Of a stretch of DNA of 64,000 bases, positions 1 through 64,000 are shown in pieces (the stretch's first letter is position 1; the number at the start of each line of letters is the position of its first letter). The notes beneath the pieces are model-generated. The model had not been told where the DNA came from. It searched no databases and worked only from the letters and a program-made list of their open reading frames with translations. A program made the translations under genes and the position numbers. Source of the stretch: Patescibacteria group bacterium (GTDB taxonomy: Bacteria; Patescibacteriota; Microgenomatia; UBA8517); contig DATFUL010000002.1 in NCBI GenBank assembly GCA_035260845.1, positions 7,033 through 71,032 of the forward strand. Direction: 5' to 3'.

Positions 1-300
1 CAATCAGCATTTAGTGACAGTTCTCCGGAACAGGCAATTGGCAAATTAATCCAACTTGTTATCTGGCTTCTTATTATTGGTGCATCTGTTTATGCACTGA
101 TTAACTTGGTTTTAGCAGGCTACTCTTTTATGGCTGCCGGGGACGACAGTAAAAAAGTCGCAGGGGCTTGGGCAATGATTTGGCAAACAATGTTGGGTTT
201 AGCAATTTCCGCAGGGGCTTTTGTACTGGCTGCGATTTTTGGACAATTAATTTTTGGGGACCCAACGTTTATACTTAATCCAACCATCCCACCACTTTAA
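1..300 (+). CDS. T4SS-type pilin paralog 1 (5'-truncated by window edge; TrbC/VirB2-like two-helix membrane protein)
   Basis: Frame 1 is open from position 1 with no upstream stop in the window. The translation ...LIQLVIWLLIIGASVYALINLVLAGYSFMAAGDDSKKVAGAWAMIWQTMLGLAISAGAFVLAAIF shows hydrophobic helix, a GD(D/K) loop, then a second hydrophobic helix. The four downstream paralogs have the same architecture. Stop TAA at 298-300. Confidence 0.55.
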   Translation, partial: QSAFSDSSPEQAIGKLIQLVIWLLIIGASVYALINLVLAGYSFMAAGDDSKKVAGAWAMIWQTMLGLAISAGAFVLAAIFGQLIFGDPTFILNPTIPPL

Positions 301-677
301 TGAATAATTTATTGACACAAGCACAGAGCGGTTTACAAATTGCACCAAAGGGTGGTTTTACTGGTTTTGGTCCTTTGGGAACTGCGGGAAGCAATGGCGT
401 AAGTGTATTTAGTAAATTTATTTCCTCTATTGTAGGACTAATGACCATAATTGCCATTATTTGGTTTGTGTTTACTTTTATAGCAGGTGCAATTGGTATA
501 ATTGGCGCTGGAAGCGATAAAAACGCACTAGAGGGTTCAAGAAAAAAGATTGTAAATGGAATAATTGGACTTGTAGTTACGGTTGCCGCAATCTTTATAA
601 TTAACTTAGTCGGCTACCTGCTAGGATTCAAAAATATTTTAGATATCGGAACTTTAATTAATTCTTTAAACAAATGA
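300..677 (+). CDS. T4SS-type pilin paralog 2 (TrbC/VirB2-like)
   Basis: 125 aa with the core IGAGSDKNALEGSRKKIVNGIIGLVVTVAAIFII flanked by TM helices. The motif is shared with neighbouring paralogs (GGDKGALEGARGKISSAIVG, GGDKGATEGARNQITAALVG). Start overlaps the previous stop (TAATG). Confidence 0.6.
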   Translation: MNNLLTQAQSGLQIAPKGGFTGFGPLGTAGSNGVSVFSKFISSIVGLMTIIAIIWFVFTFIAGAIGIIGAGSDKNALEGSRKKIVNGIIGLVVTVAAIFIINLVGYLLGFKNILDIGTLINSLNK

Positions 678-991
678 TTACAAATCCGGCTTTGGGTAAT
701 ATTGGCAAACAATCTGGTGTAGAGTTTTTTAAGAACTTTATTCCCGGTCTTATTGGGTTGGGTTTTGTAGCTGGAACAATCATATTTTTCTTTATCTTAA
801 TCATCGGAGCAATTCAGTGGATTACGGCCGGAGGGGATAAAGGAGCTTTAGAAGGTGCGCGCGGCAAAATCTCAAGCGCAATTGTTGGAATTATAATACT
901 CTTCTCACTTTTTGCGGTGCTTGATCTTATTCATATATTTTTCAATATTAAAATTATGACACTTGACATAGGCCCATTGGTAATTCGATAA
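674..991 (+). CDS. T4SS-type pilin paralog 3
   Basis: 105 aa with TM helix, AGGDKGALEGARGKISSAIVGIIILFSLF, then TM helix. ATGA start/stop overlap with the previous gene. Confidence 0.6.
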   Translation: MITNPALGNIGKQSGVEFFKNFIPGLIGLGFVAGTIIFFFILIIGAIQWITAGGDKGALEGARGKISSAIVGIIILFSLFAVLDLIHIFFNIKIMTLDIGPLVIR

Positions 992-998
992 TACATAT

Positions 999-1337
999 AT
1001 GCAAGCTCACCTCGCGCAAATTAATTTACAAAATTTAGGCCAAAACAATCAAAATTTTGGTTCTCTTACAACTCTTACTTTGCCTTCAATAATTTCCGGA
1101 ATGATTAGGGGTGCATTAGTAGTTGCAGCTGTAGTCTTTTTCTTTATTTTAGTTATTGGTGGAATTAAATGGATTGCTTCAGGTGGCGATAAAGGCGCCA
1201 CAGAAGGCGCAAGAAACCAAATAACTGCAGCTTTGGTAGGACTTGTAATAGTCTTTGCGGCTTGGGCTATAGTCCAGCTTATTCAAGTATTCTTTGGAGT
1301 TAATATCTTCAATCTTTCACTTCCGACCGCGGGCTAA
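999..1337 (+). CDS. T4SS-type pilin paralog 4
   Basis: 112 aa containing ...VVAAVVFFFILVIGGIKWIASGGDKGATEGARNQITAALVGLVIVFAAWAIV. Same two-helix topology. Confidence 0.6.
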   Translation: MQAHLAQINLQNLGQNNQNFGSLTTLTLPSIISGMIRGALVVAAVVFFFILVIGGIKWIASGGDKGATEGARNQITAALVGLVIVFAAWAIVQLIQVFFGVNIFNLSLPTAG

Positions 1338-1386
1338 TAGTTAAATTAGGCTTGCCGAAACCTATTCTCTAGATTAGAATTACTTT

Positions 1387-1674
1387 ATGGCTGCATCACT
1401 ACCTCCACAAATAGCAGATTTAGAAGGAATATTCGGTAATATAGTCCAAGCTATCTTGGGTTTTGCTGGTATTGTTCTTTTTATTTTGATTCTTTCCGGC
1501 GGGATTAAATATTTAACCTCAGGGGGTGACCCAAAAGCTACTGAGGCTGCGCAAAAGACAATCACTTATGCAATTGGTGGACTTGTCTTGATTCTTCTTT
1601 CCTATATGATTCTAGTTTTAATCAAAACAATTACAGGAGTGAACGTTACTGAGTTTAAAGTGACATTACCTTAA
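1387..1674 (+). CDS. T4SS-type pilin paralog 5
   Basis: 95 aa containing ...ILGFAGIVLFILILSGGIKYLTSGGDPKATEAAQKTITYAIGGLVLILLSYMILV. Same family signature. Confidence 0.6.
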   Translation: MAASLPPQIADLEGIFGNIVQAILGFAGIVLFILILSGGIKYLTSGGDPKATEAAQKTITYAIGGLVLILLSYMILVLIKTITGVNVTEFKVTLP

Positions 1675-1770
1675 TTTTAAGTTATTTCTTACCCGTGCTT
1701 TTTCAATTTGATAAAATTTCTGTTCTTTATTCATTTTCTTTTCCAGAGATTCAATTAGTTTTCTAATATT

Positions 1771-2358
1771 CTAATCAGTTTTGTTTATAAGCTCAATGAG
1801 TATTTCGTAAGTCAGGTCTTCAGTTTTAATTGAATCTACGGGATTGTAGAGGAATTTAAATGGCTGACTAGATTCCTTTAAATTCCTGTAATTTCCCCTA
1901 AAGTCATCCGGCCTCGAAATCACAGACTTTTTTAAAGCCTCATGCCATTTAACTAAATCAATTTCTAAATCTTTTAAATTGGATCCTGGAATCGATTTTA
2001 AAAACTCATCCTGATAAGACCTTTGAATATCTCCTTTAACTTCTACCAAGCTTGCCCGAGAATAACCCAAAAAATTAATATATTCGGAGGTTGTCTGCCT
2101 TGCAAAACCCTCTTCGATGTTTGCTACGGTTGAGCGTGCAGCATCATCTAGTTGAGCCTTTAATCTGTATTCAAGTTTAGGTAGAGTGTTTGTATATTCT
2201 CGGATTAAAACTCTAAGAAGGCTTGCATTTGACCAGGCAACTAAGAAAATGTAACCGTTTGGAGTATTAGAGACTCGAGAACGCTCAATTGGTTTTGAAG
2301 TTTGGGAAAGTTCGCGTAAAGTTTTGTCGATAAGATCCTGAACGACTTTGTTGGGCAT
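1771..2358 (-). CDS. four-helix-bundle protein (23S rRNA IVS protein / Avd-like family)
   Basis: 195 aa whose core LPKLEYRLKAQLDDAARSTVANIEEGFARQTTSEYINFLGYSRASLVEVKGDIQ matches the E-Y-L-QL-RAA-S-NIAEG-R-S-EF-FL-A-GS-E signature of the four-helix-bundle/Avd family. It carries extra N- and C-terminal extensions. Confidence 0.55.
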   Translation of the reverse strand: MPNKVVQDLIDKTLRELSQTSKPIERSRVSNTPNGYIFLVAWSNASLLRVLIREYTNTLPKLEYRLKAQLDDAARSTVANIEEGFARQTTSEYINFLGYSRASLVEVKGDIQRSYQDEFLKSIPGSNLKDLEIDLVKWHEALKKSVISRPDDFRGNYRNLKESSQPFKFLYNPVDSIKTEDLTYEILIELINKTD

Positions 2359-2413
2359 AATTTAGTCTAAAGTATTTCTAGGGGAGATTAAAGGATCCTA
2401 AAGGAATTTAAGT

Positions 2414-5140
2414 TTGATGCGCTATAATAAGTTCATGCAAAAGCTGTCCAAATTTGTTTATTTTGTTTTTTTTCTTCTCACTTTTGTGTTCTGCTTTTTA
2501 TACCCTGTATTACAACCGGGGGTTGTAAACGCGCAGATTCCTAAATTAAGACTTCCTTGTACAGATGATGGGAAAAATCCTGAATTTAACTCTTTAAGAC
2601 CTTACCAAGCCGCCCCCTGCGGAGACGCAGGTAAAGCTCTTTATTGCAGCAATGATTTAATTTTTACAGAGGATTTTGATTTTGCCGGACAATGTGGTGG
2701 ACAAGCACCTGCTGGAACAGGAAATTTTACTTGTAAATTAAATGGCGGTCTAGGTTCAGGTCTCATTCCTGCACATACTCTTTATGTAACACTCGACAAT
2801 TCACAGTTCCCTATTGAGGGCAACACAGAACAAGTTAAAAATAGCCAAAACAGTAGCGATTCACTTGACGACGCAACTAAAGTTAATGAATACGTTAGCT
2901 GGTATTTAAGTGGCGTTACAGGCCATGCAGAAAATGGGGCTTCAACTAATGATCAAGTCGTAAACTATTCCGGTCCACTTAAAAAGCTTTTACCGGGTGC
3001 TATTCAAGACAATGCCCGCATCCAATCAATTAATAAGGCAACCAATCTTGTAAGATATCCTGAAGAAAGTGACACCCAGGGCCAGGCAGATGCGATAGTT
3101 ACGGGTCCGGAAACGCATAACCAAATTGTAGTTTGTGCCAATAAACAAATATTAGGGATCAATAATCCTTATATTGGTAGCACTCATCCATATCCTTGTT
3201 ATAAAGGTGATGGATCAGCCGCTGCACCGGAAAATGAAATCTATAGACTCAAAACATGGGATAAAGGAACGCTTTCTTTTGCCCGCACAACATCAGAGAT
3301 ATTAAAGGATTTTCTTCGCCTCTATCCCGGTATTACTCAAACAGTAATTGATAATTTGTTTAGTGGGCAAGCTTGGAACAAAAAGACACCTCCGCTTCCT
3401 TGGGACGATGTTGGGGATGGAACCGGCAAACCCTTCGCTTCCTCAAATTTATACTTAAAAGCCTACAACGAGTGGAGGGGTAAAAGCTGCATAATTGTTC
3501 CCTATTTAAACGTTCCTCTTTGTTTTGATAATCCTGGAGTCACCAATGAATATGCCGACCTTTTTTCATATGTTCCACTTGCAGTTACTCCTGATAAAAA
3601 AGGTGCTGAATATGTCGCGGATGTCCAAATAAAACCATCGCAAGGAACTGAATTGTCATCAAAAACTTACGACCCTGCCAGAAATGCTCCTTTATATTTC
3701 GCCCATACACAAGAAACATCAGATTCCTCTAATTTGCTTAATACAACCTATACTCCTAAAGGTTATAAAAGTCAGCCCGTCCCCGCAACAACAGAAAAAA
3801 ATGAATGTAGTATTGTAAACGTTAGAACTAACGCCGGGGACAATTTATTCCCAGGCGACCCTGACGAAATCCAAGTCCCGGGTGTTACTTACACAATAAG
3901 TTCTGTTGAATGCAAGCAAACAGTTAAAGAAAGTCTTTGTATAAAAAATCACAATAACCCAGAATATGACGGAAAAACTATGTGTATACAAAAAACCTTA
4001 GAGTGCAACGCAGAAGTCATAATAACACTTATTACAAATACCAAAACCCCTTCTGCAAATGAACTTTTTAGTTCAACGGTAGCCGATTCTGGTTCCACTT
4101 TTAGGAAAATTTATCCAAAGGTTGGAGAAGGATCCCCAATAAGCTGCATTGCTGATATTCCAACAGTAACCGACGTGACTTATGACTCTAGTAAAAGTCA
4201 GCCACCATTAGGCGGAGATCAAACATTTAAAGTGAGGAATAATCCCAAAGACGGAGCTTCTGGTAGTAATCAACTCACTTTCCCCCATATAGGAAGTGTT
4301 TATGAGTACTTCTTAAAAGGAATTCAGGCTGCGCTAAGACCAAAAGGTTATAGTGATCCGATCGTTGACGGCCAACTTTGTTATACCAATATGTGTACTC
4401 CTGTATCGGGCTTGCCAAAAGCCTCTGGGTCCTGTGCCCTAGGGGGGTCACTAAACCGGATTGGTGTAGTTGCTCCATCATTAAAGGCGGTCGTTGAAGC
4501 CGCTGCTCAAACATACAAAGTGCCACCAGGTCTTATTTTGGGAGTAATGTATGGGGAGGGTGTGTTTAATACAAATTTCTACAAAAATGAGGCCAATGTA
4601 AAAGATTTTGCGTCCTGTAGACCGCTTCCGAACTGTAATGCAAACGCGAGTGAAATTAAAAGTATTGTTCCTTTTATTAAGCCTTATTGGGACAATTTGG
4701 CAAAAGAAATTTTACCGGACTTAAAGAAAATTGATCCCAAAAAAACAAAGGCAGACCCATGTAATTTGTTGGACGCTACTTTTGGCTTGGCGAAAGATTT
4801 GCACGATAATGCAGGTGGGTCAGCATCAATAACAGGAAACTCTTGCTACGGAATCCCTATGACTTCCACAAACCCCGGTTCTTGTTCATGGGACAATAGT
4901 CAATACGAAACAGCAATTAGAGTTTGGGAAATAGGAACCGAGTACGATGTTGCCTCACAAAAAACATGTCTTACAACTCCAGGGACTTGTGAATCAGGGA
5001 TTGCGTCGGGAAGCGACTATACAAGCTCGCTTTGTCCAGGTGGAGATAACTGTGAAACGTTGGGGAGCTCTGGAAACACTAGTCACAATGCCTGTGTATT
5101 TGATGTATCTACAAGTGGTGGATCGGGAAATAAAAAGTAA
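2414..5140 (+). CDS. large secreted cysteine-rich protein with C-terminal lytic-transglycosylase (SLT)-like segment; candidate T4SS cell-wall hydrolase/adhesin
   Basis: 908 aa with an N-terminal signal/TM (KFVYFVFFLLTFVFCFLYPVL). It has many Cys and Gly/Ser/Thr-rich stretches. The segment AAQTYKVPPGLILGVMYGEGVFNTNFY resembles the SLT catalytic region (A-kYgV-p-ll-ai---ES-FNp). Domain assignment is tentative. Confidence 0.35.
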   Translation: MMRYNKFMQKLSKFVYFVFFLLTFVFCFLYPVLQPGVVNAQIPKLRLPCTDDGKNPEFNSLRPYQAAPCGDAGKALYCSNDLIFTEDFDFAGQCGGQAPAGTGNFTCKLNGGLGSGLIPAHTLYVTLDNSQFPIEGNTEQVKNSQNSSDSLDDATKVNEYVSWYLSGVTGHAENGASTNDQVVNYSGPLKKLLPGAIQDNARIQSINKATNLVRYPEESDTQGQADAIVTGPETHNQIVVCANKQILGINNPYIGSTHPYPCYKGDGSAAAPENEIYRLKTWDKGTLSFARTTSEILKDFLRLYPGITQTVIDNLFSGQAWNKKTPPLPWDDVGDGTGKPFASSNLYLKAYNEWRGKSCIIVPYLNVPLCFDNPGVTNEYADLFSYVPLAVTPDKKGAEYVADVQIKPSQGTELSSKTYDPARNAPLYFAHTQETSDSSNLLNTTYTPKGYKSQPVPATTEKNECSIVNVRTNAGDNLFPGDPDEIQVPGVTYTISSVECKQTVKESLCIKNHNNPEYDGKTMCIQKTLECNAEVIITLITNTKTPSANELFSSTVADSGSTFRKIYPKVGEGSPISCIADIPTVTDVTYDSSKSQPPLGGDQTFKVRNNPKDGASGSNQLTFPHIGSVYEYFLKGIQAALRPKGYSDPIVDGQLCYTNMCTPVSGLPKASGSCALGGSLNRIGVVAPSLKAVVEAAAQTYKVPPGLILGVMYGEGVFNTNFYKNEANVKDFASCRPLPNCNANASEIKSIVPFIKPYWDNLAKEILPDLKKIDPKKTKADPCNLLDATFGLAKDLHDNAGGSASITGNSCYGIPMTSTNPGSCSWDNSQYETAIRVWEIGTEYDVASQKTCLTTPGTCESGIASGSDYTSSLCPGGDNCETLGSSGNTSHNACVFDVSTSGGSGNKK

Positions 5141-5182
5141 AACCCCTTTGATTTTTTACCTCAACCCGCTAGAATAAACTTA

Positions 5183-6655
5183 ATGCCTGACGTGTTTAAA
5201 AAATTTCTGTTTTCATTTTTGGCTTTTTTAGTTGTTTTTACTTCTATTACTCCGAACTTTTTATCTGTTAAGGCTGCTAGTAATTCAGCAACGGATTCAG
5301 CTACCTCTACTGCAACTTGGTATAGCCCTGGTCTTTTTGAATTTTACAGTAAAGTATTTGACACAAGTAATAACGATATTTTTGGTGAAAGGTACACTTA
5401 TGCCCAAGTGGTTTGGATTATAGAATCACTTCCCCTTGCAATTTTAGGAATTAGCGCCAGCACTTTTCATGACATACTTCAACAGGTCCAATCAAACCCG
5501 AATGGTACAAGCGTTCTTTTAGACCAAGGTAATAGCCTTGCAAAAATCAATGATCCGTTTACTACAATAATTAGCCAATTTTATTCATCTCCACCTGCTT
5601 CTGGTAGATATTGGCTATCACAAAAAATAAATAACTTTAGTTTGGTTAAAAAAGCTTATGCAGCACCAGCCAACAGCTTTGGCTATTCATCCCTTTTAAT
5701 ATTTGAACCTCTTTGGAGTGCTTCACGCAATATTGCTTACACGTTAATAGTTTTAATTTTATTGGCAATTGCTTTCGCTGTAATGTTTAGGTTAAAAATT
5801 AGTCCCCAGGTGATTGTTACTGTCCAAAGTGCACTTCCAAAAATTGCAACTACGCTTATTTTAGTTACTTTCTCTTATGCGATTGTAGGATTTTTAATTG
5901 ATTTAATGTATTTAATTTTTGGAGCAATAGTCTACGGGATTGGGAACCAATCAGGTGTGTTGGCATCGGGTGTAAGTGCTCCAGATTTATTGAATAATTT
6001 TCTTAACGGAAACTTATTTACAAAAATATTTACGACAGCCGGTACCGGCGGAACTGTTGGAATTGTAGGAGTTGTTGTTGGGCTGATTGCTTTGGTTTTT
6101 ACACCAATAGGGCCGGCTATTATTCCTCTTGTTATAGGTATACTAATTGCTGGAATAATATTTTTTATAAAAACCTTTATTATGCTTGCTCAAACCTACC
6201 TGTCCCTTATTATGAACTTGGTGTTTGGGCCAATAATAATTTTGGCCGAAGCTATTCCATTTATTAAAGCATCGGCTGTGGACTGGATGAGATCGGTTAT
6301 TGCAGATATTTTAGTATTTCTTGCAGTAGGATTACTGTTCTTGGCCGAATCATTGATCAATGGAGCTTTAAGTACGACTGCAAGCACTCCACCCTGGAGC
6401 CCACCCTATTTGGGATTCAATGCCAATATTTTTAAGATAATGATTTGGGTTGGTGTTTGGTCAATCCTACCTAACATCAGATCTATTGTTTACAAAATGA
6501 TGGAGCGGTCAGCTGCAGAGATTCAGTTGCCAAGAGAATTTAGTAATCTGGGTGAAACCTTCCAACGTGGCCTTGGTGAATACACTGGAAATACACAGTT
6601 TAGAGATTCATTTAATAGATGGTTGTCAGGATTAAGAGGTCGTACAGGAACCTAA
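5183..6655 (+). CDS. polytopic membrane protein, VirB6/TrbL-like candidate
   Basis: 490 aa. Signal-like N-terminus (FLFSFLAFLVVFTSITPNFLSVKAAS) followed by at least 6 predicted TM helices (IAYTLIVLILLAIAFAVMF, IATTLILVTFSYAIVGFLIDLMYLIFGAIVYGI, VGIVGVVVGLIALVF, IIPLVIGILIAGIIFFI...). The call rests on position in the T4SS-like locus and topology only. Confidence 0.4.
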   Translation: MPDVFKKFLFSFLAFLVVFTSITPNFLSVKAASNSATDSATSTATWYSPGLFEFYSKVFDTSNNDIFGERYTYAQVVWIIESLPLAILGISASTFHDILQQVQSNPNGTSVLLDQGNSLAKINDPFTTIISQFYSSPPASGRYWLSQKINNFSLVKKAYAAPANSFGYSSLLIFEPLWSASRNIAYTLIVLILLAIAFAVMFRLKISPQVIVTVQSALPKIATTLILVTFSYAIVGFLIDLMYLIFGAIVYGIGNQSGVLASGVSAPDLLNNFLNGNLFTKIFTTAGTGGTVGIVGVVVGLIALVFTPIGPAIIPLVIGILIAGIIFFIKTFIMLAQTYLSLIMNLVFGPIIILAEAIPFIKASAVDWMRSVIADILVFLAVGLLFLAESLINGALSTTASTPPWSPPYLGFNANIFKIMIWVGVWSILPNIRSIVYKMMERSAAEIQLPREFSNLGETFQRGLGEYTGNTQFRDSFNRWLSGLRGRTGT

Positions 6656-6692
6656 ATATTATTTGATATATTCTCTAGTTGAAGATTAAAGT

Positions 6693-9059
6693 TTACTTCT
6701 TCTTACCTATAAAGATCCCCACTTGTTTAGTTAGTCTTTTTTCTGCATCAGCTATAACTTCTCCATTTTTCGCAAGTGGCTTTGTAGTTCTAAATTTCTT
6801 GTTTTCGTCCTCAAAATTCTTGATTACTTCTTCCTCAGTTTTAGGATTGCCATCCGATACTGCTTGTATATTTATTTCAGCAATTCTTGCAGCCGATACA
6901 TCCTCTAGATTGTTTTGGCCAAGATCTGGGTTAAACAATTTAACCACACTATTCAAAACATTGGTTGCAAAAGAGGCACTTTTAATCCTAGCCGCGTTCA
7001 TGTTGTCAAAGACATTTTTAACAACAATTTTATCTTTATCATCACTTATGTCGTATTTGTGCATGGACCCTTTGGTAAGTGTCAAAACATTGTAAACAAT
7101 ATTAAAGTATTTCCACATCTTCTTGAGTCCATTCAATGAGAAATCTTCTAATCTAAAATCAACCTTTATTAAAGCGTCTAGAACACCCCTTTCGTCTCTT
7201 CCAGAAAGCCATTGAATTAGGTCAAAGTTGCCATGAAAATCCCTTTGAAGAGACTCAAAGTTTAAATCTCCCAATCTGTTATACGGTTCTTCTGGAATTT
7301 CTATATTCGTAGGCTCCCCAGTTAAGAGATTTGTTCTAACTCCAGCCGCTGTTCCAAGCCAGGCATCAAAAAGAGATCTTGTTCTTATTTTATCATTACC
7401 CTCACTATCTTTGTCCATTATCTCTTTTCCATCTTCATTAAGCATAGCCACTTGGGAAAAGTCCATAAGGCTTGTAGCCATATCGGGAATTCTACCAATT
7501 AGATCCTTTAGGCCGGAAGGCCTACCGGCAAGGCCCTCTTTAAGGTTCCATAGGTAAACAAGAAACTTTCCAAGATCGTCTGAGGATATAAACTGTCCTT
7601 CCCCAAGTGCCAAAGCAAACTCTCCGTTTTCAAAATACACATAACCTTCAGAGGAGTAAACTCCAGCAGCTCTTAAAAAGGTAGCCGCCAACCATGAAGC
7701 CTCATCAATACTTTCGACTTTTCCTTTACGGTCGATTTTACCTGTACCAACAAGCTCACCTATATACTTTATAAACCCATTTTCCTTCTTAAGGTTCAGT
7801 TTCCCCCTGCCTGCAATATTTCCAAGCTCTGTTACTGGACCTCTTAATTTTTGTATTTTTTCAACTCCATTCTTGATAACTTTATTGGGAGTTTCTACAT
7901 ACTCAACAATTTTTCCCTTTTCATCTTTTCTCGGAACAAAACGTATACCCCGGTTCTCTTGATCTAATGTTTCTGTTATGATCACTTTACCCGTCTTTTC
8001 ATTCTTAACTGGTTTTAGAGTTCTATCAATAGATTTGGTCCATTTTTTCCAATCGCCCAATTGTTCTTTAAGAAATTCCCAAGCTTCATCATATTTCAAA
8101 CCCCTTCTCTCCATTAAGCGTTTAATCATTAATCCCTCTGTTGCCGGTTTATTGATAAATGCCTGCATTTGTTCAGGTGTCTCACTATTAAGCATGGCCA
8201 GATTCCACCATATTGCTTCTTCTATTTGATCACCAAGTTCGTGTAAACGCTTACCTTCTTTGTTGTGTATTGCCTTTTCACGCACAAGTTCTTTTTCGGA
8301 GGGTAAATTTAAAAATTCCTCAATATGTTCGACTCTAAGTTTAGAGGCACCAAGGTGATTTGATTCGGTAAGCCCATTTAAATCATCCCTAAAACGAAGT
8401 CTAATTCCTATTCTCGAATCCAAAATTATCCTAGATTCAAATTCCAATATACCTCTTTCGTAAGCGTTGGCCAATTCTGTTCTATCTTCATCAGTTCCAT
8501 AATTGTATTCAGTTTTATATCCAACCACCTGGCCATTCATCCGAATATCCTTCTGATCAACCGATAGGGCTGTGGATCCAAATTTAGCTTTTCTGGGCTC
8601 TCCAATACCAGTATTTGGATCATAAGATTCAAGCCAACCCCTTTCTTTTAGATCTTCAATTGTCATATTTAAAACTTCAGCTCTATCAATCATTACATCC
8701 AGAACTCTTGTGGGTGTGTAATGGTCAGCCAACTCGCGGGGAATCGTTCCACTCTCAATCCTAGCTTCAAACTTTCTTAAACCGTAGTAAAACTCAGATG
8801 GATATTCAGCATTTGTAATCATTTCCATCCTAAGAGACTCACCACCTCTATACTGCCTACTGTTTGCTTCTTCTAATTGTGGGTCGCCCTCGGGTTCCTT
8901 CTTTTTCCCGGCTGGGTTTGCCATAAATTCTTTAGCTCCAAGCAAATCATTATTCTGTTGTCCTTGTCTTTCGTAATGCCGAGGTTGACTACCCTTGTCT
9001 ATTCCAAAACTGGGATCTTGAGGAGTACCAAATTCATTATTAAAAGGATTATCCGCCAT
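6693..9059 (-). CDS. large hypothetical cytoplasmic protein (about 790 aa) of unknown function
   Basis: Long ORF on the minus strand. The ORF track starts at 9209, but the first 50 residues are low-complexity, so an internal start MADNPFNNEFG at 9059 is preferred. No signal peptide, no Walker A, no HUH motif and no recognisable domain. It is charged and K/E-rich. Confidence 0.6.
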   Translation of the reverse strand: MADNPFNNEFGTPQDPSFGIDKGSQPRHYERQGQQNNDLLGAKEFMANPAGKKKEPEGDPQLEEANSRQYRGGESLRMEMITNAEYPSEFYYGLRKFEARIESGTIPRELADHYTPTRVLDVMIDRAEVLNMTIEDLKERGWLESYDPNTGIGEPRKAKFGSTALSVDQKDIRMNGQVVGYKTEYNYGTDEDRTELANAYERGILEFESRIILDSRIGIRLRFRDDLNGLTESNHLGASKLRVEHIEEFLNLPSEKELVREKAIHNKEGKRLHELGDQIEEAIWWNLAMLNSETPEQMQAFINKPATEGLMIKRLMERRGLKYDEAWEFLKEQLGDWKKWTKSIDRTLKPVKNEKTGKVIITETLDQENRGIRFVPRKDEKGKIVEYVETPNKVIKNGVEKIQKLRGPVTELGNIAGRGKLNLKKENGFIKYIGELVGTGKIDRKGKVESIDEASWLAATFLRAAGVYSSEGYVYFENGEFALALGEGQFISSDDLGKFLVYLWNLKEGLAGRPSGLKDLIGRIPDMATSLMDFSQVAMLNEDGKEIMDKDSEGNDKIRTRSLFDAWLGTAAGVRTNLLTGEPTNIEIPEEPYNRLGDLNFESLQRDFHGNFDLIQWLSGRDERGVLDALIKVDFRLEDFSLNGLKKMWKYFNIVYNVLTLTKGSMHKYDISDDKDKIVVKNVFDNMNAARIKSASFATNVLNSVVKLFNPDLGQNNLEDVSAARIAEINIQAVSDGNPKTEEEVIKNFEDENKKFRTTKPLAKNGEVIADAEKRLTKQVGIFIGKKK

Positions 9060-9305
9060 ACAAAAATTGTAGCACAAAATAGACATGGAGAGTATTGAGT
9101 GGGTTGTGCATAAAAACTTGACTATGGGCCGAAAAAGTCCTACACTCGCGAGCAAGATGGGAAAAGAAAATCCAAAAGGCCTCTTTCGCAAACTCCTTGC
9201 TGCTTCCAACTCTGAAAAAGCGAAGAGTGAGGCTCTAGCTTTAGACGAATTAAAAAAAGAGATCTCGAAGATAAACGCCTCATATCAGAGTTTGACAATC
9301 GAATA

Positions 9306-9815
9306 GTGCCAGATTTGAAAAGAGCAAAAATGGAATTTTTACAACGGGGGCAAGTGCCGGCAGTTTTAGAGCTTTTCAACGATGTTGTTTTAGCTATTGA
9401 ACAAAAAGAGGGAGGAAGAAAACTGGAAAGAAGTGCTAAATTTTCTATTGAATTCTTGGGAGATATTGATAAAAACGATAATTTGTATGCAAACACGGTA
9501 AAATCCAGTTTCGTTCGTTTTTTACATGGCGAATCCGTAAATCAAATAGATGAACTTATAAAAAAGTTTACTGTAGAAATTCACGGTGATAGAACCAATG
9601 ATTCTTATGTTGAGTTTGGAATCTCAGTTTTTCCCGATAATACTTTTGGTTATTCATTTGGTGGTGCATATAATTATAGCGATAGAGCAACTAAAAAAAC
9701 TTTAGACAAAACAAATCTTGAGGTTTTTGCAGAAGATTTGGTAAGTGTTGTTACGAATAGAAAATATATGTATATAATATCACCAGGTCCTTATTTGGAC
9801 TTGAGTGGGCCGTAG
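9306..9815 (+). CDS. hypothetical protein
   Basis: 169-aa ORF with GTG start (alternative ATG at 9330). No recognisable motifs. A 73-aa ORF at 9085..9306 immediately upstream may be co-transcribed or spurious. Confidence 0.4.
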   Translation: MPDLKRAKMEFLQRGQVPAVLELFNDVVLAIEQKEGGRKLERSAKFSIEFLGDIDKNDNLYANTVKSSFVRFLHGESVNQIDELIKKFTVEIHGDRTNDSYVEFGISVFPDNTFGYSFGGAYNYSDRATKKTLDKTNLEVFAEDLVSVVTNRKYMYIISPGPYLDLSGP

Positions 9816-9910
9816 CCTATAAAAAATATTCACTTGTGAAAACACCTCCATATTGCACAGATCCCTTCACGCAGTAAGCTGACATTAGAGTAGTAATACT
9901 TTATCTGTCC

Positions 9911-10954
9911 ATGGAACAACACGCCATACCGCAAAACGTATCTTCGTACCAATTTAAGTTGGTTGGGGACATGACTCTTAAGCAATTTTTTCAACTCGCT
10001 GGTGGAATTTTGGTTGCAATTATTATTTACTCTCTACCACTTTTAGGAATTATTAAGTGGCCTTTTGCAATTCTTTCTGTTCTACTTGGTATTGGCCTTG
10101 CTTTCTTGCCACTTGAAGAACGGCCTTTAGAAAAATGGATATTTGCATTTTTTAGAGCTATTTATGCACCAACTATTTTTTCCTGGCAAAAAGCCGCAAC
10201 TCCTCCCAAATTTTTTCAGGACGAAAGCCCAACTAGTAGTACTCCACAGCAAGATTTGGCACTTAAAAGTTATTTGGGCACAACCGCTCAAGTATCGGGA
10301 GCGCTAGGAAACTTGGAAAAAGCTGAAAATGGATTTTTAGCAAAACTTACCGCACTCTTTTCTGGAATTGTTAATCCTACTCCCGCTACTCAAATTACCC
10401 CTGCCGCTACTCTTGTTCCGGAAAAATCAAAGGAGATGCAAATTCCGGAAACCCAGCCCATAAGAATTCAAGCTAATGCAACACATTTGGTGGTTGAAGA
10501 AAAACCAACTATTCAAACGGTTCAAAGTGAGCTTTCAACAAGCCAGGTTGCACCAATTATTGCAGGGAATGAGATGATTTCTACAAAACAAGCAATGTTT
10601 TCAATTGATGCGGCCCCTCCAAGCCCGCCCAGTCAACCCAATGTTGTAGTTGGCCAAATAGTTGATCAGGATAGGAAAATCGTAGAAGGCGCAATTATGG
10701 AAATTAGAGACTCAATGGGACGCCCAATAAGGGCCTTAAGAAGTAATCGAGCCGGACATTTTATTACGGTTACACAGCTAGATAATGGCCATTACGAAAT
10801 AATTACCGAGAAAGATGGTTATGAATTCGCTGCAGTTAGTTTTGACGCCAACGGCAACTTAATTCCGCCAATTTTGGTTCAAGGAAAACGAATTGCACCA
10901 ATAATTGAACCGGTACCTACCGGAATTGTTAAACCTGCATATTCTATTAACTAA
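9911..10954 (+). CDS. PrgI/VirB3-like membrane protein fused to a C-terminal CarboxypepD_reg-like beta-sandwich domain
   Basis: N-terminus MEQHAIPQNVSSYQFKLVGDMTLKQFFQLAGGILVAIIIYSLPLLGIIKWPFAILSVLLGIGLAFLPLEERPLEKWIFAFFRAI has the PrgI-family pattern: a short tail, the F-K-vG-lTlrQf segment and two TM helices. C-terminus VVGQIVDQDRKIVEGAIMEIRDSMGRPIRALRSNRAGHFITVTQLDNGHYEIITEKDGYEF resembles a carboxypeptidase-regulatory-like domain. It sits directly upstream of VirB4. Confidence 0.5.
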   Translation: MEQHAIPQNVSSYQFKLVGDMTLKQFFQLAGGILVAIIIYSLPLLGIIKWPFAILSVLLGIGLAFLPLEERPLEKWIFAFFRAIYAPTIFSWQKAATPPKFFQDESPTSSTPQQDLALKSYLGTTAQVSGALGNLEKAENGFLAKLTALFSGIVNPTPATQITPAATLVPEKSKEMQIPETQPIRIQANATHLVVEEKPTIQTVQSELSTSQVAPIIAGNEMISTKQAMFSIDAAPPSPPSQPNVVVGQIVDQDRKIVEGAIMEIRDSMGRPIRALRSNRAGHFITVTQLDNGHYEIITEKDGYEFAAVSFDANGNLIPPILVQGKRIAPIIEPVPTGIVKPAYSIN

Positions 10955-10956
10955 AC

Positions 10957-11661
10957 ATGAAGAATTCCTTAACATCTTTAAAAATCCCCAAAATTCCATA
11001 CCTGTCGGTTCCGGATGCACCAATCACTTCAACTACTCAAAGTCATTTACCCATAGCTGACGTCACAAACGACATTGTTATCTATAAAGACGGTGGGGCG
11101 GCGCTTGTTATGGAGTCGACTTCTTTAAACTTTGGACTCTTAAGCGAAAAGGAACAGGCTGCTGTTATTGCCGCCTATGCTGCAATGATTAATTCTCTTT
11201 CTTTTTCTATACAAATTATGGTTCGCACCCAAAGGAAAGATATAAGTAACTATATAACCTACATTGACGAAGAAGCTAAAAAATTAACTCACCCACTACT
11301 ACAAAAGCTTATGGGTGAATACAGGGCCTTTATAATGGACTCGGTTAAAAAGAAAAATGTTCTTGGAAAAAGATTTTATGTGGTTCTTTACCTATCGCCT
11401 CTTGAGCTTGGGGTTGGCAAATCAATTGCGGCAGTCACCAAACGCGGAATCACTCTCCCCTTTACCAAGTCTTACGTAATCAAAAAAGCCAAAATCACTC
11501 TTTATCCAAGACGCGATCATTTAATGCGCCAGGCTGGCCGACTTGGAATTAAATTTAGACAACTTACAACTCGTGAGTTAACTGATTTGTTTTATTCAAT
11601 CTATAACCCCGAGCATCCAGCGGTTAAAAAAGAGCCAGAAGTGATTCTTGAACACAAATGA
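10957..11661 (+). CDS. VirB4/TrbE/PrgJ-family ATPase, N-terminal domain fragment (split gene, part 1)
   Basis: 234 aa. IADVTNDIVIYKDGGAALVMESTSLNFGLLSEKEQAAVIAAYAAMINSLSFSIQIMVRT matches the N-terminal CagE/TrbE/VirB4 domain. The stop overlaps the next ORF start as ATGA. Confidence 0.6.
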   Translation: MKNSLTSLKIPKIPYLSVPDAPITSTTQSHLPIADVTNDIVIYKDGGAALVMESTSLNFGLLSEKEQAAVIAAYAAMINSLSFSIQIMVRTQRKDISNYITYIDEEAKKLTHPLLQKLMGEYRAFIMDSVKKKNVLGKRFYVVLYLSPLELGVGKSIAAVTKRGITLPFTKSYVIKKAKITLYPRRDHLMRQAGRLGIKFRQLTTRELTDLFYSIYNPEHPAVKKEPEVILEHK

Positions 11662-13463
11662 AACCAGACCAACCAACTAACCAACCGACAGTTCAACAAC
11701 AAGGCAAACCTAAAATCGGAAGTCCAAATATCGCTGTTTCCCAAGGATTAAACGTACTGGATGTTGTTGCCCCGCAATCCATCGAGGAAGATTTTGACTA
11801 TTTTAAAATAAACGACGTTTATTTTAGAACAATTTTTATTGGCGGCTATCCAAGATTTGTGGCCCCGGGTTGGCTTGAACCAGTTGTTAATTTTGATTCC
11901 TCCTTAGACATTTCTTTTTACGTTTATCCGGTTGACGGTAAAACCGTGCTTGATGACCTGAGACGCAAAATTGCAGAAATGGAGGCCGAGCTTTCGACCG
12001 ACATTGAGCGCGGCAGAATTGTTGACCCCTCAACTCAAGCAAAACTGGAAGACGCCAGAAATTTGCAAGAACAACTTGTTAAGGGAATCGAAAGATTTTA
12101 TGAATTTAGTTTCTACATTACAATCCCAGCAAATTCAGTTGAAGAACTAAACCATGTAACCAAGCAGATTGAGTCACAACTTGGTTCACTTTTAATTGTT
12201 AGTAAGCATGCGCTACTCGACCAAGAATCCGGGTTTTTGTCCACTGCCCCATTTGGAATAGACAGGCTAAACATTACAAGAAACATGGATACAACCTCTG
12301 TTGCCACAACTTTTCCATTAACTTCAACTGAACTATCTAGTGACCGCGGGGTTCTTTACGGAATAAATTCACAAAATGAATCTTTTATTATTTTTGACCG
12401 TTTTTCTTTGGAAAACGCAAATATGACTATTTTTGCTACAAGCGGTGCCGGAAAATCTTACTTTGTTAAACTCGAAGCCGTTCGTTCTTTAATGACTGGA
12501 ACAGAAGTAATAATAATTGACCCGGAAAGTGAATATAAACCCTTAGCACAGGCTGTTGGGGGTGAATATATTTCTTTTTCCTTTAATTCCCCTGCCAAAA
12601 TTAATCCGTTTGATTTAGCTCAAATTAGAGAAGAGGGTGAAAACCAGCTTGGACAAAAGATTCTTTCACTCCATTCTCTAATGAAGGTTATTATGGGAAC
12701 AATCTCCCCCACCCAAGAGGCCTTACTTGACCGTGCACTTGTCATGACTTACAGGAACAAAGGCATAACCATGGATCCAGACACCCAGGGCAAAGAACCG
12801 CCCCTAATGGAAGACTTGTATAAAACTTTAATTGGCATGGAAGTACCAGATGCTTTGGACCTTGCAGCAAGAATTGAAAAATTTGTCAGAGGTTCGTTTG
12901 TTGGTATTTTTGATAAACAAACAAACATAAACATCACAAATCCGTTTACTGTTTTTTCGGTTAAAGATTTGCAGGATGTTCTAAGGCCCATCGCCATGTT
13001 TATAATCCTAGACTACATTTGGACGAGAGTTAAAAAAGACCTCAAGAAACGCATCTTAATCGCCGAGGAGGCCTGGCAAATGATGAAGTACCCAGATACA
13101 GCCCAATTTTTATGGAGTGTCGTTAAAAGGGCTAGGAAATATTATTTAGGTTTAACAACGATTACTCAGGATGTGGAAGACTTTTTGGGCCAAGATATTG
13201 GTAAAGCAATTGTCACCAACAGTGCCATGCAGGTGCTTCTTAAACAGTCCCCAGCTGCAATCGATAAAATCGGGGAAATATTTTACTTAAGCCAGGGGGA
13301 AAAACAGTTACTCTTAGCAGCAAACGTTGGTGAGGGAATATTTTTTGCAGGCCCGCACCATGCTCCAATTAGGGTTGTTGCATCTGAGGATGAAAACAAA
13401 CTAATTACAACCAAACCACAAGAAATTGCAAAGATAAGTCCAAACGCATATGAAGCAAAATAA
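11658..13463 (+). CDS. VirB4/TrbE/PrgJ-family T4SS ATPase, C-terminal ATPase domain (split gene, part 2)
   Basis: 601 aa. Walker A MTIFATSGAGKSYFVKLE. Walker B/DEAW-type RILIAEEAWQMMKY. Conserved GLTTITQ and sensor region typical of the VirB4 C-terminal domain. Confidence 0.85.
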   Translation: MKPDQPTNQPTVQQQGKPKIGSPNIAVSQGLNVLDVVAPQSIEEDFDYFKINDVYFRTIFIGGYPRFVAPGWLEPVVNFDSSLDISFYVYPVDGKTVLDDLRRKIAEMEAELSTDIERGRIVDPSTQAKLEDARNLQEQLVKGIERFYEFSFYITIPANSVEELNHVTKQIESQLGSLLIVSKHALLDQESGFLSTAPFGIDRLNITRNMDTTSVATTFPLTSTELSSDRGVLYGINSQNESFIIFDRFSLENANMTIFATSGAGKSYFVKLEAVRSLMTGTEVIIIDPESEYKPLAQAVGGEYISFSFNSPAKINPFDLAQIREEGENQLGQKILSLHSLMKVIMGTISPTQEALLDRALVMTYRNKGITMDPDTQGKEPPLMEDLYKTLIGMEVPDALDLAARIEKFVRGSFVGIFDKQTNINITNPFTVFSVKDLQDVLRPIAMFIILDYIWTRVKKDLKKRILIAEEAWQMMKYPDTAQFLWSVVKRARKYYLGLTTITQDVEDFLGQDIGKAIVTNSAMQVLLKQSPAAIDKIGEIFYLSQGEKQLLLAANVGEGIFFAGPHHAPIRVVASEDENKLITTKPQEIAKISPNAYEAK

Positions 13464-15975
13464 AAATCCGCCTTCGGACTTTAATTTTCAAAAAACCACA
13501 GAGTTAATTGAGGCTCTACAGATAATGCTGCCCAAAAAGCTTGGCCTAAGTGATGTTTTGGCAAAAAAAACTCTTAAAACAGATTATTTTTCTTGGAAAA
13601 ACCCCGAACAACTAGAAAAATATACTCTCGAAGTAACGGGTGAGGACAATATTAAATATGCCGAAAGACGTCTAGTTCAGTGGCAAGAAGAGCTTGCTGA
13701 AACTTCCGCAAAAATCGTTGAGCCGCCAAAGACTGTTGTCGAAGCCAGTCTTCCCAATAAAGGTTTAAGAGAACAGCAACAAGCAGATGTAGAAAGGGCT
13801 GAGGCGCAAACTATCGAAAGAGAAGAAAGAATTGGAGTCAAACTCCAAGCCGAACTTGATGCCAAAGTAAAAGCCGCTGCTAACGCAAAAATAATAAGGG
13901 AGTTTAAAGAATCAGTTAAAAATAAAAATGTTTACGCAAAAGTTAAAGAGGCTAACGAGTCCCTACTTAGCCAAGATGACGAAGTTAAAATTAACAATTT
14001 AAAGTCAGAGGCAAAAATAGATCCAGACGGCTTAACAGCACAGGTTGCAGCCGATATAAAAAGCCGCCTTGAACAAGTTGGTGTTCAGGGAGATATAGAT
14101 GGTGCATCGGAATTAACTGCTCAAAATATGGTAGCCGTTTTGGGAGGAAATTCCCCACTAATCGAAGCCGTTATTGCTAAACAGTCAGTTGATAAAGGAA
14201 TGCTTGGGGCTGCGGGAGAGTTTGGGGCCGCACAAAATATAGTTAAAGATTATTCACAGTATCAAGTTGAGAGTTTTATGTTTAGTAAAAACATTGCTGA
14301 AGTCGCTTTCGGTAAAGATGGTAAGGGAATTACGGATCGAATTTTTTCTACTCCTGAATCTATACAAGTTGCAAATATTCCCACCGAAGGCTTTACCCCG
14401 TATGCAGTATCAAAACTAATCAACTCTGAGCCTACAGTCATAGTAAACACTTCTGATTTAGGAACCGGATCTAGTCAGCCAATTTTTATTAATCGTGTAA
14501 GTAGACCGCATTTTGAAGCAAGTTCTCGCCAAACAGACAGATTCGATTTTAGATCCCAAATGTCTTCTTTTAAACCTAGTCCGAGCACCAAGTCCGTAAA
14601 CATAAATGCTCAGAAAATTGGCACACCAAAGATTTCTATTTCAACGGCTCCACTAAGACAGGCTGCTTCTGGAATAACAAAGGTTTTTGCTGATCTTTTT
14701 TCTAAAGGCAAAATTGCAATTAAAGGCTTGGAAAATAGCCAAGGAGGGTTAATTGTTGGTGGAATTGCCGTGGCGGTTGCAGGAATAACTTCGGGTAGTG
14801 CACTTTTAACATCGGTTGGCTTTGGTAGTACTGCTGCCGGTTTTGTTGTAAATCCCGGTAGAGCTCTTAGTGGATCCGCTTTTGGCAATGTTGTTGCACC
14901 AATCTTGGGATTCTTTCATTCGGTTATGAATTTTGTACTTGAAGGGATTGTTCTACCTATCATCCTAGCTGTTCTTTGTGTTCCACTTTTAATAGCACTT
15001 TTTCTTTTTATAATAAATTCGGGTGCCTTAATTGTTCCACCCGGTCAGTCAACTTTAAGTAGCACAAATCCATACATCGAGGTTCGAAAGGTTCCTAACC
15101 CCGGAGGCCAACTTGGGTCGCCGCAAGCAATAACCTATACAATTACAGTCACCGCAAAAAAGGATCTTCTTACTAGGATAAGTTTTAAAACAGATTGCAA
15201 AGCAATCAAAAAAAGTGGCCCTAGTATTGATTGTAGTTCGCTTGAAAAAATTGCTACATCAACAGCCTCGATTGCACCCGGATCACCTTTTTCTTTCAAC
15301 TTTACATCAAACTACGATGCTAAATATCAAGATTCTCTTGTTTCAGACACTATCACAGTTTCTGCAGAGTCTAACGAGGGTGGAAAACTTTCGGAAACAG
15401 GCTCTGCATCGGTTTGTTTTGGAAAATGCCCTCTAAATTGTTTTGATTTTTCCAGCCCGACCTGGAGCTCTGTGCCTAATTTACAATCAAACCTAACCCA
15501 AGCCGCCGCCCAACTTGCATCTCAATACCCAAACTTTGCAGCCAAGGTTTGTGGAGGCGGAACGGTTAAACTTTGTTACACTACAAGTAATCCGACTCCT
15601 GTGGGTAAAGCTGGTATCTGCAATCAAGCAACTTACGCCAAAGATGTGGAACAAAAAGATTGTAATATCAACTTCAATCAGTGTGGAATTAAGTCGACCA
15701 GTGATGCACTGTTTATACTTACGCACGAAACAACTCACCATATTCAAATAATCAATAAAGGGTCTGAGAGGTTGTTTGAACAAAACGTACCACAATCAGA
15801 ATGGCCAATCTGCACATACGGCCTCACTGGAAGTAATCCTTATGAAAGTCAAGCTGAGGGAGATGCTTTGTTTGTGAATCAACACCCATCGTGGGCTTCA
15901 TCTTGTGTTACAAATTACGCAGTACAATACCCTAAACATTACAATTTTGCAAAGAATGTAATGTTTGGACCATAA
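13450..15975 (+). CDS. large T4SS-associated membrane protein (PrgK/TcpG position) with C-terminal HExxH metallopeptidase-like motif
   Basis: 841 aa. N-terminal roughly 440 aa is charged and coiled-coil-like (QQQADVERAEAQTIEREERIGVKLQAELDAKVKAAANAKI). A TM cluster follows (GGIAVAVAGITSG...VLPIILAVLCVPLLIALFLFIINS). C-terminal Cys-rich domain contains LTHETTHHIQ (HExxH) at about nt 15724-15738. Function is inferred from synteny with Gram-positive T4SS hydrolase genes. Confidence 0.45.
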   Translation: MKQNKNPPSDFNFQKTTELIEALQIMLPKKLGLSDVLAKKTLKTDYFSWKNPEQLEKYTLEVTGEDNIKYAERRLVQWQEELAETSAKIVEPPKTVVEASLPNKGLREQQQADVERAEAQTIEREERIGVKLQAELDAKVKAAANAKIIREFKESVKNKNVYAKVKEANESLLSQDDEVKINNLKSEAKIDPDGLTAQVAADIKSRLEQVGVQGDIDGASELTAQNMVAVLGGNSPLIEAVIAKQSVDKGMLGAAGEFGAAQNIVKDYSQYQVESFMFSKNIAEVAFGKDGKGITDRIFSTPESIQVANIPTEGFTPYAVSKLINSEPTVIVNTSDLGTGSSQPIFINRVSRPHFEASSRQTDRFDFRSQMSSFKPSPSTKSVNINAQKIGTPKISISTAPLRQAASGITKVFADLFSKGKIAIKGLENSQGGLIVGGIAVAVAGITSGSALLTSVGFGSTAAGFVVNPGRALSGSAFGNVVAPILGFFHSVMNFVLEGIVLPIILAVLCVPLLIALFLFIINSGALIVPPGQSTLSSTNPYIEVRKVPNPGGQLGSPQAITYTITVTAKKDLLTRISFKTDCKAIKKSGPSIDCSSLEKIATSTASIAPGSPFSFNFTSNYDAKYQDSLVSDTITVSAESNEGGKLSETGSASVCFGKCPLNCFDFSSPTWSSVPNLQSNLTQAAAQLASQYPNFAAKVCGGGTVKLCYTTSNPTPVGKAGICNQATYAKDVEQKDCNINFNQCGIKSTSDALFILTHETTHHIQIINKGSERLFEQNVPQSEWPICTYGLTGSNPYESQAEGDALFVNQHPSWASSCVTNYAVQYPKHYNFAKNVMFGP

Positions 15976-15984
15976 TATAGTTAA

Positions 15985-16569
15985 ATGAAAAAATTAACAG
16001 GTTTCATAAAAAAATATTGGATATTAATCATGTTGGTCTTAGCAGGAATTCTTTATGTAATTAACTTTTTTTTAAAAGGTCCAATCTCACCAGTAACACC
16101 AACTCCTACACCAATTAATAAAATCGCAGCATTTGGTTCGCTTATTCCTGGTGTAAGTAATGAAAACGATGTTTTGAATGTTTTAGGCCGTCCGATTGAC
16201 ACAAAAACTGAAAATGGACTAGTAACTTCTCAATATAAATCTACCAATCAGTACAGATTTAACAAAGTAATTTTCACAAATGGTACAACTAAATTAATAA
16301 AGGAGATTGTCAATTCAAACGATAACAAAGACGCGAGTTCAATAACTAGTATTTACGGGGCGCCCCAATACACACTTTATGAAAAATTATCGAACAGTGT
16401 TTTTAATTTATACGTATATCCCCAAAATGGGATAGCTTATCTTGGTGCAACAGATGGGACACTAAAAGAGATTTGGTATTTCGAACCCACTACGATAGAC
16501 AACTTCATCAAAGATTGGGGGCAGGATTTTGCAACAACTCCGGTTGGTGAAAAAGACAGTGCTTATTAA
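15985..16569 (+). CDS. small bitopic membrane protein (PrgL/VirB8-like position)
   Basis: 194 aa with one N-terminal TM (YWILIMLVLAGILYVINFFL) then a soluble domain. It is the last gene of the VirB4 operon. Assignment is by size, topology and synteny only. Confidence 0.35.
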   Translation: MKKLTGFIKKYWILIMLVLAGILYVINFFLKGPISPVTPTPTPINKIAAFGSLIPGVSNENDVLNVLGRPIDTKTENGLVTSQYKSTNQYRFNKVIFTNGTTKLIKEIVNSNDNKDASSITSIYGAPQYTLYEKLSNSVFNLYVYPQNGIAYLGATDGTLKEIWYFEPTTIDNFIKDWGQDFATTPVGEKDSAY

Positions 16570-17678
16570 GATTGAACTCTAACTGGCATTATCAAGTGAA
16601 GATAATTTGAATCCGAAGAATCTGTAAACACCCCTGCTTTATCGGTTGTAGTAAATTCCATTTTTACTTCCTCACCACTTACAGAGTGCAAAAATTCCTC
16701 AAGAAATCGGTAATTAAAAGCAATTTCAAAATCTTTCACCTCTCCGTCAATTTTAGCCTCGACCTGAGTCTCCTGACTACCCGAGTTGCTGCTTTCCGCA
16801 AAAACTTTCACGGAATTCTTATCTAATTTGAGTTTTACAACATTTGCCGCTTCCCTAGCGAATATTGAGGCTAGTTTTACCGCTCTTAAGAACTCCTCTT
16901 TGTCTAATCTAACTGTGATTGTTGAACTTTTGGGTATAATCTTTTCAAAATCTGGGTACTCTCCTTCCAGAAGTCTCGAAGAAAGAACAATGTCACCTAG
17001 TCCAAAAATAACTTGTTTTTCTTTCTCTTGTATCTCAAATTGGAATTCTGAAACGTCTTCCAAAGATCTTCCAAGCTCCCCAAGTACCCCTTTAGGAATT
17101 ACAATTTTCTGCTCCACCAGGTCTTTTTTATTTTTTAAGGCTATTTTCTTTCTTGATAGCCTAAAGCCGTCGGTTGCAACAATAGTTAATCCTTCTTTAT
17201 CCAAAACAAAAAGGACTCCTGTTAAAACCGGCCTTGTTTCATCTGCACTTGCAGCAAAAACTACTTGAGAAAGTGATTCCAATATTTCTTTTTTAGGCAA
17301 ACTTAAAGGTTTTACAACTGATTCCGGTATTTTTGGGAAGTCGGTTGCATTCATTCCTAATACTTTTGATGTAAAACCAGATGTTTCAATTTTAAGTTGT
17401 TCTTTTTCTGATTCCAAAGTTACATTTTCTTTTGGAAGATTACTCACAAGTTCAGATATTACTTTTGAGGGAATGCTTATCTCCCCTTCACTTTCTATTT
17501 TTGCGCCTATTTGTATTAGAACTGATATTTCAAGATTTGTTGAACTTATGTTGAGTTTTGTTTTTGTAGCTTTTAGTAGAATGTTTCCGAGTATTGGTAA
17601 TTGAGATCTTGTACTGGCAAACCTTGAAGCTTGAGTTATCGCTTTTGTTAAATTTTCCTGTAAAACCGTTAATTTCAT
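16566..17678 (-). CDS. dnaN: DNA polymerase III beta sliding clamp
   Basis: 370 aa. MKLTVLQENLTKAITQASRFASTRSQLPILGNILLKA... has three-domain length and pattern. Position is immediately downstream of dnaA. Confidence 0.9.
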   Translation of the reverse strand: MKLTVLQENLTKAITQASRFASTRSQLPILGNILLKATKTKLNISSTNLEISVLIQIGAKIESEGEISIPSKVISELVSNLPKENVTLESEKEQLKIETSGFTSKVLGMNATDFPKIPESVVKPLSLPKKEILESLSQVVFAASADETRPVLTGVLFVLDKEGLTIVATDGFRLSRKKIALKNKKDLVEQKIVIPKGVLGELGRSLEDVSEFQFEIQEKEKQVIFGLGDIVLSSRLLEGEYPDFEKIIPKSSTITVRLDKEEFLRAVKLASIFAREAANVVKLKLDKNSVKVFAESSNSGSQETQVEAKIDGEVKDFEIAFNYRFLEEFLHSVSGEEVKMEFTTTDKAGVFTDSSDSNYLHLIMPVRVQS

Positions 17679-17868
17679 ATTGTGTTAGTTATTATATATT
17701 AACTAGTAGTACTAGTAGTAGAGACGGTTGATAAGTTTATAAAACTCACTGTTTGGGTTTACCTTTCGGATAATATTAGTGTTGATACTAGCCTCAGTAA
17801 ATTGTTCATAACTTTGTGTATAAATATACGCAATCTGTTGATAAGTGCATAAGTATCTAAAATTATCC
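17679..17868. promoter_or_regulatory. dnaA-dnaN intergenic region with degenerate DnaA boxes and AT-rich stretch; candidate oriC / DNA unwinding element
   Basis: AGTGCATAA (about 17844-17852; 8/9 to TGTGNATAA). TTATCCTCA (about 17862-17870; 8/9 to TTATCCACA). GGATAAT (about 17768). Tandem ACTAGTAGT repeats and an AT-rich run TTATTATATATTAACTAG. Confidence 0.5.
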
Positions 17869-19248
17869 TCAAAGTGTGTTTTTTATCTTCAACATATCCT
17901 CACGAATATGCACATCTGTTGTGGCTAGTTGTGTAATTTTATTCACAGCATGCATGACAGTTGAATGGTCGCGGTTTCCAACTAGCCTACCAACTTCCTC
18001 AAAGGCAATTCCAAGCTGGGTCCTAAGGAGATACATCAGCATTTGTCGGGGGCGGGCAACTTGGCGTGCTCTGGTGTCACTTAATATCAACCTTTTTCCT
18101 ATTTGATAGTATTTACAAACAGCCTCGATAGTTTGTTCTGGTGTACTTCTTGATGCTTTTCCATTTATTTCCTCCTTATGGCTTAGAGCTCCTTCGACTA
18201 AGTCTTTTGTAATAGGTAGTTTTTTAAGATGAACTTCGTTCATTATTTTTATTAAAACCCCCTCAATGTTCCTTGCACCTTCGGTATTGGCAGCAATCAT
18301 CTGTATTTGATCCATCTCCAGTGGAATTTTTCTTTCTTGAGACTTGATCTGTACAATTGCACATTTGAGCTCAAAGTCAGGTGGGGAAACGTCTACTATT
18401 AAACCCGCCTCAAAACGGCTTCTTAAACGGTCTTCAAGCTTAAATATTTCAGAAGGAGGCTTGTCAGCGGTCATTATTACCTGTCCCCCAGCCGAGGTCA
18501 CGGCATTGAAAGTATGAAAGAATTCTTCTTGTGCAGTTTCCTTACCTGCAATAAACTGAATGTCGTCGACCATTAAGAGGTTTAGTTTCCTGTATTTTTT
18601 CCTGACTTCGGGCGTGGTTTTGTTGCGGATCCCGTCAATTATGTCGTTCGTAAAGTCCTCGGCTGTACATGATAAAACCAAACTGTGTGGATCCCGAAGC
18701 AATGTAGAATGCCCAACAGCCTGCATAAGATGGGTTTTGCCAACTCCGACCCCACCCCAGATAAATAATGGGTTGTATGCCGTTCCCAAGCTTTCAGAAA
18801 CAGCCAATGCTGCTGCGTGGGCCATTTGATTACTTCCCGAAACTGCAAAATTCTCAAAAGTAAAACTTGGTTTAATCCGTGACGTTCTAAGAACCTCGAT
18901 AAACTCTCTATCATCCTTTTTATTTTCAAATAACGGCGCTTCGGTTTCCTTACTTGGCTCAACTTTATCTAAGTTCTCTTTTACTATAAAAGTGACATCA
19001 CACGTTTTACCCACCACCTTATTCAAAGAGTCTTGGATTAAACCAAAATATCTTGATTCTATTGTGTTTTTGGCAAAAGAGGTCGGACAGCCAATTTCAA
19101 CAACTACCCTGTCCCCCACCTCATTTAAGCTTGCAATATGCGTTTTTGAAAACCAGGTAGAAAATATAGCCGGAGACACAGAAACTTTAATTATTTCTAA
19201 AGTGTCTTTCCAGGAAGTTTTTGGATCTATATTCATTGTTAATAACAA
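17869..19248 (-). CDS. dnaA: chromosomal replication initiator protein DnaA
   Basis: 459 aa. Walker A GGVGVGKTHLMQAVGH. Walker B LLMVDDIQFIAGKETAQEEFFHTFNA. C-terminal DNA-binding domain ...LSDTRARQVARPRQMLMYLLRTQLGIAFEEVGRLVGNRDHSTVMHA. Confidence 0.95.
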   Translation of the reverse strand: MLLTMNIDPKTSWKDTLEIIKVSVSPAIFSTWFSKTHIASLNEVGDRVVVEIGCPTSFAKNTIESRYFGLIQDSLNKVVGKTCDVTFIVKENLDKVEPSKETEAPLFENKKDDREFIEVLRTSRIKPSFTFENFAVSGSNQMAHAAALAVSESLGTAYNPLFIWGGVGVGKTHLMQAVGHSTLLRDPHSLVLSCTAEDFTNDIIDGIRNKTTPEVRKKYRKLNLLMVDDIQFIAGKETAQEEFFHTFNAVTSAGGQVIMTADKPPSEIFKLEDRLRSRFEAGLIVDVSPPDFELKCAIVQIKSQERKIPLEMDQIQMIAANTEGARNIEGVLIKIMNEVHLKKLPITKDLVEGALSHKEEINGKASRSTPEQTIEAVCKYYQIGKRLILSDTRARQVARPRQMLMYLLRTQLGIAFEEVGRLVGNRDHSTVMHAVNKITQLATTDVHIREDMLKIKNTL

Positions 19249-19390
19249 GGCACTTAGAAGAGAAAGGAGCAGTTTTTACTTTTGCTATGTGCTTTGTACT
19301 CTGTACTATTTACAAAGTTATCCACAATGAGTCAAGGGGCAAATTGTTAAATGGTTGATTAGTTAATTGGTTAATTGGTATAATAGCGTT
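19249..19390. promoter_or_regulatory. dnaA upstream region: perfect DnaA box plus sigma70-like promoter for rpmH
   Basis: TTATCCACA at 19318-19326. TTGATT (19355-19360), 18-nt spacer, then TATAAT (19379-19384) ending only 6 nt before the rpmH ATG at 19391. Confidence 0.6.
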
Positions 19391-19531
19391 ATGTCTACAA
19401 AGAGAACTTATCAACCAAGTAAAACAAAAAGGCGAAATACCCACGGTTTTATGTCTAGAATGAAGACTGTTAGCGGTCGCAATGTTCTAAAAAGAAGGAG
19501 ACTTAAAGGTAGAAAAGTCTTAGCCGTCTGA
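19391..19531 (+). CDS. rpmH: 50S ribosomal protein L34
   Basis: Manual translation gives [46 protein letters not shown] (46 aa), the canonical L34 pattern. It is absent from the ORF track because it is under 60 aa. It immediately precedes rnpA. Confidence 0.9.
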
Positions 19532-19548
19532 TCTTCAATTTTAATTAA

Positions 19549-19893
19549 ATGTTAGCAAAAAAATACAGACTCACAGGTTCGGGGGACTTTGCAAAAGTTC
19601 AGTCATTGGGCACGACCTTCCAATCAACTAATTTTGGTATAGCTGTTTTAGATAGGAAGGATGCAAATCCACCCAGGTTTGCTTTTATTATTTCAACCAA
19701 GATTGCCAAAGACGCGGTTGATAGAAACACAATTAGACGCCATATGAGCGAAACTGTAAGACTTATGACCTCTGAAGTAAAAAATGGCCTTGATGTGGTG
19801 TTTTTAGCTAAAACGAGCATAATGCGCATTCCGGCTGACGCGATTGTCCGTGAAGTAAGAACAGCAGTCCGGACTTGTGGAATAACTAAATAA
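19549..19893 (+). CDS. rnpA: ribonuclease P protein component
   Basis: 114 aa. Basic protein downstream of rpmH with an RnpA-like core FGIAVLDRKDANPPRFAFIISTKIAKDAVDRNTIRRHM. Confidence 0.85.
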   Translation: MLAKKYRLTGSGDFAKVQSLGTTFQSTNFGIAVLDRKDANPPRFAFIISTKIAKDAVDRNTIRRHMSETVRLMTSEVKNGLDVVFLAKTSIMRIPADAIVREVRTAVRTCGITK

Positions 19894-20121
19894 ATGAAGG
19901 CTTTGTTAATTTTTTTAATAAAATCTTATAAGAAAGTTGTTTCACCAGTTTTTGAAGTTTTGTTTGGAAAAGCTTGCAGGTTTACACCAACCTGTTCCGA
20001 GTATACAATTGAGGCTCTTGAAAAATTTGGAGCAAGTAGGGGAGTCGCGCTTGGAGCTAAAAGATTTTTAAGATGCCACCCTTGGGGAGGCTTAGGATTT
20101 GATCCGGTACCAAATAAATGA
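19894..20121 (+). CDS. yidD: membrane protein insertion efficiency factor YidD
   Basis: 75 aa. [66 protein letters not shown] has the conserved C-F-PTCS-Y...R-CHP-GG-G-DPVP signature. Confidence 0.95.
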
Positions 20122-20954
20122 ATATTTTTTCAACCATATTAACTCAACCATTAGCCAATGGCTTGATTCTTTTTTACAACTTCTTTGGCCACAACTTGGG
20201 GGTAGCCACAATTTTATTTAGCTCATTCTTGTTTTTGATTACACGTCCTTTGAGTAAACCCCAGATGGACTCAATGAAGAAAATTAAATCAGTCCAACCA
20301 TTGGTCGATAAACTTAAAAAGAAGTATGGGACAGATAAAATGGCATTCCAAAAAGCTCAAGCCGAGCTTTACAAGCAAAAGGGTATTAACCCGGGGGCCG
20401 GATGCTTGTTTCAGATTTTACAACTGGTTATATTAATTACTTTTTACCAAGTTTTTGCCACCTCTTTATCGAATAATGCCCAATCAATTGCCAAATTGAA
20501 TGCGCTTTTATATACACCTCTTAAAATTGCTTCTGAATCTACTCTTAATACAAGTTTTCTTTATTTAAACATTAGTAAGCCCGACCTCTTTAATATTCCA
20601 AGCCTTCCATTTGGTATTCCTGGAGTTTTCTTGATTTTGGCTACAATCTCACAATTTTTGTCAATTAAAATCACAGCTCCTTTTGTTGAAGCAGAAAAGA
20701 AAGTTGTCAAGTCAACAAAGAGTGAAACTGACGACATGCAGCTTGCCATGAGTTCATCTATGATGTACACAGTTCCTTTAATGACTTTGTATTTTGGTTA
20801 TAAATTTCCATCGGGCCTGGCCCTTTATTGGTTAGTTTTTTCGATTGGAACAGTTTGGCAACAGGTTGCCAATAATGGTTGGGGCAGTCTGACCCCTTTT
20901 ATTCGCCGCATTGGTCTGCTACAATCAAGCCTCAAGAATGGAAAAAAGAGTTAA
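20118..20954 (+). CDS. yidC: membrane protein insertase YidC/Oxa1 family (short form)
   Basis: 278 aa with 5 TM segments. [67 protein letters not shown]. Conserved yidD-yidC order. Confidence 0.9.
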
Positions 20955-21399
20955 AGACCTCAAAGGTATTACAGACGAGCTATTAACCTTAATGGGGACA
21001 AAAGCTACCGCTAACGTGTCATATGATGAAACGAATAAATCATACTTAGTTAATATTGATGGGGGAGACGAAACAGGACTTTTGATTGGTAAAAAAGGGG
21101 AGACACTTTTGAGTTTACAAACAATATTAGGCATTCTTCTTAAAAATGGATCTGATGAGTGGGAGAGAGTTACAGTCAACGTTGGTGACTATTTGGAAAA
21201 AGAGGAAGATTATCTTAAAAACCTTGCCGACAGTGCCGCCTCCCGTGCAAAAGAAACTGGAGAACCACAAAGTTTATATAACTTAAAACCAAACCAAAGA
21301 AGAATAATCCATATGATTCTCTCAGAAGACAAAGAAATTGTTACCGAATCAGTAGGGGAGGGAGAAGAGAGATATTTAGTTGTAAGAATTAAAAAGTAA
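20938..21399 (+). CDS. jag: KhpB/Jag (EloR) RNA-binding protein with KH and R3H domains
   Basis: KH-like LIGKKGETLLSLQTILGILL. R3H-like NLKPNQRRIIHMILSEDKEIVTESVGEGEERYLVVRIKK. ATG at 20938 is preferred over the TTG at 20911 used by the ORF track. It overlaps the yidC 3' end. Confidence 0.8.
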   Translation: MEKRVKDLKGITDELLTLMGTKATANVSYDETNKSYLVNIDGGDETGLLIGKKGETLLSLQTILGILLKNGSDEWERVTVNVGDYLEKEEDYLKNLADSAASRAKETGEPQSLYNLKPNQRRIIHMILSEDKEIVTESVGEGEERYLVVRIKK

Positions 21400-21468
21400 C
21401 TTTAATTCTTGGCACTAGATTCTAGAAATTCTATTGTGAAAGCCTCCAAATAGAGTAAAATCCAATAA

Positions 21469-22719
21469 GTGATCAAGTATGTTAAATCCCTTGAAAAATA
21501 TTTAGTATTCTTTCTCATCTTTTTACTTCCAACCCAGCTTGCTTACCATTTTTGGCCCCAATCGGCTTTTGTTTTTGGAATAAGGGTGGACTTACTTTCT
21601 CCAAGTATTTATTTAACAGACATTTTAATAGTTGGCCTCTTTTTAACTAAAGTTGTTGGGGATGTTGGTTTTTTGAGGCCACTTAAAAAGTACAAAAATC
21701 TATTACTCTTCATACTACTTTTTGTGATTATAAATAGTCTTTTTTCAATCACCCCTGCTGTCAGTGTCTACAAATGGTTTAAGGTTGTTGAGATGTCGTT
21801 TGTAACTTTATATTTTTCTAAACAAAATTTAGTTGAGTTTTCATCCATAACTAAAAGTTTATTTTATTCATCAATATTCTTCTCCCTGATTGGAATTATC
21901 CAATTCTTTAAAGGTGGCACAATTGGTGGACTCTTTTACTATTTAGGTGAGCGGAGTTTTAATTTGGGTTCCCCTGGAATTGCTCTTGTTAGTTTGGGAG
22001 GAGCCCTATACCTTAGAGCATACTCAACATTTTCTCATCCAAACTCTTTGGCGGGTTTTTTGGGAGTAATAACTCTTTTAATACTTTTAAGTGGAAAATT
22101 AAGAAAGACGCCAAGCAATATTTTAGGACTATTAATAATTCTTAGTTGTTTTATTTTATCTTTTTCCATCTCTGCTTATTTAGGTGTATTTTTATCGTTC
22201 GCTCTTTATCTGTTTTCTAAGAATAAAAAGGTTTTTAAATTTATAGTTCTGACGTTTCTTTTTTTATCAATCATTGGTAGCCTTTTATTACCAATAATGT
22301 CTCCGTGGATTTTGAAGACATTTGCTTTGAATGCTCAAAACATAACCGAGAGACTTAATCTTTCGTATATTGCAGGTAAAGTAATAAGCCACCATTTCTT
22401 GCTTGGGGCAGGCCTTGGAACTTTTATTATAAACATACCCATGTTTAGAGGAATTTTTTCTTACTCATGGATTCTTCAGCCGGTTCATAATATTTATCTT
22501 TTGGTCTTTTCGGAGGCGGGAATAATTGCCTTTTTAACTTTTTGTTATTTAATATATAAAGTATTAATGAATGGTTTAAAAAAGAATAAACTATATTTGC
22601 TACTGCCACTTATATTTATTTTATTTACAGGTCTTTTTGACCATTATTGGTTAACGCTTCAACAAAACCTGATCTTAGTATCGCTTCTTCTTGGTTTATC
22701 GTTTAGAATAACGACATAA
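21469..22719 (+). CDS. O-antigen ligase (Wzy_C)-family polytopic membrane protein
   Basis: 416 aa with about 10 TM helices. It has an internal loop and the motif ILQPVHNIYLLVFSEAGIIAFL (HN-YL---E-G--G), typical of the O-antigen ligase/Wzy_C family. Confidence 0.55.
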   Translation: MIKYVKSLEKYLVFFLIFLLPTQLAYHFWPQSAFVFGIRVDLLSPSIYLTDILIVGLFLTKVVGDVGFLRPLKKYKNLLLFILLFVIINSLFSITPAVSVYKWFKVVEMSFVTLYFSKQNLVEFSSITKSLFYSSIFFSLIGIIQFFKGGTIGGLFYYLGERSFNLGSPGIALVSLGGALYLRAYSTFSHPNSLAGFLGVITLLILLSGKLRKTPSNILGLLIILSCFILSFSISAYLGVFLSFALYLFSKNKKVFKFIVLTFLFLSIIGSLLLPIMSPWILKTFALNAQNITERLNLSYIAGKVISHHFLLGAGLGTFIINIPMFRGIFSYSWILQPVHNIYLLVFSEAGIIAFLTFCYLIYKVLMNGLKKNKLYLLLPLIFILFTGLFDHYWLTLQQNLILVSLLLGLSFRITT

Positions 22720-22725
22720 CAAAAC

Positions 22726-23139
22726 ATGGAAAAGCAGCTAGTAATTCATACAGATGGTGGGTCTCGCGGTAATCCCGGCCCTGCTGCTTGCGCTTTTGTT
22801 GCTGAAGAAAATGGTGTCGAAATATTTAAAGCCTCAAAATATTTAGCAGCTAAAACAAATAATTTTGCAGAATACAGTGGAGTGATATTGGCGCTTAAAT
22901 GGTTAGAAGAGAAAGCCATACAAACTTCACAAGTAACATTTTATCTTGACTCGGAATTAGTAGTTAAACAGATAAATGGAATTTATAAGGTGAAGGATGA
23001 AAATCTTAGAAATCTATTTTTTGAAATTTTAACGCTAATAAAAAAATTAGGAAATAGTTTTGTCTTCAAAAATGTTCCACGCGAAAAAAACAAGGAGGCA
23101 GACCTTTTAGTTAATTTAGAACTGGACAAGTCCCACTGA
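22726..23139 (+). CDS. rnhA: ribonuclease HI
   Basis: 137 aa. IHTDGGSRGNPGPAACAFVAEENG...NNFAEYSGVILALKW...FYLDSELVVKQING is the RNase H DEDD-fold signature (DGG-RGNPGPA, AEY, D-SELVV). Confidence 0.85.
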   Translation: MEKQLVIHTDGGSRGNPGPAACAFVAEENGVEIFKASKYLAAKTNNFAEYSGVILALKWLEEKAIQTSQVTFYLDSELVVKQINGIYKVKDENLRNLFFEILTLIKKLGNSFVFKNVPREKNKEADLLVNLELDKSH

Positions 23140-23256
23140 TTTTTTTCGGTACAATTTTCGGTGTGAAAGTTTCACGTCCTGAATTATATTCAGAAGTTTA
23201 CTCAAATCCGTTTGTTAATTTAAATACCATGCAGTTGCGGTAAAATAATACAAGAC

Positions 23257-25857
23257 ATGAACACGGATTCAAAACTGCGGGTCATACTCTTTTCTGATCC
23301 AAACTTTTTGGCTATTAATATTTTAGAGACTCTCCTTTCTAAAAATTGTTTAGTTAGTGTTGTTTCCGATGATCTTAATAAATGGCAAGAAAGAACCAAA
23401 CAAATCGCAACCAACTCCAGATTCTCGTTTGTAAAAATTTCAGAATATAAAAACCTTGATAATTTTTCCTACGCAATTTTTTGTGGAGGATTTTTAAATA
23501 AAGAAAGTATTACTGAGGACTTTAAGAAGTTCATTACAAATAAAAACTTTGGTACCGCAAAAACTCTGGCAATATTTCCATTTGAAACATTCTCCTTAAA
23601 AATCAGTAGCAAAATTGCTATCAGCGATAACGCCGGGATTATCTATTTGGGCGACCTTATGGGTCCAAGAATTGACCTTAATAGTAACCTTTTACTGCCA
23701 ACTCTTATAAGTGAAATGCTAACTAAAAGAACTGTGACTCTCCCTGTGGGGGAAATATTTTATCCAGTATTTATAACTGATGCAGCAAAAACAATTGTTA
23801 AGTGGTTATTATCATTTGGGCCCTACGGCCGTGACACTTTCCTTTTGGGGAGACAGTTTTCTAGCAGTGATTTTTGGAAACAAAACCTTAAATCATTCCC
23901 CGACCTGAAAGTTCTTTACGACACAAAACTCGAAACAAGATTTATTCCAAAAGGGTACGATATCCATTTTATTAACTCCAACCTTAATATTTGCTTGAAC
24001 GAGACTTACAGATGGTTAATTGGAACAAAAACCGTTCAGCAAAAAGAAAAAGTTAAAAAACCAAGAAAGTATAAATTTTTGCGCCCAGTAATTACCTCAA
24101 TACTTTTTATTCTTTTCTTGCCATTTATAACATCACTTATATCTGGAACTTTTCTATATTTTTCATACAAGCAATTTTTGCTTGAAAAAATTAGTAATGC
24201 ACAAAATTTAGTTTTATCTGCGAAAACAAGTTTTGTTGTTGGAAAAGCCGTGAGTGGGGTTTTGGGCAACATCCCATTATTGGGTAGAGTATATAAAGAA
24301 ACCTCCTATGTTTCAGAAGCAGGTGAAATCTTAACAGATATGTCACTGGCCATTATTCCAACAGCTGAGGATAGTCGCCAAATTTTAGGTAATGTACTGG
24401 GTGGGGGAATATTTGACCTAAAGGAGCCAGTATCACGTATAAAATTAAATTTGGATTATATTTACCAAGAACTTTCCTTTTTTGAGATCTTGACCAAAAA
24501 TTCTGTTGAGTCTGGTATTTTATCTGCAAAACAAGTTCAAGAACTTGTTGATTTTGATAAATTCAAAGATCTTTCACATGAAGGTGGCGTAATAGCCAAC
24601 AATCTGCCTTCAATTCTTGGAACTGAGGAGAACAAAAACTATTTAATACTTTTTGAGAATAATATGGAGCTAAGGCCCACTGGTGGGTTTATAGGTTCTT
24701 ATGGAGTTATTAACTTTGGAGGCGGAAAGATGAACGGTCTGACTGTTAATGATATTTATTCAGCAGACGGACAACTTAAAGGGCATATAGAACCCCCCGC
24801 TCCAATTAAAAACTATCTAAATGAAGCAAATTGGTGGTTTAGAGATAGTAATTGGGATCCTGATTTTCCCACATCATCCGAAAGAGCAGAGTGGTTTTTA
24901 AACAAAGAAATGGACCAAAAAGTGGATGGTGTTATTGCAATCGATTTGTCACCAATCAAAACAATCTTAAACTACACAGGTCCAATATTTTTACCGGATT
25001 ACAATTTAACAATTACTCCAGATAATTTATATGAAAAAACACAAGAAGAAGCCCAGGCGAACTCTTTCCCGGGATCTAGGCAAAAAGCTAGTTTTTTGAC
25101 AGCTTTATCAAGAACACTTATAGATCAAATAGTGAAAATGAATCCAAAAGACAGAGTCTTGGTACTAAAGGCTTTTTACGAAAGTTTGGAAGGGCGTCAC
25201 ATGCAAGTTTATTTACATGACAATAATGTTAGTAGTGCTCTAAATAAACTGGGTTGGGATGGCAAGATTCAATCTTATTCGTGCGGAGACGAGTGCTACT
25301 CGGATTTTGTTGGGGACGTTGAGGCAAACGTTGGGGTTAATAAATCCAATTATTTTGTAAAAAGACATCTTAATTTTAATGTTTCCTTTGATCCGCAAAA
25401 AATTACAAGGCAGATGACAATAGCTTTATCTAATTCTGCAAATTCGGCTCTCGGAGTATCTGGAATATACAAAAGCTATATTAGAATTATGATTCCGACA
25501 GACTCAAAATTGATTAGTGTAAATAGCCAGGCTGGGACAACTCAGATAAGCCTTAAACCAGAAATAACTCAAGAAAAGGGCCGCCAAGAAGTTGGAGTCT
25601 TGGTTGAAACAACCCCTGGGCAAAGTAAAAATATTGAGTTTGTTTGGCAAAACGATTTGCCTCAAAATCAAGTTAACAGTTATGGTCTTTTTGTCAGGAA
25701 ACAGGCAGGAGTTGAGGCAGATCCATTGTCCATTCAAGTTACAGGTATTGGTCAGATCGAAAGCCGTCCTGTTTTTTCCTTGACCGGGAACAGTGTTTAC
25801 ACGTATAATACGCTACTTAGCCAAGACTTCTTTGCCAGACTATCTTGGAATCATTAA
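23257..25857 (+). CDS. large membrane-anchored extracytoplasmic protein of unknown function (possibly DUF4012-like)
   Basis: 866 aa. Internal TM (ITSILFILFLPFITSLISGTFLYF). Conserved-looking block NNMELRPTGGFIGSYGVINFGGGKMNGLTVNDIYSADGQLKGHIEPPAP. The family name is a recollection, not verified. Confidence 0.45.
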   Translation: MNTDSKLRVILFSDPNFLAINILETLLSKNCLVSVVSDDLNKWQERTKQIATNSRFSFVKISEYKNLDNFSYAIFCGGFLNKESITEDFKKFITNKNFGTAKTLAIFPFETFSLKISSKIAISDNAGIIYLGDLMGPRIDLNSNLLLPTLISEMLTKRTVTLPVGEIFYPVFITDAAKTIVKWLLSFGPYGRDTFLLGRQFSSSDFWKQNLKSFPDLKVLYDTKLETRFIPKGYDIHFINSNLNICLNETYRWLIGTKTVQQKEKVKKPRKYKFLRPVITSILFILFLPFITSLISGTFLYFSYKQFLLEKISNAQNLVLSAKTSFVVGKAVSGVLGNIPLLGRVYKETSYVSEAGEILTDMSLAIIPTAEDSRQILGNVLGGGIFDLKEPVSRIKLNLDYIYQELSFFEILTKNSVESGILSAKQVQELVDFDKFKDLSHEGGVIANNLPSILGTEENKNYLILFENNMELRPTGGFIGSYGVINFGGGKMNGLTVNDIYSADGQLKGHIEPPAPIKNYLNEANWWFRDSNWDPDFPTSSERAEWFLNKEMDQKVDGVIAIDLSPIKTILNYTGPIFLPDYNLTITPDNLYEKTQEEAQANSFPGSRQKASFLTALSRTLIDQIVKMNPKDRVLVLKAFYESLEGRHMQVYLHDNNVSSALNKLGWDGKIQSYSCGDECYSDFVGDVEANVGVNKSNYFVKRHLNFNVSFDPQKITRQMTIALSNSANSALGVSGIYKSYIRIMIPTDSKLISVNSQAGTTQISLKPEITQEKGRQEVGVLVETTPGQSKNIEFVWQNDLPQNQVNSYGLFVRKQAGVEADPLSIQVTGIGQIESRPVFSLTGNSVYTYNTLLSQDFFARLSWNH

Positions 25858-26534
25858 AAATGGATAAGAAAATACTCAAAGCAGAAGAGAGAAAAATTAG
25901 CGGTAGAAAAGTAAAAACTATCAGAGTTGGTGGTTTTTTACCTGGGAATGTTTATGGTAAAAACATTAAATCGCTTTCAGTTCAAGTTGATAAAAAAGAA
26001 TTTGCTAGTGTTTATAAAGAAGTAGGGGAGACAGGACTTATTATGCTTCAGGTAGGTAAAGATGAACTTCCAGTTTTGGTCAATAATGTGCAAAAACACC
26101 CAATAACAGATGAATCTATTCATGTTGACTTTAGGCAGGTAGACCTTAAAGTTAAGGTTTCTGCAAAGGTTCCAGTTGAGGTTGTGGGTGAGTCTCCTGC
26201 AGAAAAACAGAGCATTGGTACTGTTGTTCAGTACTTAAACGAGGTTGAGGTTGAAGCCCTTCCAGCTGACCTTCCTGAGAAATTTGAAGTTGATACATCG
26301 AATCTTTCTGAAGTTGACCAAGCAATTCATGTAAAGGATTTGAAAGTTGATTCTTCAAAGATCGAAATTAAAACTAATCTAGAAGAGATTGTGGTTAAAG
26401 TCGATCCGCCTCAAAAAGAAGAAGAGGTTGTTGCTCCAATCGTTGCAGTTGGCGCGGAAGGTGAAGTTCCTGCCGAAGGCGCTATCCCAGCAGAAGGTGA
26501 AGCCACAGAAGCTCCAAAAGAAGAAGCAAAGTAA
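25845..26534 (+). CDS. rplY: 50S ribosomal protein L25 / general stress protein Ctc
   Basis: 229 aa. LKAEERKISGRKVKTIRVGGFLPGNVYGKNIKSLSVQVDKKEF...PVLVNNVQKHPITDESIHVDFRQV, with a C-terminal acidic extension. Confidence 0.85.
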   Translation: MESLKMDKKILKAEERKISGRKVKTIRVGGFLPGNVYGKNIKSLSVQVDKKEFASVYKEVGETGLIMLQVGKDELPVLVNNVQKHPITDESIHVDFRQVDLKVKVSAKVPVEVVGESPAEKQSIGTVVQYLNEVEVEALPADLPEKFEVDTSNLSEVDQAIHVKDLKVDSSKIEIKTNLEEIVVKVDPPQKEEEVVAPIVAVGAEGEVPAEGAIPAEGEATEAPKEEAK

Positions 26535-26538
26535 TCCA

Positions 26539-26802
26539 CTATTTTATTTCGTAGTTAGGATCAATTAATTTGGCTTTATCAACACTACCAGTTTCAATCC
26601 AACCCGGAATATAACTAGGATTTTTGTTTAGAAAATCGTTCCAAAAAACCTCTTCACTATTGTCGGTTTCTGTTCCCAGCACTCGGATTTGTTTAGGCTT
26701 TAAATAATTATCAAAATTGATTGATATTAGAAGAAGAATAACGAGGAAAGAAATGTAAATAAAAAGCTCTTTAGCATTTTTGTTGACCAATTTACTTAAC
26801 AT
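26539..26802 (-). CDS. small membrane protein, hypothetical
   Basis: 87 aa with an N-terminal TM (LFIYISFLVILLLISINF). No motif. Confidence 0.4.
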   Translation of the reverse strand: MLSKLVNKNAKELFIYISFLVILLLISINFDNYLKPKQIRVLGTETDNSEEVFWNDFLNKNPSYIPGWIETGSVDKAKLIDPNYEIK

Positions 26803-27294
26803 GTGATAATGTTAATATTAGACATGAATCCAACTGATAACAATCCACAAACAGAGAACGCTAACTTAGGTAAACTTGAAGAAGATTTAAACAAATTGAC
26901 TCAAGAAGCTGTGGTAACACCTTCTCCGACTCCCACTGAACCTACTAGCCCGCCACAAATAACTACTCCTTCTGTTGAACCAATGGATACTCCTCCTGCG
27001 CCACCCAATATTCCAGTCGAAACTCCAAAGAAAGGAAGCTCTGTTATGACAATCGCAATGATTCTATTAGTTGTCGCTTTAGTTGTCGCAATTGGCTACA
27101 TGGTCTATACAAAATTCTTTGTTCAAACCCCAACAACTCAAACAGTTATTCCAACTTATTTACCGACAAATACACCTATTCCAGTAGTCTCACCTCAAGC
27201 ATCGGATTCAGCAATTCCTTTGGTGACTCCGGCGGTCTCGCCAAGTGCTAGCGCCTCCCCCTCTGCAAGTGCTACACCTTTGGCCACGCCGTAA
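26803..27294 (+). CDS. Pro/Thr/Ser-rich single-pass membrane protein, hypothetical
   Basis: 163 aa. Low-complexity PTP/SPS repeats and a central TM (MTIAMILLVVALVVAIGYMVY). Its 3' end overlaps the valS 3' end on the opposite strand. Confidence 0.4.
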   Translation: MIMLILDMNPTDNNPQTENANLGKLEEDLNKLTQEAVVTPSPTPTEPTSPPQITTPSVEPMDTPPAPPNIPVETPKKGSSVMTIAMILLVVALVVAIGYMVYTKFFVQTPTTQTVIPTYLPTNTPIPVVSPQASDSAIPLVTPAVSPSASASPSASATPLATP

Positions 27295-29392
27295 TTAATA
27301 GAAGATCATCATTTTCCATTTCATGCCAGATTTGTTCTGTGACGAATGGCATAAAAGGATGAAGAATTTTAAGAGACTGCTCAAGGACTTGTTGTAAAAT
27401 AGGAACCGCACTTTCACGAACTCCAAAATTGTCACCGTCTTTGGTTTTGGTTTTCTCGATATAAATATCGGCAAACTTATGCCAGACAAAATCATAAATC
27501 TCTTCAGCCGCTTCGTTAAGTTTGAATTTATCTAGATTTTTAGTTACGGATAGAGTTGTCTTTTTAAGTTCTTCTAAAATCCATTCGTCATCTGTTTTTA
27601 CAGATTTATCTGATTTAGTGTTTATAGATTCGCTTTCTGTTACAAAACGGGTTATATTCCAAACTTTATTGGCAAAGTTTCTGTATCCTCTGATCCTATC
27701 TTCCGAAAGTTTAATATCGTTTCCGGGGGCTGCGCCAATGATTAAGGACATACGAACAGCATCGGCTCCATATTTATCAATCATATCCACTGGATTAATA
27801 ATGTTACCCAAAGACTTACTCATTTTTCGTCCCTGGTTATCACGTACCAAGCCATGCAAATAAACTTGCTTAAATGGCACCTCTCCTAAAAGAAACGAAC
27901 TCATAAGTATCATGCGTGCTACCCAGAAGAAAAGAATGTCGTAACCTGTTTCAAGAAGGCTTGTCGGATGGAAGTTTTTAAGATCCTCTGTTTGTTCCGG
28001 CCAACCTAACGTTGAAAAAGTCCAAAGACCTGAGGAGAACCAAGTGTCAAGTGTGTCTGGGTCTTGTTCCCAGCCTTTTTCTTTTGGCGCTTCTGTTCCT
28101 ACAAATATTTCCTCTCCCTTGTACCAAACCGGAATTCTATGACCAAACCAAATTTGACGACTGATGCACCAATCTCTTAAATTATCTATCCAGTGATAAT
28201 ATGTTTTTTCAAATCTAGATGGGGTTATTTTAGTTGCACCACTTTTTATGGCCTCTCGCATTAAATCTTTAAGACTTTTATTGTCTCTCTCCGGAATTTC
28301 TTTGTTTACATCAACCCACCATTGAAGTTTAATTTGGGGCTCAATAGTTCCACCTCCGCGGTAGTTGATAGCAATTTTATGAATATATTTTTCATCAACT
28401 TTTTCGATTAGACCTTTCTGTTTAAGTTTCTCAACAATTAAAGGTCTAGCCTTTTTAATGTGCTGACCTGCAAACTCACCTGCAATGGGAAGTAAGAGTC
28501 CCTTCTCATCGATTACTTGTTCAATGTCTAAGTTGTGACGTTTGGCTATTTCAAAATCTACAAAAGAATGGGATGGGGTAATGGTCATTACACCCGACCC
28601 AACTTCTGGGTCAGCGGCCGTATCTTTAATAATTGTTGCGGTCAGTGGGCCATTTATCCACTCGAGTTTAATTTTGTCACCGTGTTTATATTTTTTATAC
28701 CGTTTGTCATCTGGATGCATAACCACATACTTGTCTCCGAATTTTGTTTCCGGCCGAACTGTACCGATTGTAAAAGGACCATATTTAAAATAATAAAATG
28801 GATCTATTTGCTCTTTGTATTCAATTTCATCATCAGCTACAGTTGTTTGGAACTGTGGATCCCAATTAACAATCCTGTTGCCTCTATAAATTAAACCAGC
28901 TTTATACATCCGTACAAAGGCTTCCATTACAGCTTTATAGCGTGTTCCATCCAAGGTATATGCATAGCGGCTCCAATCAAGTGAACTACCCATCCGTTTA
29001 ACCTGACTAATAATAGTGCTCTCGCTATCCTTGATAAAAGCTTCAATCCGGTTCATTAACTCCGTGCGTCCTATGTCGTGTCGAGTTTTGCCCTCCTCCT
29101 TATATAAAACGCTTTCAACTTTGCTTTGGGTGGCAATGGCGGCTGAGTCCGTTCCCGGAATCCAAACAGTTTTCTTGCCTTGCATTCGGTTGTACCGGAC
29201 TAAAATATCTTCAACCGCAAGCATGGCCGCATGGCCCAAATGTAAGGTTCCTGTCACGTTTGGTGGGGGAAGAACTATAGAAAAAGTTTCCTTTCGCTCT
29301 CCCGGTAAATTATCGGGATTAAAATAACCAGAGGTTTCCCATTTTTTATAAATTTTCTCTTCGTACAGTTTATGATTATAAGTTTTATCCAT
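27272..29392 (-). CDS. valS: valine--tRNA ligase (shortened form)
   Basis: 706 aa. PPPNVTGTLHLGHA (class I HIGH, ValRS-type context). KMSKSLGNIINP. WCISRQIWFGHRIPVWY. It lacks the long C-terminal coiled-coil of canonical ValRS. Confidence 0.8.
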   Translation of the reverse strand: MDKTYNHKLYEEKIYKKWETSGYFNPDNLPGERKETFSIVLPPPNVTGTLHLGHAAMLAVEDILVRYNRMQGKKTVWIPGTDSAAIATQSKVESVLYKEEGKTRHDIGRTELMNRIEAFIKDSESTIISQVKRMGSSLDWSRYAYTLDGTRYKAVMEAFVRMYKAGLIYRGNRIVNWDPQFQTTVADDEIEYKEQIDPFYYFKYGPFTIGTVRPETKFGDKYVVMHPDDKRYKKYKHGDKIKLEWINGPLTATIIKDTAADPEVGSGVMTITPSHSFVDFEIAKRHNLDIEQVIDEKGLLLPIAGEFAGQHIKKARPLIVEKLKQKGLIEKVDEKYIHKIAINYRGGGTIEPQIKLQWWVDVNKEIPERDNKSLKDLMREAIKSGATKITPSRFEKTYYHWIDNLRDWCISRQIWFGHRIPVWYKGEEIFVGTEAPKEKGWEQDPDTLDTWFSSGLWTFSTLGWPEQTEDLKNFHPTSLLETGYDILFFWVARMILMSSFLLGEVPFKQVYLHGLVRDNQGRKMSKSLGNIINPVDMIDKYGADAVRMSLIIGAAPGNDIKLSEDRIRGYRNFANKVWNITRFVTESESINTKSDKSVKTDDEWILEELKKTTLSVTKNLDKFKLNEAAEEIYDFVWHKFADIYIEKTKTKDGDNFGVRESAVPILQQVLEQSLKILHPFMPFVTEQIWHEMENDDLLLITAWPKV

Positions 29393-29512
29393 TTAAGTAC
29401 TACCGTGCCCTTCCGAAGCTTATAGCGAAGGAGGGTGGATCTGTGTTTGTATTGTAGCATTTAGGTTTGATTTTTGCAGATATTCAAACTATCATGATAA
29501 TATTTTTTTATT

Positions 29513-29767
29513 ATGAACAAAGAACAAAAAGAAAATAGTCAGGTGGAAGCGTCCACTCGGTTGGCATACAAAATTGAAAAGGCTATGATAGTCATAGGTA
29601 TGGCAGGTGGTGCTTCTTTAATGACAGGAGTTATACTACAAACTTTTTTGGAAATCCCAACTACTGAAGTACCTACCTACCTGGTAACAATGATACCAGC
29701 GGCAATTGTTGGTGCCGGAATAGGGGTTTATTTAAACCGTTTCGATAATCAAGATTTAGGAAAGTGA
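29513..29767 (+). CDS. small membrane protein, hypothetical
   Basis: 84 aa with two predicted TM helices. No motif. Confidence 0.35.
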   Translation: MNKEQKENSQVEASTRLAYKIEKAMIVIGMAGGASLMTGVILQTFLEIPTTEVPTYLVTMIPAAIVGAGIGVYLNRFDNQDLGK

Positions 29768-30772
29768 TAATCTGGGATTGCGGTCAATTTTATCTGGATC
29801 TACAAATTCTTCTCTCTCAGCTTTAAAGTAAGCAGCGATGCCAATCATTGCTGCGTTGTCGCCGTATAATCTATTCGAATAGGGAAAATGCAAATTGATA
29901 TTAAATGCTTTACCAAGTTTTCTTAATCTTTTTCTCATTTCGACATTTATTCCAACGCCGCCTCCAACTAATAAGTCTTTAGGCGTCTTTGGATAATCAT
30001 TAGATAAAATAAAATGGAAAACTCGAATAATGTGTGTAAATGCGGCATCCTGGAAGCTAGCTGCTAAATCGTATATTTTCTCTTTAGTTAAAGGTTTTTC
30101 TGATTCTACCAGTCTCATCATTGAAGTTTTTAAGCCAGAGTACGAAAACATTCTGCGGTTTTCTTGGCCTGCTATAGGAACTGGAAGAGTGTATTTTTTA
30201 GGATTACCAAGTTTTGCCATTTTTTCGAAAATTGCTCCACCAGGGTACCCTAAACCCAACATTCTTGCAGCCTTATCAAGCGCCTCACCCAATGCATCGT
30301 CATGAGTTTCTGCAAGAACTTTGTAATTACCAATTTTATCTATTTGAATAATTTGTGTATTTTTCCCAGAAATGACTAACCCAAGTGCTGGGAATTTAAT
30401 ATCAATGTTTTGATTTGCAAAAGAGGAGAGAAGGTGTCCTTCCAAATGATTAACTGCGATTAGTTTTTTGTTATATTTAATTGCCAATTCTTTGGCTTTA
30501 TTAACTCCAACCCCAAGTGCGATAGAAAGACCTGGGCCAATCGTTACCGCAATCGCATCGATATCCTTTGTTATTTCAAACTTTCCAAGAGCCTTTTTTA
30601 TGACGAAGTCGATTCGCTCCTCGTGCATTCTTTGAGCCAGAGAGGGCATCACGCCGCCAAATTTAGCATGTGCTGAAGCTTGGGACCAAATAATATTACT
30701 TAATATTTTTGTATCCTCGGTTACTGCTGCAGCAGTTTCGTCACAGCTTGTATCAATCGAGAGAATTTTCAT
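29756..30772 (-). CDS. tsaD: tRNA N6-adenosine threonylcarbamoyltransferase TsaD (Kae1/Gcp family)
   Basis: 338 aa. MKILSIDTSCDETAAAV...NHLEGHLLSSF (HxEGH metal site)...GGGVGIN. Confidence 0.9.
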   Translation of the reverse strand: MKILSIDTSCDETAAAVTEDTKILSNIIWSQASAHAKFGGVMPSLAQRMHEERIDFVIKKALGKFEITKDIDAIAVTIGPGLSIALGVGVNKAKELAIKYNKKLIAVNHLEGHLLSSFANQNIDIKFPALGLVISGKNTQIIQIDKIGNYKVLAETHDDALGEALDKAARMLGLGYPGGAIFEKMAKLGNPKKYTLPVPIAGQENRRMFSYSGLKTSMMRLVESEKPLTKEKIYDLAASFQDAAFTHIIRVFHFILSNDYPKTPKDLLVGGGVGINVEMRKRLRKLGKAFNINLHFPYSNRLYGDNAAMIGIAAYFKAEREEFVDPDKIDRNPRLSLS

Positions 30773-30788
30773 CGTTATCTATTTAACC

Positions 30789-31700
30789 TTAATACTTTCT
30801 TGAAGAATGGAATATTCCCATTTTAACTAAATGATATTTAACTATTTCAGATGAATCCATTCCATTTGTCTTACGCTCGGCCTTTAAGTGTCTCAAGATA
30901 TCATCAATTTTAAGTCTGTTATCTTCAAACGCAACACTGTTTGGGGTTTTTGAAGTGGACCATAAACCTTCAAAAGTTTTTGGTTTTATATTTGCTTCAA
31001 CCGAAACGATTCCGTCCGCACCCATTTCAAGTGAGTCTGCAGCATCTGCTGTATTACCCTGAAAAACTTTGAAAGAAGCATTTTTTAATTTTAGAACACT
31101 CTCAAACTGTTGAATGTCTTTACTTGATGACTTTATTCCAACAACTCTTCCTTTGGACTCGTCTTTAGCAAATTGAACCAGATCAAATGGAATTTCCTTC
31201 CCTTCGGTCATGCTTGGATTACTATAAAGAAGAACTGGTAAGCTAGTTGCATCTAGGACTGTCTCAAGAGCTTTGTAAGGATCACGACTTAACATGGGTG
31301 CAAATATAATTCCATCTGCTCCCACTGAATTTGCTGTTTTTGCAAATTCGGTAATTTCAGACATCTCCTTTTTAAGAACTCCTGCGAGTACAGGCACTCT
31401 GTTGATAGAATGCTTATCCCTACTGTTGATAACAGTAGTTAACAAAACGTTATAATTTTCTAAATCAAGAGATAAACCTTCACCAGCATTTCCTGCCGGA
31501 AATAAAGCGCCTGAGTGGTTGACGACACTAGCCACCAGGTTATCCAAGTCTTTTACTTGAACTAAGGGTTTCTTACTTTTCTCTGAAAAAGGAGTTACAA
31601 GCGGAATTACAACAGCCTTTAATTTACTTGGATTAAGTACTTCTTTTTGATCGACATGTCTCAATTTGAGATCAACCATGGTGTGGCGATTATAACACAC
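30789..31700 (-). CDS. dihydrodipicolinate synthase / N-acetylneuraminate lyase-family (DapA-like) aldolase
   Basis: 303 aa. VIPLVTPFSE...VASVVNHSGALFPAGNAGEGLSLDLENYNVLL matches the DHDPS-family N-terminal pattern (vvP-vTPF...G--gl---GttGE---Ls--E). Confidence 0.5.
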   Translation of the reverse strand: MCYNRHTMVDLKLRHVDQKEVLNPSKLKAVVIPLVTPFSEKSKKPLVQVKDLDNLVASVVNHSGALFPAGNAGEGLSLDLENYNVLLTTVINSRDKHSINRVPVLAGVLKKEMSEITEFAKTANSVGADGIIFAPMLSRDPYKALETVLDATSLPVLLYSNPSMTEGKEIPFDLVQFAKDESKGRVVGIKSSSKDIQQFESVLKLKNASFKVFQGNTADAADSLEMGADGIVSVEANIKPKTFEGLWSTSKTPNSVAFEDNRLKIDDILRHLKAERKTNGMDSSEIVKYHLVKMGIFHSSRKY

Positions 31701-32742
31701 CCCAAGAGATCAGTCTTTCGTTTTCAAATTTACCTGACTTAATATTTACCCAAATAACAATTGCTTCTTCGTCATACTTACGAATTTCGTCAGTTACTTT
31801 TTCTGCCCATTCAATTGAGACTACGGATTTGTTTTTAATTAAATCCGGAAAACCCAAAGCTGTTAATTCATCTGAATTTTCTAGCCTCCAAGTATCGAAA
31901 TGGAATAATTTTTTACTGCCTTCTCCATATTCGTTTTCAAGAGCAAAAGTTGGTGAGGTAACTAGTTCAGTTATTCCCATGGCGCGGGCCAGCCCTTTTG
32001 TAAATTGAGTTTTACCTGCTCCCATTTGGCCTTCCAAGGCGAAAACAATTGCCCTTTTGCCTTTATAATTTTCATATTTTTGCCACAATTCTTTACCAAT
32101 GTTTTGGGTATTTTCTTCTGAACGAGAAAGAACCTCATTTTTATCCTTAATTTTTATTTCACCTTGTCTTAAAACTGTTGGGTCATCAAGTGTTGTATCA
32201 ATTACTGTTGAGGGTTCGTTTTTAGGAAGTTCGCCAACATCGATAATTAAGTCAATCAACCCTTTTTGCTTTTCAGAAATATTTCTGAGGATGTCATCAA
32301 TTTTGTATGGCCGTTTTTGGTATGAAGCGTTGGCACTGGTTGCCACAATTGGACGGCCAAATTTGGTAATCAAATTAAGCATATTTTTATAATCCGGAAT
32401 CCTAACTCCCAAGGTTCCTGTTTCTGACTCGATCCCTTTAGCAACTTTTCCTTTCCCATTGGAAATAACTGTAACCGGCCCAGGCAGAAAAGTTTTATAG
32501 AGATTTCGGGCGGTGTCGTTTAACTCTACATATTCCTCGGCCATTTTTTGATCAGAACACATAATGGCATAAGGTTTTCCTAATGGTCTTTCTTTGTATT
32601 TACTTAATTTTTCAATAGCCTCGGGGTTTTGTGAGTCCACGGCAACACCGTAAACAGTTTCGCAGGGGAAGACTACTAGCCCGCCAGCCTCAAGTGTTTT
32701 TAAAATCGTGTCTAAATCATCAAAATTGTTTACAAGCTTCAT
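31690..32742 (-). CDS. fused TsaC/Sua5/YrdC (L-threonylcarbamoyladenylate synthase) - TsaE (P-loop) protein
   Basis: 350 aa. N-terminal YrdC fold: LEAGGLVVFPCETVYGVAVDSQNPEAIEKLSKYKERPLGKPYAIMC...FLPGPVTVI. C-terminal TsaE: ALEGQMGAGKTQFTKGLARAMGITELVTSPTFALENEY...FHFDTWRL. Confidence 0.8.
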   Translation of the reverse strand: MKLVNNFDDLDTILKTLEAGGLVVFPCETVYGVAVDSQNPEAIEKLSKYKERPLGKPYAIMCSDQKMAEEYVELNDTARNLYKTFLPGPVTVISNGKGKVAKGIESETGTLGVRIPDYKNMLNLITKFGRPIVATSANASYQKRPYKIDDILRNISEKQKGLIDLIIDVGELPKNEPSTVIDTTLDDPTVLRQGEIKIKDKNEVLSRSEENTQNIGKELWQKYENYKGKRAIVFALEGQMGAGKTQFTKGLARAMGITELVTSPTFALENEYGEGSKKLFHFDTWRLENSDELTALGFPDLIKNKSVVSIEWAEKVTDEIRKYDEEAIVIWVNIKSGKFENERLISWGVL

Positions 32743-32984
32743 GAGGCCATTATACCTCCTAGTTGTTGGATTATGAATAAAAGTGTTAAATTTAGTTAAT
32801 GTCTGTTTGGAACGAAGGACTACGTAAAATTGTAGATTTTCACTTGATTGACCCGAACTTTGATGGTACTCGGCAACTTTTTACTTTTTATAGAACCGGT
32901 AAGTATTCACTTGGGACTGAAAAAGATATGAATAAGGTAAGAAAAGACTCTGACAAAAAAAGTGCTATTGAAGACATAATCTTT

Positions 32985-34766
32985 TTAAATAGCAGGTCCA
33001 GTACCCTTTAAATAAATAGCTGCCCAGGGTTGGTAATTACTAACAAATGTCTTTTTATAAATACTTTCTCCATTTCTTGTTACTAAATAGTTAAATGTAA
33101 TTTTGGCCCCACTTGCAGCAAAATCTGTTTGTTTTAGAGTTCCAGCTGGGAGAGTTGGATCGTCCTGGTAAATTGTAGGTAGTGCTGGTATAACATTAGA
33201 AACAACTGGTTTAGAAACCACCGACACTCTTCCATCACTTGTCCCATAAAGTTCAAAAACTAATGAATAATTTTTTGGATTATTTTTGGCTTGAATCAAG
33301 ATGTACCCCGGTGTGTCGTTTTTAAACTTAAAATCTGGTGAAGGTGCATAAACTGTGGCGTCAATTCCTGGCGCGGAATTTTGTTCGTAATAACCAACAC
33401 GATAAGCATGTGCTGTACGTTCCATTATTGGCAGTCCCGCATTAAGTGTTGCACGAAAAAGTGTCGTTGAGACTTGGCAAACCCCACCGCCATCACCGAG
33501 AATGGTGCGGCCTTCAGAAATTATGTAGGCCTCTTTATATCCTGTTAGTTTTGAAACATCACCCAAAGTTTGATTAAAAGAAAATGTGTCACCCGGTTTA
33601 ATCAATGTACCATTTATTCTACTGGCCGCTAAATTTACGTTAAAAACACGCCCAGGAATTGAATGGAAATAGGTGGAAGTACCGCGACCAATCATCTCCT
33701 TTATTCCCAAGTTGTTGATTTCGTTGGTTGCGACATCGGACTTAGTTCTTGTTACTGGAACATCAATTGCAATATTTTTGTCTGTTGAATCCGCTAATTT
33801 ATCAAGACTATTTATTAGTAGATCTTTAAGTTTTTGATTGTCTAAAGTAATTCCATCAAGTGCTGGTTGAAACTCACTAACTTTTAAGCCATTAAATTCA
33901 AATTTAGGATTTTGCGATTCCCTATTTACGCTTTTTGAAACTGCAAGGATTGTGTTATTTATTTCTTGATCGTTATAGCCCCCACTTGGGTTTATGAATT
34001 TAAGGATACGGTCTTTGTTATAGTCAAAACTTTCCACTTCAAATTTTAAAGAAATACTTTTGTCCAAATATTTTTCTCCTCTGGTTTTTGCTGCAATTAT
34101 TTCTTGATCGCTTAAGCGTGGATCAATTGTTTGCATTGGAATTTGAACGTCACCAGTTCTTGCATAGGACAAAACCTGTCCAACAATTGCCTTAAGTAGT
34201 TCTTGGTCAACCAGCGTCCCTTCCGCACCTTTATTCACTTCAATATTTCCATTTTTGACTTCGATTGATGGATAAATCGGATTAACTGTAATTTGTTTAT
34301 CGATTAGAGCAATAATATTTGAAAGTTTTTCGGTACTTATATTTGTGGTGAGACCCAAGTTTTGCCCCTGTCTCAAAAGATTAATTTGTGTAATTGAATC
34401 AGTAATAAAGTTTCCTGTTCTGGTTAAGTTGTAAACTCTATCAACCGAAGCCTCAAAGTTGTAACTTATATCTATGTCTTTTGTATTTAAATCAAAAGAT
34501 TTTTTTGTGCTTACTAGACTAATTTTGTCTGCTATTTTAACTTCATTTGTAAGAGTTGCAACCGCCTCAGCAGGAGTTTGCCCACCAAGACTGATACCGG
34601 CAATATAAATATTTGGATAAATTCTGCCTAGGTATTTAACCTGATAGAAGAGGAAAAACCCTAAAACGAAAACAATAACTGAAAAGAAGAAGATTACAAC
34701 CGAACGACCAAAGTTTTTCGGTTTTTTAGGCAGTTTTTTATTTACAATCGATCTCGCACTGCTCAT
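32985..34766 (-). CDS. VanW-family protein (membrane-anchored, cell-wall associated)
   Basis: 593 aa. N-terminal TM (VVIFFFSVIVFVLGFFLFY). C-terminal VanW core GGGVCQVSTTLFRATLNAGLPIMERTAHAYRVGYYEQNSAPGIDATVY. Confidence 0.75.
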   Translation of the reverse strand: MSSARSIVNKKLPKKPKNFGRSVVIFFFSVIVFVLGFFLFYQVKYLGRIYPNIYIAGISLGGQTPAEAVATLTNEVKIADKISLVSTKKSFDLNTKDIDISYNFEASVDRVYNLTRTGNFITDSITQINLLRQGQNLGLTTNISTEKLSNIIALIDKQITVNPIYPSIEVKNGNIEVNKGAEGTLVDQELLKAIVGQVLSYARTGDVQIPMQTIDPRLSDQEIIAAKTRGEKYLDKSISLKFEVESFDYNKDRILKFINPSGGYNDQEINNTILAVSKSVNRESQNPKFEFNGLKVSEFQPALDGITLDNQKLKDLLINSLDKLADSTDKNIAIDVPVTRTKSDVATNEINNLGIKEMIGRGTSTYFHSIPGRVFNVNLAASRINGTLIKPGDTFSFNQTLGDVSKLTGYKEAYIISEGRTILGDGGGVCQVSTTLFRATLNAGLPIMERTAHAYRVGYYEQNSAPGIDATVYAPSPDFKFKNDTPGYILIQAKNNPKNYSLVFELYGTSDGRVSVVSKPVVSNVIPALPTIYQDDPTLPAGTLKQTDFAASGAKITFNYLVTRNGESIYKKTFVSNYQPWAAIYLKGTGPAI

Positions 34767-34788
34767 TCCGATATGATACCATTTAAGG

Positions 34789-36219
34789 GTGGATACTAAC
34801 CAGAATCCCCCTAATACTTATACAATTCCGGCGACACCAGCTAGTCCTATCCCTCCTGTTTCGGAAGTCCCGAGTGTGCCACCAATAGTTCCACCGATTC
34901 CAAAGAAAACTATTCCTAAAGTAGCAATCTTTGCAGGTATTGGTGTTTTGGTTTTAATTATTATTTTTGCGATTTTCAAAATTCTAACTTCTACTTCAAC
35001 ATCTAAAATTTCTGGAGGAACAATTACTTGGTGGGGACTTTGGGAAGATCCTAAAGCTGTACAACCATTAATTGATGCCTATCAAACTGCTCATAGTGGA
35101 GTAAAAATAAATTATATAAAAGAGTCCCCCCAGGATTATCGCGAACGTTTAACAAGTTCTCTTGCCAAAAGCAGCGGTCCCGATATCTTCACCTTTCATA
35201 ATTCTTGGGTACCGATGTTTAAAGGAAGTTTGGATTCACTCCCCGCATCAGTCATGAACCCGGCAGACTTTGCCAAGACTTTTTATCCAATAACTTCATC
35301 TGATTTAACCTCTGGAAGTAGTATTGTTGGAATTCCTTTGGAGTATGATGCCTTAACATTATTTATTAACCAGGATATTTTTGATAAAGCAGGTAAGACC
35401 GCGCCGACAAGTTGGGATGATTTTAGATCGGTTGCAAAACAGCTCACAGTTAAAGATGATCAAGGTGTTATTACTCAATCGGGAGCAGCAATGGGAAGAA
35501 CAGAAAATATTGATCATTGGCCAGAAATTTTAGCTCTTTTAATGCTTCAAAATGGAGTAAGCCTAAGTAATCCAACGGGACCAGGTGCTGAAGGGGCACT
35601 GACCTACTTTACACTTTTTTCAACGACTGACGGAATTTGGGACGCAACCCTCCCTTCTTCAACTCAATCTTTTGCAGCAGGAAAACTAGCGATGTACATT
35701 GGCCCTTCGTGGCGCGCTTTTGATATCCAAGCCCAAAATCCAAATTTGAAATTTAAAACGGTACCTATCCCACAACTCCCTAAGGATAGTCCAAGCCAAG
35801 CTGATATAACTTATGCAACTTACTGGGCTAGTGGAGTTTGGTCTGGGAGTTCCCATAAAGCTGCAGCTTGGGATTTCTTAAAATTCCTTTCAACTCAAGA
35901 TTCGCTAACCAAACTTTACCAGAATGAGAGCAAAGTCAGAAGTTTTGGTGAACCATATCCAAGAGTCGACATGGCCAGTTTACTTTCGAGTCACCCTGTT
36001 CTTGGTTCAATAATTTCCCAGGCCCCGGGAGCAACTAGTTGGTATTTAGCTTCTCGTACTTTTGATGGCCCAACTGGAATAAACTCACAAATGATTAATT
36101 ACTTTGGCGATGCTGTTAACGCGGTTGCAAATGGAACTTCAACTGCCGATAAAGCTCTAGCAACAGCCGCACAAGGTGTTTCGCAAATACTTGCCCAGTA
36201 TAAACTGATTGCAAAGTAA
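34789..36219 (+). CDS. ABC transporter extracellular solute-binding protein (family 1, sugar-type)
   Basis: 476 aa. GTG start. Pro-rich N-terminus plus TM anchor. GGTITWWGLWEDPKAVQPLIDAYQTAHSGVKINY...GPDIFTFHNSWVPMF is typical of SBP_bac_1. Confidence 0.65.
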   Translation: MDTNQNPPNTYTIPATPASPIPPVSEVPSVPPIVPPIPKKTIPKVAIFAGIGVLVLIIIFAIFKILTSTSTSKISGGTITWWGLWEDPKAVQPLIDAYQTAHSGVKINYIKESPQDYRERLTSSLAKSSGPDIFTFHNSWVPMFKGSLDSLPASVMNPADFAKTFYPITSSDLTSGSSIVGIPLEYDALTLFINQDIFDKAGKTAPTSWDDFRSVAKQLTVKDDQGVITQSGAAMGRTENIDHWPEILALLMLQNGVSLSNPTGPGAEGALTYFTLFSTTDGIWDATLPSSTQSFAAGKLAMYIGPSWRAFDIQAQNPNLKFKTVPIPQLPKDSPSQADITYATYWASGVWSGSSHKAAAWDFLKFLSTQDSLTKLYQNESKVRSFGEPYPRVDMASLLSSHPVLGSIISQAPGATSWYLASRTFDGPTGINSQMINYFGDAVNAVANGTSTADKALATAAQGVSQILAQYKLIAK

Positions 36220-37075
36220 AATGCTAAACCTGTATTCTATTGCCTTAAATCAAGAACCTACCAAAGAAGATTTGGACGACAAAGAAAAGGCATCCATCCT
36301 CTATCATAATTTATTTGATTACCCTCTAAGTTTTTCCGACTTAATAAAATGGAAATCAGGCAATAAAGTAGAAGTAACCAAGGCACGGAATCAGGTTACA
36401 AATAAAAGAGGTTTTTATTTTCTGGAAGGCCGAGAAGGACTTATTTACAAAAGGCTTTTAAGAAAAAGAGTCTCTGATAAAAAAATGAAAATCGCAAAGG
36501 CTTCTGCCAAGATTTTCGCGCTAATTCCTACCATCAAGATGGTTGCAGTCACGGGTTCCTTGGCTATGGAAAATGCTGCTGAGGAAAGTGATATTGATTT
36601 AATGATGGTTACAAAAAAAGGTACACTTTGGATAACCCGACTACTCACTTATTTACTTACCTACTTATTCAATCTTTCTATCCGAAAACCCTCTGATAAT
36701 AATCAAAAAGACAAGTTTTGTTTGAATATTTGGCTAGATGAAACAGATTTGCTTTGGAGCAAAAAGGACAGAAATGTCTACACTGCCCACGAAATTGCCC
36801 AGATTATTCCACTAGTTAACAAAGATAAAACTTACGAAAAATTCTTGCATAAAAATAAATGGTTATTAGATTACTGGCCCAACTCAGTAAAAATTAGCGA
36901 AAAGCGAAGAGTGAAAAGTGAAAAAGTTTTTTCTTTAGATCTAATAGAAAAATTGGCTTTTAATTTGCAAAAAAATTATATGATGAAGAAAGTTACTCGC
37001 GAAATCGTGACCCCCACCCGTGCCCTTTTCCATCCTCAGGATTGGGGAAAAGTAGTTTTAGGAAGACTTACTTGA
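36209..37075 (+). CDS. nucleotidyltransferase-fold protein (Pol-beta-like NTase), hypothetical
   Basis: 288 aa. VAVTGSLAMENAAEESDIDLMMV is the GS-x(n)-DxD NTase signature. Confidence 0.45.
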   Translation: MQSKMLNLYSIALNQEPTKEDLDDKEKASILYHNLFDYPLSFSDLIKWKSGNKVEVTKARNQVTNKRGFYFLEGREGLIYKRLLRKRVSDKKMKIAKASAKIFALIPTIKMVAVTGSLAMENAAEESDIDLMMVTKKGTLWITRLLTYLLTYLFNLSIRKPSDNNQKDKFCLNIWLDETDLLWSKKDRNVYTAHEIAQIIPLVNKDKTYEKFLHKNKWLLDYWPNSVKISEKRRVKSEKVFSLDLIEKLAFNLQKNYMMKKVTREIVTPTRALFHPQDWGKVVLGRLT

Positions 37076-37118
37076 CATATCGGCGCACCCTAGCTTAGAA
37101 TAGCAGTCATAGGGATCG

Positions 37119-37147
37119 AATGCTAACAGTGTTAGCATTATTTTTTC
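37119..37147 (+). terminator. perfect 9-bp stem / 3-nt loop hairpin followed by T6 (intrinsic terminator of upstream gene and/or groES leader operator)
   Basis: AATGCTAAC-AGT-GTTAGCATT at 37119-37139, then ATTTTTT. It lies between a TTGACA(37072-37077)-17 nt-TAGAAT(37096-37101) promoter-like pair and the groES ATG at 37155. Confidence 0.55.
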
Positions 37148-37154
37148 GCTAAAA

Positions 37155-37451
37155 ATGGCAAAACTTAACTTAAAACCGACCGCAGGCTATCTTCTTATTG
37201 AGCCTTTAGAAAAAGAAACAAAAACAGCTTCCGGAATTTATTTACCTGATAACGCCGGTGAAAAACCACAAAAAGGAAAAGTACTAGCAACTGGTGGAGC
37301 ACTTCTTTCTGATGGTCATAAAATTGAAGCACCGGCAAAAGTTAACGACACAGTTCTTTACAAAAAATGGGGCGGAAACGAAGTCAAAATCGAAGGCAAA
37401 GAATATTTATTTGTTAAGTTTGAGGATGTTTTGGCAGTAGAAGAAAAATAA
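37155..37451 (+). CDS. groES: co-chaperonin GroES
   Basis: 98 aa. LKPTAGYLLIEPLEKETKTASGIYLPDNAGEKPQKGKVLATG...VLYKKWGGNEVKIEGKEYLFV. Confidence 0.95.
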   Translation: MAKLNLKPTAGYLLIEPLEKETKTASGIYLPDNAGEKPQKGKVLATGGALLSDGHKIEAPAKVNDTVLYKKWGGNEVKIEGKEYLFVKFEDVLAVEEK

Positions 37452-37452
37452 T

Positions 37453-37692
37453 ATGGCTTTAACAGAAACTTTATTAGATTTACAACAAACTTTTGACTTG
37501 ACACCTAAAGAAGCGATTGCTGTGGCTACAGTTAGAAGCGGTCAAACAACATCTATAAATGCTCACCTAAAGGGTCAAGAACTAAAAGGGTTAGATGCTC
37601 AGGTGGCAAGAGTTGCTAATACAAATCTCTACAGATCTGCCTTAAACAAAATCAATCAGAAAAATACAGAAGTAGAATCAGTCGATTATTAA
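37453..37692 (+). CDS. small hypothetical protein inserted between groES and groEL
   Basis: 79-aa ORF packed with 1-2 nt gaps on both sides (groES stop 37451, groEL start 37695). No motif. Reality uncertain. Confidence 0.4.
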
Positions 37693-37694
37693 AT

Positions 37695-39320
37695 ATGGCT
37701 AAACAATTAAAATTTTCTAAAGACGCAAGGAAAGCCTTATTAAAAGGTATCGATACTGTTGCTAAAGCAGTTGTAACTACACTTGGGCCAAAAGGTAGGA
37801 ACATCGCTTTAGACAAGAAATGGGGAGCTCCAAATATAGTTCATGACGGAGTTTCCGTTGCCAAAGAAATTGATTTACCAGATCCATTCGAAAACATGGG
37901 TGCCCAGCTTGTTAAAGAAGCCGCCAGTAAAACCAACGATAACGCGGGGGATGGAACCACAACTTCAACTCTTCTTGCCCAAGTAATCACTCAAAAAGGT
38001 ATGGCTAAAATTGACTCAGGCGCAAACCCAATGATTGTTAAAAAAGGAATTGAAAAAGCGGTTGAAGCAGTTACCTTGGAGCTTAAAAGAATGGCTAAGC
38101 CTATTAAAGGCAAAGAAGAAATAGGCCAAGTGGCTACAATTTCTGCAGGGGACACAATAATTGGAAGTAAAATCGCAGAAGCCCTTGATAAAGTAGGCCG
38201 CGATGGAGTTGTAACAGTTGAAGAAGGCAAAGGTTTAACAATCGATATTGAATACAAAGAAGGCATGGAATTTGACCGTGGTTATGCTTCAGCTTACTTT
38301 GTAACAAATGCGGATAAAATGGAGGCAGAACTTGATAATCCATATATTTTACTAACCGACAAGAAAATCACTTCGATTCAGGATATGCTTCCCTTCCTTG
38401 AAAAATTCGTAAAAGTCAGTAAAAACCTTGTAATTATTGCTGATGAAATAGAAGGAGAAGCCTTGGCTACCCTTGTTGTAAATAAACTTAAAGGAACATT
38501 TAACACTTTAGCCATAAAGGCACCCGGGTTTGGTGATAGGCGTAAAGAAATGCTTGAAGATGTTGCAATTCTTACAGGTGCAACTGTAATAAGTGAAGAT
38601 ACAGGTATGACTTTTGAATCAATTGAGGTAACTGATTTGGGTCGTGCCGAAAAAGTCTGGGCCGATAAAGACAATGCCAGAATAATCGGCGGTAAAGGTG
38701 AGAAAAAGGCAATTGATTCCAGAGTTGAGTCAATCAAAAAGCAAATTAAAGCATCTGATAGTGACTTTGATAAAGAAAAATTTGAAGAAAGATTAGCTAA
38801 ACTTGCGGGTGGAGTTGCCGTAATTAACGTTGGTGCAGCAACTGAAGTTGAGCTAAATGATAAAAAAGAAAGAGTAAAGGATGCAGTTGGGGCTACAAAA
38901 GCAGCAGTTGAGGAAGGAATAGTCCCAGGAGGGGAAACAGCACTTCTTAGGGCACGTGAGGTACTCAAAAAAGTTAAGGTCGAAAAGGGTGATGAAAAGA
39001 TTGGTCTTGATATAGTTTATGATGCACTCGCTGAGCCAATCCAATGGTTAGCTAAAAATGCAGGGGATGATGAAAAACTGGTTCTTAAAAAAGTAATGGC
39101 CTCAAAAGATAATGATTTTGGCTATAACGCTCTTACTTCCGAATTTGGCTCAATGACCAAAATGGGAATTATTGACCCTGTAAAAGTTACCAGAAGCGCA
39201 CTTCAGAATGCCGCAAGTGTAGCCATGATGGTTTTAACCACCGAAGGATTGGTAACAGACATTCCAGAACCAAAGGCCCCTCCAATGCCACAAGGCGGAA
39301 TGGGTGGAATGGATTATTAA
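37695..39320 (+). CDS. groEL: chaperonin GroEL
   Basis: 541 aa. [60 protein letters not shown]...[12 protein letters not shown]...C-terminal GGMGGMDY. Confidence 0.97.
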
Positions 39321-39322
39321 AA

Positions 39323-39520
39323 ATGGAAAGAGATCCAAAAAGAAACGAAAAAAGAGTTAGAAAACTTCACCTTCCAAAAGCCGCTAGAGAGATAATTAAA
39401 GATATTTTAGATACAAAAGATATTGCTCGTGGTTACGGCAAGGTGCATGGAATTGGTGGTACTCCTCAGACAGGTGCTAATACAGTTGTTAGAACCGGGT
39501 TAATAGATCATACAATATAA
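39323..39520 (+). CDS. small basic hypothetical protein immediately downstream of groEL
   Basis: 65-aa ORF starting 2 nt after the groEL stop. MERDPKRNEKRVRKLHLPKAAREII... No motif. Confidence 0.3.
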   Translation: MERDPKRNEKRVRKLHLPKAAREIIKDILDTKDIARGYGKVHGIGGTPQTGANTVVRTGLIDHTI

Positions 39521-39553
39521 CCCCCTCTTGTTTTATAATCTTCATTAAAAAAA

Positions 39554-40216
39554 CTAAGCCTGTTGTGCTTTTGAGGGTTCTTGGTAAACAAAAATAGGCA
39601 AAGCCCTATCATACTGTCGTTGTGTAGTAAATTTTTCCCAGAAGTGGGCTACGTACCTTGGGGCAAATTTTGTGTGAACACCAACTAAACTGGATGACAT
39701 ATCAATAACATTTCCAGTCTTCGTTCTTGACTTTGTTGGTAGAAGTTCATTCCGGTGACCATTTGATTCAGTTAGGTCTACTAAGATTGGGGCCTCTTTT
39801 ATCATTTTTTCGTATAAAGTCGAATAAATATTTGCATATGTAGTTGCATTGCCCAAAATAGCACTCACGCCTTTAATATTTAGACTTTTTCCTGATTCTG
39901 CCACTAATTCCTCCATTTGATCAGCAGTTTTTGGTTCATGCCAACTAACCCTAACCAAGTTTTTTAGTACTGCAACTTGGCCTGATAGAGAAGTTTCTTC
40001 ATCTAGAGAGTCTGTATAATCTTCAATATCCTTTTCTTTTTTAATAAAATTCTCAGGCAACAGAGTGATTCCTTTTAAGTCCTTCATTTGTTCAGGTCTA
40101 AGAGTTATAAACCAATAATTGTCTCCCATTTTCTCCTTTATTTCCTTGGGAAAAACCCCGTATTGCTCAACGGGCTTCTTTTGCTCTACATTTGGCTGTG
40201 AAAGGGGTACTTCCAT
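39554..40216 (-). CDS. hypothetical protein
   Basis: 220-aa ORF. No recognisable motif. Confidence 0.45.
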   Translation of the reverse strand: MEVPLSQPNVEQKKPVEQYGVFPKEIKEKMGDNYWFITLRPEQMKDLKGITLLPENFIKKEKDIEDYTDSLDEETSLSGQVAVLKNLVRVSWHEPKTADQMEELVAESGKSLNIKGVSAILGNATTYANIYSTLYEKMIKEAPILVDLTESNGHRNELLPTKSRTKTGNVIDMSSSLVGVHTKFAPRYVAHFWEKFTTQRQYDRALPIFVYQEPSKAQQA

Positions 40217-40251
40217 TTTAAGTAAGTTGATTATATCATCAGCTTTAATGC

Positions 40252-40848
40252 ATGTGGAAAAATGCTGAGAAATTTCTTCTAAAAGATAAATATATTGGCC
40301 CTTTAATTAAAACTTGGGGACACTGCACCATAAAATTTCGACCTCACAAAGACTATTTTGGGCACATTGCCGGGAACATTATTGGTCAACAGCTTTCGGG
40401 CAAAGTTGCCGACGTTATTGAGGGAAGATTTATTAAAGCCGTAGGTGGAAAAGTAACTCCAGACTCCATTCTAAAAGTAGATGGTCAAAAACTGCGTGAT
40501 TGCGGGATGAGTTGGGGAAAGGTGTCATATGTTAAGGACTTGGCTGAAAAAACCAAGTCAGGTGAGCTTCAAACTAAAAAACTAGCAAACCTCACAGATA
40601 GTGAAGTGATAAAGGAACTTGTTGCAGTCAAAGGAATTGGTGGTTGGACGGCCGAAATGTTTTTAATGTTTTCTTTGGCCCGCCCCGATATTTTCCCTGT
40701 AGCGGACTTAGGTATTAAGAAAGGATTTGAGAAAGTAACCGGCAAAAAGTGGAACAAAATAAACTCTCCTAAATTTGCAGAAAAAACCTGGAAGCCTTAT
40801 AGAACTGTGGCCTCGTGGTATTTATGGCGTAGTCTCGAAAACAGGTAA
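40252..40848 (+). CDS. HhH-GPD superfamily DNA glycosylase (DNA-3-methyladenine glycosylase II / AlkA-like)
   Basis: 198 aa. FGHIAGNIIGQQLSGKVADVI...LVAVKGIGGWTAEMFLMFSLARPDIFPVADLGIKKG shows the helix-hairpin-helix with GIG and catalytic Asp (ADLG). Confidence 0.7.
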   Translation: MWKNAEKFLLKDKYIGPLIKTWGHCTIKFRPHKDYFGHIAGNIIGQQLSGKVADVIEGRFIKAVGGKVTPDSILKVDGQKLRDCGMSWGKVSYVKDLAEKTKSGELQTKKLANLTDSEVIKELVAVKGIGGWTAEMFLMFSLARPDIFPVADLGIKKGFEKVTGKKWNKINSPKFAEKTWKPYRTVASWYLWRSLENR

Positions 40849-41589
40849 TTACCTAGGTAAGACCGAAAGGGGGTTAAGTGGAATTCCGTTTTGTCTAATT
40901 TCCAAATGCAAATGAGGGCCGGTTGAATGCCCCGTAATACCAACTTTACCAATTTCAGTCTCAGTTGTTACGTAGTCGCCAATTTTGACCTCAATTTTAC
41001 TTAAGTGGGCATACCTAGAAGTTAATCCCTTGCCATGGTCAATTAAAACAGTGTTTCCGTAGCCATCTGTTTCGTAGCCAGCTTCGATTACATCTCCAGA
41101 TTTGATAGCCATAATCTCTGTTCCAACTTCTGCTCCAAGGTCAAGTCCAGGGTGAAAAATACTAAATCCCTGATTAATTTTAATTTCAGCAAAAGGGTAT
41201 TGGATTGCCTTTTCGGTTTTAAGGGTGTTTTGAGTTTCAATAATGGCTTGGTCAGTGGTCACGTTTTGTGCCTGGGCGTTAAGTTGGCTTGACGGAAATA
41301 CTGTACCAATAATTGCTAAGGCCGCCATATTGGTAGCCACAAGTCTTTTGGTGCTTTTATGTTCGCTCATGTGCCTGGCAATTTTTCCCAATAATGTACC
41401 ACTCCTATACTTTTTGTTGATTATTGAAGCTGTAGGCACGAATGGCTCTTCCACAAGAGGTTTGCGCCTTTTAACTAGCTTCGCATGAAGCACAAGGCGG
41501 AACTTTGGCAGTTCAAGGCTAAATTTACGCATATAACCCCGAGAACTCAGGGTTTGGTCCGTTCCTTGCCACTTGGCTTGGTCAGGCAT
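40849..41589 (-). CDS. M23-family metallopeptidase (LytM-like peptidoglycan endopeptidase)
   Basis: 246 aa. HPGLDLGAEVGTEIMAIKSGDVIEAGYETDGYGNTVLIDHGKGLTSRYAHLS...GHSTGPHLHLEI carries HxxxD and HxH motifs. Confidence 0.85.
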   Translation of the reverse strand: MPDQAKWQGTDQTLSSRGYMRKFSLELPKFRLVLHAKLVKRRKPLVEEPFVPTASIINKKYRSGTLLGKIARHMSEHKSTKRLVATNMAALAIIGTVFPSSQLNAQAQNVTTDQAIIETQNTLKTEKAIQYPFAEIKINQGFSIFHPGLDLGAEVGTEIMAIKSGDVIEAGYETDGYGNTVLIDHGKGLTSRYAHLSKIEVKIGDYVTTETEIGKVGITGHSTGPHLHLEIRQNGIPLNPLSVLPR

Positions 41590-41666
41590 GTAAAAACCCG
41601 CTATAAAGCGGGCGAGCCGCTATTCTACCTTAATTTAGGCTCAAAAGTCAAGTTTCCTGGAGTGCT

Positions 41667-42101
41667 TTAGAATTTGATGTCAAAATTTATAGCAGGGGGT
41701 TTAAGGCGGCTTTCGTTAATATCTAAGTTATTTATTTGAATCTTTAATTTGCTAAGTTTATTTTGTGAATCAATAAGAATATCACCGGATGAACTGGCCT
41801 CTGGAGTATTTTCTATAACAGGAGGTGGGGTAGGTACTGGGGTCATGTTCTGACCAAGATTTTTACGTCCAAAAAGTAATCCCAGAATTATGATTAAAAG
41901 AATAAGGCCAAAAGAAATACTTACAGGCCAAAATATTTTTTTGTTAGAATAGAATTTGTTTAGGCCGCGTATGGCCAAAAGCTTGATTTTTTCAGTTAAA
42001 GATTTTAAATCTGAACCTAGTTTGGGTGTTTCTTGAGGCGGGACATTAACCTGCGGCATAGGAATTGGATTTTGGTTTACGGTTTGATTTTGGTCTATCA
42101 T
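41667..42101 (-). CDS. hypothetical single-pass membrane protein
   Basis: 144 aa. Pro-rich N-terminus, TM (IFWPVSISFGLILLIIILGLLF). Overlaps the next gene. Confidence 0.4.
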   Translation of the reverse strand: MIDQNQTVNQNPIPMPQVNVPPQETPKLGSDLKSLTEKIKLLAIRGLNKFYSNKKIFWPVSISFGLILLIIILGLLFGRKNLGQNMTPVPTPPPVIENTPEASSSGDILIDSQNKLSKLKIQINNLDINESRLKPPAINFDIKF

Positions 42102-42907
42102 TTGATTTGGTTTTGAATGGAATTTAACATTTCGGTCAAATAGTTATTAAGCTGAGAAAGTGGGCTTAAAGAGGCAGAGAGAATTTGTATAGCTTCGTTG
42201 TAAGTGCTTGCAGTTCCAAAATTCTGAGTATATATGGTTTGTATTTTAGTAGCTCCCGAGGCCTCGTTCTTTTTAAGCAACTGAAGAACCGCGTCGGTAT
42301 CGTTTAGCCACCTATTAAATGGGTCGATTTTTAAAGTCCCTTTTGCGACCTGATCGTTAATGTAATTTTTTAGATCTGAGTAGATTTGCTCGTGATCCTT
42401 TCTTATGCCTATTTCTTTACTTAAGCCAATATCAAACAGTGCTTCATCAACAATTGGGGTTGTATTTGTTTCATTCCTGCTTCTACCCTCATCGGCCTTG
42501 TTGAATAGGTCAACAAGTTCATCGCTGTCTTTGTAGTTTGGGATATGGATTTTGTACCAATCAACTTCTGAATCAATTTTGCCAAAAATGGCACCTTTTT
42601 GGCTGTCGTCAAAGCCTGTTGTCTCAACAATTTGTATGCGGAGGGCAGTTAAATAAACAATCATAAGCTGATCACGGTCTTTTAACATTTTTAAAGTTTT
42701 TTGCCGAGCATCCTCTTTAAGCTGGAGTGTGGGGTTAGCCAGATAGAATGTTTTAGCTTCTTGGAAATTTGAATAATCCTCCTGGTATATGCTCAGTTGA
42801 TACTGGTAGTCAGCATAGGCTTTATTGGCATCGAAAGTTTGTGCAACTACCTTGGCAGGAAAAAAGAGAAAAATAACAACGAGGCCAAATAAGGCAGTTT
42901 TCTTCAT
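42098..42907 (-). CDS. hypothetical secreted protein
   Basis: 269 aa with signal peptide MKKTALFGLVVIFLFFPAKVVAQ. No motif. Confidence 0.45.
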   Translation of the reverse strand: MKKTALFGLVVIFLFFPAKVVAQTFDANKAYADYQYQLSIYQEDYSNFQEAKTFYLANPTLQLKEDARQKTLKMLKDRDQLMIVYLTALRIQIVETTGFDDSQKGAIFGKIDSEVDWYKIHIPNYKDSDELVDLFNKADEGRSRNETNTTPIVDEALFDIGLSKEIGIRKDHEQIYSDLKNYINDQVAKGTLKIDPFNRWLNDTDAVLQLLKKNEASGATKIQTIYTQNFGTASTYNEAIQILSASLSPLSQLNNYLTEMLNSIQNQIK

Positions 42908-42950
42908 ACTTATTACATTCTAATCTATTTTAGGCAGTTGTGGTTTCTTG

Positions 42951-43022
42951 AGACCGGAGCGGGAATCGAACCCGCGCATGGAGGTTTTGCAGACCCCAGC
43001 GTTTCCACTTCGCCATCCGGTC
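42951..43022 (-). tRNA. tRNA-Cys (anticodon GCA)
   Basis: Hand-folded minus-strand sequence GACCGGA-UG-GCG-AAGUGGAAA-CGC-U-GGGGU-CUGCAAA-ACCUC-CAUGC-GCGGG-UUCGAUU-CCCGC-UCCGGUC-U. 7-bp acceptor. U8. GG in D-loop. U33 and anticodon GCA. TUCGA T-loop. Discriminator U typical of tRNA-Cys. No encoded CCA. Confidence 0.85.
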
Positions 43023-43108
43023 AGGGATACGCTATTTTACCACGAGGCTTGTCAAAAGCTGAGTGGCAAGCTTGCTTATTATAAATATGGTAAACTCGAG
43101 GCTGGATA

Positions 43109-43978
43109 ATGAAGACGTTAAAAATAGTGTTTGTAGTTCTTGTTACCCTGGCAGTAGTAGTTACAACTGGCTTTTTCTTAATTGGTTATCTTAAACCGAA
43201 GCCGGGTGGGCTTATGGTTGTTACTACACCCACGTCAAGCGTTTACATAAACGGAAAACTTATGGGTAAAAGTCCATACAAGGGCACAGATACCGCAGGC
43301 CAAATCAATCTTAAATTAATACCAGACGTAAGTGATCAAAGTTTAATTCCTTATGAAACAAAGGTTAATTTAGTAGCTGGTATTCAAACCATTGTTAGAC
43401 GTGAATTTGGAACTACAGAGGACGCCTCTTCCGGGGATGTCATTTCTTTTGATAAACAAAGCGGGAACCTTTCTGGCCTTGTGGTTGTTTCAAATCCAGA
43501 TAATTCCCAAATTTTTGTGGATGGTGTAGCTCAGGGTTTTTCTCCTTATAATCTAAACTCTGTTGCTACAGGTTCGCATCAAATTACAGTTAAAGCTGCT
43601 GGGTTTTTGGACCGGACAATGGACGTTAAAACACAAACTGGTTACAAGCTTACTGTCTTTGCCAAATTAGCAAAAACTTCTGAAGTTGAGCCAACACCAA
43701 CTTTAGAGCCAAGCCCTATCCAAACAAGCAAAACTTATATTTTGATTAAAGATACCCCGACTGGATTTTTAAGAATGAGAACGGAACCAGGAGCAAAAGG
43801 TGAGGAAATTGCCGAACTTAAACCCGGCGGTAAATATTTGTTTTTAGAGGCAGATATCACTTCTGGTTGGTTTAAAATCCAATATCAAGACTCGGCTCCT
43901 GGGCTTCCAAACGGGATTGTTGGTTGGGTTTCTAACCAATATGCTGAGATTTCAACAGAGAGTGCAACCTTGAAATAA
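43109..43978 (+). CDS. PEGA-domain protein with C-terminal SH3-like domain, membrane-anchored
   Basis: 289 aa. N-terminal TM. Two PEGA-like repeats (VVTTPTSSVYINGKLMGKSPYKG... and VVSNPDNSQIFVDGVAQGFSPYNLNSVATGSHQITVKAAGF). C-terminal GWVSNQYAEI SH3-like segment. Confidence 0.5.
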   Translation: MKTLKIVFVVLVTLAVVVTTGFFLIGYLKPKPGGLMVVTTPTSSVYINGKLMGKSPYKGTDTAGQINLKLIPDVSDQSLIPYETKVNLVAGIQTIVRREFGTTEDASSGDVISFDKQSGNLSGLVVVSNPDNSQIFVDGVAQGFSPYNLNSVATGSHQITVKAAGFLDRTMDVKTQTGYKLTVFAKLAKTSEVEPTPTLEPSPIQTSKTYILIKDTPTGFLRMRTEPGAKGEEIAELKPGGKYLFLEADITSGWFKIQYQDSAPGLPNGIVGWVSNQYAEISTESATLK

Positions 43979-44947
43979 TTAGGAAGCTCCAGTAACTGAA
44001 ACTCCTGAGTAAAGTACCCAATAAACTAAAATTAACCAAATTGCGACTGTTGTAATTAGAGACTTGTCTGTTAAAAGCAATCTTTCAGGTGTTTCGGATC
44101 TATTTTCAAAAATTAAAGACTCATACCTCATGATTCCAAAAATAGTAACCGGGATTGTAAACATCAAAAGCTTATCTATAGTTGTGGTTCTGCTAAGCTC
44201 GGCGAGAACTAACCAAAAAGGAAGAGTGGCTTTCGGGCTTTCAAAAAATGTAAAAAGAGCCCAACTCATCCAGGAAGCATTGCCAAACATGGTTACGTAA
44301 GAATCTAAAAGTTCTCTTTTATACTCTCCAAGACTTTTCCTTGTCATGGTATTATCTTGACCAACTAAATTTAATTCGGCACGGCGTTTACCTGAGGCTA
44401 AAAATAATGCAACTGAAATTACACAAAGCAGGAACCAAACCGAAAGATGCGCGTTAACTACAAAGGCTCCGGCATAAACTCTAATTACGAATCCGGCAGC
44501 AATTATGACAATATCTACAATTGCTATATTTTTTAATCCTAAGCTATAAAATATTTGCATTAAAATATATCCAAGTACTAAGAAAAAAAATAAAGAATTG
44601 AGATTTGCACTAATAAGGAGTGCAAATAACGCCAAACATACAGCTTCTGTTACTGCAAACCCTAAGGGAAGAGCGCCACTTGCAATTGATCTAAACCTTT
44701 TTGTTGGATGCAGTCTGTCACGTTTTATGTCTAATATGTCATTAATTACATATGTCGCTGAGGTTGCAAAACAGAAGGCAATAAAACCTTGGAAGACCAA
44801 ACTAAACTCTCCCTTATCGAATAGAATTCCAGAAAGGAACACCGCCGCAAAAAGAGATATATTTTTAATCCAATGAATTGGACGAGCTGCTTTAATTGCC
44901 GCCGTAATTAAACTGGTTTTTGGTTTTTTGATCTCTGAGTTAACCAT
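43979..44947 (-). CDS. UbiA-family prenyltransferase (decaprenyl-phosphate phosphoribosyltransferase-like)
   Basis: 322 aa, polytopic. YVINDILDIKRDRLHPTKRFRSIASG contains the exact NDxxDxxxD motif of UbiA-family polyprenyl-phosphate transferases. Confidence 0.65.
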   Translation of the reverse strand: MVNSEIKKPKTSLITAAIKAARPIHWIKNISLFAAVFLSGILFDKGEFSLVFQGFIAFCFATSATYVINDILDIKRDRLHPTKRFRSIASGALPLGFAVTEAVCLALFALLISANLNSLFFFLVLGYILMQIFYSLGLKNIAIVDIVIIAAGFVIRVYAGAFVVNAHLSVWFLLCVISVALFLASGKRRAELNLVGQDNTMTRKSLGEYKRELLDSYVTMFGNASWMSWALFTFFESPKATLPFWLVLAELSRTTTIDKLLMFTIPVTIFGIMRYESLIFENRSETPERLLLTDKSLITTVAIWLILVYWVLYSGVSVTGAS

Positions 44948-45981
44948 AAAATAAATCCACCGAGTACAACTGCCACTCCAACCATTGTATAAATCTTTTG
45001 ACTGGTATTCAAATTAAGTGCAATTATCCCAAGAAATGCCGTTACTGTCCAATAAAAAATAGCAACTTGGCCTTTAGTCAGACCAGCATCAAGAAGTTTA
45101 TGGTGCAAATGATTTCTGTCTCCCCAGACAGGGGATTTACCTTTTAATATCCTATTAACAATAACATAACCTGTATCAATTAAAGGTATTCCAAGAACAA
45201 CAAGAAGAACGCCAACTTTGGCAGTTGCTAGTATTGAAAGAACTCCAAGAAGATAACCAGCAAGAGTACTACCTCCATAACCTGGCATTATTTTTTGGGG
45301 AAAAATATGCCAAGGCAAAAATCCTAAATACGCTCCTCCTGTAATTGCTGCCAAAATAATGATCGGCCACTGAGTAATGTCCGCAGAATATTTAAGTGAA
45401 ATAAGCGCGATTACAAATGCCGCTATTACTGTTACGCCGGAAAGTTGGCCATCGACTCCTTTTGCTCCCATATTAATCATATTCATTAAAAAAGTTACCC
45501 AAAAAATGGCAAACAGGTCGGCAATTAGCCAAATATGATGTGTTATTCCAAAGATTGAAAAAGTTATTTGCGGCTGACTTAAATCAATAACACCACCAAA
45601 AGGATTTGTAATGAAAGCAATACCAATTCCGGCAGCAATTGGAGCACTGGCCGCAACAACTCCGAGTACAAGTCTAAGATATGGGTTCAAATTATATTTA
45701 TCATCAAGCACTCCCATGACCACTAAGATAAGTGCACCCACCAAAATGCCAATTATGTGTTTATCTATTGGCAAGAATATGAGTGTGGCAATTAAAAGGG
45801 CTATGAATATTGGAATTCCACCACCTCTTGGAGTTGGGGTAACATGAATTGTTTTTGGGTGACTGCTTTTTTTTGGGTCGTCTATAATTCCTAATTTTCC
45901 GGCAAATTTAATCACAACAGGAGTTGTTATAAACGATATAGCCATCGAAGTGAGCCAAGGTGGTAAAAAAAGGTTCCACAT
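44908..45981 (-). CDS. glycosyltransferase family 4 polyprenyl-phosphate sugar-1-phosphate transferase (MraY/WecA/TagO-like)
   Basis: 357 aa, about 10 TM. IDDPKKSSHPKTIHVTPTPRGGGIPIF...GVLDDKYNLNPYLRLVLG...HLHHKL matches MraY/WecA signatures. Confidence 0.65.
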   Translation of the reverse strand: MWNLFLPPWLTSMAISFITTPVVIKFAGKLGIIDDPKKSSHPKTIHVTPTPRGGGIPIFIALLIATLIFLPIDKHIIGILVGALILVVMGVLDDKYNLNPYLRLVLGVVAASAPIAAGIGIAFITNPFGGVIDLSQPQITFSIFGITHHIWLIADLFAIFWVTFLMNMINMGAKGVDGQLSGVTVIAAFVIALISLKYSADITQWPIIILAAITGGAYLGFLPWHIFPQKIMPGYGGSTLAGYLLGVLSILATAKVGVLLVVLGIPLIDTGYVIVNRILKGKSPVWGDRNHLHHKLLDAGLTKGQVAIFYWTVTAFLGIIALNLNTSQKIYTMVGVAVVLGGFILWLTQRSKNQKPV

Positions 45982-45984
45982 AAT

Positions 45985-46317
45985 TTAAAAAAATCCAACC
46001 AATAAAATAATCTTCAAGACGGCTACAGTTAAAAGAAATGAGACAAAGGCACTGGAAATTATTAAAGTTTTTTTCAAAAAAAGATCTTTTGTAAAACGGC
46101 AGACAAAAATGTTTAGAAGTACTACGACAATACCAATTGCAGGAACTGTTATAAGCCCGAGAGTTGGTGTCAGTTGTTCACCGCCGCTGGGAAGGCCATA
46201 GAAAAGAGGCACAACAGGAGGAAGGAATGTCTTCAAAGCCAATATAATTAGGATAGAAAGGACATTAATAGCAAAAGAAAAGTAAACATAGCCCTTGTAC
46301 GGTATATTCTTCCACAT
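45985..46317 (-). CDS. small membrane protein, hypothetical
   Basis: 110 aa with 3 TM helices. Located between the GT4 and GT-C genes. Confidence 0.4.
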   Translation of the reverse strand: MWKNIPYKGYVYFSFAINVLSILIILALKTFLPPVVPLFYGLPSGGEQLTPTLGLITVPAIGIVVVLLNIFVCRFTKDLFLKKTLIISSAFVSFLLTVAVLKIILLVGFF

Positions 46318-46370
46318 CCAAGGCCTATTTTACCATTTGCCAAGACAAATGGCCAAGGTTCTCGCGGCAG

Positions 46371-47885
46371 CTATTTTTTTGGAGCTAAATCTATGCGGGC
46401 GTATATGCTGGCGTTTTCAATCTGATTAATAAGAAGATACTTTGTTCTTAGGAGTGGATTTAAATCAGGAAACGGATGGGCTGAAGTTAATACTATAAAT
46501 TTAGGGAGATTGTTTGTAAGTTCTCTAGCGACTTCAGATTGGCTTGAATAATCGAGTACATGATAATCGGCAACATATTTTATTGGAGGCAACCTTCTGG
46601 AAAGAGCATACACAACAGCCGAATCGGGATCCCACATAAAGACACGGTCAGATACTTTACTTGATTGCGACAAAAATTTGGCTATTTCGTAATTTCGATT
46701 AACTGTTGAACCGAAGGCCTGAAAATACTCCATCTTATTTGTCTTTCCTGTAGCGAAATTGATGAAACGAACATAATAACTGGCTGTTTGGTAATAGTAG
46801 AATTTATAATAGACGGGCACAAAAAAGGTCAGAGCTAGGGGTAATACTGCAAGTGACTGCATAACGCTTTTTTCAGCAAAAAACATGCCAAAAAGAAGAG
46901 ATAAAGGTGGAAGCACCTGGACAAAATAATGTGGATATGGTCTTTCCGATAAAGTAACTGCAAAAAGGGCAAGGAGTGTCCAAATGCTAAAAAGAATAAA
47001 GTTTCTGGATACTTTTTTTCTACTCAGAAATAAAGCAAAACTACCAAGAGCAACAATCAGCGCTCTTATTAAAAGGGGAGCGTTTCTAACATAGAACGGT
47101 TTTTGAACATCGCTTGGCCTAAAGCTGCTTAAATAACCAACATTTTGTAGGAATGCAGCCTTGATATATTCTGGGAGTGCACCTCTAAAGTAATACCAAC
47201 CAAAGGTAAACAAGATTGGCGTGCCAAAACCTAAGCTTAAAATAATAGTATTTTTGATTACATTACCCCAATTTTTAAAGTCATTAGTAATAAACCAATA
47301 AATTATTATTACAGGCAAATCAAAAGCCGCAGGAACTTTAAAAAGAGTGCCAAGCCCAAATAAAACTCCTGCAAAAAATATTTTTTTAGAATTTAGGCTT
47401 TCTGAAAGAAGAATAAATAGGGCAATAATAGTAAAACCAATCATAAAAAGTTCGGAATTGACTATATTCCCTTCAAAAAGTGGAATTGTAGTCAAGATCG
47501 CAAAAATTGAGGTCGATACCATCTGAGCCTTTTCATTTTTCTCAAACAGCTTTGCTGACAATTTATAAAAGAAGACGATACTAATTAGGCTCCAGAAGCA
47601 TAGAATCGCCTTAAACCAGAATAAGTTTCCGGCAACCGCCGCAGTTAAATAAAGAAGGGGGGGTTTGTTGTCATGTATATCTTTATAGAGGGTGAGTCCC
47701 TGGCGCACACCCTGACCAAGACTCATATAAATCATTTCGTCGCCATAATAATAGGGCTCAAAGAAAGACGGAATCCTAAGAATCAAAACGAGTGCTAAAA
47801 TTCCCAAGACCCAAGCTGGAAAATCAGGAAGATGTAATTTGTCTCCGACTCTGTGAAGCATATTCCAGAATGATTTCATTACCAT
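46371..47885 (-). CDS. GT-C fold glycosyltransferase (ArnT/PMT family 39/83-like)
   Basis: 504 aa with more than 10 TM. The first periplasmic loop YYGDEMIYMSLGQGVRQGLTLYKDIHDNKPPLLYL carries the DE...KPPL motif typical of ArnT/PMT_2 enzymes. Confidence 0.55.
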   Translation of the reverse strand: MVMKSFWNMLHRVGDKLHLPDFPAWVLGILALVLILRIPSFFEPYYYGDEMIYMSLGQGVRQGLTLYKDIHDNKPPLLYLTAAVAGNLFWFKAILCFWSLISIVFFYKLSAKLFEKNEKAQMVSTSIFAILTTIPLFEGNIVNSELFMIGFTIIALFILLSESLNSKKIFFAGVLFGLGTLFKVPAAFDLPVIIIYWFITNDFKNWGNVIKNTIILSLGFGTPILFTFGWYYFRGALPEYIKAAFLQNVGYLSSFRPSDVQKPFYVRNAPLLIRALIVALGSFALFLSRKKVSRNFILFSIWTLLALFAVTLSERPYPHYFVQVLPPLSLLFGMFFAEKSVMQSLAVLPLALTFFVPVYYKFYYYQTASYYVRFINFATGKTNKMEYFQAFGSTVNRNYEIAKFLSQSSKVSDRVFMWDPDSAVVYALSRRLPPIKYVADYHVLDYSSQSEVARELTNNLPKFIVLTSAHPFPDLNPLLRTKYLLINQIENASIYARIDLAPKK

Positions 47886-47911
47886 TCTATATTAGGATAT
47901 AATTTGCCTAT

Positions 47912-48856
47912 ATGCAAAAAGTTCTCATTACTGGGGGTGCTGGATTCATTGGGTCTCATTTATGTGAGGTTTTACTAAACAAAGGTTATAAGATAATTTG
48001 TTTAGATAATTTACTAACTGGATCTAAGAAAAATATTGAGCCACTTTTGGGAAACTCTAATTTTGAATTTATTGAAGCTGATGTTTGTAAACCTTTAGAC
48101 AATTTTGTTAATCAAGAAATTAGTCATATTTTTCATCTGGCCTCTCCCGCCTCGCCAATTGATTATCAGAATCACCCAGAAGAAACGTTGTTAGTTAACT
48201 CTCAGGGAACGCTAAATGTTTTAGCACTAGCGCGTGACTCAAAAGCCAAAATTTTGGTAGCATCTACATCTGAAGTTTATGGGGATCCGCTTGAGCATCC
48301 CCAAAAAGAAACTTATTGGGGAAATGTTAATTCGTTTGGGCCAAGATCTTGTTATGATGAAAGTAAGCGTTTTGCAGAGTCTGCTACTTATATATTTTTA
48401 AATAAATATAAAATTGACGCAAGGATAGTTAGGATTTTTAATACCTACGGTCCTAAAATGCAAAAAGACGATGGACGAGTAGTAAGTAATTTTATTAATG
48501 CGGCTTTAACCAACCAAGATATAAAAATTGACGGAGATGGAAGCCAGACCCGTTCTTTTTGTTTTGTCTCCGACTTGGTGGATGGAATAACAAAAGCCAT
48601 GTTTTCGGAACAGACAACCGGGGAGATCTTTAATTTAGGAAACCCGGTTGAATATACTATTAAAGAACTAGCCGATAAGGTGATTAAACTTACCGCCGCA
48701 AGCTCTCAAATTAAATATAGTGAAACCTTTAGACAAGATGATCCAATGAGAAGAAAACCAGATATAACAAAAGCAAAAAATGTTTTGGGTTGGGAGCCAA
48801 ATGTAAATATTGAAGAGGGACTTGGGAAGACTATTGAGTATTACAAATCTCTTTAA
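47912..48856 (+). CDS. uxs: UDP-glucuronate decarboxylase (UDP-xylose synthase), SDR family
   Basis: 314 aa. MQKVLITGGAGFIGSHLCEVLLNKGYKIICLDNLLTGSKKNIEPL. Catalytic YDESKRFAE (YxxxK). STSEVYG. High similarity to the UXS/ArnA decarboxylase-domain pattern. Confidence 0.75.
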   Translation: MQKVLITGGAGFIGSHLCEVLLNKGYKIICLDNLLTGSKKNIEPLLGNSNFEFIEADVCKPLDNFVNQEISHIFHLASPASPIDYQNHPEETLLVNSQGTLNVLALARDSKAKILVASTSEVYGDPLEHPQKETYWGNVNSFGPRSCYDESKRFAESATYIFLNKYKIDARIVRIFNTYGPKMQKDDGRVVSNFINAALTNQDIKIDGDGSQTRSFCFVSDLVDGITKAMFSEQTTGEIFNLGNPVEYTIKELADKVIKLTAASSQIKYSETFRQDDPMRRKPDITKAKNVLGWEPNVNIEEGLGKTIEYYKSL

Positions 48857-48864
48857 ACCTTAAT

Positions 48865-50352
48865 TTACACCTTCTCTGTAACTCGATATTCTATATATTT
48901 GCCAAGCATTAGTCGAGTATGCGCATCAATTCCAGGTAAAGCTCCAAAGAAAAACCCAGCGACTGGCAATAAAACAAATTCAAAAGGAGTAAGTATTACT
49001 CTCCAAAGCGGATAATCTTTTGGCCTTTCGGGTTTATGAATATTATCAATAAAAATCATAACTAGAAGAAAAATAAGCGCAACAGTAAGAGTCCAAGAAG
49101 ATAATTTTGGAACTGTGTAACCTAGAGCGGTTCTTCCAAAAGCTGGGTTCAATAGTGTTGGAACGGTTAAACCGATTGTAATAATGAACCAATTAACAGG
49201 CCAAAGGAAATGGGCCCAAAGAACCTGGAAGAGCCTTGTTGTTTTTTCCAAAAATGGAATATCGGTTAATAAATAACTTTTAATTATCCAAGGATCGTCA
49301 CTTACCCCCCAAGCCCACCTTTGAATTTGTTGATATTGATTTTTGACAGTTTTCCAAAATGAAGTCGATTGTGGGGCGTCAGCAAAAAGAGGTAAGTAAA
49401 TTGGTTCGACTTCGATTCCACCACCCTTTTTGTAAAAAGTTTTAAAGAATATTCCCCAGTCCTCCGGAATTTTATCTGCATCCCAGTAACCAATTTCATC
49501 CAACAACTTAAAAGATAGGGAATAGTTAGCGGTATTAATTAATCTATCGCGTCTTGCAAGCTGAGAAAGATTTAATATAGACATTAAGGAATTGGGGACA
49601 CGGGTAATTGCTGGAACTTCCCAAATGTTGTTATAAAACATAACCGAAGGCTGCCAAAACATTCTATAACGGTTTGGATTATCCAAAAATTTAAATGTTA
49701 AGGAAGCAAAATGTTTGGGGTGATATTTATGATCGGCGTCACATGAAGTAACTGTAAAGTAATCTATGTTTTTCTTTTCTCGGTCTATATAGTTTTCTTT
49801 GACCCAGATTGCGGCAAAGCGTTCGTTTGAGGCTTTTCCTGCAACCTCACCCATTTCGAGTTCGTGAACAGTAATAAAAATATTTTTAAATATTCCTTTA
49901 AATTTTGCTTTTAAATATTTAACTTTTTCTTCTCTGTCTTCTCTGACTTCTTTTCCTTCCATAGCAAGAACAACGTTAATTTGTTTGGTAGGGAATTCTT
50001 GAGACGCAAGAGAGTTGAAAGTTCTTTCAAGAGTATGAATGGGTTCTTTATAGGTTGGAATAATTACAACATGCTCAACTTTTTCCCAATCAGGAAAGCC
50101 TTTGACGTCACCCATCCAATCATATACTTTTGCAGCCTGAATTCTTAAATGAGCAACAATTGCTGAGATTGCAATTTGAAGGGATTGGAAAAACCAATAA
50201 ATATTAAAAATTAAAACAAAGTAAGCAACAACTTGAGGCATTACAAAAATTCCCCAATAGGGGAAGAGGATAAGATTCCAAGAAGTAAAACCCGGCAAAA
50301 TTTCAAGAAGACGAAGAACTCCTTTTTCGTGTTTTCTAATATAGTCCTTCAT
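48865..50352 (-). CDS. processive family-2 glycosyltransferase (cellulose/chitin-synthase-like) membrane protein
   Basis: 495 aa. HVVIIPTYKEP. TSCDADHKYH (DxD). QIQRWAWG (QxxRW). N- and C-terminal TM helices. Confidence 0.65.
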   Translation of the reverse strand: MKDYIRKHEKGVLRLLEILPGFTSWNLILFPYWGIFVMPQVVAYFVLIFNIYWFFQSLQIAISAIVAHLRIQAAKVYDWMGDVKGFPDWEKVEHVVIIPTYKEPIHTLERTFNSLASQEFPTKQINVVLAMEGKEVREDREEKVKYLKAKFKGIFKNIFITVHELEMGEVAGKASNERFAAIWVKENYIDREKKNIDYFTVTSCDADHKYHPKHFASLTFKFLDNPNRYRMFWQPSVMFYNNIWEVPAITRVPNSLMSILNLSQLARRDRLINTANYSLSFKLLDEIGYWDADKIPEDWGIFFKTFYKKGGGIEVEPIYLPLFADAPQSTSFWKTVKNQYQQIQRWAWGVSDDPWIIKSYLLTDIPFLEKTTRLFQVLWAHFLWPVNWFIITIGLTVPTLLNPAFGRTALGYTVPKLSSWTLTVALIFLLVMIFIDNIHKPERPKDYPLWRVILTPFEFVLLPVAGFFFGALPGIDAHTRLMLGKYIEYRVTEKV

Positions 50353-50401
50353 ATAATATAAATAGATTATAGCTCTTGACGGGCCTTGCCCGCCGAAGCT
50401 G

Positions 50402-51814
50402 TTAGCGTAGGCGGGGGAATAGCGGAGCCTCTGATTTTATTTTTGGCCCTTTGAATTGATTTTCAATTTTTTGCGCGGTCTCTGGGAGGAAGGGTTTTAA
50501 CTCAAACCCGATCTGACGAATTCGGTCTACACAAATTTGAAGAAAATCTTTCAGCTTTGTTTCATCCTTTATATTCCATGGCTCAGTTTTATTAATCATC
50601 TCATCTAGGGATTTTATCTCTGTCTGAACAATTCCAATTACTTGATCCAACTTGAATTCTTCGACATCTTTTATGTACTCTTTTGTAAATGCAGGTTTAT
50701 ATTCAGTGAAAACATCAACTTTTTCTGAGAGTTTAGCAATCCTTGCAACAACATTTCCCAAACCGTTTGCCAAGTCGGAATTAAACTTTGTATCAAAAGA
50801 TTTCAATGAAATATTTCCATCTGATCCAAACGAAACAGCGGAAATCATCAAATATCTGGCCCCATCGACTCCGTATTTATCTACCAACTGCTTCGGGGTT
50901 ATTACGTTCCCCAGAGATTTGGACATCTTCTGTCCGTAGATTGTAAAAAATCCATGAGCGAAGACTGTGTCTGGTATTTTTTCTCCAGCTGCAATAAGTA
51001 ACGCTTCCCAAATTACTGCATGAAACCAAAGAATATCCTTTGCCATTAAGTGAAGATCGGCTGGCCAGAATTTTTCTTTATCTTCTAAGAATTTTGTCGC
51101 AGAAAAATAATTTATTAATGCATCCACCCAAACATAAATAGTTTGAGATTTATCCCATGGAAGTGGAATTCCCCAAGTGACTCCTTCTCGGGAAACCGAG
51201 ACGTCCTCAATTCCTTGCTCAATACGGCTTAAGATTTCGTTTTTTCTTTCTTCCGGAAGAATGTTATATTCCGCCGACTTTAATTTTGGCAAGACCTTAT
51301 CGTTCACCAACTCTTTGAGTTTTAGAAAATAGTTCTTCTCTTTTTGATACGAAATCTCTTTGTTTGGATGAAGTGGGCATCTGCCGTCGACAAGCTCTGA
51401 TTCTTTGTAAAACCTTTCACAACCAATACAATACGGTCCTTCGTAAATTCCAGAATAAATATAGCCCGCATCGTAAACCTTTTGCAATAGTTCACTAACT
51501 ATTTTTTCATGCCTTGGATCTGTTGTCCTGATAAAAAAATCGTAGTCAATGTTTAGAAGTTTCCAGGCCTCCTTAAATTCTTGGGAAACTTTATCAGCAA
51601 GTTGGATCGGTGTAAGACCTTTTTCTTTGGCTACTGTCTGAATTTTTTGGCCATGTTCATCAGTTCCCACTAAAAAAAAGACATTTTCTTTGCCAAACTT
51701 TCCGCGGTAGTACCTGGCAATAATATCTCCGGCCAAAGTGGTATAGGCGCTCCCGATATGGGGGGCGTCGTTCACATAATAAATAGGAGTTGTGACGTAA
51801 TATTTCTTAGGCAT
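50402..51814 (-). CDS. metG: methionine--tRNA ligase (short form)
   Basis: 470 aa. YYVTTPIYYVNDAPHIGSAYTTLAGDIIARYYR. Zn knuckle CPLHPNKE...C. KMSKSLGNVITP. No C-terminal tRNA-binding appendix. Confidence 0.9.
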   Translation of the reverse strand: MPKKYYVTTPIYYVNDAPHIGSAYTTLAGDIIARYYRGKFGKENVFFLVGTDEHGQKIQTVAKEKGLTPIQLADKVSQEFKEAWKLLNIDYDFFIRTTDPRHEKIVSELLQKVYDAGYIYSGIYEGPYCIGCERFYKESELVDGRCPLHPNKEISYQKEKNYFLKLKELVNDKVLPKLKSAEYNILPEERKNEILSRIEQGIEDVSVSREGVTWGIPLPWDKSQTIYVWVDALINYFSATKFLEDKEKFWPADLHLMAKDILWFHAVIWEALLIAAGEKIPDTVFAHGFFTIYGQKMSKSLGNVITPKQLVDKYGVDGARYLMISAVSFGSDGNISLKSFDTKFNSDLANGLGNVVARIAKLSEKVDVFTEYKPAFTKEYIKDVEEFKLDQVIGIVQTEIKSLDEMINKTEPWNIKDETKLKDFLQICVDRIRQIGFELKPFLPETAQKIENQFKGPKIKSEAPLFPRLR

Positions 51815-51847
51815 GCCTATATTGTACCCTTTTTGAGACTAAAAAGC

Positions 51848-52105
51848 CTATGAAGTTGGTTTAGAAGACTCATTTTTTATTTTGAGGAGGGCCACTAGTT
51901 CATTGATTCGTGGAATATTTATTTCACCATAAGCCACATTGTTTCTTTTAGCTAAAGCTCTTACTAAGCCTCTCATGTTGTCAGTTCTTCCCTCGTCACT
52001 TTGTTCACTGACAAATCCACGAGTATTCTCCATATATCTTGCTCGAAAAGTACTATGATTACCATCTACTCTTATACCGATACTAACTATTCGCCTATCA
52101 ATCAT
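51848..52105 (-). CDS. hypothetical small protein
   Basis: 85-aa ORF with no motif. Coding reality uncertain. Confidence 0.3.
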   Translation of the reverse strand: MIDRRIVSIGIRVDGNHSTFRARYMENTRGFVSEQSDEGRTDNMRGLVRALAKRNNVAYGEINIPRINELVALLKIKNESSKPTS

Positions 52106-52142
52106 GATTATGGTTATAAAATATTTTCTTAATTAAGTCAAA

Positions 52143-52499
52143 TTAATCTTTGGTGAATTTCTTGATTCTTTGATCCCAAACATTTGCCCATTCATCGGCT
52201 TCAATATTTTTAATCGCCAGTTTTAAGCCATTTGTTTTTAACAACTTCTCAGTTTCAGTAATTTCTTTTACAGAGGCTTCTAAGTTTGTTTTAATATTTT
52301 CTACGTCTCGGCCTTTTTTAAGCCAGTAGGCGACTGCTAAACGTTTTATATATTTTTCCAGTTCATTATCATCAAAAAAATCTGTTAAGAATAATTCAAT
52401 TTCCTTCGGATTTTTTAAATCAGAGAGCATTTTACTAAGAGTTCTAAGGAGTTGCCTTTTGAGGGAAGAGTTCATTGAGCGAAATATAACTCCACACAT
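52143..52499 (-). CDS. putative TrpR/YerC-YecD-like DNA-binding protein
   Basis: 118 aa. EKYIKRLAVAYWLKKGRDVENIKTNLEASVKEITETEK loosely fits the TrpR-like HTH. Weak call. Confidence 0.3.
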   Translation of the reverse strand: MCGVIFRSMNSSLKRQLLRTLSKMLSDLKNPKEIELFLTDFFDDNELEKYIKRLAVAYWLKKGRDVENIKTNLEASVKEITETEKLLKTNGLKLAIKNIEADEWANVWDQRIKKFTKD

Positions 52500-52843
52500 A
52501 TCGCTATTGCAACTATCAAAAGAATGTTAAGAATATTTCCTACTCCTAAGTAGCTTAATATCGCAAAAAAAGTGAGAGCGATAGACACAATAATTCCGCG
52601 TCTGGTGTTGCCAAAAATTAGAGAGAAAGTAAAAAGGAGAACACTAAAAAATAATATAAAAAATATTGGAATAGCTGCAAAAGTTCCTGGATCTATAAAA
52701 TAAACCAACCCAGCAATAAGAAGCCAAAGGACTATTGTTGCAAATAGGGTAGGTAAAAAATTTTTATGTTTAAGTTTTTGCTCTCTTCTTAACTCTTTCT
52801 TCATGGCATATAATAGGCGAATGGATCCAGCAATTGTTCTCAT
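52472..52843 (-). CDS. small membrane protein, hypothetical
   Basis: 123 aa with 3 TM helices. The 5' end overlaps the rmuC start region, so the true start is probably the internal Met. Confidence 0.4.
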   Translation of the reverse strand: MRTIAGSIRLLYAMKKELRREQKLKHKNFLPTLFATIVLWLLIAGLVYFIDPGTFAAIPIFFILFFSVLLFTFSLIFGNTRRGIIVSIALTFFAILSYLGVGNILNILLIVAIAICVELYFAQ

Positions 52844-53807
52844 TATAGTATTATCCGCCCTGGTTATATTGGCAATTTTTGTTAATAGAAAATTATCAGA
52901 TATTAAAGATTCACAAAAACCATCCGACGAGTTACTTGAGATTATAAAAACTTTACAAACTGGCTCCCGTGAAGACAGGCGCGATTTACTTTCTTCTCTC
53001 CAAAAAAATACTCAAGCTGTTAATGAAAGATTGGACAATGCTGCAAGAGTAATTTCCCAAGTCCAAAAAAATATTGGGGAATTCTCTGAAATTGGCCGTG
53101 GGATGAAAGACTTGCAAGAATTTCTCAATTCCCCAAAACTAAGGGGGAATATGGGAGAGCAAATTTTAAAAGAACTTCTTAAACAATTTTTACCAAGTCA
53201 CGCCTTTGCCATTCAATATACTTTCAAGAGCGGGGAGAAGGTGGACGCAATTATTAAAACTTCTGGTGGAATTATTCCAGTCGACTCAAAATTCCCAATG
53301 GAAAACTTCCGCAAGATGTCTGGAGACGGGGATGAAGTTTTCAAAAAAGGTGCTTCACGCGATTTTCTGAATGATGTTAAAAAACATATAGATGACATAT
53401 CTCGTAAATATATATTAGTTGATGAAGGAACGGTTGATTATGCTTTAATGTACATTCCTTCTGAATCTATTTATTACGAAATAATTAATAACGCCAGTCT
53501 TTTTGATTATTCATCAGAAAAAAGAATCTTAATCGTTTCTCCAAGCACTTTTTACGCTTATATGAAGGCAATCTTAATGAGCTTTGAGGGTCAAAAAATA
53601 GAAGCCCAAGCAAAAATCATTCTTTCCTCACTTCGTTCAATTCACAAAGACTATGGAAGAGTTAACGACAACCTGGGAGTAATGCAGAAGCATTTAACTA
53701 ATGCATACAACATGATGGGTAATGTTTTCTCCTCGTTCAATCAGCTAGGTCAAAAGATTGATTCTATACAAAAGTTGGGTGGGGGCGGGAAAAAAGAATT
53801 GGAATAA
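52803..53807 (+). CDS. rmuC: DNA recombination protein RmuC
   Basis: 334 aa. N-terminal TM plus coiled coil. RGNMGEQILKELLKQFLPSHAFAIQYTFKSGEKVDAIIKTSGGIIPVDSKFPMENF has the RmuC signature (GE--L---L, D-vi-lp-g--l-iDsK-P). Confidence 0.75.
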   Translation: MAYNRRMDPAIVLIIVLSALVILAIFVNRKLSDIKDSQKPSDELLEIIKTLQTGSREDRRDLLSSLQKNTQAVNERLDNAARVISQVQKNIGEFSEIGRGMKDLQEFLNSPKLRGNMGEQILKELLKQFLPSHAFAIQYTFKSGEKVDAIIKTSGGIIPVDSKFPMENFRKMSGDGDEVFKKGASRDFLNDVKKHIDDISRKYILVDEGTVDYALMYIPSESIYYEIINNASLFDYSSEKRILIVSPSTFYAYMKAILMSFEGQKIEAQAKIILSSLRSIHKDYGRVNDNLGVMQKHLTNAYNMMGNVFSSFNQLGQKIDSIQKLGGGGKKELE

Positions 53808-53875
53808 ATCCACAATTGACTTTTTAATTCAAAATATTTTAAGCTAGATATGTAGGAGAAGGGGGGTGATTATTT

Positions 53876-54397
53876 ATGGCATTAAGTTCTTTGGTTAACG
53901 AACTAAAAGATGCGATGATTGCTACTATTAAAGGGGCTTCTGACATGCTGACTGCACTTCGTGAGGGAGTAAAAACTCAAATTACAGGCGGAATGAAAGA
54001 TGTAACTGACGTAGTTGCCGCCGGAGTCCTTTCAGCGAAAGCTACTGGTGTCGCCCTAATTGACGCAGTCAAAAATGTAGTTTCTGCAGCAATAATGGCG
54101 GTAAGTGACACCGGAGGAGACGTAATGACAGCAACTTGGAAAGCTGTCTCTGGTGCGGTTTCTGGGGCTGCCGAGGTTGGTGAAGATGTTGGCGCAGTTG
54201 CAGTTTCTGCTGTAGAAAGTGCAATTGAAACTGCTGGAAAAGCAGGTAAGAGTACCGACGAAGCAGTTAAGATGGCAGTCGGTGGAGCAGTTGAAGCTGC
54301 TGACAAGATCGGTGGCGACGCAGGAAATTCTGTGCGCAGTGCACTTAGATCTGCGGCTTCTCTTCCAAAAGATTTGGTCGAGTCAGCCCTTAAGTAA
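53876..54397 (+). CDS. Ala/Val/Gly-rich hypothetical protein
   Basis: 173-aa low-complexity helical-repeat ORF. Strong SD (GGAGAAGGGGGG) upstream. Confidence 0.45.
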   Translation: MALSSLVNELKDAMIATIKGASDMLTALREGVKTQITGGMKDVTDVVAAGVLSAKATGVALIDAVKNVVSAAIMAVSDTGGDVMTATWKAVSGAVSGAAEVGEDVGAVAVSAVESAIETAGKAGKSTDEAVKMAVGGAVEAADKIGGDAGNSVRSALRSAASLPKDLVESALK

Positions 54398-54412
54398 TTT
54401 GTAGTTCACAAG

Positions 54413-54439
54413 CCTCGCCGGCAGAATGTGTCGGCGAGG
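54413..54439 (+). terminator. GC-rich hairpin downstream of 53876..54397 (possible terminator, no clear U-tract)
   Basis: CCTCGCCG-GCAGAATGTGT-CGGCGAGG. 8-bp GC-rich stem. Confidence 0.35.
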
Positions 54440-54462
54440 AAGATTTCTGGTATTATTCTTCT

Positions 54463-55032
54463 GTGGTAAACATCTTAGTGCTTCATGGATCCCATGGAAC
54501 TCCATATAAAAATTGGTATCCATATCTCAAGAAAATTGCTTCTAAAAAAGGATATGTTGTGAATATTCCTCAAATGAACTTTATTGAGAGTTTGGATGTT
54601 GAAAAAACTGCTAATAAACTTATTGAAAAAGATTTGATTAATTCTGAAACAACTATAATCGCGCATTCAAGTGGATCGCGTGTGGCTCTGGGAATTTTAA
54701 ATAATCTTCCCAAAAAAATAGTAGTTCAAAAAACAATCATGGTAGCTGGTTTTTCAAATTACAATTTACACCAAGCTCTATTCAGAGTAATTCCTAAAAG
54801 ATTTTACGTAAGGCTCTTCAATGTTAAATGGGATTGGGAGAAAGTTAAGAGTAGTTGTAAGAAATTTATATTTATTTACTCAGATGATGACCCATATGTG
54901 CCAATTGAGCAAGTAAAAATTTTAAATGAGAAATTGGGAGGCAAGTTGATTTGTATTCTTGGAGCTAAGCATTTTTCAGTCAATACAGATCCAAGGTTCA
55001 AAAAATTTCCACAAATGGTTAAATTTATCTGA
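54463..55032 (+). CDS. alpha/beta serine hydrolase (YdeN/RBBP9-like)
   Basis: 189 aa. NILVLHGSHGTPYKNWYP...IIAHSSGSRVAL (GxSxG-like nucleophile elbow) ...DDDPYVP. Confidence 0.5.
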   Translation: MVNILVLHGSHGTPYKNWYPYLKKIASKKGYVVNIPQMNFIESLDVEKTANKLIEKDLINSETTIIAHSSGSRVALGILNNLPKKIVVQKTIMVAGFSNYNLHQALFRVIPKRFYVRLFNVKWDWEKVKSSCKKFIFIYSDDDPYVPIEQVKILNEKLGGKLICILGAKHFSVNTDPRFKKFPQMVKFI

Positions 55033-55128
55033 ACCGAGTTATTCTTCATGCCACGACCTTTGTAATTTTTCTTGTTTTGCTCCATCCTATAATTTGATTT
55101 CTAGGCCCCAGAAATATATAATAGCCAC

Positions 55129-55476
55129 ATGTCAAACGGAACTGAATTTAGATTACCTCCAGAGTTGGAACAAGAAATGAGAAAATTTGAGGCTGAAAAA
55201 GCAGCGAAGATGGAGTCAATACACGCTGTTTTTGTAAAAATTGACGAACTTCCACTCATGAATTTTAACTCTGACCTTAAGAAAATGGAGAGGGTCAGGC
55301 CTGGGCAGTTCCACGGTGTAGAACATATTGCGAGACCTAGTGATCTGCTTGATAAAGACTACGGATCACAAGTTGATTTTCTTTTTGATGTCGAGACTCC
55401 AGATTTTGGAAGGGTGATGGACTTAATGACTATGTATGCAGTTGGAGAAGTATTGCATCAAATGGCTAGAGGTTAG
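55129..55476 (+). CDS. hypothetical protein
   Basis: 115-aa ORF. No motif. Confidence 0.4.
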   Translation: MSNGTEFRLPPELEQEMRKFEAEKAAKMESIHAVFVKIDELPLMNFNSDLKKMERVRPGQFHGVEHIARPSDLLDKDYGSQVDFLFDVETPDFGRVMDLMTMYAVGEVLHQMARG

Positions 55477-55522
55477 GTGCAACTTTTGATAAAGTATCAA
55501 TTCTTCATGTTACAATCTCTTC

Positions 55523-58423
55523 GTGGACAAGACTTCAAACCTAAAACTTAACAAAGAACAGCAGGATGCGATTAAATTTGGTGATGGACCACTTTTAATT
55601 ATTGCGGGGGCTGGAACAGGGAAAACTACTGTTATAACCGAGAGAATTAAATATTTAATATTTGGGAAATATGCCAAACCAGAAGAAATCTTGGCATTAA
55701 CTTTTACGGAAAAAGCGGCAAGGGAAATGGAAGAGAGGATAGATGTTGCCATGCCATATGGTTATACGCAGATGTGGGTTATGACTTTCCATTCTTTTTG
55801 TGATCGGATACTTCGGCGAGAAGCTTTACATATTGGACTTGATCCAAAATATAAATTAATGACGGAAGCTGAGAGCATTCAACTTCTAAGATCTAATTTA
55901 TTTAAACTTGAACTTAATTATTTCCGTCCGCTAGGGAACCCAAATAAATTTTTAAGTGGAATGTTACAACATTTCTCGCGTTTACAGGACGAAGACGTAT
56001 CACCCAGCGATTACACCTCATGGGTAAAAGCGCAAAAGGTAAAAGGAAAAGTGAAAAGTGAAAACGATAAGATAGAACTGGAAAAGTGGGAAGAGCTAGC
56101 AAAGGCTTACAAAGCTTACGATGAACTAAAAACAAAAGAAGGCTTAATGGATTTTGGTGATGTGATTGTTAAAACACTAAAACTTTTCCGTGACCGTAAA
56201 AACATATTGGCAAGTTATCAAAAACAATTTAAATATTTATTGGTGGACGAATTTCAGGACACGAATTATGCTCAAAATGAATTAGCTATAATGCTTTCAG
56301 GGAAGTCTAAAAACATTAATGTGGTGGGGGATGATGATCAATCGGTTTACAGGTTCCGCGGTGCTGCTGTAAGTAACATTCTACAGTTCAGAAAAACATT
56401 TCCAAAAACAAAAGTAATAGTACTAACCAAAAATTATCGTTCGACCCAAGAAATTTTGGATAGAAGTCACGATCTTATAGAACACAATAATCCGGATAGA
56501 CTGGAAGTAGTCGAAAAAATTGACAAGAGGCTGATGTCACAAACTGGAAATCCTCCTTTGCAAAATGCTACGGCGGACGCAGTTGAATTTATTCATACCG
56601 ATAGAGTTGAAAATGAATCTGATCAAATCGCCAAGAAAATCTTAGAACTTCAAAAAGAAAACAAATACCAGTACAAAGATTTTGCCATTTTAGTTCGTGC
56701 CAACAACCATTCGGAACCTATTATGCGAGCCTTGTCGCGAAACGGAATTCCGTTTCAGTTTTTGGGGCCAGGCAGACTTTTTAAACAACCAGAAATTATT
56801 GATTTAATTTCGTTCCTTAAAGTTCTTTATGATTTTACCGATTCCGTTTCTTTTTACAGATTATTATCAATCGACCATTTTGGAATAACGGGACGGGAAG
56901 TCGCTGAACTAGGGAATTATGCACGCAAAAACCATACAAGTTTATTTGAAGCGGCAGAAAAAATAGGAAGCGACAGAGTTACAAAGTTAACTGAGTTAAT
57001 CAATAAAAACTTAGACAAAGTTAAGAAAGAATCAGCAGGGCAACTTCTATATTTCTTTTTGGAAGAAACTGGACTTTTACAAAAACTTTTGTCTCCAGAA
57101 AATGCAGAAGCAGAAAAAAGGGCCAAAAATATTTCCAAACTTTTTGACAAATTAAAGTCGTATGAGGCAGATCATGAAGATGCATCTGTAACTGCGATTG
57201 TAGATTGGCTCGACTTATCAATGGAACTGGGGGAGTCCCCACTTGCTGCAAACGAAGACTGGACAGAAATAAATGCAGTAAATATTTTAACAGTCCATAG
57301 TGCAAAAGGATTAGAGTTTCCAGTAGTCTTCTTAGTTAATTTGGTTGCACAAAGATTTCCAAGTATGGAGAGGCGCGAGCAAATTCCAATTCCCGAGAGT
57401 CTTATAAAAGAAGTTTTACCAATTGGGGACTTCCATTTGGAAGAAGAACGCCGTTTATTTTATGTTGGTATGACGAGGGCCAAGGAAAGACTTTTTTTGA
57501 CTGCGGCTGATTACTACGGAGAAGGGAAGAGAGAAAAGAAACTTTCACCGTTTATATTCGAGTCATTGGGAAATAAAGTAGGCGAGTCGGAAAAATATTC
57601 CGCCAATGTTGATCAGTTAACTTTTCTTGATTACGAAACAAAAAATATTCCAGAGGTAATTGTAGCAAGTGAGAAACTCCATATTAACTATCTTTCTTAT
57701 TCCCAAATAGAAACTTTCCAGACTTGCCCAATGCACTACAAACTTCGTTATATTTATAGTTTGCCAACACCGCCCTCTGCATCACAAAGCTTTGGAACGG
57801 CAATGCACGCAACATTAAAAGAGTTTTTTGAAGCCGTTTCCAAAAAAGAAAAACCAACAGATAAATTAATTTATCAACTACTTAATAAAAATTGGATAAG
57901 TGAGGGCTATAAAACAAAATCTCACGAAAGGGAATTCATGCAAAAGGGAAAAGATTATTTAGTTGGGTTTTTGAAAAACAATTTCGACGCAAAGAATTTA
58001 CCAATTGCGATGGAACAAAAGTTCACACTTCCCTTAGGGGATGGACTTAAAATTGGGGGAACAGTAGATAGAATTGATAAACTTCCGGATGACTCAATCG
58101 AAATTATTGATTACAAAACCGGAGCAACAATCCCCACACAGCGCGAGGTTGATAAAAACTTACAATTATCTTTTTACGCTTTAGCAGCTACCAAAATTCA
58201 GGACTTCCCATTTGGTAAAAAACCAGAGCAGATTAAATTATCTTTGTATTATTTGGATTCCCAGGAAAAAATTTCTACAACACGAACTGCAAAACAGTTA
58301 GATGAAGCGATTAAGGAAATATTTAAAGTCAGGGAAGAGATAGAGAAGAGTGACTTTAAATGTAGCAATCACATTTTCTGCCAGATGGGGTGTGAATTTT
58401 CGCTTTTTTGTAAAACGGATTAA
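55523..58423 (+). CDS. UvrD/PcrA-family helicase fused to C-terminal Cas4/AddB-type PD-(D/E)XK nuclease with 4-Cys cluster
   Basis: 966 aa. Helicase motif I IIAGAGTGKTTVITERI. Motif II LLVDEFQDTNYAQ. VHSAKGLEFPVVFL. C-terminal nuclease: YSQIETFQTCPMHYKLRY, GGTVDRIDKLPDDSIEIIDYKTG, QLSFYALA, terminal CSNHIFCQMGCEFSLFC. Confidence 0.8.
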   Translation: MDKTSNLKLNKEQQDAIKFGDGPLLIIAGAGTGKTTVITERIKYLIFGKYAKPEEILALTFTEKAAREMEERIDVAMPYGYTQMWVMTFHSFCDRILRREALHIGLDPKYKLMTEAESIQLLRSNLFKLELNYFRPLGNPNKFLSGMLQHFSRLQDEDVSPSDYTSWVKAQKVKGKVKSENDKIELEKWEELAKAYKAYDELKTKEGLMDFGDVIVKTLKLFRDRKNILASYQKQFKYLLVDEFQDTNYAQNELAIMLSGKSKNINVVGDDDQSVYRFRGAAVSNILQFRKTFPKTKVIVLTKNYRSTQEILDRSHDLIEHNNPDRLEVVEKIDKRLMSQTGNPPLQNATADAVEFIHTDRVENESDQIAKKILELQKENKYQYKDFAILVRANNHSEPIMRALSRNGIPFQFLGPGRLFKQPEIIDLISFLKVLYDFTDSVSFYRLLSIDHFGITGREVAELGNYARKNHTSLFEAAEKIGSDRVTKLTELINKNLDKVKKESAGQLLYFFLEETGLLQKLLSPENAEAEKRAKNISKLFDKLKSYEADHEDASVTAIVDWLDLSMELGESPLAANEDWTEINAVNILTVHSAKGLEFPVVFLVNLVAQRFPSMERREQIPIPESLIKEVLPIGDFHLEEERRLFYVGMTRAKERLFLTAADYYGEGKREKKLSPFIFESLGNKVGESEKYSANVDQLTFLDYETKNIPEVIVASEKLHINYLSYSQIETFQTCPMHYKLRYIYSLPTPPSASQSFGTAMHATLKEFFEAVSKKEKPTDKLIYQLLNKNWISEGYKTKSHEREFMQKGKDYLVGFLKNNFDAKNLPIAMEQKFTLPLGDGLKIGGTVDRIDKLPDDSIEIIDYKTGATIPTQREVDKNLQLSFYALAATKIQDFPFGKKPEQIKLSLYYLDSQEKISTTRTAKQLDEAIKEIFKVREEIEKSDFKCSNHIFCQMGCEFSLFCKTD

Positions 58424-58428
58424 AAATC

Positions 58429-58752
58429 TTAATCAAGTATAAGCATCTGAATGTGACCAACTTTTTTAAGAACAACTGTTATATTTTTACGATCAAGTGT
58501 TATCTGATCGCCTGGGACAAGGACTCTTTGTTCTTTGTCGAAACATATTACGACAGGTCCACCCACGACCGGGTTATCTAGACTGAAAGTGGTTTCATCT
58601 CCCTTAGTATGGATATGAAGCTCTTTCATGATTGCGGAAACCAGTGTTTCGGATGCTGGTCCGAATGGAGTTGTTTGAGAACCTCCCTCCTGACGAATTT
58701 CCTGACCAGGTGCGATGACTAATGATCTGAAATGACGTTCGCTAACTGACAT
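58429..58752 (-). CDS. cupin-domain protein
   Basis: 107 aa. LHIHTKGDETTFSLDNPVVGG...VLVPGDQITLD fits the cupin_2 pattern (H-H---E-f-vl-G...GD-i). Confidence 0.5.
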   Translation of the reverse strand: MSVSERHFRSLVIAPGQEIRQEGGSQTTPFGPASETLVSAIMKELHIHTKGDETTFSLDNPVVGGPVVICFDKEQRVLVPGDQITLDRKNITVVLKKVGHIQMLILD

Positions 58753-58762
58753 GGCAGAAATA

Positions 58763-58936
58763 TTACTTCTTTTTTCGGGAAAGATCCATTACGAAGTGCC
58801 AGAAGACTAAGATTGTAGAAAAAAGTATTAACCAATCACGCATATTGTGAGGTTCAAAAACATCGTGGAACGAAAGCCAAACAACTCCAAGAAGCGAGAA
58901 AATCGCACCCAACATGATAATTTTATCTGACTTCAT
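58763..58936 (-). CDS. small membrane protein (57 aa), hypothetical
   Basis: Manual translation MKSDKIIMLGAIFSLLGVVWLSFHDVFEPHNMRDWLILFSTILVFWHFVMDLSRKKK gives two TM helices. It is below the ORF-track cutoff. Confidence 0.3.
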   Translation of the reverse strand: MKSDKIIMLGAIFSLLGVVWLSFHDVFEPHNMRDWLILFSTILVFWHFVMDLSRKKK

Positions 58937-58945
58937 ATATTAATA

Positions 58946-59830
58946 CTACAACGGCAAACGAAACTTTGTAAAGGAACCAGGATAGAGGACTTCGGTTCCG
59001 CCGAATGAGCGCTTGAAGTGGGTGAATCCCAACCAACTTTTATTAGGGAAGCGTTCGTCATAGATCCCTTCGAAGTCAAATATTTTATAACCCTGTTTCT
59101 TAGCCCATAGTATAGCTTGGTAGAGAAGTGGAGCTTGAGATAGGGAAGTGCGACCTTCATTATTTGTAAATCCGTACCAATAGTAAGTGATACAGTTTGA
59201 TCTGTCGTGTAAAGAAGTCGTGAAAAGCGCTCCTCCTATAATTCTGCCAAATATATTGTGCGACGCAAGTAATAGGGACTTATTACCAGGAAAACTTTTG
59301 CGTAGATTCAAAATTTGGTTAAGACTTGGCACGTAACGGCTTAATTTAACTGAATTTTTCCAGGCTTTGTGCCACTTTTTTATGTCTTTTATGGACGAGT
59401 AAGATTTAATTAAATTGGTCTCTCCCCTTTTCACGACCCTTCTAGTATCTTTTTTAAAACTAGCAAGAATTTGTTTTTGGCTTTTGGTTAGGTCAATTTG
59501 GAGTGTTTTTGTGGGTAAATATGGAGATTTGCTTACTTTAAAGCCATTTGAGGCTAAAACTTTAATATCTTTATCTGTTTTAGGCTCCACAATAACTTGA
59601 AAAATACGGTATTTTCGGCATAATTTGTCTATTACTTCAAAATCTATTATTTCTGGTCTCTGAACTTTAAGAAAAGAGCCTACCATTGGAAACTTTTTAA
59701 TGAAGTAATTTATTTCCTCTACTCTTTCAACTATCCAACCTTCACGCCTTAAGTAATCAGCATATTCAGAAGTTTGCCTTATATCGATCATGTTAGAAAC
59801 TTGCTTTTGAGAGCCCGAATTTTGCGGCAA
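58946..59830 (-). CDS. FemAB-family peptidoglycan-branch aminoacyltransferase paralog
   Basis: 294 aa. C-terminal IFDFEGIYDERFPNKSWLGFTHFKRSFGG matches the FemX/FemAB C-terminal block (YDLGGI...FK--FG). Confidence 0.55.
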   Translation of the reverse strand: MPQNSGSQKQVSNMIDIRQTSEYADYLRREGWIVERVEEINYFIKKFPMVGSFLKVQRPEIIDFEVIDKLCRKYRIFQVIVEPKTDKDIKVLASNGFKVSKSPYLPTKTLQIDLTKSQKQILASFKKDTRRVVKRGETNLIKSYSSIKDIKKWHKAWKNSVKLSRYVPSLNQILNLRKSFPGNKSLLLASHNIFGRIIGGALFTTSLHDRSNCITYYWYGFTNNEGRTSLSQAPLLYQAILWAKKQGYKIFDFEGIYDERFPNKSWLGFTHFKRSFGGTEVLYPGSFTKFRLPL

Positions 59831-60764
59831 GTTTAAGGACTGGCCAGCGCACTTTTTCTGCCAACTTATAAACTTTATAAAGAGGTTTATTTATTACCAA
59901 ATCCCAGGTGCCCAAGAATTCAATAACTTTTGGACTATACCCTTCTTTGAATTTAGTAAAACCTTTACCTTCTTCCCTCCCCCAAAGATCAAATGTTTTT
60001 AAACCAAGTTTTTTACCAAACTTAATTGCTTCCCACATCATAAGATTATTGGCCATAACATTTTTGTGCTGCTCAGTGCTGGCCCCGTATGGGTAATATA
60101 AAAAATCGCGCCAAGTAAATAAAATCCAAGTTGTAATAATTTCTTTTTTATAAGTGGCAGTCATAAGGTGGGCAATTCCGGCATTTTTTAATATCGCGAA
60201 CATTAATTTGTGATATTTTTCTGTATGGGCGTAGAAGCCCTGCCTATTTACAGTTTCACGAGTTAATTCAAGATATTTATCAAACGCTTTATCTGAATTA
60301 TCTTCTTTAACAGTAACGCCGCTCTTTATAGCCAGGCGAATGTTGTAACGGGTTTTACTAGAAAAACTTTTCATCAAATCTTCTTCGCTTGGTTTTAAGT
60401 CAATCCAAAAAGTTGTTGGGGTAAAAACGGTTTTCCCTGGAACCGCGCCATATTTTGTAAGAAGTTTTATGGCCTTGTCCTTATCTGCACAAGCCATATT
60501 ATCTTTTTTGACAGGGTAATTCGGTTCAAGTTTAATAAATACTAAATTGTTTTCTTTTCCAATTTTGACAAGGTCTTTTATCATTTCCTCTGTCGGCATT
60601 GGGCCTTTTTCAAAAATCGCAATTTTATTTGCAGTAAACGGTAGTTTGTGGATAGTAAAAAGACCCCATTTTGTTTCTAATATTTCGTTTCCCCATTCTT
60701 TTCTAAATACTGCCCAAGCAGAAGTTTGCAACGGGTGAGTAGCAATTTTATCTAGATTGTTCAT
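59793..60764 (-). CDS. FemAB-family (FemX-like) aminoacyl-tRNA-dependent peptidoglycan aminoacyltransferase
   Basis: 323 aa. N-terminus HPLQTSAWAVFRKEWGNEI (compare FemX QDLGWAKVK). C-terminus TFDLWGREEGKGFTKFKEGYSPKVIEFLGTWDLVINKPLYKVYK. Confidence 0.6.
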   Translation of the reverse strand: MNNLDKIATHPLQTSAWAVFRKEWGNEILETKWGLFTIHKLPFTANKIAIFEKGPMPTEEMIKDLVKIGKENNLVFIKLEPNYPVKKDNMACADKDKAIKLLTKYGAVPGKTVFTPTTFWIDLKPSEEDLMKSFSSKTRYNIRLAIKSGVTVKEDNSDKAFDKYLELTRETVNRQGFYAHTEKYHKLMFAILKNAGIAHLMTATYKKEIITTWILFTWRDFLYYPYGASTEQHKNVMANNLMMWEAIKFGKKLGLKTFDLWGREEGKGFTKFKEGYSPKVIEFLGTWDLVINKPLYKVYKLAEKVRWPVLKLAAKFGLSKASF

Positions 60765-61327
60765 TTATGTAAAAATTCTTCCAAATTTGCAATATCTCGG
60801 TCTATGTCTTCTCTATGCTTCTTTTCTTTTTTATCATTTAGTTCGTCCTCAGGTAAAGTAGCTTCAAAAGAAAATCCATTTAAGTTCACTTGGTGGGTTC
60901 TATATTCTTGCGTTTCGTTCTTGCTACCATCGCTTTTGATTATTATTTTTTCTTTATCAAAAGGATCTCCTTCAACCTTGATGTAGTAAAAATCTGCACA
61001 AAAATCACCCTTAACTGCAAGGAAATTATGATAAAAAGTTGAGCGACCTTTGTCTCGCCATTTTACTCCTTTAGGATCAAATTGATCGGTCTGTATGGAA
61101 TTTAATAGGTTTTGCAAAACTTCCTTGGCGTTGTCGGAATTTCCATAAACTTGCATATCGATATCTTTATGAGGTTTAGTGATTTTTCCTAAGGTTCCAT
61201 CTACAGAATAACCTCCATGAATTATTATCCTAACCCCCACTTCCTTTGCCCTTTTGGTTAGTGAAGAAATAAAGTTTAAATCTCTTGCGATTTTATCTAG
61301 ATTAGTCATTTTGTAGATACTTCTCAA
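60761..61327 (-). CDS. Lnu(A)/ANT(2'')-like nucleotidyltransferase (antibiotic nucleotidyltransferase family)
   Basis: 188 aa. VRIIIHGGYSVDGTLGKITKPHKDIDMQV aligns with the LnuA motif WLDGGWGVDVLTGKQQREHRDIDIDF (GG-x-VD-x-GK-x3-H-x-DID). Confidence 0.5.
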   Translation of the reverse strand: MRSIYKMTNLDKIARDLNFISSLTKRAKEVGVRIIIHGGYSVDGTLGKITKPHKDIDMQVYGNSDNAKEVLQNLLNSIQTDQFDPKGVKWRDKGRSTFYHNFLAVKGDFCADFYYIKVEGDPFDKEKIIIKSDGSKNETQEYRTHQVNLNGFSFEATLPEDELNDKKEKKHREDIDRDIANLEEFLHK

Positions 61328-61348
61328 CGATTTATCGAGAAAAATTCT

Positions 61349-63274
61349 TTAGGAATTATCCAAGTATTTTTCTATTATATCGTCAAAGGTGCCTTTGATG
61401 TCGTCTACGCTATCTAACTTAAAATCATTTACTGCGCTAAAGTTTCCACCCCCTATATTTTCAATTAAATTTTCTGGTATATCCATTATGAATCTTGATG
61501 GTGGGTTACTTAATTTTTCCCCAAAATATAAACGGGAATTGGCATAAGTTAAATATAAACTTTCTTTGGCACGTGTTATACCAACGTAGGCGATTCTTCG
61601 TTCTTCTTCAAGCTGCGCGCTGTCCATGAGACTTCTGCTATGTGGAAAAAGGCCTTCCTCCATGCCAACTATGAACACAATTGGGAATTCGAGGCCCTTT
61701 GCTGAATGAAGTGTCATTAAAGTGACTACATTAGCGTCCCCCGAAGCTTCGCGTCTCAATTTTCCTTTTGAGTTTTGTTCTGCCTCAACTAGCGCAACAT
61801 TTTCTAAAAACTCATTAATTTTAGGAAACTCAGTAGCTACAGACCTTAACTCCTTAATGTTTTCGAGTCTGGCAATGTTTTCCTCAGAATCTTTTTGGAA
61901 CAGAGCTAAGTAATCTGTTTTGGCAATTACTGCATCCAAAATATCAAGTGTTGTCAGGTTCTCTAAATCTGGTTCTTCGTTTTTACCAGGGCTTTGACTG
62001 GCCAAGCTCTGCTTATAACTTTCCAACTTTTCAAATCTTCTTATACCAACTTTCTCAATTCTTTTTTTGGAAACTGAATCTTTTGGATTCACTAAATAGC
62101 GGACAAGAGCAATTACATCTTTGATTTCTTTTCTATCGTAAAATCTAGTTCCACCAACTAAAGTATATGGAATACCCTCGTGAAGAAGCGCCTCCTCCAT
62201 TACACGGGATTGGGCATTGGTACGATAAAGAATTGCAACATCCGAATATTTATTGATGCGGCGTATTTCATCAACCACAAAGTCTGCCTCGGCAAATCCA
62301 TTACTCGCTGCATAAAGTTTTATTTTGTCACCAGCATTTTTCTCGGTCCATAACTTTAAAATTGGATGGCTAGTGTTTTTCGAAATTACAAAGTTGGCGG
62401 CGTCCAAAATATTTTGAGTTGATCTGTAATTCTGTTCAAGATTAATTATTTTTAGGTCTGGATAGTCTCTGCTTAAATTATTTATATTTTTATAATCTGC
62501 CCCACGCCAGGAATAAATGGACTGACTTGCATCCCCCACGGCAGTTATGTTTTTTCTTTTACCCACCAGCATTTTGACCAATGCATACTGAATTTTATTT
62601 GTGTCCTGCCATTCGTCAACAAAAATATGAGTTAAGTTTCCCTGCCATTTTGCGAGGACCTCAGGAACCTCCTTAAATAGAATCACAGTTTTAATTAAAA
62701 GATCATCAAAGTCTAAAGCGCCGTTTTCCTTTAGTGTTTTTTCGTATCTATCGTAAATTTTAGCAACAATCTCTTGCCAATCTCCTCTTGCAAAACCTGC
62801 ATATTCGGCTGGAGTCATCATTTGATTTTTGGCTTCGCCGATTCCATTTAAAATTGCAGCCGGATTATACTGATCGGTAGACAAATTCATGGATTCTAAG
62901 ATCTGTTTGATTAAATCTTTTTGATCGGTGTCGTCGTAAATTACAAAATGGTCTGGAATTCCAATATTATGTCCCTCAACTCGCAAAACTTTAACGCAAA
63001 AAGAGTGAAACGTACCCGCAAAAGGTTGACCAGTTGTTTCGACCAACTTTTTAATCCTCTCACGCATCTCGGCGGCTGCTTTATTGGTGAAGGTTAAAAG
63101 AAGACAATTTTCAGGTTTGGCTAAGTTTTGGGAGATAAAATAGGCTACACGGTGAGTGAGGACTTTGGTTTTACCGCTTCCTGCGCCGGCTAGAACTAAA
63201 AGAGGACCATCGGTATAAGTAACAGCCTCTTTTTGTTTATCGTTAAGACCAGCTATACTATCTATATTCAACAT
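61349..63274 (-). CDS. pcrA: ATP-dependent DNA helicase PcrA/UvrD
   Basis: 641 aa. LNDKQKEAVTYTDGPLLVLAGAGSGKTKVLTHRVAYFI. IFVDEWQDTN. LEQNYRSTQNIL. TLHSAKGLEFPIVFIVGMEEGLFP. YVGITRAKESLYL. Confidence 0.9.
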   Translation of the reverse strand: MLNIDSIAGLNDKQKEAVTYTDGPLLVLAGAGSGKTKVLTHRVAYFISQNLAKPENCLLLTFTNKAAAEMRERIKKLVETTGQPFAGTFHSFCVKVLRVEGHNIGIPDHFVIYDDTDQKDLIKQILESMNLSTDQYNPAAILNGIGEAKNQMMTPAEYAGFARGDWQEIVAKIYDRYEKTLKENGALDFDDLLIKTVILFKEVPEVLAKWQGNLTHIFVDEWQDTNKIQYALVKMLVGKRKNITAVGDASQSIYSWRGADYKNINNLSRDYPDLKIINLEQNYRSTQNILDAANFVISKNTSHPILKLWTEKNAGDKIKLYAASNGFAEADFVVDEIRRINKYSDVAILYRTNAQSRVMEEALLHEGIPYTLVGGTRFYDRKEIKDVIALVRYLVNPKDSVSKKRIEKVGIRRFEKLESYKQSLASQSPGKNEEPDLENLTTLDILDAVIAKTDYLALFQKDSEENIARLENIKELRSVATEFPKINEFLENVALVEAEQNSKGKLRREASGDANVVTLMTLHSAKGLEFPIVFIVGMEEGLFPHSRSLMDSAQLEEERRIAYVGITRAKESLYLTYANSRLYFGEKLSNPPSRFIMDIPENLIENIGGGNFSAVNDFKLDSVDDIKGTFDDIIEKYLDNS

Positions 63275-64000
63275 GCCTGAACATTCTACAACAGATTCAA
63301 AGATGACCGAAGTACCTAAAAATCAAAAAAAGGCAAAGATTGAGTATTCTAGAATCAAAAGACAAATTCTAAGTCATGTTCTACTCGTTCGGATTTTTAT
63401 AATCGCCATTTTCTTGGGAGTTTTGTTTTTAATTATTTCCTTTGGAGTAAAAGGGGCGCGAGCTTTAAATATCCCACTCTATTTTGACACTGCATACAAT
63501 TTTGTTAAAGCTCCGGTTGAGAAGCTGGCATCTTTTAATGGAAGAACCAATATTCTAGTAATGGGAAAGGCTGGTGGTGTCCACGATGGGCCAGAGTTAA
63601 CCGATACGATGATGCTGGTTTCGGTATCACTAACTTCCCCCAATATAAAAATTATTTCTATCCCCCGTGACACTTGGATTCCAGAAATTCGTGCCAAAAT
63701 TAATAGCGCATATTATTGGGGAAACCAAAAAACCGTGGGCGGCGGAATTACCTTTGCTAAGGCAATTAGTGAAGAAGTTGTAGGAGTTCCAATACATTAT
63801 GGAGTTGTAATAGATTTCTCGGGATTTAGGGACATTATTAACGAAATTGGTGGAATTAGTGTTGATGTTCCTAATTCATTTACTGATTATTATTATCCAA
63901 TTGCCGGTCGTGAGAATGACACCTGTGGTGGGCACGACCCTAAATTTATGTGCAGATATGAAACATTAACCTTTACGTCTGGCCTCCAGATGATGGACGG
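63273..64000 (+). CDS. LytR-CpsA-Psr (LCP) family cell-envelope phosphotransferase, 3'-truncated by window edge
   Basis: ATG at 63273, open to the end of the window. N-terminal TM (VLLVRIFIIAIFLGVLFLIISF). LCP core NILVMGKAGGVHDGPELTDTMMLVSVSLTSPNIKIISIPRDTWIPE...GGGITFAKAISEEVVGVPIHYGVVIDFSGFRDIINEIGGISVDV. The start codon overlaps the divergent pcrA start. Confidence 0.85.
   Translation, partial: MPEHSTTDSKMTEVPKNQKKAKIEYSRIKRQILSHVLLVRIFIIAIFLGVLFLIISFGVKGARALNIPLYFDTAYNFVKAPVEKLASFNGRTNILVMGKAGGVHDGPELTDTMMLVSVSLTSPNIKIISIPRDTWIPEIRAKINSAYYWGNQKTVGGGITFAKAISEEVVGVPIHYGVVIDFSGFRDIINEIGGISVDVPNSFTDYYYPIAGRENDTCGGHDPKFMCRYETLTFTSGLQMMD

Follow-up and report, generated by a model that had tools for sequence, protein, structure and literature searches.

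The route of the short-lived threonylcarbamoyl-AMP (TC-AMP) from TsaC to TsaD, and the role that TsaE may play beyond the resetting of TsaD, are two open questions on bacterial t6A formation that are both touched by one locus in the window, meaning here the whole stretch of 64,000 nucleotides that was analysed from a Patescibacteria group bacterium. Until now, evidence for a contact between TsaC and TsaE has consisted of a native-gel shift in one thermophile and of a structural hypothesis. At this locus, three ORFs lie on the minus strand (Table 1): an ORF that a first-pass annotation described as a complete TsaC fused to TsaE, a gene of the DHDPS family and tsaD. We asked whether this fusion is genuine and what it may say about the two questions above.

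Table 1. Features of the tsaC-tsaE/tsaD locus (positions in the window).
Feature	Position	Strand	Details
tsaC-tsaE fusion gene (tsaCE)	31690..32742	(-)	350 aa plus stop; exact database match HKB88142.1
TsaC domain (YrdC-type, type 1)	32137..32742	(-)	residues ~1-202; KRSN tetrad K50, R52, S136, N138
Short inter-domain linker	32125..32160	(-)	residues ~195-206, EIKIKDKNEVLS; gap between Pfam envelopes
TsaE (YjeE) P-loop ATPase domain	31693..32124	(-)	residues 207-350; PF02367, TIGR00150
DHDPS/NAL-superfamily class I aldolase-like gene	30789..31679	(-)	296 aa; PF00701, 1.7e-24
tsaD, threonylcarbamoyl transferase	29756..30772	(-)	338 aa; PF00814, 4.4e-75; TIGR03723
Promoter-like hexamers TTCATA-17-TATAAT	32749..32777	(-)	weak evidence

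The description of the ORF as TsaC joined to TsaE held up, since both domains scored above the curated NCBIfam cut-offs: TIGR00057 (TC-AMP synthase) matched residues 9-202 with 167.5 bits (cut-off 123.2), while TIGR00150 (TsaE) reached 101 bits (cut-off 60.1). The two Pfam families matched as well, with PF01300 on residues 16-194 (E 2e-47) and PF02367 on residues 207-328 (E 5e-32; 5.3e-32 before rounding), so that the C-terminal domain does fit TsaE profiles. The KRSN tetrad, which is the criterion that separates TsaC from its paralogue YciO (PMC4615747), was invariant among 22 close fusion homologues, and 100 diverse fusions retained K50 in 99%, R52 in 70%, S136 in 91% and N138 in 91% of cases. 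In the TsaE domain, we found a Walker A motif (G238-x-x-G241-x-G243-K244-T245; pattern GxxGxGKT), S263-P-T265, H281-x-D283-x-W285-R286 (HxDxY/WR) and E311-W312, and nine of these residues (G241, G243, K244, T245, S263, H281, D283, E311 and W312) were invariant in 100/100 fusions. Based on these profiles and motifs, the fusion is predicted to be a TC-AMP synthase (using threonine, bicarbonate and ATP) that carries a TsaE-type ATPase domain, TsaE being an ATPase that is activated on binding to the TsaB-TsaD interface. Assignment to the TsaC2/Sua5 subtype was also considered and then rejected, since the Pfam matches on the fusion were PF01300, PF02367 and, weakly, KAP_NTPase, with no SUA5 domain, and since its C-terminal half folds as TsaE.

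An AlphaFold2 model built from a 100-sequence alignment (mean pLDDT 95.1, pTM 0.72) supports both folds with high confidence. Its N-terminal half has the twisted open-sheet alpha/beta fold of YrdC and superposes on E. coli YrdC/TsaC (1hru, TM 0.83) and also on Sua5/TsaC2, and its C-terminal half on TsaE (1htw, TM 0.81; 5np9, TM 0.80), including chain E of the T. maritima TsaBDE complex (6s84_E, TM 0.71-0.75). When the whole chain was compared, the top fold matches were Sua5 and TsaC2, of which the N-terminal half alone superposes (whole-chain rmsd ~17 Å). The linker region had the lowest confidence of the model (pLDDT 78 for the residue block 191-200), and the segment from G194 to T212 was 15-20 residues long in 85/100 fusions. 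The predicted orientation of the two domains is only moderately confident: since the pTM was just 0.72, falling to 0.51 with a shallow alignment, and since both domain orders exist in nature (see below), the model does not establish a fixed inter-domain geometry.

Could the fusion simply result from an assembly or frameshift error that joined two separate ORFs? We give this a negligible probability. The 350-aa ORF is uninterrupted, with a frame that continues across the domain junction without any stop or frameshift there, and a protein identical to HKB88142.1 is present on five contigs from NCBI, JGI and ENA assemblies. This architecture recurs in hundreds of homologues taken from independent assemblies, and we consider an artefact excluded since the same continuous TsaC-then-TsaE order was found in 120/120 of the best homologues and in 135/150 of the best 50%-identity cluster representatives from an exhaustive search, with identities down to ~32%. 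The reverse order, TsaE-TsaC, exists too and is then followed by a ~100-aa "mini-TsaB"; comparison of these architectures indicates that the fusion arose at least twice independently, in opposite domain orders.

The first-pass annotation had also placed tsaD two genes further on the same strand as part of a compact unit, and both points were borne out. The tsaD gene (30772..29756 on the minus strand) indeed comes after the DHDPS-family ORF, and its product scored 330.8 bits with TIGR03723 (cut-off 296.1; NCBIfam) and contains the metal site HxxxH...D (H109-x3-H113 and D305). In the window's species, the SGGHT loop of TsaD reads SGKNT. Among the loci that we examined, the next t6A gene after the fusion was tsaD in 17/17 cases, down to 33% identity, and this pairing persists in unrelated flanking contexts. 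In 13 of these 17 loci, tsaD overlaps or almost abuts the fusion; the gap was between -11 and +41 bp in 11/15 loci measured, a 4-bp overlap being the commonest arrangement, and in two loci of the 33%-identical clade, where the flanking genes are unrelated, the overlap was ~20 bp. The tsaCE-tsaD pairing is therefore conserved and often translationally coupled. Upstream of the fusion gene in the window, the promoter-like hexamers are followed by an AGGAGG Shine-Dalgarno sequence ~12 nt before the ATG, and promoter-like sites in the region were no more numerous than in shuffled sequences. The sole minus-strand terminator-like site of the cluster lies within tsaD.

The gene that separates tsaCE from tsaD in the window had been described as a DapA-like aldolase within the compacted module, and this is where the first-pass annotation had to be revised. 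Two starts are possible, at 31700 (GTG, 303 aa) or at 31679 (the ATG used by gene callers, 296 aa), and the latter leaves 10 bp after the tsaCE stop, with 16 bp between the end of this gene and the tsaD ATG. PF00701 matched its product with 86.5 bits (gathering score 22.1), the best solved relative being S. aureus DHDPS (1.6e-18), whereas the dapA equivalog TIGR00674 gave 106.6 bits, below its cut-off of 206.15. Aligned to S. aureus DHDPS, the protein keeps the Schiff-base K183 (GIKSSS motif) and Y152 (equivalent of Tyr133), but shows N64-A65 for T-T (GTT to GNA), M129-L130 for Y-Y (PYY to PML) and M157 for the aspartate-semialdehyde-binding Arg. We take the catalytic and substrate residues of DapA to be T44/T45, Y107, Y133, R138 and K161 (E. 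coli numbering). DapA identity was rejected given the score below the dapA cut-off and the substitution of four positions (the equivalents of T44/T45, Y107 and R138). What the protein has in common with the DapA/NAL/KDG-aldolase superfamily is the PF00701 TIM-barrel family and the Schiff-base lysine, and it is a member of the DHDPS/NAL class I aldolase superfamily other than DapA.

This gene is probably co-transcribed with tsaCE and tsaD, considering the shared strand, the 10-bp and 16-bp gaps and the absence of any minus-strand terminator-like site at either of its two junctions. Together with its native-like composition, these features could suggest that the gene contributes to the function of the module, for instance by providing or altering a substrate or by standing in for TsaB, but we find this very unlikely. 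The gene was absent from all other fusion loci examined, being confined to the species of the window, and the closest relative, with a fusion that is 85% identical and otherwise identical synteny, lacks it and has a 4-bp overlap between tsaCE and tsaD, which makes the gene a species-specific insertion. In other species, this position is occupied by genes unrelated to it: an ORF with weak similarity to 2'-5' RNA ligases, a 309-aa opposite-strand ORF or a 74-aa ORF. To our knowledge, t6A synthesis requires no aldolase at any step, and no observation ties the gene to this pathway. From these synteny comparisons, the tsaCE/tsaD junction is a recurrent insertion site into which the DHDPS-like gene was recently inserted.

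Since TsaE needs TsaB as a partner in model systems, we searched for tsaB by single-sequence search, with a 100-sequence TsaB HMM and with a mini-TsaB HMM. Neither a full nor a mini tsaB was found in the window or in ~7-9 kb past each end, TsaD being the only match, and no second PF00814 protein showed up among the Pfam calls precomputed for the window plus its flanks. The same held for 16 related fusion loci, scanned within 10 kb or as far as the contig reached (two of them, L233 and L234, from gene calls only). The earlier statement that no tsaB is visible nearby therefore stands for the window and its flanks, but it does not amount to evidence for a loss of tsaB: the inspection of the window's genome covered ~84 kb, the contig being at least 609 kb long, and mini-TsaB is easily overlooked. 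This patescibacterial protein of ~100 aa, which corresponds to the N-terminal half only and shows to which extent accessory subunits can shrink, is very common and normally encoded beside tsaE elsewhere in the genome.

How might such a fusion work? We favour, as a moderately probable reading, a two-gene t6A37 core in which the TsaC-TsaE tether brings TC-AMP synthesis to a TsaE-docked TsaD, the DHDPS-like gene being a passenger. The TsaC domain would make the labile TC-AMP from threonine, bicarbonate and ATP, and a linker of ~10 residues would join it to TsaE, the ATPase that would dock on the TsaD platform and reset it at each turnover; TsaD would then attach the threonylcarbamoyl group to A37 in tRNAs that decode ANN codons. 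TC-AMP is known from the literature to be unstable, and TsaE and tRNA to compete for one site. Since they share one cavity on the TsaD platform, the tether would place TC-AMP synthesis at the entrance of the TsaD active site during the TsaE-bound, tRNA-free stage; TC-AMP would be loaded first; ATP hydrolysis would then eject TsaE(-TsaC), and tRNA would bind. The fusion would also fix a 1:1 stoichiometry of TsaC and TsaE in a minimal genome. This proposal fits the published TsaE-TsaC2 interaction of T. maritima (Luthra et al. [quoted passage not shown] Putative channeling of TC-AMP through the fusion is plausible. A flexible tether would fit better than a rigid TobZ-like tunnel, given the two domain orders and the moderate confidence of the inter-domain orientation; when TobZ was superposed on TsaBDE, its TsaC-like module fell on the side of TsaD opposite TsaE (PMC6009658), which, with a linker so short, makes a tunnel of that type unlikely for a TsaC tethered to TsaE.

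Genome reduction generically yields gene fusions, and this counts against the tether. One may thus picture a neutral "Rosetta-stone" fusion that arose by streamlining, with independent domains, a TC-AMP that diffuses and a gain limited to co-expression or stoichiometry. The reduced genomes of Patescibacteria with their overlapping genes (4-bp overlaps) would agree with such an origin, as would the existence of both domain orders, which indicates that no particular geometry is required, and the only moderately confident inter-domain orientation. In T. maritima, TsaB2D2 and TsaC2 completed a single turnover without TsaE (PMC5814804), showing that the TC-AMP hand-off needs no TsaE there, which again counts against the tether and in favour of neutrality. 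We nevertheless consider a neutral fusion rather unlikely, for it sits poorly with a fusion that is kept down to ~32% identity and whose linker varies little in length, and that has two or more origins with opposite domain orders. A physical contact between TsaE and TsaC2 is moreover seen in T. maritima, where the genes are unfused (PMC5814804). In unfused Patescibacteria, tsaE lies beside tsaB rather than tsaC, so that the fusion needed a rearrangement and not the mere loss of a stop codon.

The tether reading must also accommodate the fact that TsaB was not found in the ~84 kb inspected. If the already halved TsaB was lost in the fusion lineage, t6A would be made by two polypeptides only, and TsaD might form a Qri7-like homodimer on which the TsaE domain docks and to which it delivers TsaC; this second alternative does not conflict with the tether but would extend it. 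In its favour, mini-tsaB comes within one gene after tsaE in 5/5 patescibacterial contexts examined with a free or N-terminal TsaE, tsaD is the next t6A gene at 17/17 TsaC-TsaE loci, and no TsaB was found around the 16 loci scanned. None of the 229 TsaB clusters listed shares an accession series with a fusion-bearing contig, a result of little weight since there are at least 6,572 such clusters, of which 229 make up ~3%. Mitochondrial Qri7 and two species of Mycoplasma do manage without TsaB, but in those bacteria that are known to have no TsaB, TsaE is missing as well (PMC4615747), and the TsaE of T. maritima binds TsaB and TsaD as a pair only and neither protein alone (PMC5814804). Considering also that Woesebacteria and Microgenomates, the clade assigned to the relatives of the fusion, very commonly carry mini-TsaB, and that only the ~84 kb mentioned above were inspected, we regard a TsaB-less system as unlikely. 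If true, it would be the first bacterial system with TsaE but no TsaB, and no regulated t6A machinery more compact than this one would be known.

Being conserved over a deeply diverged clade, always paired with tsaD and reinvented in the opposite order, the fusion supports, from an independent evolutionary angle, the placement of TsaC and TsaE side by side on the TsaD platform. As a naturally stabilised complex, it could help cryo-EM to capture the stage of TC-AMP loading, and could be used to gauge channeling against diffusion. A practical consequence concerns annotation: like HKB88142.1, such fusions are labelled in databases only as 'L-threonylcarbamoyladenylate synthase', so that TsaE seems to be missing in pathway reconstructions.

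The two domains belong to the same families as the stand-alone TsaC (YrdC, type 1) and TsaE (YjeE) of E. coli, B. subtilis and T. maritima, with the same motifs, folds and partner TsaD; these are separate proteins in model bacteria, whereas the window encodes a single polypeptide. TsaC was thought to contact the transfer complex only transiently, and its gene rarely clusters with others (PMC3571937, PMC5814804). TsaC2/Sua5 proteins resemble the fusion through their YrdC-type domain, short linker and C-terminal domain of ~140 aa, but the latter is a SUA5 domain instead of a TsaE P-loop ATPase. Other fusions of the t6A machinery, such as archaeal Kae1-Bud32, yeaZ-rimI-ygjD (Coriobacterium), yjeE-alr (Clavibacter) and TsaC/HemK (M. 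genitalium), have been used as evidence for protein-protein interactions (PMC4615747, PMC3571937); none of them joins TsaC to TsaE, and the literature searched contained no mention of a TsaC-TsaE fusion. In TobZ, HypF and Pandoravirus TsaN, a YrdC-like domain is fused to a Kae1/TsaD-like domain, which brings an adenylate-forming module near a transferase as the window's fusion may do, and TobZ and HypF are known from the literature to channel their intermediate. Those proteins combine a synthase with a transferase, whereas the fusion combines a synthase with a regulatory ATPase, tsaD remaining a gene of its own next to it; membership in this channeling class, defined by YrdC-like and Kae1-like domains that enclose a tunnel within one polypeptide, was rejected since the partner is TsaE and tsaD has its own ORF. 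The closest parallel in activities is the TsaE-TsaC2 association of T. maritima, from which an additional, non-ATPase role of TsaE tied to TsaC2 was suggested (Luthra et al. 2018, PMC5814804): there, too, the two activities are in physical association, but non-covalently, as seen in native gels only and with TsaC2, whereas the window's fusion is a covalent link that uses a type 1 TsaC and has been kept in a large clade.

Both halves of the 350-aa ORF (tsaCE) were recognized by Pfam profiles, with PF01300 (Sua5/YciO/YrdC) matching residues 16-194 (E 2e-47) and PF02367 (TsaE) matching residues 207-328 (E 5e-32), and the protein scored above the curated NCBIfam cut-offs for the threonylcarbamoyl-AMP (TC-AMP) synthase TIGR00057 (167.5 bits vs 123.2) and for the TsaE family TIGR00150 (101 bits vs 60.1). 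It carries K50, R52, S136 and N138, the tetrad by which TsaC is told from its paralogue YciO, together with the Walker A, SPT, HxDxWR and EW motifs of TsaE, all of which are conserved in homologues. A YciO identity of the first domain was rejected on the grounds of this tetrad and of an equivalog score over the cut-off. In an AF2 model built on a 100-sequence alignment (mean pLDDT 95.1, pTM 0.72), which superseded a poor first run with 22 close homologues (pLDDT 74, pTM 0.51), one predicted half resembles YrdC/Sua5/TsaC2 structures and the other resembles TsaE structures, including TsaE within the T. maritima TsaBDE complex. The neighboring tsaD is a clear TsaD (TIGR03723, 330.8 bits vs a cut-off of 296.1). 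From the domains, cut-offs, motifs and predicted fold matches, the first-pass observation of TsaC and TsaE in a single ORF, with tsaD two genes downstream on the same strand and a DHDPS-family gene in between, is therefore correct in every detail.

These three ORFs are placed back to back, with a VanW-domain gene as their upstream neighbor; downstream of tsaD come a small ORF on the opposite strand and a class I aminoacyl-tRNA synthetase gene, probably valS. The small ORF (84 aa) shares 12 bp with the 3' end of tsaD, is a gene call in public assemblies, has no Pfam match and looks hydrophobic and membrane-like. Promoter and terminator scans of the region gave nothing exceeding shuffled controls, and neither junction flanking the DHDPS-like gene holds a minus-strand terminator-like site. 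Elsewhere in the window, a type IV secretion (T4SS) or conjugation-like cluster (about 1-16600), with several T4SS_pilin genes, a PrgI-like gene, a TraC-like gene and one for a VirB4/TraG-like ATPase, directly adjoins the chromosomal replication-origin genes, and it also encloses a gene for a member (195 aa) of the 23S rRNA intervening-sequence protein family (PF05635).

Coordinates of the features discussed (L-numbers are other genomic loci retrieved for comparison)
Feature	Locus	Position	Strand	Remark
tsaCE, 350 aa	window	32742..31690	-	PF01300 + PF02367; TIGR00057 + TIGR00150
DHDPS-family ORF, 296 aa from gene callers' ATG (303 aa from upstream GTG)	window	31679..30789	-	tsaCE/tsaD junction insertion
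tsaD, 338 aa	window	30772..29756	-	TIGR03723
SGKNT loop of TsaD, residues 135-139	window	30356-30370
84-aa ORF	window	29513-29767	+	opposite strand to tsaD
195-aa ORF	L004	11036-11623		tsaCE/tsaD junction insertion; weak 2'-5' RNA-ligase-superfamily match
309-aa unknown ORF	L008	11070-11999	-	tsaCE/tsaD junction insertion; opposite strand
74-aa ORF	L009	11013-11237	-	tsaCE/tsaD junction insertion
TsaE-TsaC fusion, P0266	L208	10001-11017
TsaE-TsaC fusion, P0263	L209	1442-2458
mini-tsaB	L208	11014-11325
mini-tsaB	L210	10001-10303
mini-tsaB	L214	6001-6306
mini-tsaB	L222	6001-6423
mini-tsaB	L223	6001-6303
T4SS-like cluster gene	window	999-1337
T4SS-like cluster gene	window	9911-10954
T4SS-like cluster gene	window	10957-11661
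T4SS-like cluster gene	window	11658-13463
PF05635 protein gene	window	1771-2358	-	within T4SS-like cluster
dnaN	window	16566-17678		origin gene
dnaA	window	17869-19248		origin gene
rnpA	window	19549-19893		origin gene
yidC	window	20118-20954		origin gene

An assembly error joining two ORFs, which the first-pass annotation had named as a possible refutation, was excluded, as was a frameshift: five contigs of independent origin, up to 608,867 bp long, encode the identical protein (HKB88142.1, 'MAG TPA: Patescibacteria group bacterium'), and its architecture is shared by homologues, both Pfam domains being present in all 120 best database matches (69-100% identity). Nor is the fusion rare. When 1.84 billion cluster representatives were searched exhaustively with HMMER, 209 proteins came up at E ≤ 1e-30, and among the best 150 of these, 135 have TsaC followed by TsaE (median 361 aa, identity down to ~32%), two have the opposite order and 13 a single domain. 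Labels of the species-representative genomes that have the fusion read Woesebacteria, Amesbacteria, Paceibacterota or 'Patescibacteria group', and in a few genomes the label is probably wrong. Five loci (L008, L009, L012, L013 and L016) come from GTDB representative records titled 'uncultured Gammaproteobacteria', 'Pseudomonadales' or 'archaeon'; the patescibacterial fusion and its synteny are carried there, and these titles are probably wrong.

What is conserved is the pair tsaCE-tsaD: in all 17 loci examined, tsaD is the first t6A gene to follow the fusion, and the gap between the two lies between -11 and +41 bp in 11 of the 15 loci measured, most commonly as a 4-bp overlap. Even in a clade whose fusion has only 33% identity with the window protein (two loci), where the flanking genes are unrelated (ftsH upstream, a DsbA-like gene downstream), the fusion and tsaD share about 20 bp. 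Each of the four exceptions has a different insertion at the exact tsaCE/tsaD junction, which is thus a recurrent insertion site occupied by unrelated genes in four species. The TsaD 'SGGHT' loop, which is normally conserved, reads SGKNT in the window species, SGGNT in L004, SGGHT in L008 and SGKST in L009; apart from this loop, the motifs of the window TsaD are all intact.

The inserted gene in the window had been read as an interposed DapA-like aldolase gene; a DHDPS-family ORF does lie there, but neither a DapA identity nor membership in a conserved module held. Against the dapA equivalog, the protein scored 106.6 bits vs a cut-off of 206, and its best solved relative, S. aureus DHDPS, was found at only E 1.6e-18. 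In the alignment with this enzyme, K183, the Schiff-base lysine, and Y152, which corresponds to Tyr133, are kept, while N64-A65 replaces the Thr-Thr pair, M129-L130 the Tyr-Tyr and M157 the aspartate-semialdehyde-binding Arg. With the score below cut-off and these catalytic or substrate positions replaced, we ruled out DapA. In the closest other species, whose fusion is 85% identical, the order groES, SBP, VanW, tsaCE, tsaD, aaRS, L25 is the same, tsaCE runs into tsaD with a 4-bp overlap and the aldolase gene is absent; this makes the DHDPS-like gene a recent insertion specific to the window species and not a conserved module member. Its GC, GC3 and codon usage are indistinguishable from those of its neighbors, so that recent foreign DNA detectable by composition is unsupported. 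Separated from the upstream tsaCE by 10 bp and from the downstream tsaD by 16 bp, it is probably a co-transcribed passenger.

That no tsaB is visible nearby, as was first remarked, held up when we searched with E. coli TsaB (phmmer), an HMM made from E. coli TsaB and 99 metagenomic TsaBs, and an HMM of 109 mini-TsaB sequences: only TsaD matched, both in the window with about 7-9 kb past each end and within 10 kb of the fusion (or to the contig end) in 16 related loci. TsaB is easily missed in Patescibacteria because it can be a protein of only ~100 aa corresponding to the N-terminal half, as seen beside P0266. There, a 103-aa PF00814 protein that contains GPGSFTGLRVG, and that corresponds to this half of TsaB, is encoded downstream of the TsaE-TsaC gene and overlaps it by 4 bp. 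Such mini-TsaBs fall into at least 6,572 clusters when grouped at 90% identity and are named 'dimerization subunit type 1 TsaB' at NCBI (Woesebacteria examples include KKR30477.1); we found no discussion of them in the literature searched. In the five contexts inspected, mini-tsaB always lies directly after tsaE or one gene off, and in four it lies in a conserved ftsE-ftsX neighborhood. A subfamily of about 140 aa also exists, the GPGSFTGLRVG motif is invariant, and in L223 a similar T4SS-like cluster with a serine recombinase adjoins tsaB. A codon-biased DNA pattern for GPGSxTGxR[IV]G yielded 120 TsaB loci in the metagenome collection; the ones inspected resembled loci of Firmicutes, Mollicutes or Bacteroidota, with no patescibacterial-looking locus among them. 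Comparing 229 TsaB clusters (about 3% of at least 6,572) with the fusion-bearing contigs gave no shared accession series, which is uninformative because so many clusters exist. Scans of viral contigs found no mini-TsaB, their TsaC-like matches being TsaC-only genes; those of IMG/VR loci L224-L232 (six of them GVMAG contigs) encode proteins with a TsaC domain only, at 26-35% identity. These viral genes, mostly on giant-virus MAG contigs, agree with the published Pandoravirus TsaN.

The reverse-order proteins P0266 and P0263 (338-340 aa) belong to another patescibacterial lineage and sit in the ftsE-ftsX neighborhood, followed by mini-tsaB and not by tsaD; in TsaE-TsaC the two enzymes have been fused a second time, independently.

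The product of TsaC, TC-AMP, is unstable, and the transfer of its threonylcarbamoyl group to A37 is the step of TsaD, which is held by TsaB; TsaE and tRNA occupy the same TsaBD cavity. In the proposal of Missoury et al., TsaC passes TC-AMP to TsaD while the latter is in its TsaE-bound, catalytically inactive conformation, and ATP hydrolysis afterwards frees TsaE and admits tRNA (PMC6009658). If hand-off from TsaC to TsaD matters, the patescibacterial fusion would be the arrangement to expect: once its TsaE domain docks, the TC-AMP synthase would automatically be carried to TsaD in the tRNA-free stage. The step from the fusion to such a hand-off of TC-AMP is our inference. TsaE of T. maritima also touches the C-terminal domain of TsaB (PMC6009658), whereas this TsaE-contacting domain is missing from mini-TsaB.

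The mechanism that can best be defended is a flexible tether, which would raise the local concentration and fix a 1:1 stoichiometry. As for a rigid channel, both domain orders exist, the inter-domain geometry of the AF2 model is predicted with only moderate confidence, TobZ's TsaC-like module lies on the TsaD face opposite to TsaE (PMC6009658) and a single turnover in T. maritima needs no TsaE (PMC5814804), all of which argues against it. The main rival to the tether is a purely neutral fusion brought about by genome streamlining.

The interest of the fusion is moderate: it backs, on evolutionary grounds, a proposed step of a universal pathway and gives experiments a way to approach it. Fusions reported around the t6A machinery are Kae1-Bud32, yeaZ-rimI-ygjD, yjeE-alr, hydrolase-yeaZ, TsaC/HemK, TobZ and HypF (both YrdC-Kae1), and Pandoravirus TsaN (PMC4615747, PMC3571937, PMC10484737, PMC9654439). 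Since neither a TsaC-TsaE fusion nor patescibacterial t6A genes were mentioned in the literature covered by our full-text search, and since the fusion proteins are labelled in public databases only as TC-AMP synthase, TsaC-TsaE is a new domain architecture within a well-known system, not a new kind of system.

Follow-up and report, generated by a model that had tools for sequence, protein, structure and literature searches.

A conserved four-gene operon of Woesebacteria and its putative role in lipid-linked pentofuranose transfer

Does a run of six neighbouring genes in an uncultured bacterium encode one pathway for a lipid-linked pentose polymer? The question is raised by the 64-kb window studied here (the whole stretch of DNA that was analysed), which comes from a MAG of the Patescibacteria (Microgenomates/Woesebacteria), and in which the original prediction saw a single route to a xylose- or arabinose-containing envelope polymer. 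The six ORFs are indeed all present, with matching coordinates and family assignments that are essentially correct. Of the interpretation, the identity of the UbiA-family enzyme and an ArnT-like GT-C acting with a lipid-linked pentose are supported, whilst arabinose, the feeding of the GT-C by the UDP-xylose synthase (UXS) and the single six-gene pathway are not. The features are:

21469-22719: Wzy_C gene (O-antigen ligase or O-OTase type)
43109-43978, plus strand: membrane-anchored surface protein with PEGA (E = 6.3e-15) and SH3b (SH3_3, E = 4e-6) domains
43979-44947, minus strand: predicted polyprenyl-phosphate phosphoribosyltransferase (PPPRS), UbiA superfamily, Rv3806c-like, 322 aa (PF01040, NF008978); last gene of the core operon
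44699-44743, minus strand: PPPRS catalytic-motif DNA, NDILDIKRDRLHPTK, covering NDxxDxxxD and the HPxK of the K/R cluster
44908-45981, minus strand: WecA/TagO-like PNPT, 357 aa (PF00953)
45985-46317, minus strand: orphan membrane protein, 110 aa, three hydrophobic segments
46371-47885, minus strand: GT-C of predicted ArnT-like architecture, PMT_2-type, 504 aa (AlphaFold2 and Foldseek); first gene of the core operon
47912-48856, plus strand: UDP-glucuronate decarboxylase (UXS), 314 aa, full-length match to human UXS1
48865-50352, minus strand: membrane-embedded, synthase-type GT2, 495 aa (PF13632; D, DAD, PEDW and QIQRW motifs)

A four-gene core within the run of six

Only UXS lies on the plus strand, divergent from the GT-C gene (26 bp between start codons) and convergent with the GT2 gene; the other five share the minus strand. 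The genes for the GT-C, the 110-aa protein, PNPT and PPPRS are co-directional and free of insertions in every locus that has them (83-84 of the 84 related loci), whereas most other junctions of the region - GT2|GT-C, UbiA|PEGA and PEGA|M23 among them - are each split by an insertion in one or more genomes. The same arrangement persists in the more distant metagenome relatives L087, L095 and L163, whose UbiA proteins are 42-49% identical. The last 40 nt of the PNPT gene are also the first of the PPPRS gene (44908-44947), an overlap seen again in L001, L004 and L163, which suggests that the two are translationally coupled. Positions 43979-47885 on the minus strand are a conserved core operon of Woesebacteria/Microgenomates, and it is these four genes, not six, that form the invariant unit.

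The two remaining genes behave differently. UXS, identified by its sequence as a genuine UDP-xylose synthase (E = 6.5e-100 to human UXS1, 4gll, over residues 2-312), occupies a variable slot and is present in 42 of the 84 syntenic loci; in the window it is inserted in the opposite orientation. The GT2 gene pairs with MetRS, 49 bp downstream of it in the same direction. Its product was expected to be a processive QxxRW enzyme, and a synthase-type GT2 is what we find (PF13632, 37 bits; DAD at 205-207, PEDW at 296-299, Q342-I-Q-R-W346): hhalign matches it to the synthase PgaC through the ED and QxxRW motifs (E = 5.8e-4), as against E = 0.37 for ArnC. Homologues are 74-90% identical, the family is uncharacterised (none of 522 clusters at E <= 1e-30 is named by NCBIfam), and the AlphaFold2 model is poor (pLDDT 54). 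Loading xylose onto a lipid would need an ArnC-type polyprenyl-phosphate transferase. Apart from the PPPRS, the ~50 window ORFs scanned include no polyprenyl-phosphate-sugar synthase (GtrB/DPM1-type GT2). The UXS product is a nucleotide sugar, to be used by cytoplasmic Leloir enzymes, and we posit that UXS is a lineage-variable accessory whose UDP-xylose would be used in some cytoplasmic decoration step, and not as the GT-C donor.

The phosphoribosyltransferase, the GT-C and their partners

The assignment of the UbiA-family protein as a PPPRS rests on concordant profile and residue evidence. It scores 75.9 bits against PF01040 and 221 bits against NF008978, above the curated equivalog cut-off of 207, with generic prenyltransferase models at 38 bits or less; Rv3806c (PDB 8j8j) is matched at E = 6.4e-41. 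The exact NDxxDxxxD motif reads N69-D70-I-L-D73-I-K-R-D77, and a degenerate pattern for the catalytic motif has one match in the window with none expected by chance. Across 79 orthologues, 11 of the 12 PRPP-site positions of Rv3806c are invariant; the Lys208 position alone varies, and Tyr157 is replaced by Phe. R22, K28, Y66, N69, D70, D73, D77, K83, R86, Q131, Y134, K139, F153, K187, R188 and E191 (numbering of the window protein) are all invariant and correspond to PRPP or catalytic-motif positions of Rv3806c. The phosphoribose-specific residues are, according to the Rv3806c paper, not common to true prenyltransferases. By these measures the protein belongs to the phosphoribosyltransferases, as the original prediction had it, rather than to the menaquinone or heme O type of prenyltransferase.

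The GT-C is harder to place by profile: PMT_2, the sole family matched, scores 23.8 bits, a weak match under the gathering score of 26.1 that some homologues exceed. There is no STT3 profile match, WWDYG motif or DUF6080 match in the protein; of the large families of unknown function that adjoin other PPPRS genes, DUF6080 is the commonest. The AlphaFold2 model (pLDDT 83.3, pTM 0.84) indicates an ArnT-like fold, in keeping with the ArnT-type GT-C first proposed. In a Foldseek search of the PDB, ArnT (5f15) comes top (E = 5e-8, TM 0.59), followed by AglB/OST (1e-6 to 1e-3), AftD (1e-2), PMT (2e-2) and EmbB (0.27), and the motifs YYGDE (D49-E50), DNKPPLLY and SERPYPHY are invariant.

PNPT had been described as an MraY/WecA-like GT4. 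Its place in the WecA-like polyprenyl-phosphate HexNAc-1-P transferase superfamily holds (PF00953, Glycos_transf_4, 75.7 bits; conserved LDDK, NMxxxGxDG and DRNHLHH motifs), but it does not belong to CAZy GT4. WecA is nearer than MraY, by BLASTP (E. coli WecA E = 8e-17; MraY E = 3e-7) and by profile (TIGR02380 WecA 95.5 bits; MraY 41 bits, both under cut-off).

Three TM helices are predicted in the 110-aa protein, which also has a conserved loop, LPPxxPLFYGxPxGExQL, and its gene sits between those of the GT-C and PNPT in 84 of 84 loci. It has no Pfam match (DUF2304 and GtrA included) or NCBIfam match and no similarity to ArnE/ArnF; its 120 homologues (79-139 aa) show no fusions and are all unnamed. 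We regard it as a candidate flippase or accessory subunit.

In other organisms, genes for a phosphatase, a flippase or an epimerase often adjoin PPPRS; none is recognisable in the operon or window. The neighbours of 23 other PPPRS genes (139 ORFs) include 11 HAD, 5 GtrA and 4 FAD_binding_4 proteins, with PNPT outside the 25 most frequent families. No gene for DprE1/E2, a phosphatase, GtrA or MATE turned up among the ORFs scanned in the 64-kb window, and the Pfam-annotated +/-10 kb of the relatives likewise lacks a DprE1/DprE2-like gene. Arabinose, part of the original prediction, is thus disfavoured, Emb/Aft-type GT-Cs being poor structural matches as well; since no epimerase is present, the sugar is most likely D-ribofuranose, and not arabinose or xylofuranose.

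Weighing the possible functions

Because the UbiA-family protein appears to be a phosphoribosyltransferase and the modelled GT-C fold is nearest ArnT, a polyprenyl-phosphate-linked pentose pathway is the best reading. On balance, we favour the view of the operon as a pared-down form of the lipid-linked pentofuranose system that pairs PPPRS with GT-C, probably delivering ribofuranose to a PNPT-primed extracytoplasmic glycan. Judging from its family, the PPPRS would move 5-phosphoribose from PRPP to polyprenyl phosphate at the cytoplasmic face, and a phosphatase would then probably take off the 5-phosphate. The lipid-linked ribofuranose would pass to the outer face, for which the three-helix protein is the sole candidate in the operon, and the ArnT-like GT-C would transfer the pentofuranose to an extracytoplasmic acceptor. 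PNPT would make polyprenyl-PP-HexNAc, which probably primes the acceptor glycan, much as WecA primes arabinogalactan and TagO teichoic acid; the upstream GT2, a frequent neighbour only, may make a backbone polymer. The data themselves give the gene families, the catalytic residues, the GT-C fold and the unbroken run of four genes, from which the substrates, the acceptor, the part played by the small protein and the connection of the PNPT product with the GT-C are inferred. To our knowledge, GT-C enzymes are the only consumers of polyprenyl-phosphate-pentofuranose. PPPRS and GT-C are a pair established by experiment (PMC11127046).

Could the sugar instead end up on protein? Next after ArnT, the closest structures to the GT-C are OST-type enzymes (AglB/STT3, at the E-values above); the GT-C could therefore use a PNPT-derived polyprenyl-PP-glycan, acting as an oligosaccharyl- or glycan-transferase in the style of PglB/AglB or TfpW/PglL, with that glycan or single pentofuranoses going to surface proteins (pilins, S-layer, PEGA/SH3b) and not to a wall polysaccharide. 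PNPT-type enzymes start the lipid-linked glycans of some protein-glycosylation systems, and PNPT lies in this very operon; the window also has the Wzy_C gene. The convergent PEGA/SH3b gene abuts PPPRS and is the neighbour of UbiA in 76 of 84 loci, as it is in L087 and L163; the contigs of L120 and L137 begin at UbiA, so that UbiA-PEGA alone is visible there. One could speculate that the PEGA/SH3b protein is the acceptor. The PPPRS of a further relative, L098, adjoins type IV pilus genes, and pilin arabinosylation in Pseudomonas aeruginosa draws on a PPPRS (PMC11127046). However, the GT-C lacks the STT3 match and WWDYG, is far smaller than OSTs and fits ArnT better (TM 0.59 against 0.44-0.47), and the PEGA gene is at times parted from the operon by insertions. 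We consider protein glycosylation rather unlikely; moreover, this reading differs from the favoured pentofuranose system, with which it overlaps, chiefly in the acceptor and less in the chemistry.

A more sceptical view is that gene order is simply frozen in small genomes, with PNPT, PPPRS, GT-C and GT2 serving separate envelope processes. The region from GroEL to UvrD is syntenic as a whole across Woesebacteria, so the conserved neighbourhood is weaker evidence than it would be in fast-shuffling genomes. Most loci keep GroEL, the M23 peptidase, MetRS, RmuC and UvrD in synteny as well, and the GT2 gene is linked to MetRS no less tightly than to any other gene. The L098 PPPRS stands alone with no PNPT or GT-C nearby, and we found no separate lineage in which other genes flank these four. 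Yet the core four are the region's sole multi-gene block that is never interrupted, the PNPT/PPPRS overlap points to translational coupling, all four core proteins would be membrane enzymes working on polyprenyl-phosphate carriers, and we know of no use for a PPPRS product without a GT-C, all of which makes separate roles improbable.

Least probable is an arabinan- or xylan-like polymer built by all six genes, with the UXS pentose loaded onto lipid by an ArnC-like GT2 and moved by the GT-C, or the PPPRS product epimerised to arabinofuranose as in Actinobacteria: the Rv3806c homology and an outward likeness to the Arn operon are set against the absence of UXS from half of the syntenic loci whilst GT2 and GT-C stay highly conserved, a PgaC-like GT2, a 110-aa protein unrelated to ArnE/ArnF, poor AftD and EmbB fold matches, and the lack of ArnB, ArnD, DprE1 and DprE2 in the set of window ORFs scanned.

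Comparison with known systems

The Arn pathway for L-Ara4N modification of lipid A has, like this locus, a UXS/ArnA-type decarboxylase, a GT2 and a small membrane protein, and its ArnT is the protein that the GT-C matches best in structure, with a similar layout of the first outer loop, where a KP motif comes after a DE motif. In contrast, ArnB and ArnD are lacking among the ORFs scanned, the GT2 is synthase-type and not ArnC-type, the genuine UDP-xylose synthase is dispensable, the small protein is no ArnE/ArnF relative, and by sequence the GT-C does not match E. coli ArnT significantly (hhalign E = 0.21).

The mycobacterial decaprenyl-phospho-arabinose/arabinan pathway comprises Rv3806c, Rv3807c, DprE1/E2, Rv3789 and the Aft/Emb GT-Cs, with WecA priming the linker. 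The Woesebacteria PPPRS, a homologue of Rv3806c (E = 6e-41), keeps the PRPP-binding site, and both systems would combine a PNPT that makes the primer with a pentofuranose donor carried on lipid and a GT-C acting outside the cytoplasm. However, the window ORFs scanned include no DprE1/E2, PAP2 phosphatase or GtrA-like Rv3789 homologue, the GT-C is much nearer to ArnT than to AftD/EmbB, and there is one GT-C (some relatives perhaps have a second GT-C-like membrane protein) as opposed to at least six.

In the Gram-positive GtrB-type three-component systems (GacI/GacJ/GacK/GacL; CsbB/GtcA/YfhO), a lipid-linked monosaccharide is made inside and flipped, and a GT-C adds it to a wall polymer primed by a WecA/TagO-type PNPT (GacO), with the small membrane protein GacJ within the operon. 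The logic proposed here is the same, small membrane protein included, but a UbiA-type phosphoribosyltransferase and PRPP would replace the donor-synthase GT2 and UDP-sugar, and the 110-aa protein lacks a Pfam match, DUF2304 and GtrA included.

A further parallel is the three-component pentofuranose glycosylation of Citrobacter youngae O1/O2, ORF15-ORF14-ORF12 (Kelly et al., PNAS 2024, PMC11127046). In both, a UbiA-family PPPRS with N-D-x-x-D-x-x-x-D and GKRxxE adjoins a GT-C whose nearest relative, by structure or sequence, is ArnT, and in both the epimerase is absent and ribofuranose is the predicted sugar. The Woesebacteria PPPRS, in contrast, has no HAD phosphoribose-phosphatase domain on or near it, the three-helix orphan stands in place of a MATE flippase, and PPPRS appears translationally coupled to a WecA-like PNPT. 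The four genes are most likely a stripped-down variant of a known pathway, with the xylose gene as an optional add-on, by which uncultured, ultra-small Woesebacteria would attach ribose to the cell exterior from a lipid carrier; and where the Citrobacter system is a serotype-variable addition, this module is part of the conserved core of a whole CPR lineage.

Genes and their order in related genomes

The original prediction took six consecutive genes in this Microgenomates/Woesebacteria metagenome-assembled genome (window GC about 0.37) to suggest a polyprenyl-phosphate-linked pentose glycan pathway. All six open reading frames lie where it placed them, and its family assignments stood: a UbiA-family protein with an exact NDxxDxxxD motif, a small membrane protein, a PMT_2-like multi-pass protein, a UDP-glucuronate decarboxylase (UXS) and a QxxRW GT2. 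The gene it labelled MraY/WecA-like 'GT4' does carry Pfam Glycos_transf_4, which denotes the polyprenyl-phosphate HexNAc-1-phosphate transferase (PNPT) superfamily of WecA and MraY and not CAZy family GT4. With their neighbours, the genes are arranged as follows:

43109-43978, plus strand: PEGA/SH3b surface-protein gene
43979-44947, minus strand: UbiA-family gene
44908-45981, minus strand: PNPT gene
45985-46317, minus strand: gene for the small membrane protein of 110 aa
46371-47885, minus strand: GT-C gene
47912-48856, plus strand: UXS gene
48865-50352, minus strand: GT2 gene
50402-51814, minus strand: MetRS gene

The GT-C, small-protein, PNPT and UbiA genes are co-directional, the last two overlapping by 40 nt, and the UbiA gene is abutted convergently by the PEGA/SH3b gene. 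MetRS and GT2 are likewise co-directional, and UXS, on the opposite strand, is convergent with GT2 and divergent from GT-C, leaving 26 bp between the two start codons. A GT-C protein of 100% identity is filed at NCBI as VKC53_00780, annotated 'MAG TPA: hypothetical protein' [Patescibacteria group bacterium].

A scan of one genome per species returned 457 GT-C relatives, the best 80 of which, with identities of 48-76%, all belong to Woesebacteria/Microgenomates. Across 84 syntenic loci, the GT-C, small-protein and PNPT genes each occur 84 times, UbiA 83, PEGA 76, GT2 63 and UXS 42; the first four are never separated, and GT-C sits two genes from UbiA in every locus having both (83/84). What survives of the six-gene unit is thus an invariant four-gene operon, with GT2 frequently adjacent only and UXS optional. 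GT2 always adjoins MetRS, and the junction between GT2 and GT-C is a variable slot, which is empty in some loci (for example L044, L070 and L078) and in others holds UXS or a multi-pass membrane protein of 300-482 aa (33 loci); rare occupants are a small GT2, a Bac_transf sugar transferase, an EamA transporter and genes with no relation to these. The multi-pass slot protein (e.g. L080:8650-9981 and L054:8653-10023; 33 loci among L005-L084) is encoded directly upstream of the core GT-C, has an N-terminal WGDEGFSA motif and weak matches to PMT_2 (18 bits) and exosortase-EpsH, and may be a second GT-C-like enzyme. Paralogy with the core GT-C was not demonstrated, given an hhalign E of 0.032, the 18-bit PMT_2 score and no PDB match.

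As the region from GroEL to UvrD is syntenic throughout the related genomes, and even the most distant locus with a full core (L163; UbiA 49%, GT-C 39% identity) keeps GroEL and M23 nearby, neighbourhood alone is no independent proof of linkage; no full core was found in an independent synteny context. Stronger arguments are that nothing interrupts the block and that the PNPT/UbiA overlap is conserved. A promoter and terminator scan gave no enrichment over shuffles and was uninformative. In at least about 80 species-level genomes of roughly 1 Mb, and probably in more than 450, the four genes of the module stay together without a break, and GT-C identity across these genomes is 48-81% against about 41% for the adjoining MetRS; both points argue for an important envelope function. 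MetRS itself presents a separate curiosity: compared with L001-L084, it shares only 38-49% identity with the MetRS at the corresponding position in most syntenic Woesebacteria loci, but 63-70% in five (L018, L031, L047, L049 and L084). GT-C and GT2 identity do not follow this pattern, a discrepancy that suggests two MetRS types or gene displacement at a fixed position.

Identity of the encoded proteins

Judged from its sequence, the UbiA-family protein (322 aa, no extra domain) is a predicted polyprenyl-phosphate 5-phosphoribosyltransferase (PPPRS). It scores 221 bits against the NCBIfam equivalog for decaprenyl-phosphate phosphoribosyltransferase (NF008978; curated cut-off 207), falls below the cut-offs of two sister DPPR synthase models (191/234 and 168/474), reaches at most 38 bits with generic prenyltransferase models, and matches the M. 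tuberculosis Rv3806c structure 8j8j at E = 6.4e-41. The Mg/pyrophosphate motif NDxxDxxxD (N69, D70, D73, D77) and the GKRxxE motif (K187, R188, E191) are invariant in 79 orthologs. The Rv3806c structure paper lists the residues that contact Mg and the ribose, 5-phosphate and pyrophosphate of PRPP, and describes the phosphoribose site as one that true UbiA prenyltransferases do not have (PMC10994848). When these are mapped by alignment, R22, K28, Y70, N73, D77, K87, R90, Q135, Y138 and K143 of Rv3806c are identical in our protein, and Y157 is replaced by F, a substitution that also occurs in mycobacteria (PMC10994848). All eleven positions are invariant across the 79 distinct orthologs. Apart from N73 and D77 they are, together with K208, the phosphoribose and K/R-cluster residues by which phosphoribosyltransferases differ from true UbiA prenyltransferases; the equivalent of K208 is the sole varying position, being Lys in the window and in 60/79 orthologs. 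Together, the HMM scores and PRPP-site residues settle the choice left by the original prediction in favour of a phosphoribosyltransferase, and rule out a menaquinone or heme O type enzyme. The name itself would already be obtainable by automatic annotation, because the NCBIfam cut-off is passed.

The PNPT is, on its sequence, a WecA/TagO-like superfamily member (PF00953, 75.7 bits against a gathering score of 27), with conserved DD, NMxxxGxDG and DRxHxHH motifs. It is closer to E. coli WecA (BLASTP E = 8e-17) than to MraY (3e-7), and HMM comparison agrees, so that it is not the MraY of the cell; it is also below the WecA equivalog cut-off (95 against 326). The 110-aa protein has three hydrophobic segments, a conserved LPPxxPLFYGxPxGExQL loop and no family match; only about 120 homologs of 79-139 aa turned up, all unnamed and none of them a fusion. 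Pfam scans of 19 orthologs, hhalign, and the names and fusions of the 120 homologs gave no signal for ArnE/F, GtrA, SMR or DUF2304. It is the only candidate within the operon for a flippase or accessory role.

The GT-C has no NCBIfam match, no STT3 profile match and no PDB sequence or profile match; profile searches against PDB sequences likewise yielded nothing useful for the GT2. PMT_2 is the only profile family it matches, weakly, with some homologs above threshold. An AlphaFold2 model built from 30 homologs is confident (pLDDT 83, pTM 0.84), and in a Foldseek search of the PDB ArnT comes out on top (E = 5e-8, TM 0.59), followed by archaeal and eukaryotic oligosaccharyltransferases (E = 1e-6 to 1e-3, TM 0.38-0.47), with PMTs, AftD (E = 1.3e-2) and EmbB (E = 0.27) far behind; this ranking separates it from the Emb/Aft-type arabinofuranosyltransferases. 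The invariant YYGDE and DNKPPLLY of its first outer loop resemble the DE...KP layout of ArnT. From the fold, the PMT_2-only profile match and this layout, we conclude that it is a GT-C of ArnT/PMT_2 type that appears to stand outside the characterised families compared. Sequence does not support an ArnT (GT83) ortholog: the family profile aligns to E. coli ArnT with an hhalign E of 0.21, and the two have only the fold and the weak PMT_2 match in common. Characterised ArnT/PMT_2-type GT-Cs use polyprenyl-monophosphate sugars; alternatively, the donor might be a diphosphate-linked glycan derived from the PNPT.

Of the flanking enzymes, UXS is by sequence a genuine UDP-glucuronate decarboxylase, scoring 338 bits with human UXS1 over its full length, 145 with the next-best SDR and 83 with ArnA. 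The GT2 carries invariant DAD, PEDW and QIQRW motifs, the D, DxD, ED, Q(Q/R)xRW pattern of processive membrane-embedded synthases (BcsA/HAS/PgaC/NodC type), and matches PF13632 (37 bits against 27). By hhalign it aligns to the processive synthase PgaC at E = 5.8e-4, with the ED and QxxRW motifs matched, as opposed to E = 0.37 for ArnC. Motifs and hhalign thus rule out an ArnC/GtrB-type polyprenyl-phosphate transferase; the fold evidence is weak, as the AlphaFold2 model is poor (pLDDT 54) and its top matches, HAS and BcsA, reach TM values of at most 0.33. The GT2 family comprises 522 clusters at E <= 1e-30, none of which has a curated NCBIfam name, distant relatives included. Its identity is 62-80% across loci and 74-90% in the 120 best database matches, which places GT2 among the most conserved genes of the region, level with GroEL. 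Few polysaccharide synthases would be expected to be so conserved, a hint that the product may be essential.

Other PPPRS loci and the wider window

Using a degenerate DNA pattern of the catalytic motif, we retrieved 80 PPPRS loci from metagenomes (GC 0.23-0.72), in which a PNPT gene adjoins PPPRS only in the clade nearest the window (L087, L095, L102 and L163). A Pfam survey of 139 neighbouring ORFs at 23 non-CPR loci (L089-L135) found recurrent Acyl_transf_3 (18), HAD (11), DUF6080 (8), Sulfatase (8), GtrA (5), FAD_binding_4 (4) and short-chain dehydrogenases (4), a set that covers the phosphatase, the flippase and the DprE1/E2-type epimerases known from established pathways. None of these recurrent families was detected among the roughly 50 window ORFs scanned. 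There, we found no HAD or PAP2 gene for a 5-phosphate phosphatase, whereas HAD accounts for 11/139 neighbours elsewhere, and no MATE, GtrA or SMR flippase; DprE1 (FAD_binding_4/ALO) and DprE2 (SDR) were absent both from these ORFs and from the Pfam-annotated +/-10 kb of four related loci (L001-L004). DUF6080 (best E = 1e-194), which next to other PPPRS genes outnumbers every other large family without a known function, might be a GT-C partner family, perhaps GT136; our GT-C does not match it.

Two metagenomic loci illustrate the range of settings. At L098:260-8761, a PPPRS of 43% identity directly follows a type IV pilus cluster (a PilB-like ATPase, a PilC-like protein and several prepilin-type proteins), with no PNPT or GT-C nearby, which recalls PPPRS-dependent pilin arabinosylation in Pseudomonas. 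On a low-GC contig (L136:2355-10100), ORF translations reveal a seemingly complete pentofuranose locus around PPPRS, with a PAP2-like 151-aa membrane protein (GFPSTHS), an SDR epimerase, an FAD oxidoreductase, a GtrA-like 136-aa protein and multi-pass membrane proteins; this apparent full set contrasts with the stripped-down Woesebacteria operon.

Elsewhere in the window, we noted the following features:

300-677: T4SS pilin-like protein
9911-10954: PrgI-like protein
11658-13463: VirB4/TraG P-loop ATPase
16566-17678, minus strand: DnaN, origin region
17869-19248, minus strand: DnaA, origin region
within 16566-21399: RnpA, YidC and a Jag/KhpB-like protein, origin region
21469-22719: Wzy_C membrane protein (O-antigen ligase or O-oligosaccharyltransferase type)
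between the Wzy_C and DUF4012 genes: RNase H gene
23257-25857: large DUF4012 protein
32985-34766: VanW/PG_binding_4 protein
58946-60764: two adjacent FemAB-family genes

The chromosomal origin region spans 16566-21399. The type IV secretion-like gene set (300-15975), which also includes several large proteins with no family match, fits the conjugation-like T4SS reportedly present in Patescibacteria. The FemAB pair and the VanW/PG_binding_4 protein point to a peptidoglycan with peptide cross-bridges, as would suit a wall of Gram-positive type. A PNPT-primed glycan could have the Wzy_C enzyme as its ligase, although 21 kb separate the Wzy_C gene from the operon.

A proposed reduced pentofuranose pathway

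Of known systems, the three-component pentofuranose pathway described by Kelly et al. comes nearest. There, polyprenyl-P-ribofuranose is formed by PPPRS and exported by a flippase before a GT-C adds the sugar to a glycan, and optional epimerases turn ribose into xylofuranose or arabinofuranose (PMC11127046). The Woesebacteria operon has PPPRS and GT-C in common with it, has no recognisable phosphatase, flippase or epimerase, and adds two components, a PNPT and an orphan membrane protein. It is therefore most likely a minimal variant that supplies ribofuranose to an acceptor outside the cytoplasm. This acceptor would likely be primed by what the PNPT makes, much as WecA primes arabinogalactan and TagO teichoic acid; it could be a wall polymer, or else surface proteins, for instance pilins or the PEGA protein.

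For arabinose, which the original prediction also entertained, there is no support, as a local search gave no DprE1/E2. Nor is there support for the appealing idea that UXS-derived xylose passes through the GT-C: loci can do without UXS, the enzyme yields a nucleotide sugar, and the GT2 is no ArnC-type transferase. Our analysis corrects this idea.

To our knowledge, almost nothing has been established experimentally about the Patescibacteria envelope outside Saccharibacteria, and we know of no Woesebacteria culture. Neither the cluster nor an operon-level reading of it in Patescibacteria/Woesebacteria was found in the searchable literature. The minimal ribofuranose variant carries a concrete, testable prediction: a pentofuranose, most likely ribofuranose, on the Woesebacteria cell surface. 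On this reading, the recently defined strategy of pairing PPPRS with a GT-C extends to the CPR in reduced form, which brings out a new candidate for a flippase or accessory protein and suggests functional coupling of PNPT and PPPRS.

A more ambitious version, which we think improbable, is that a ribofuranose-containing secondary wall polymer or surface glycoconjugate, probably an essential one, is assembled in Woesebacteria and related Microgenomates on a polyprenyl-PP-HexNAc primer, with PNPT and PPPRS acting as a coupled pair and a new family of three-helix membrane proteins in place of the MATE/GtrA flippase. If the 5-phosphate were kept, the sugar would be ribose-5-phosphate and the product anionic and teichoic-acid-like. 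Were this true, the operon would be a minimal, independently streamlined CPR counterpart of mycobacterial arabinogalactan logic.
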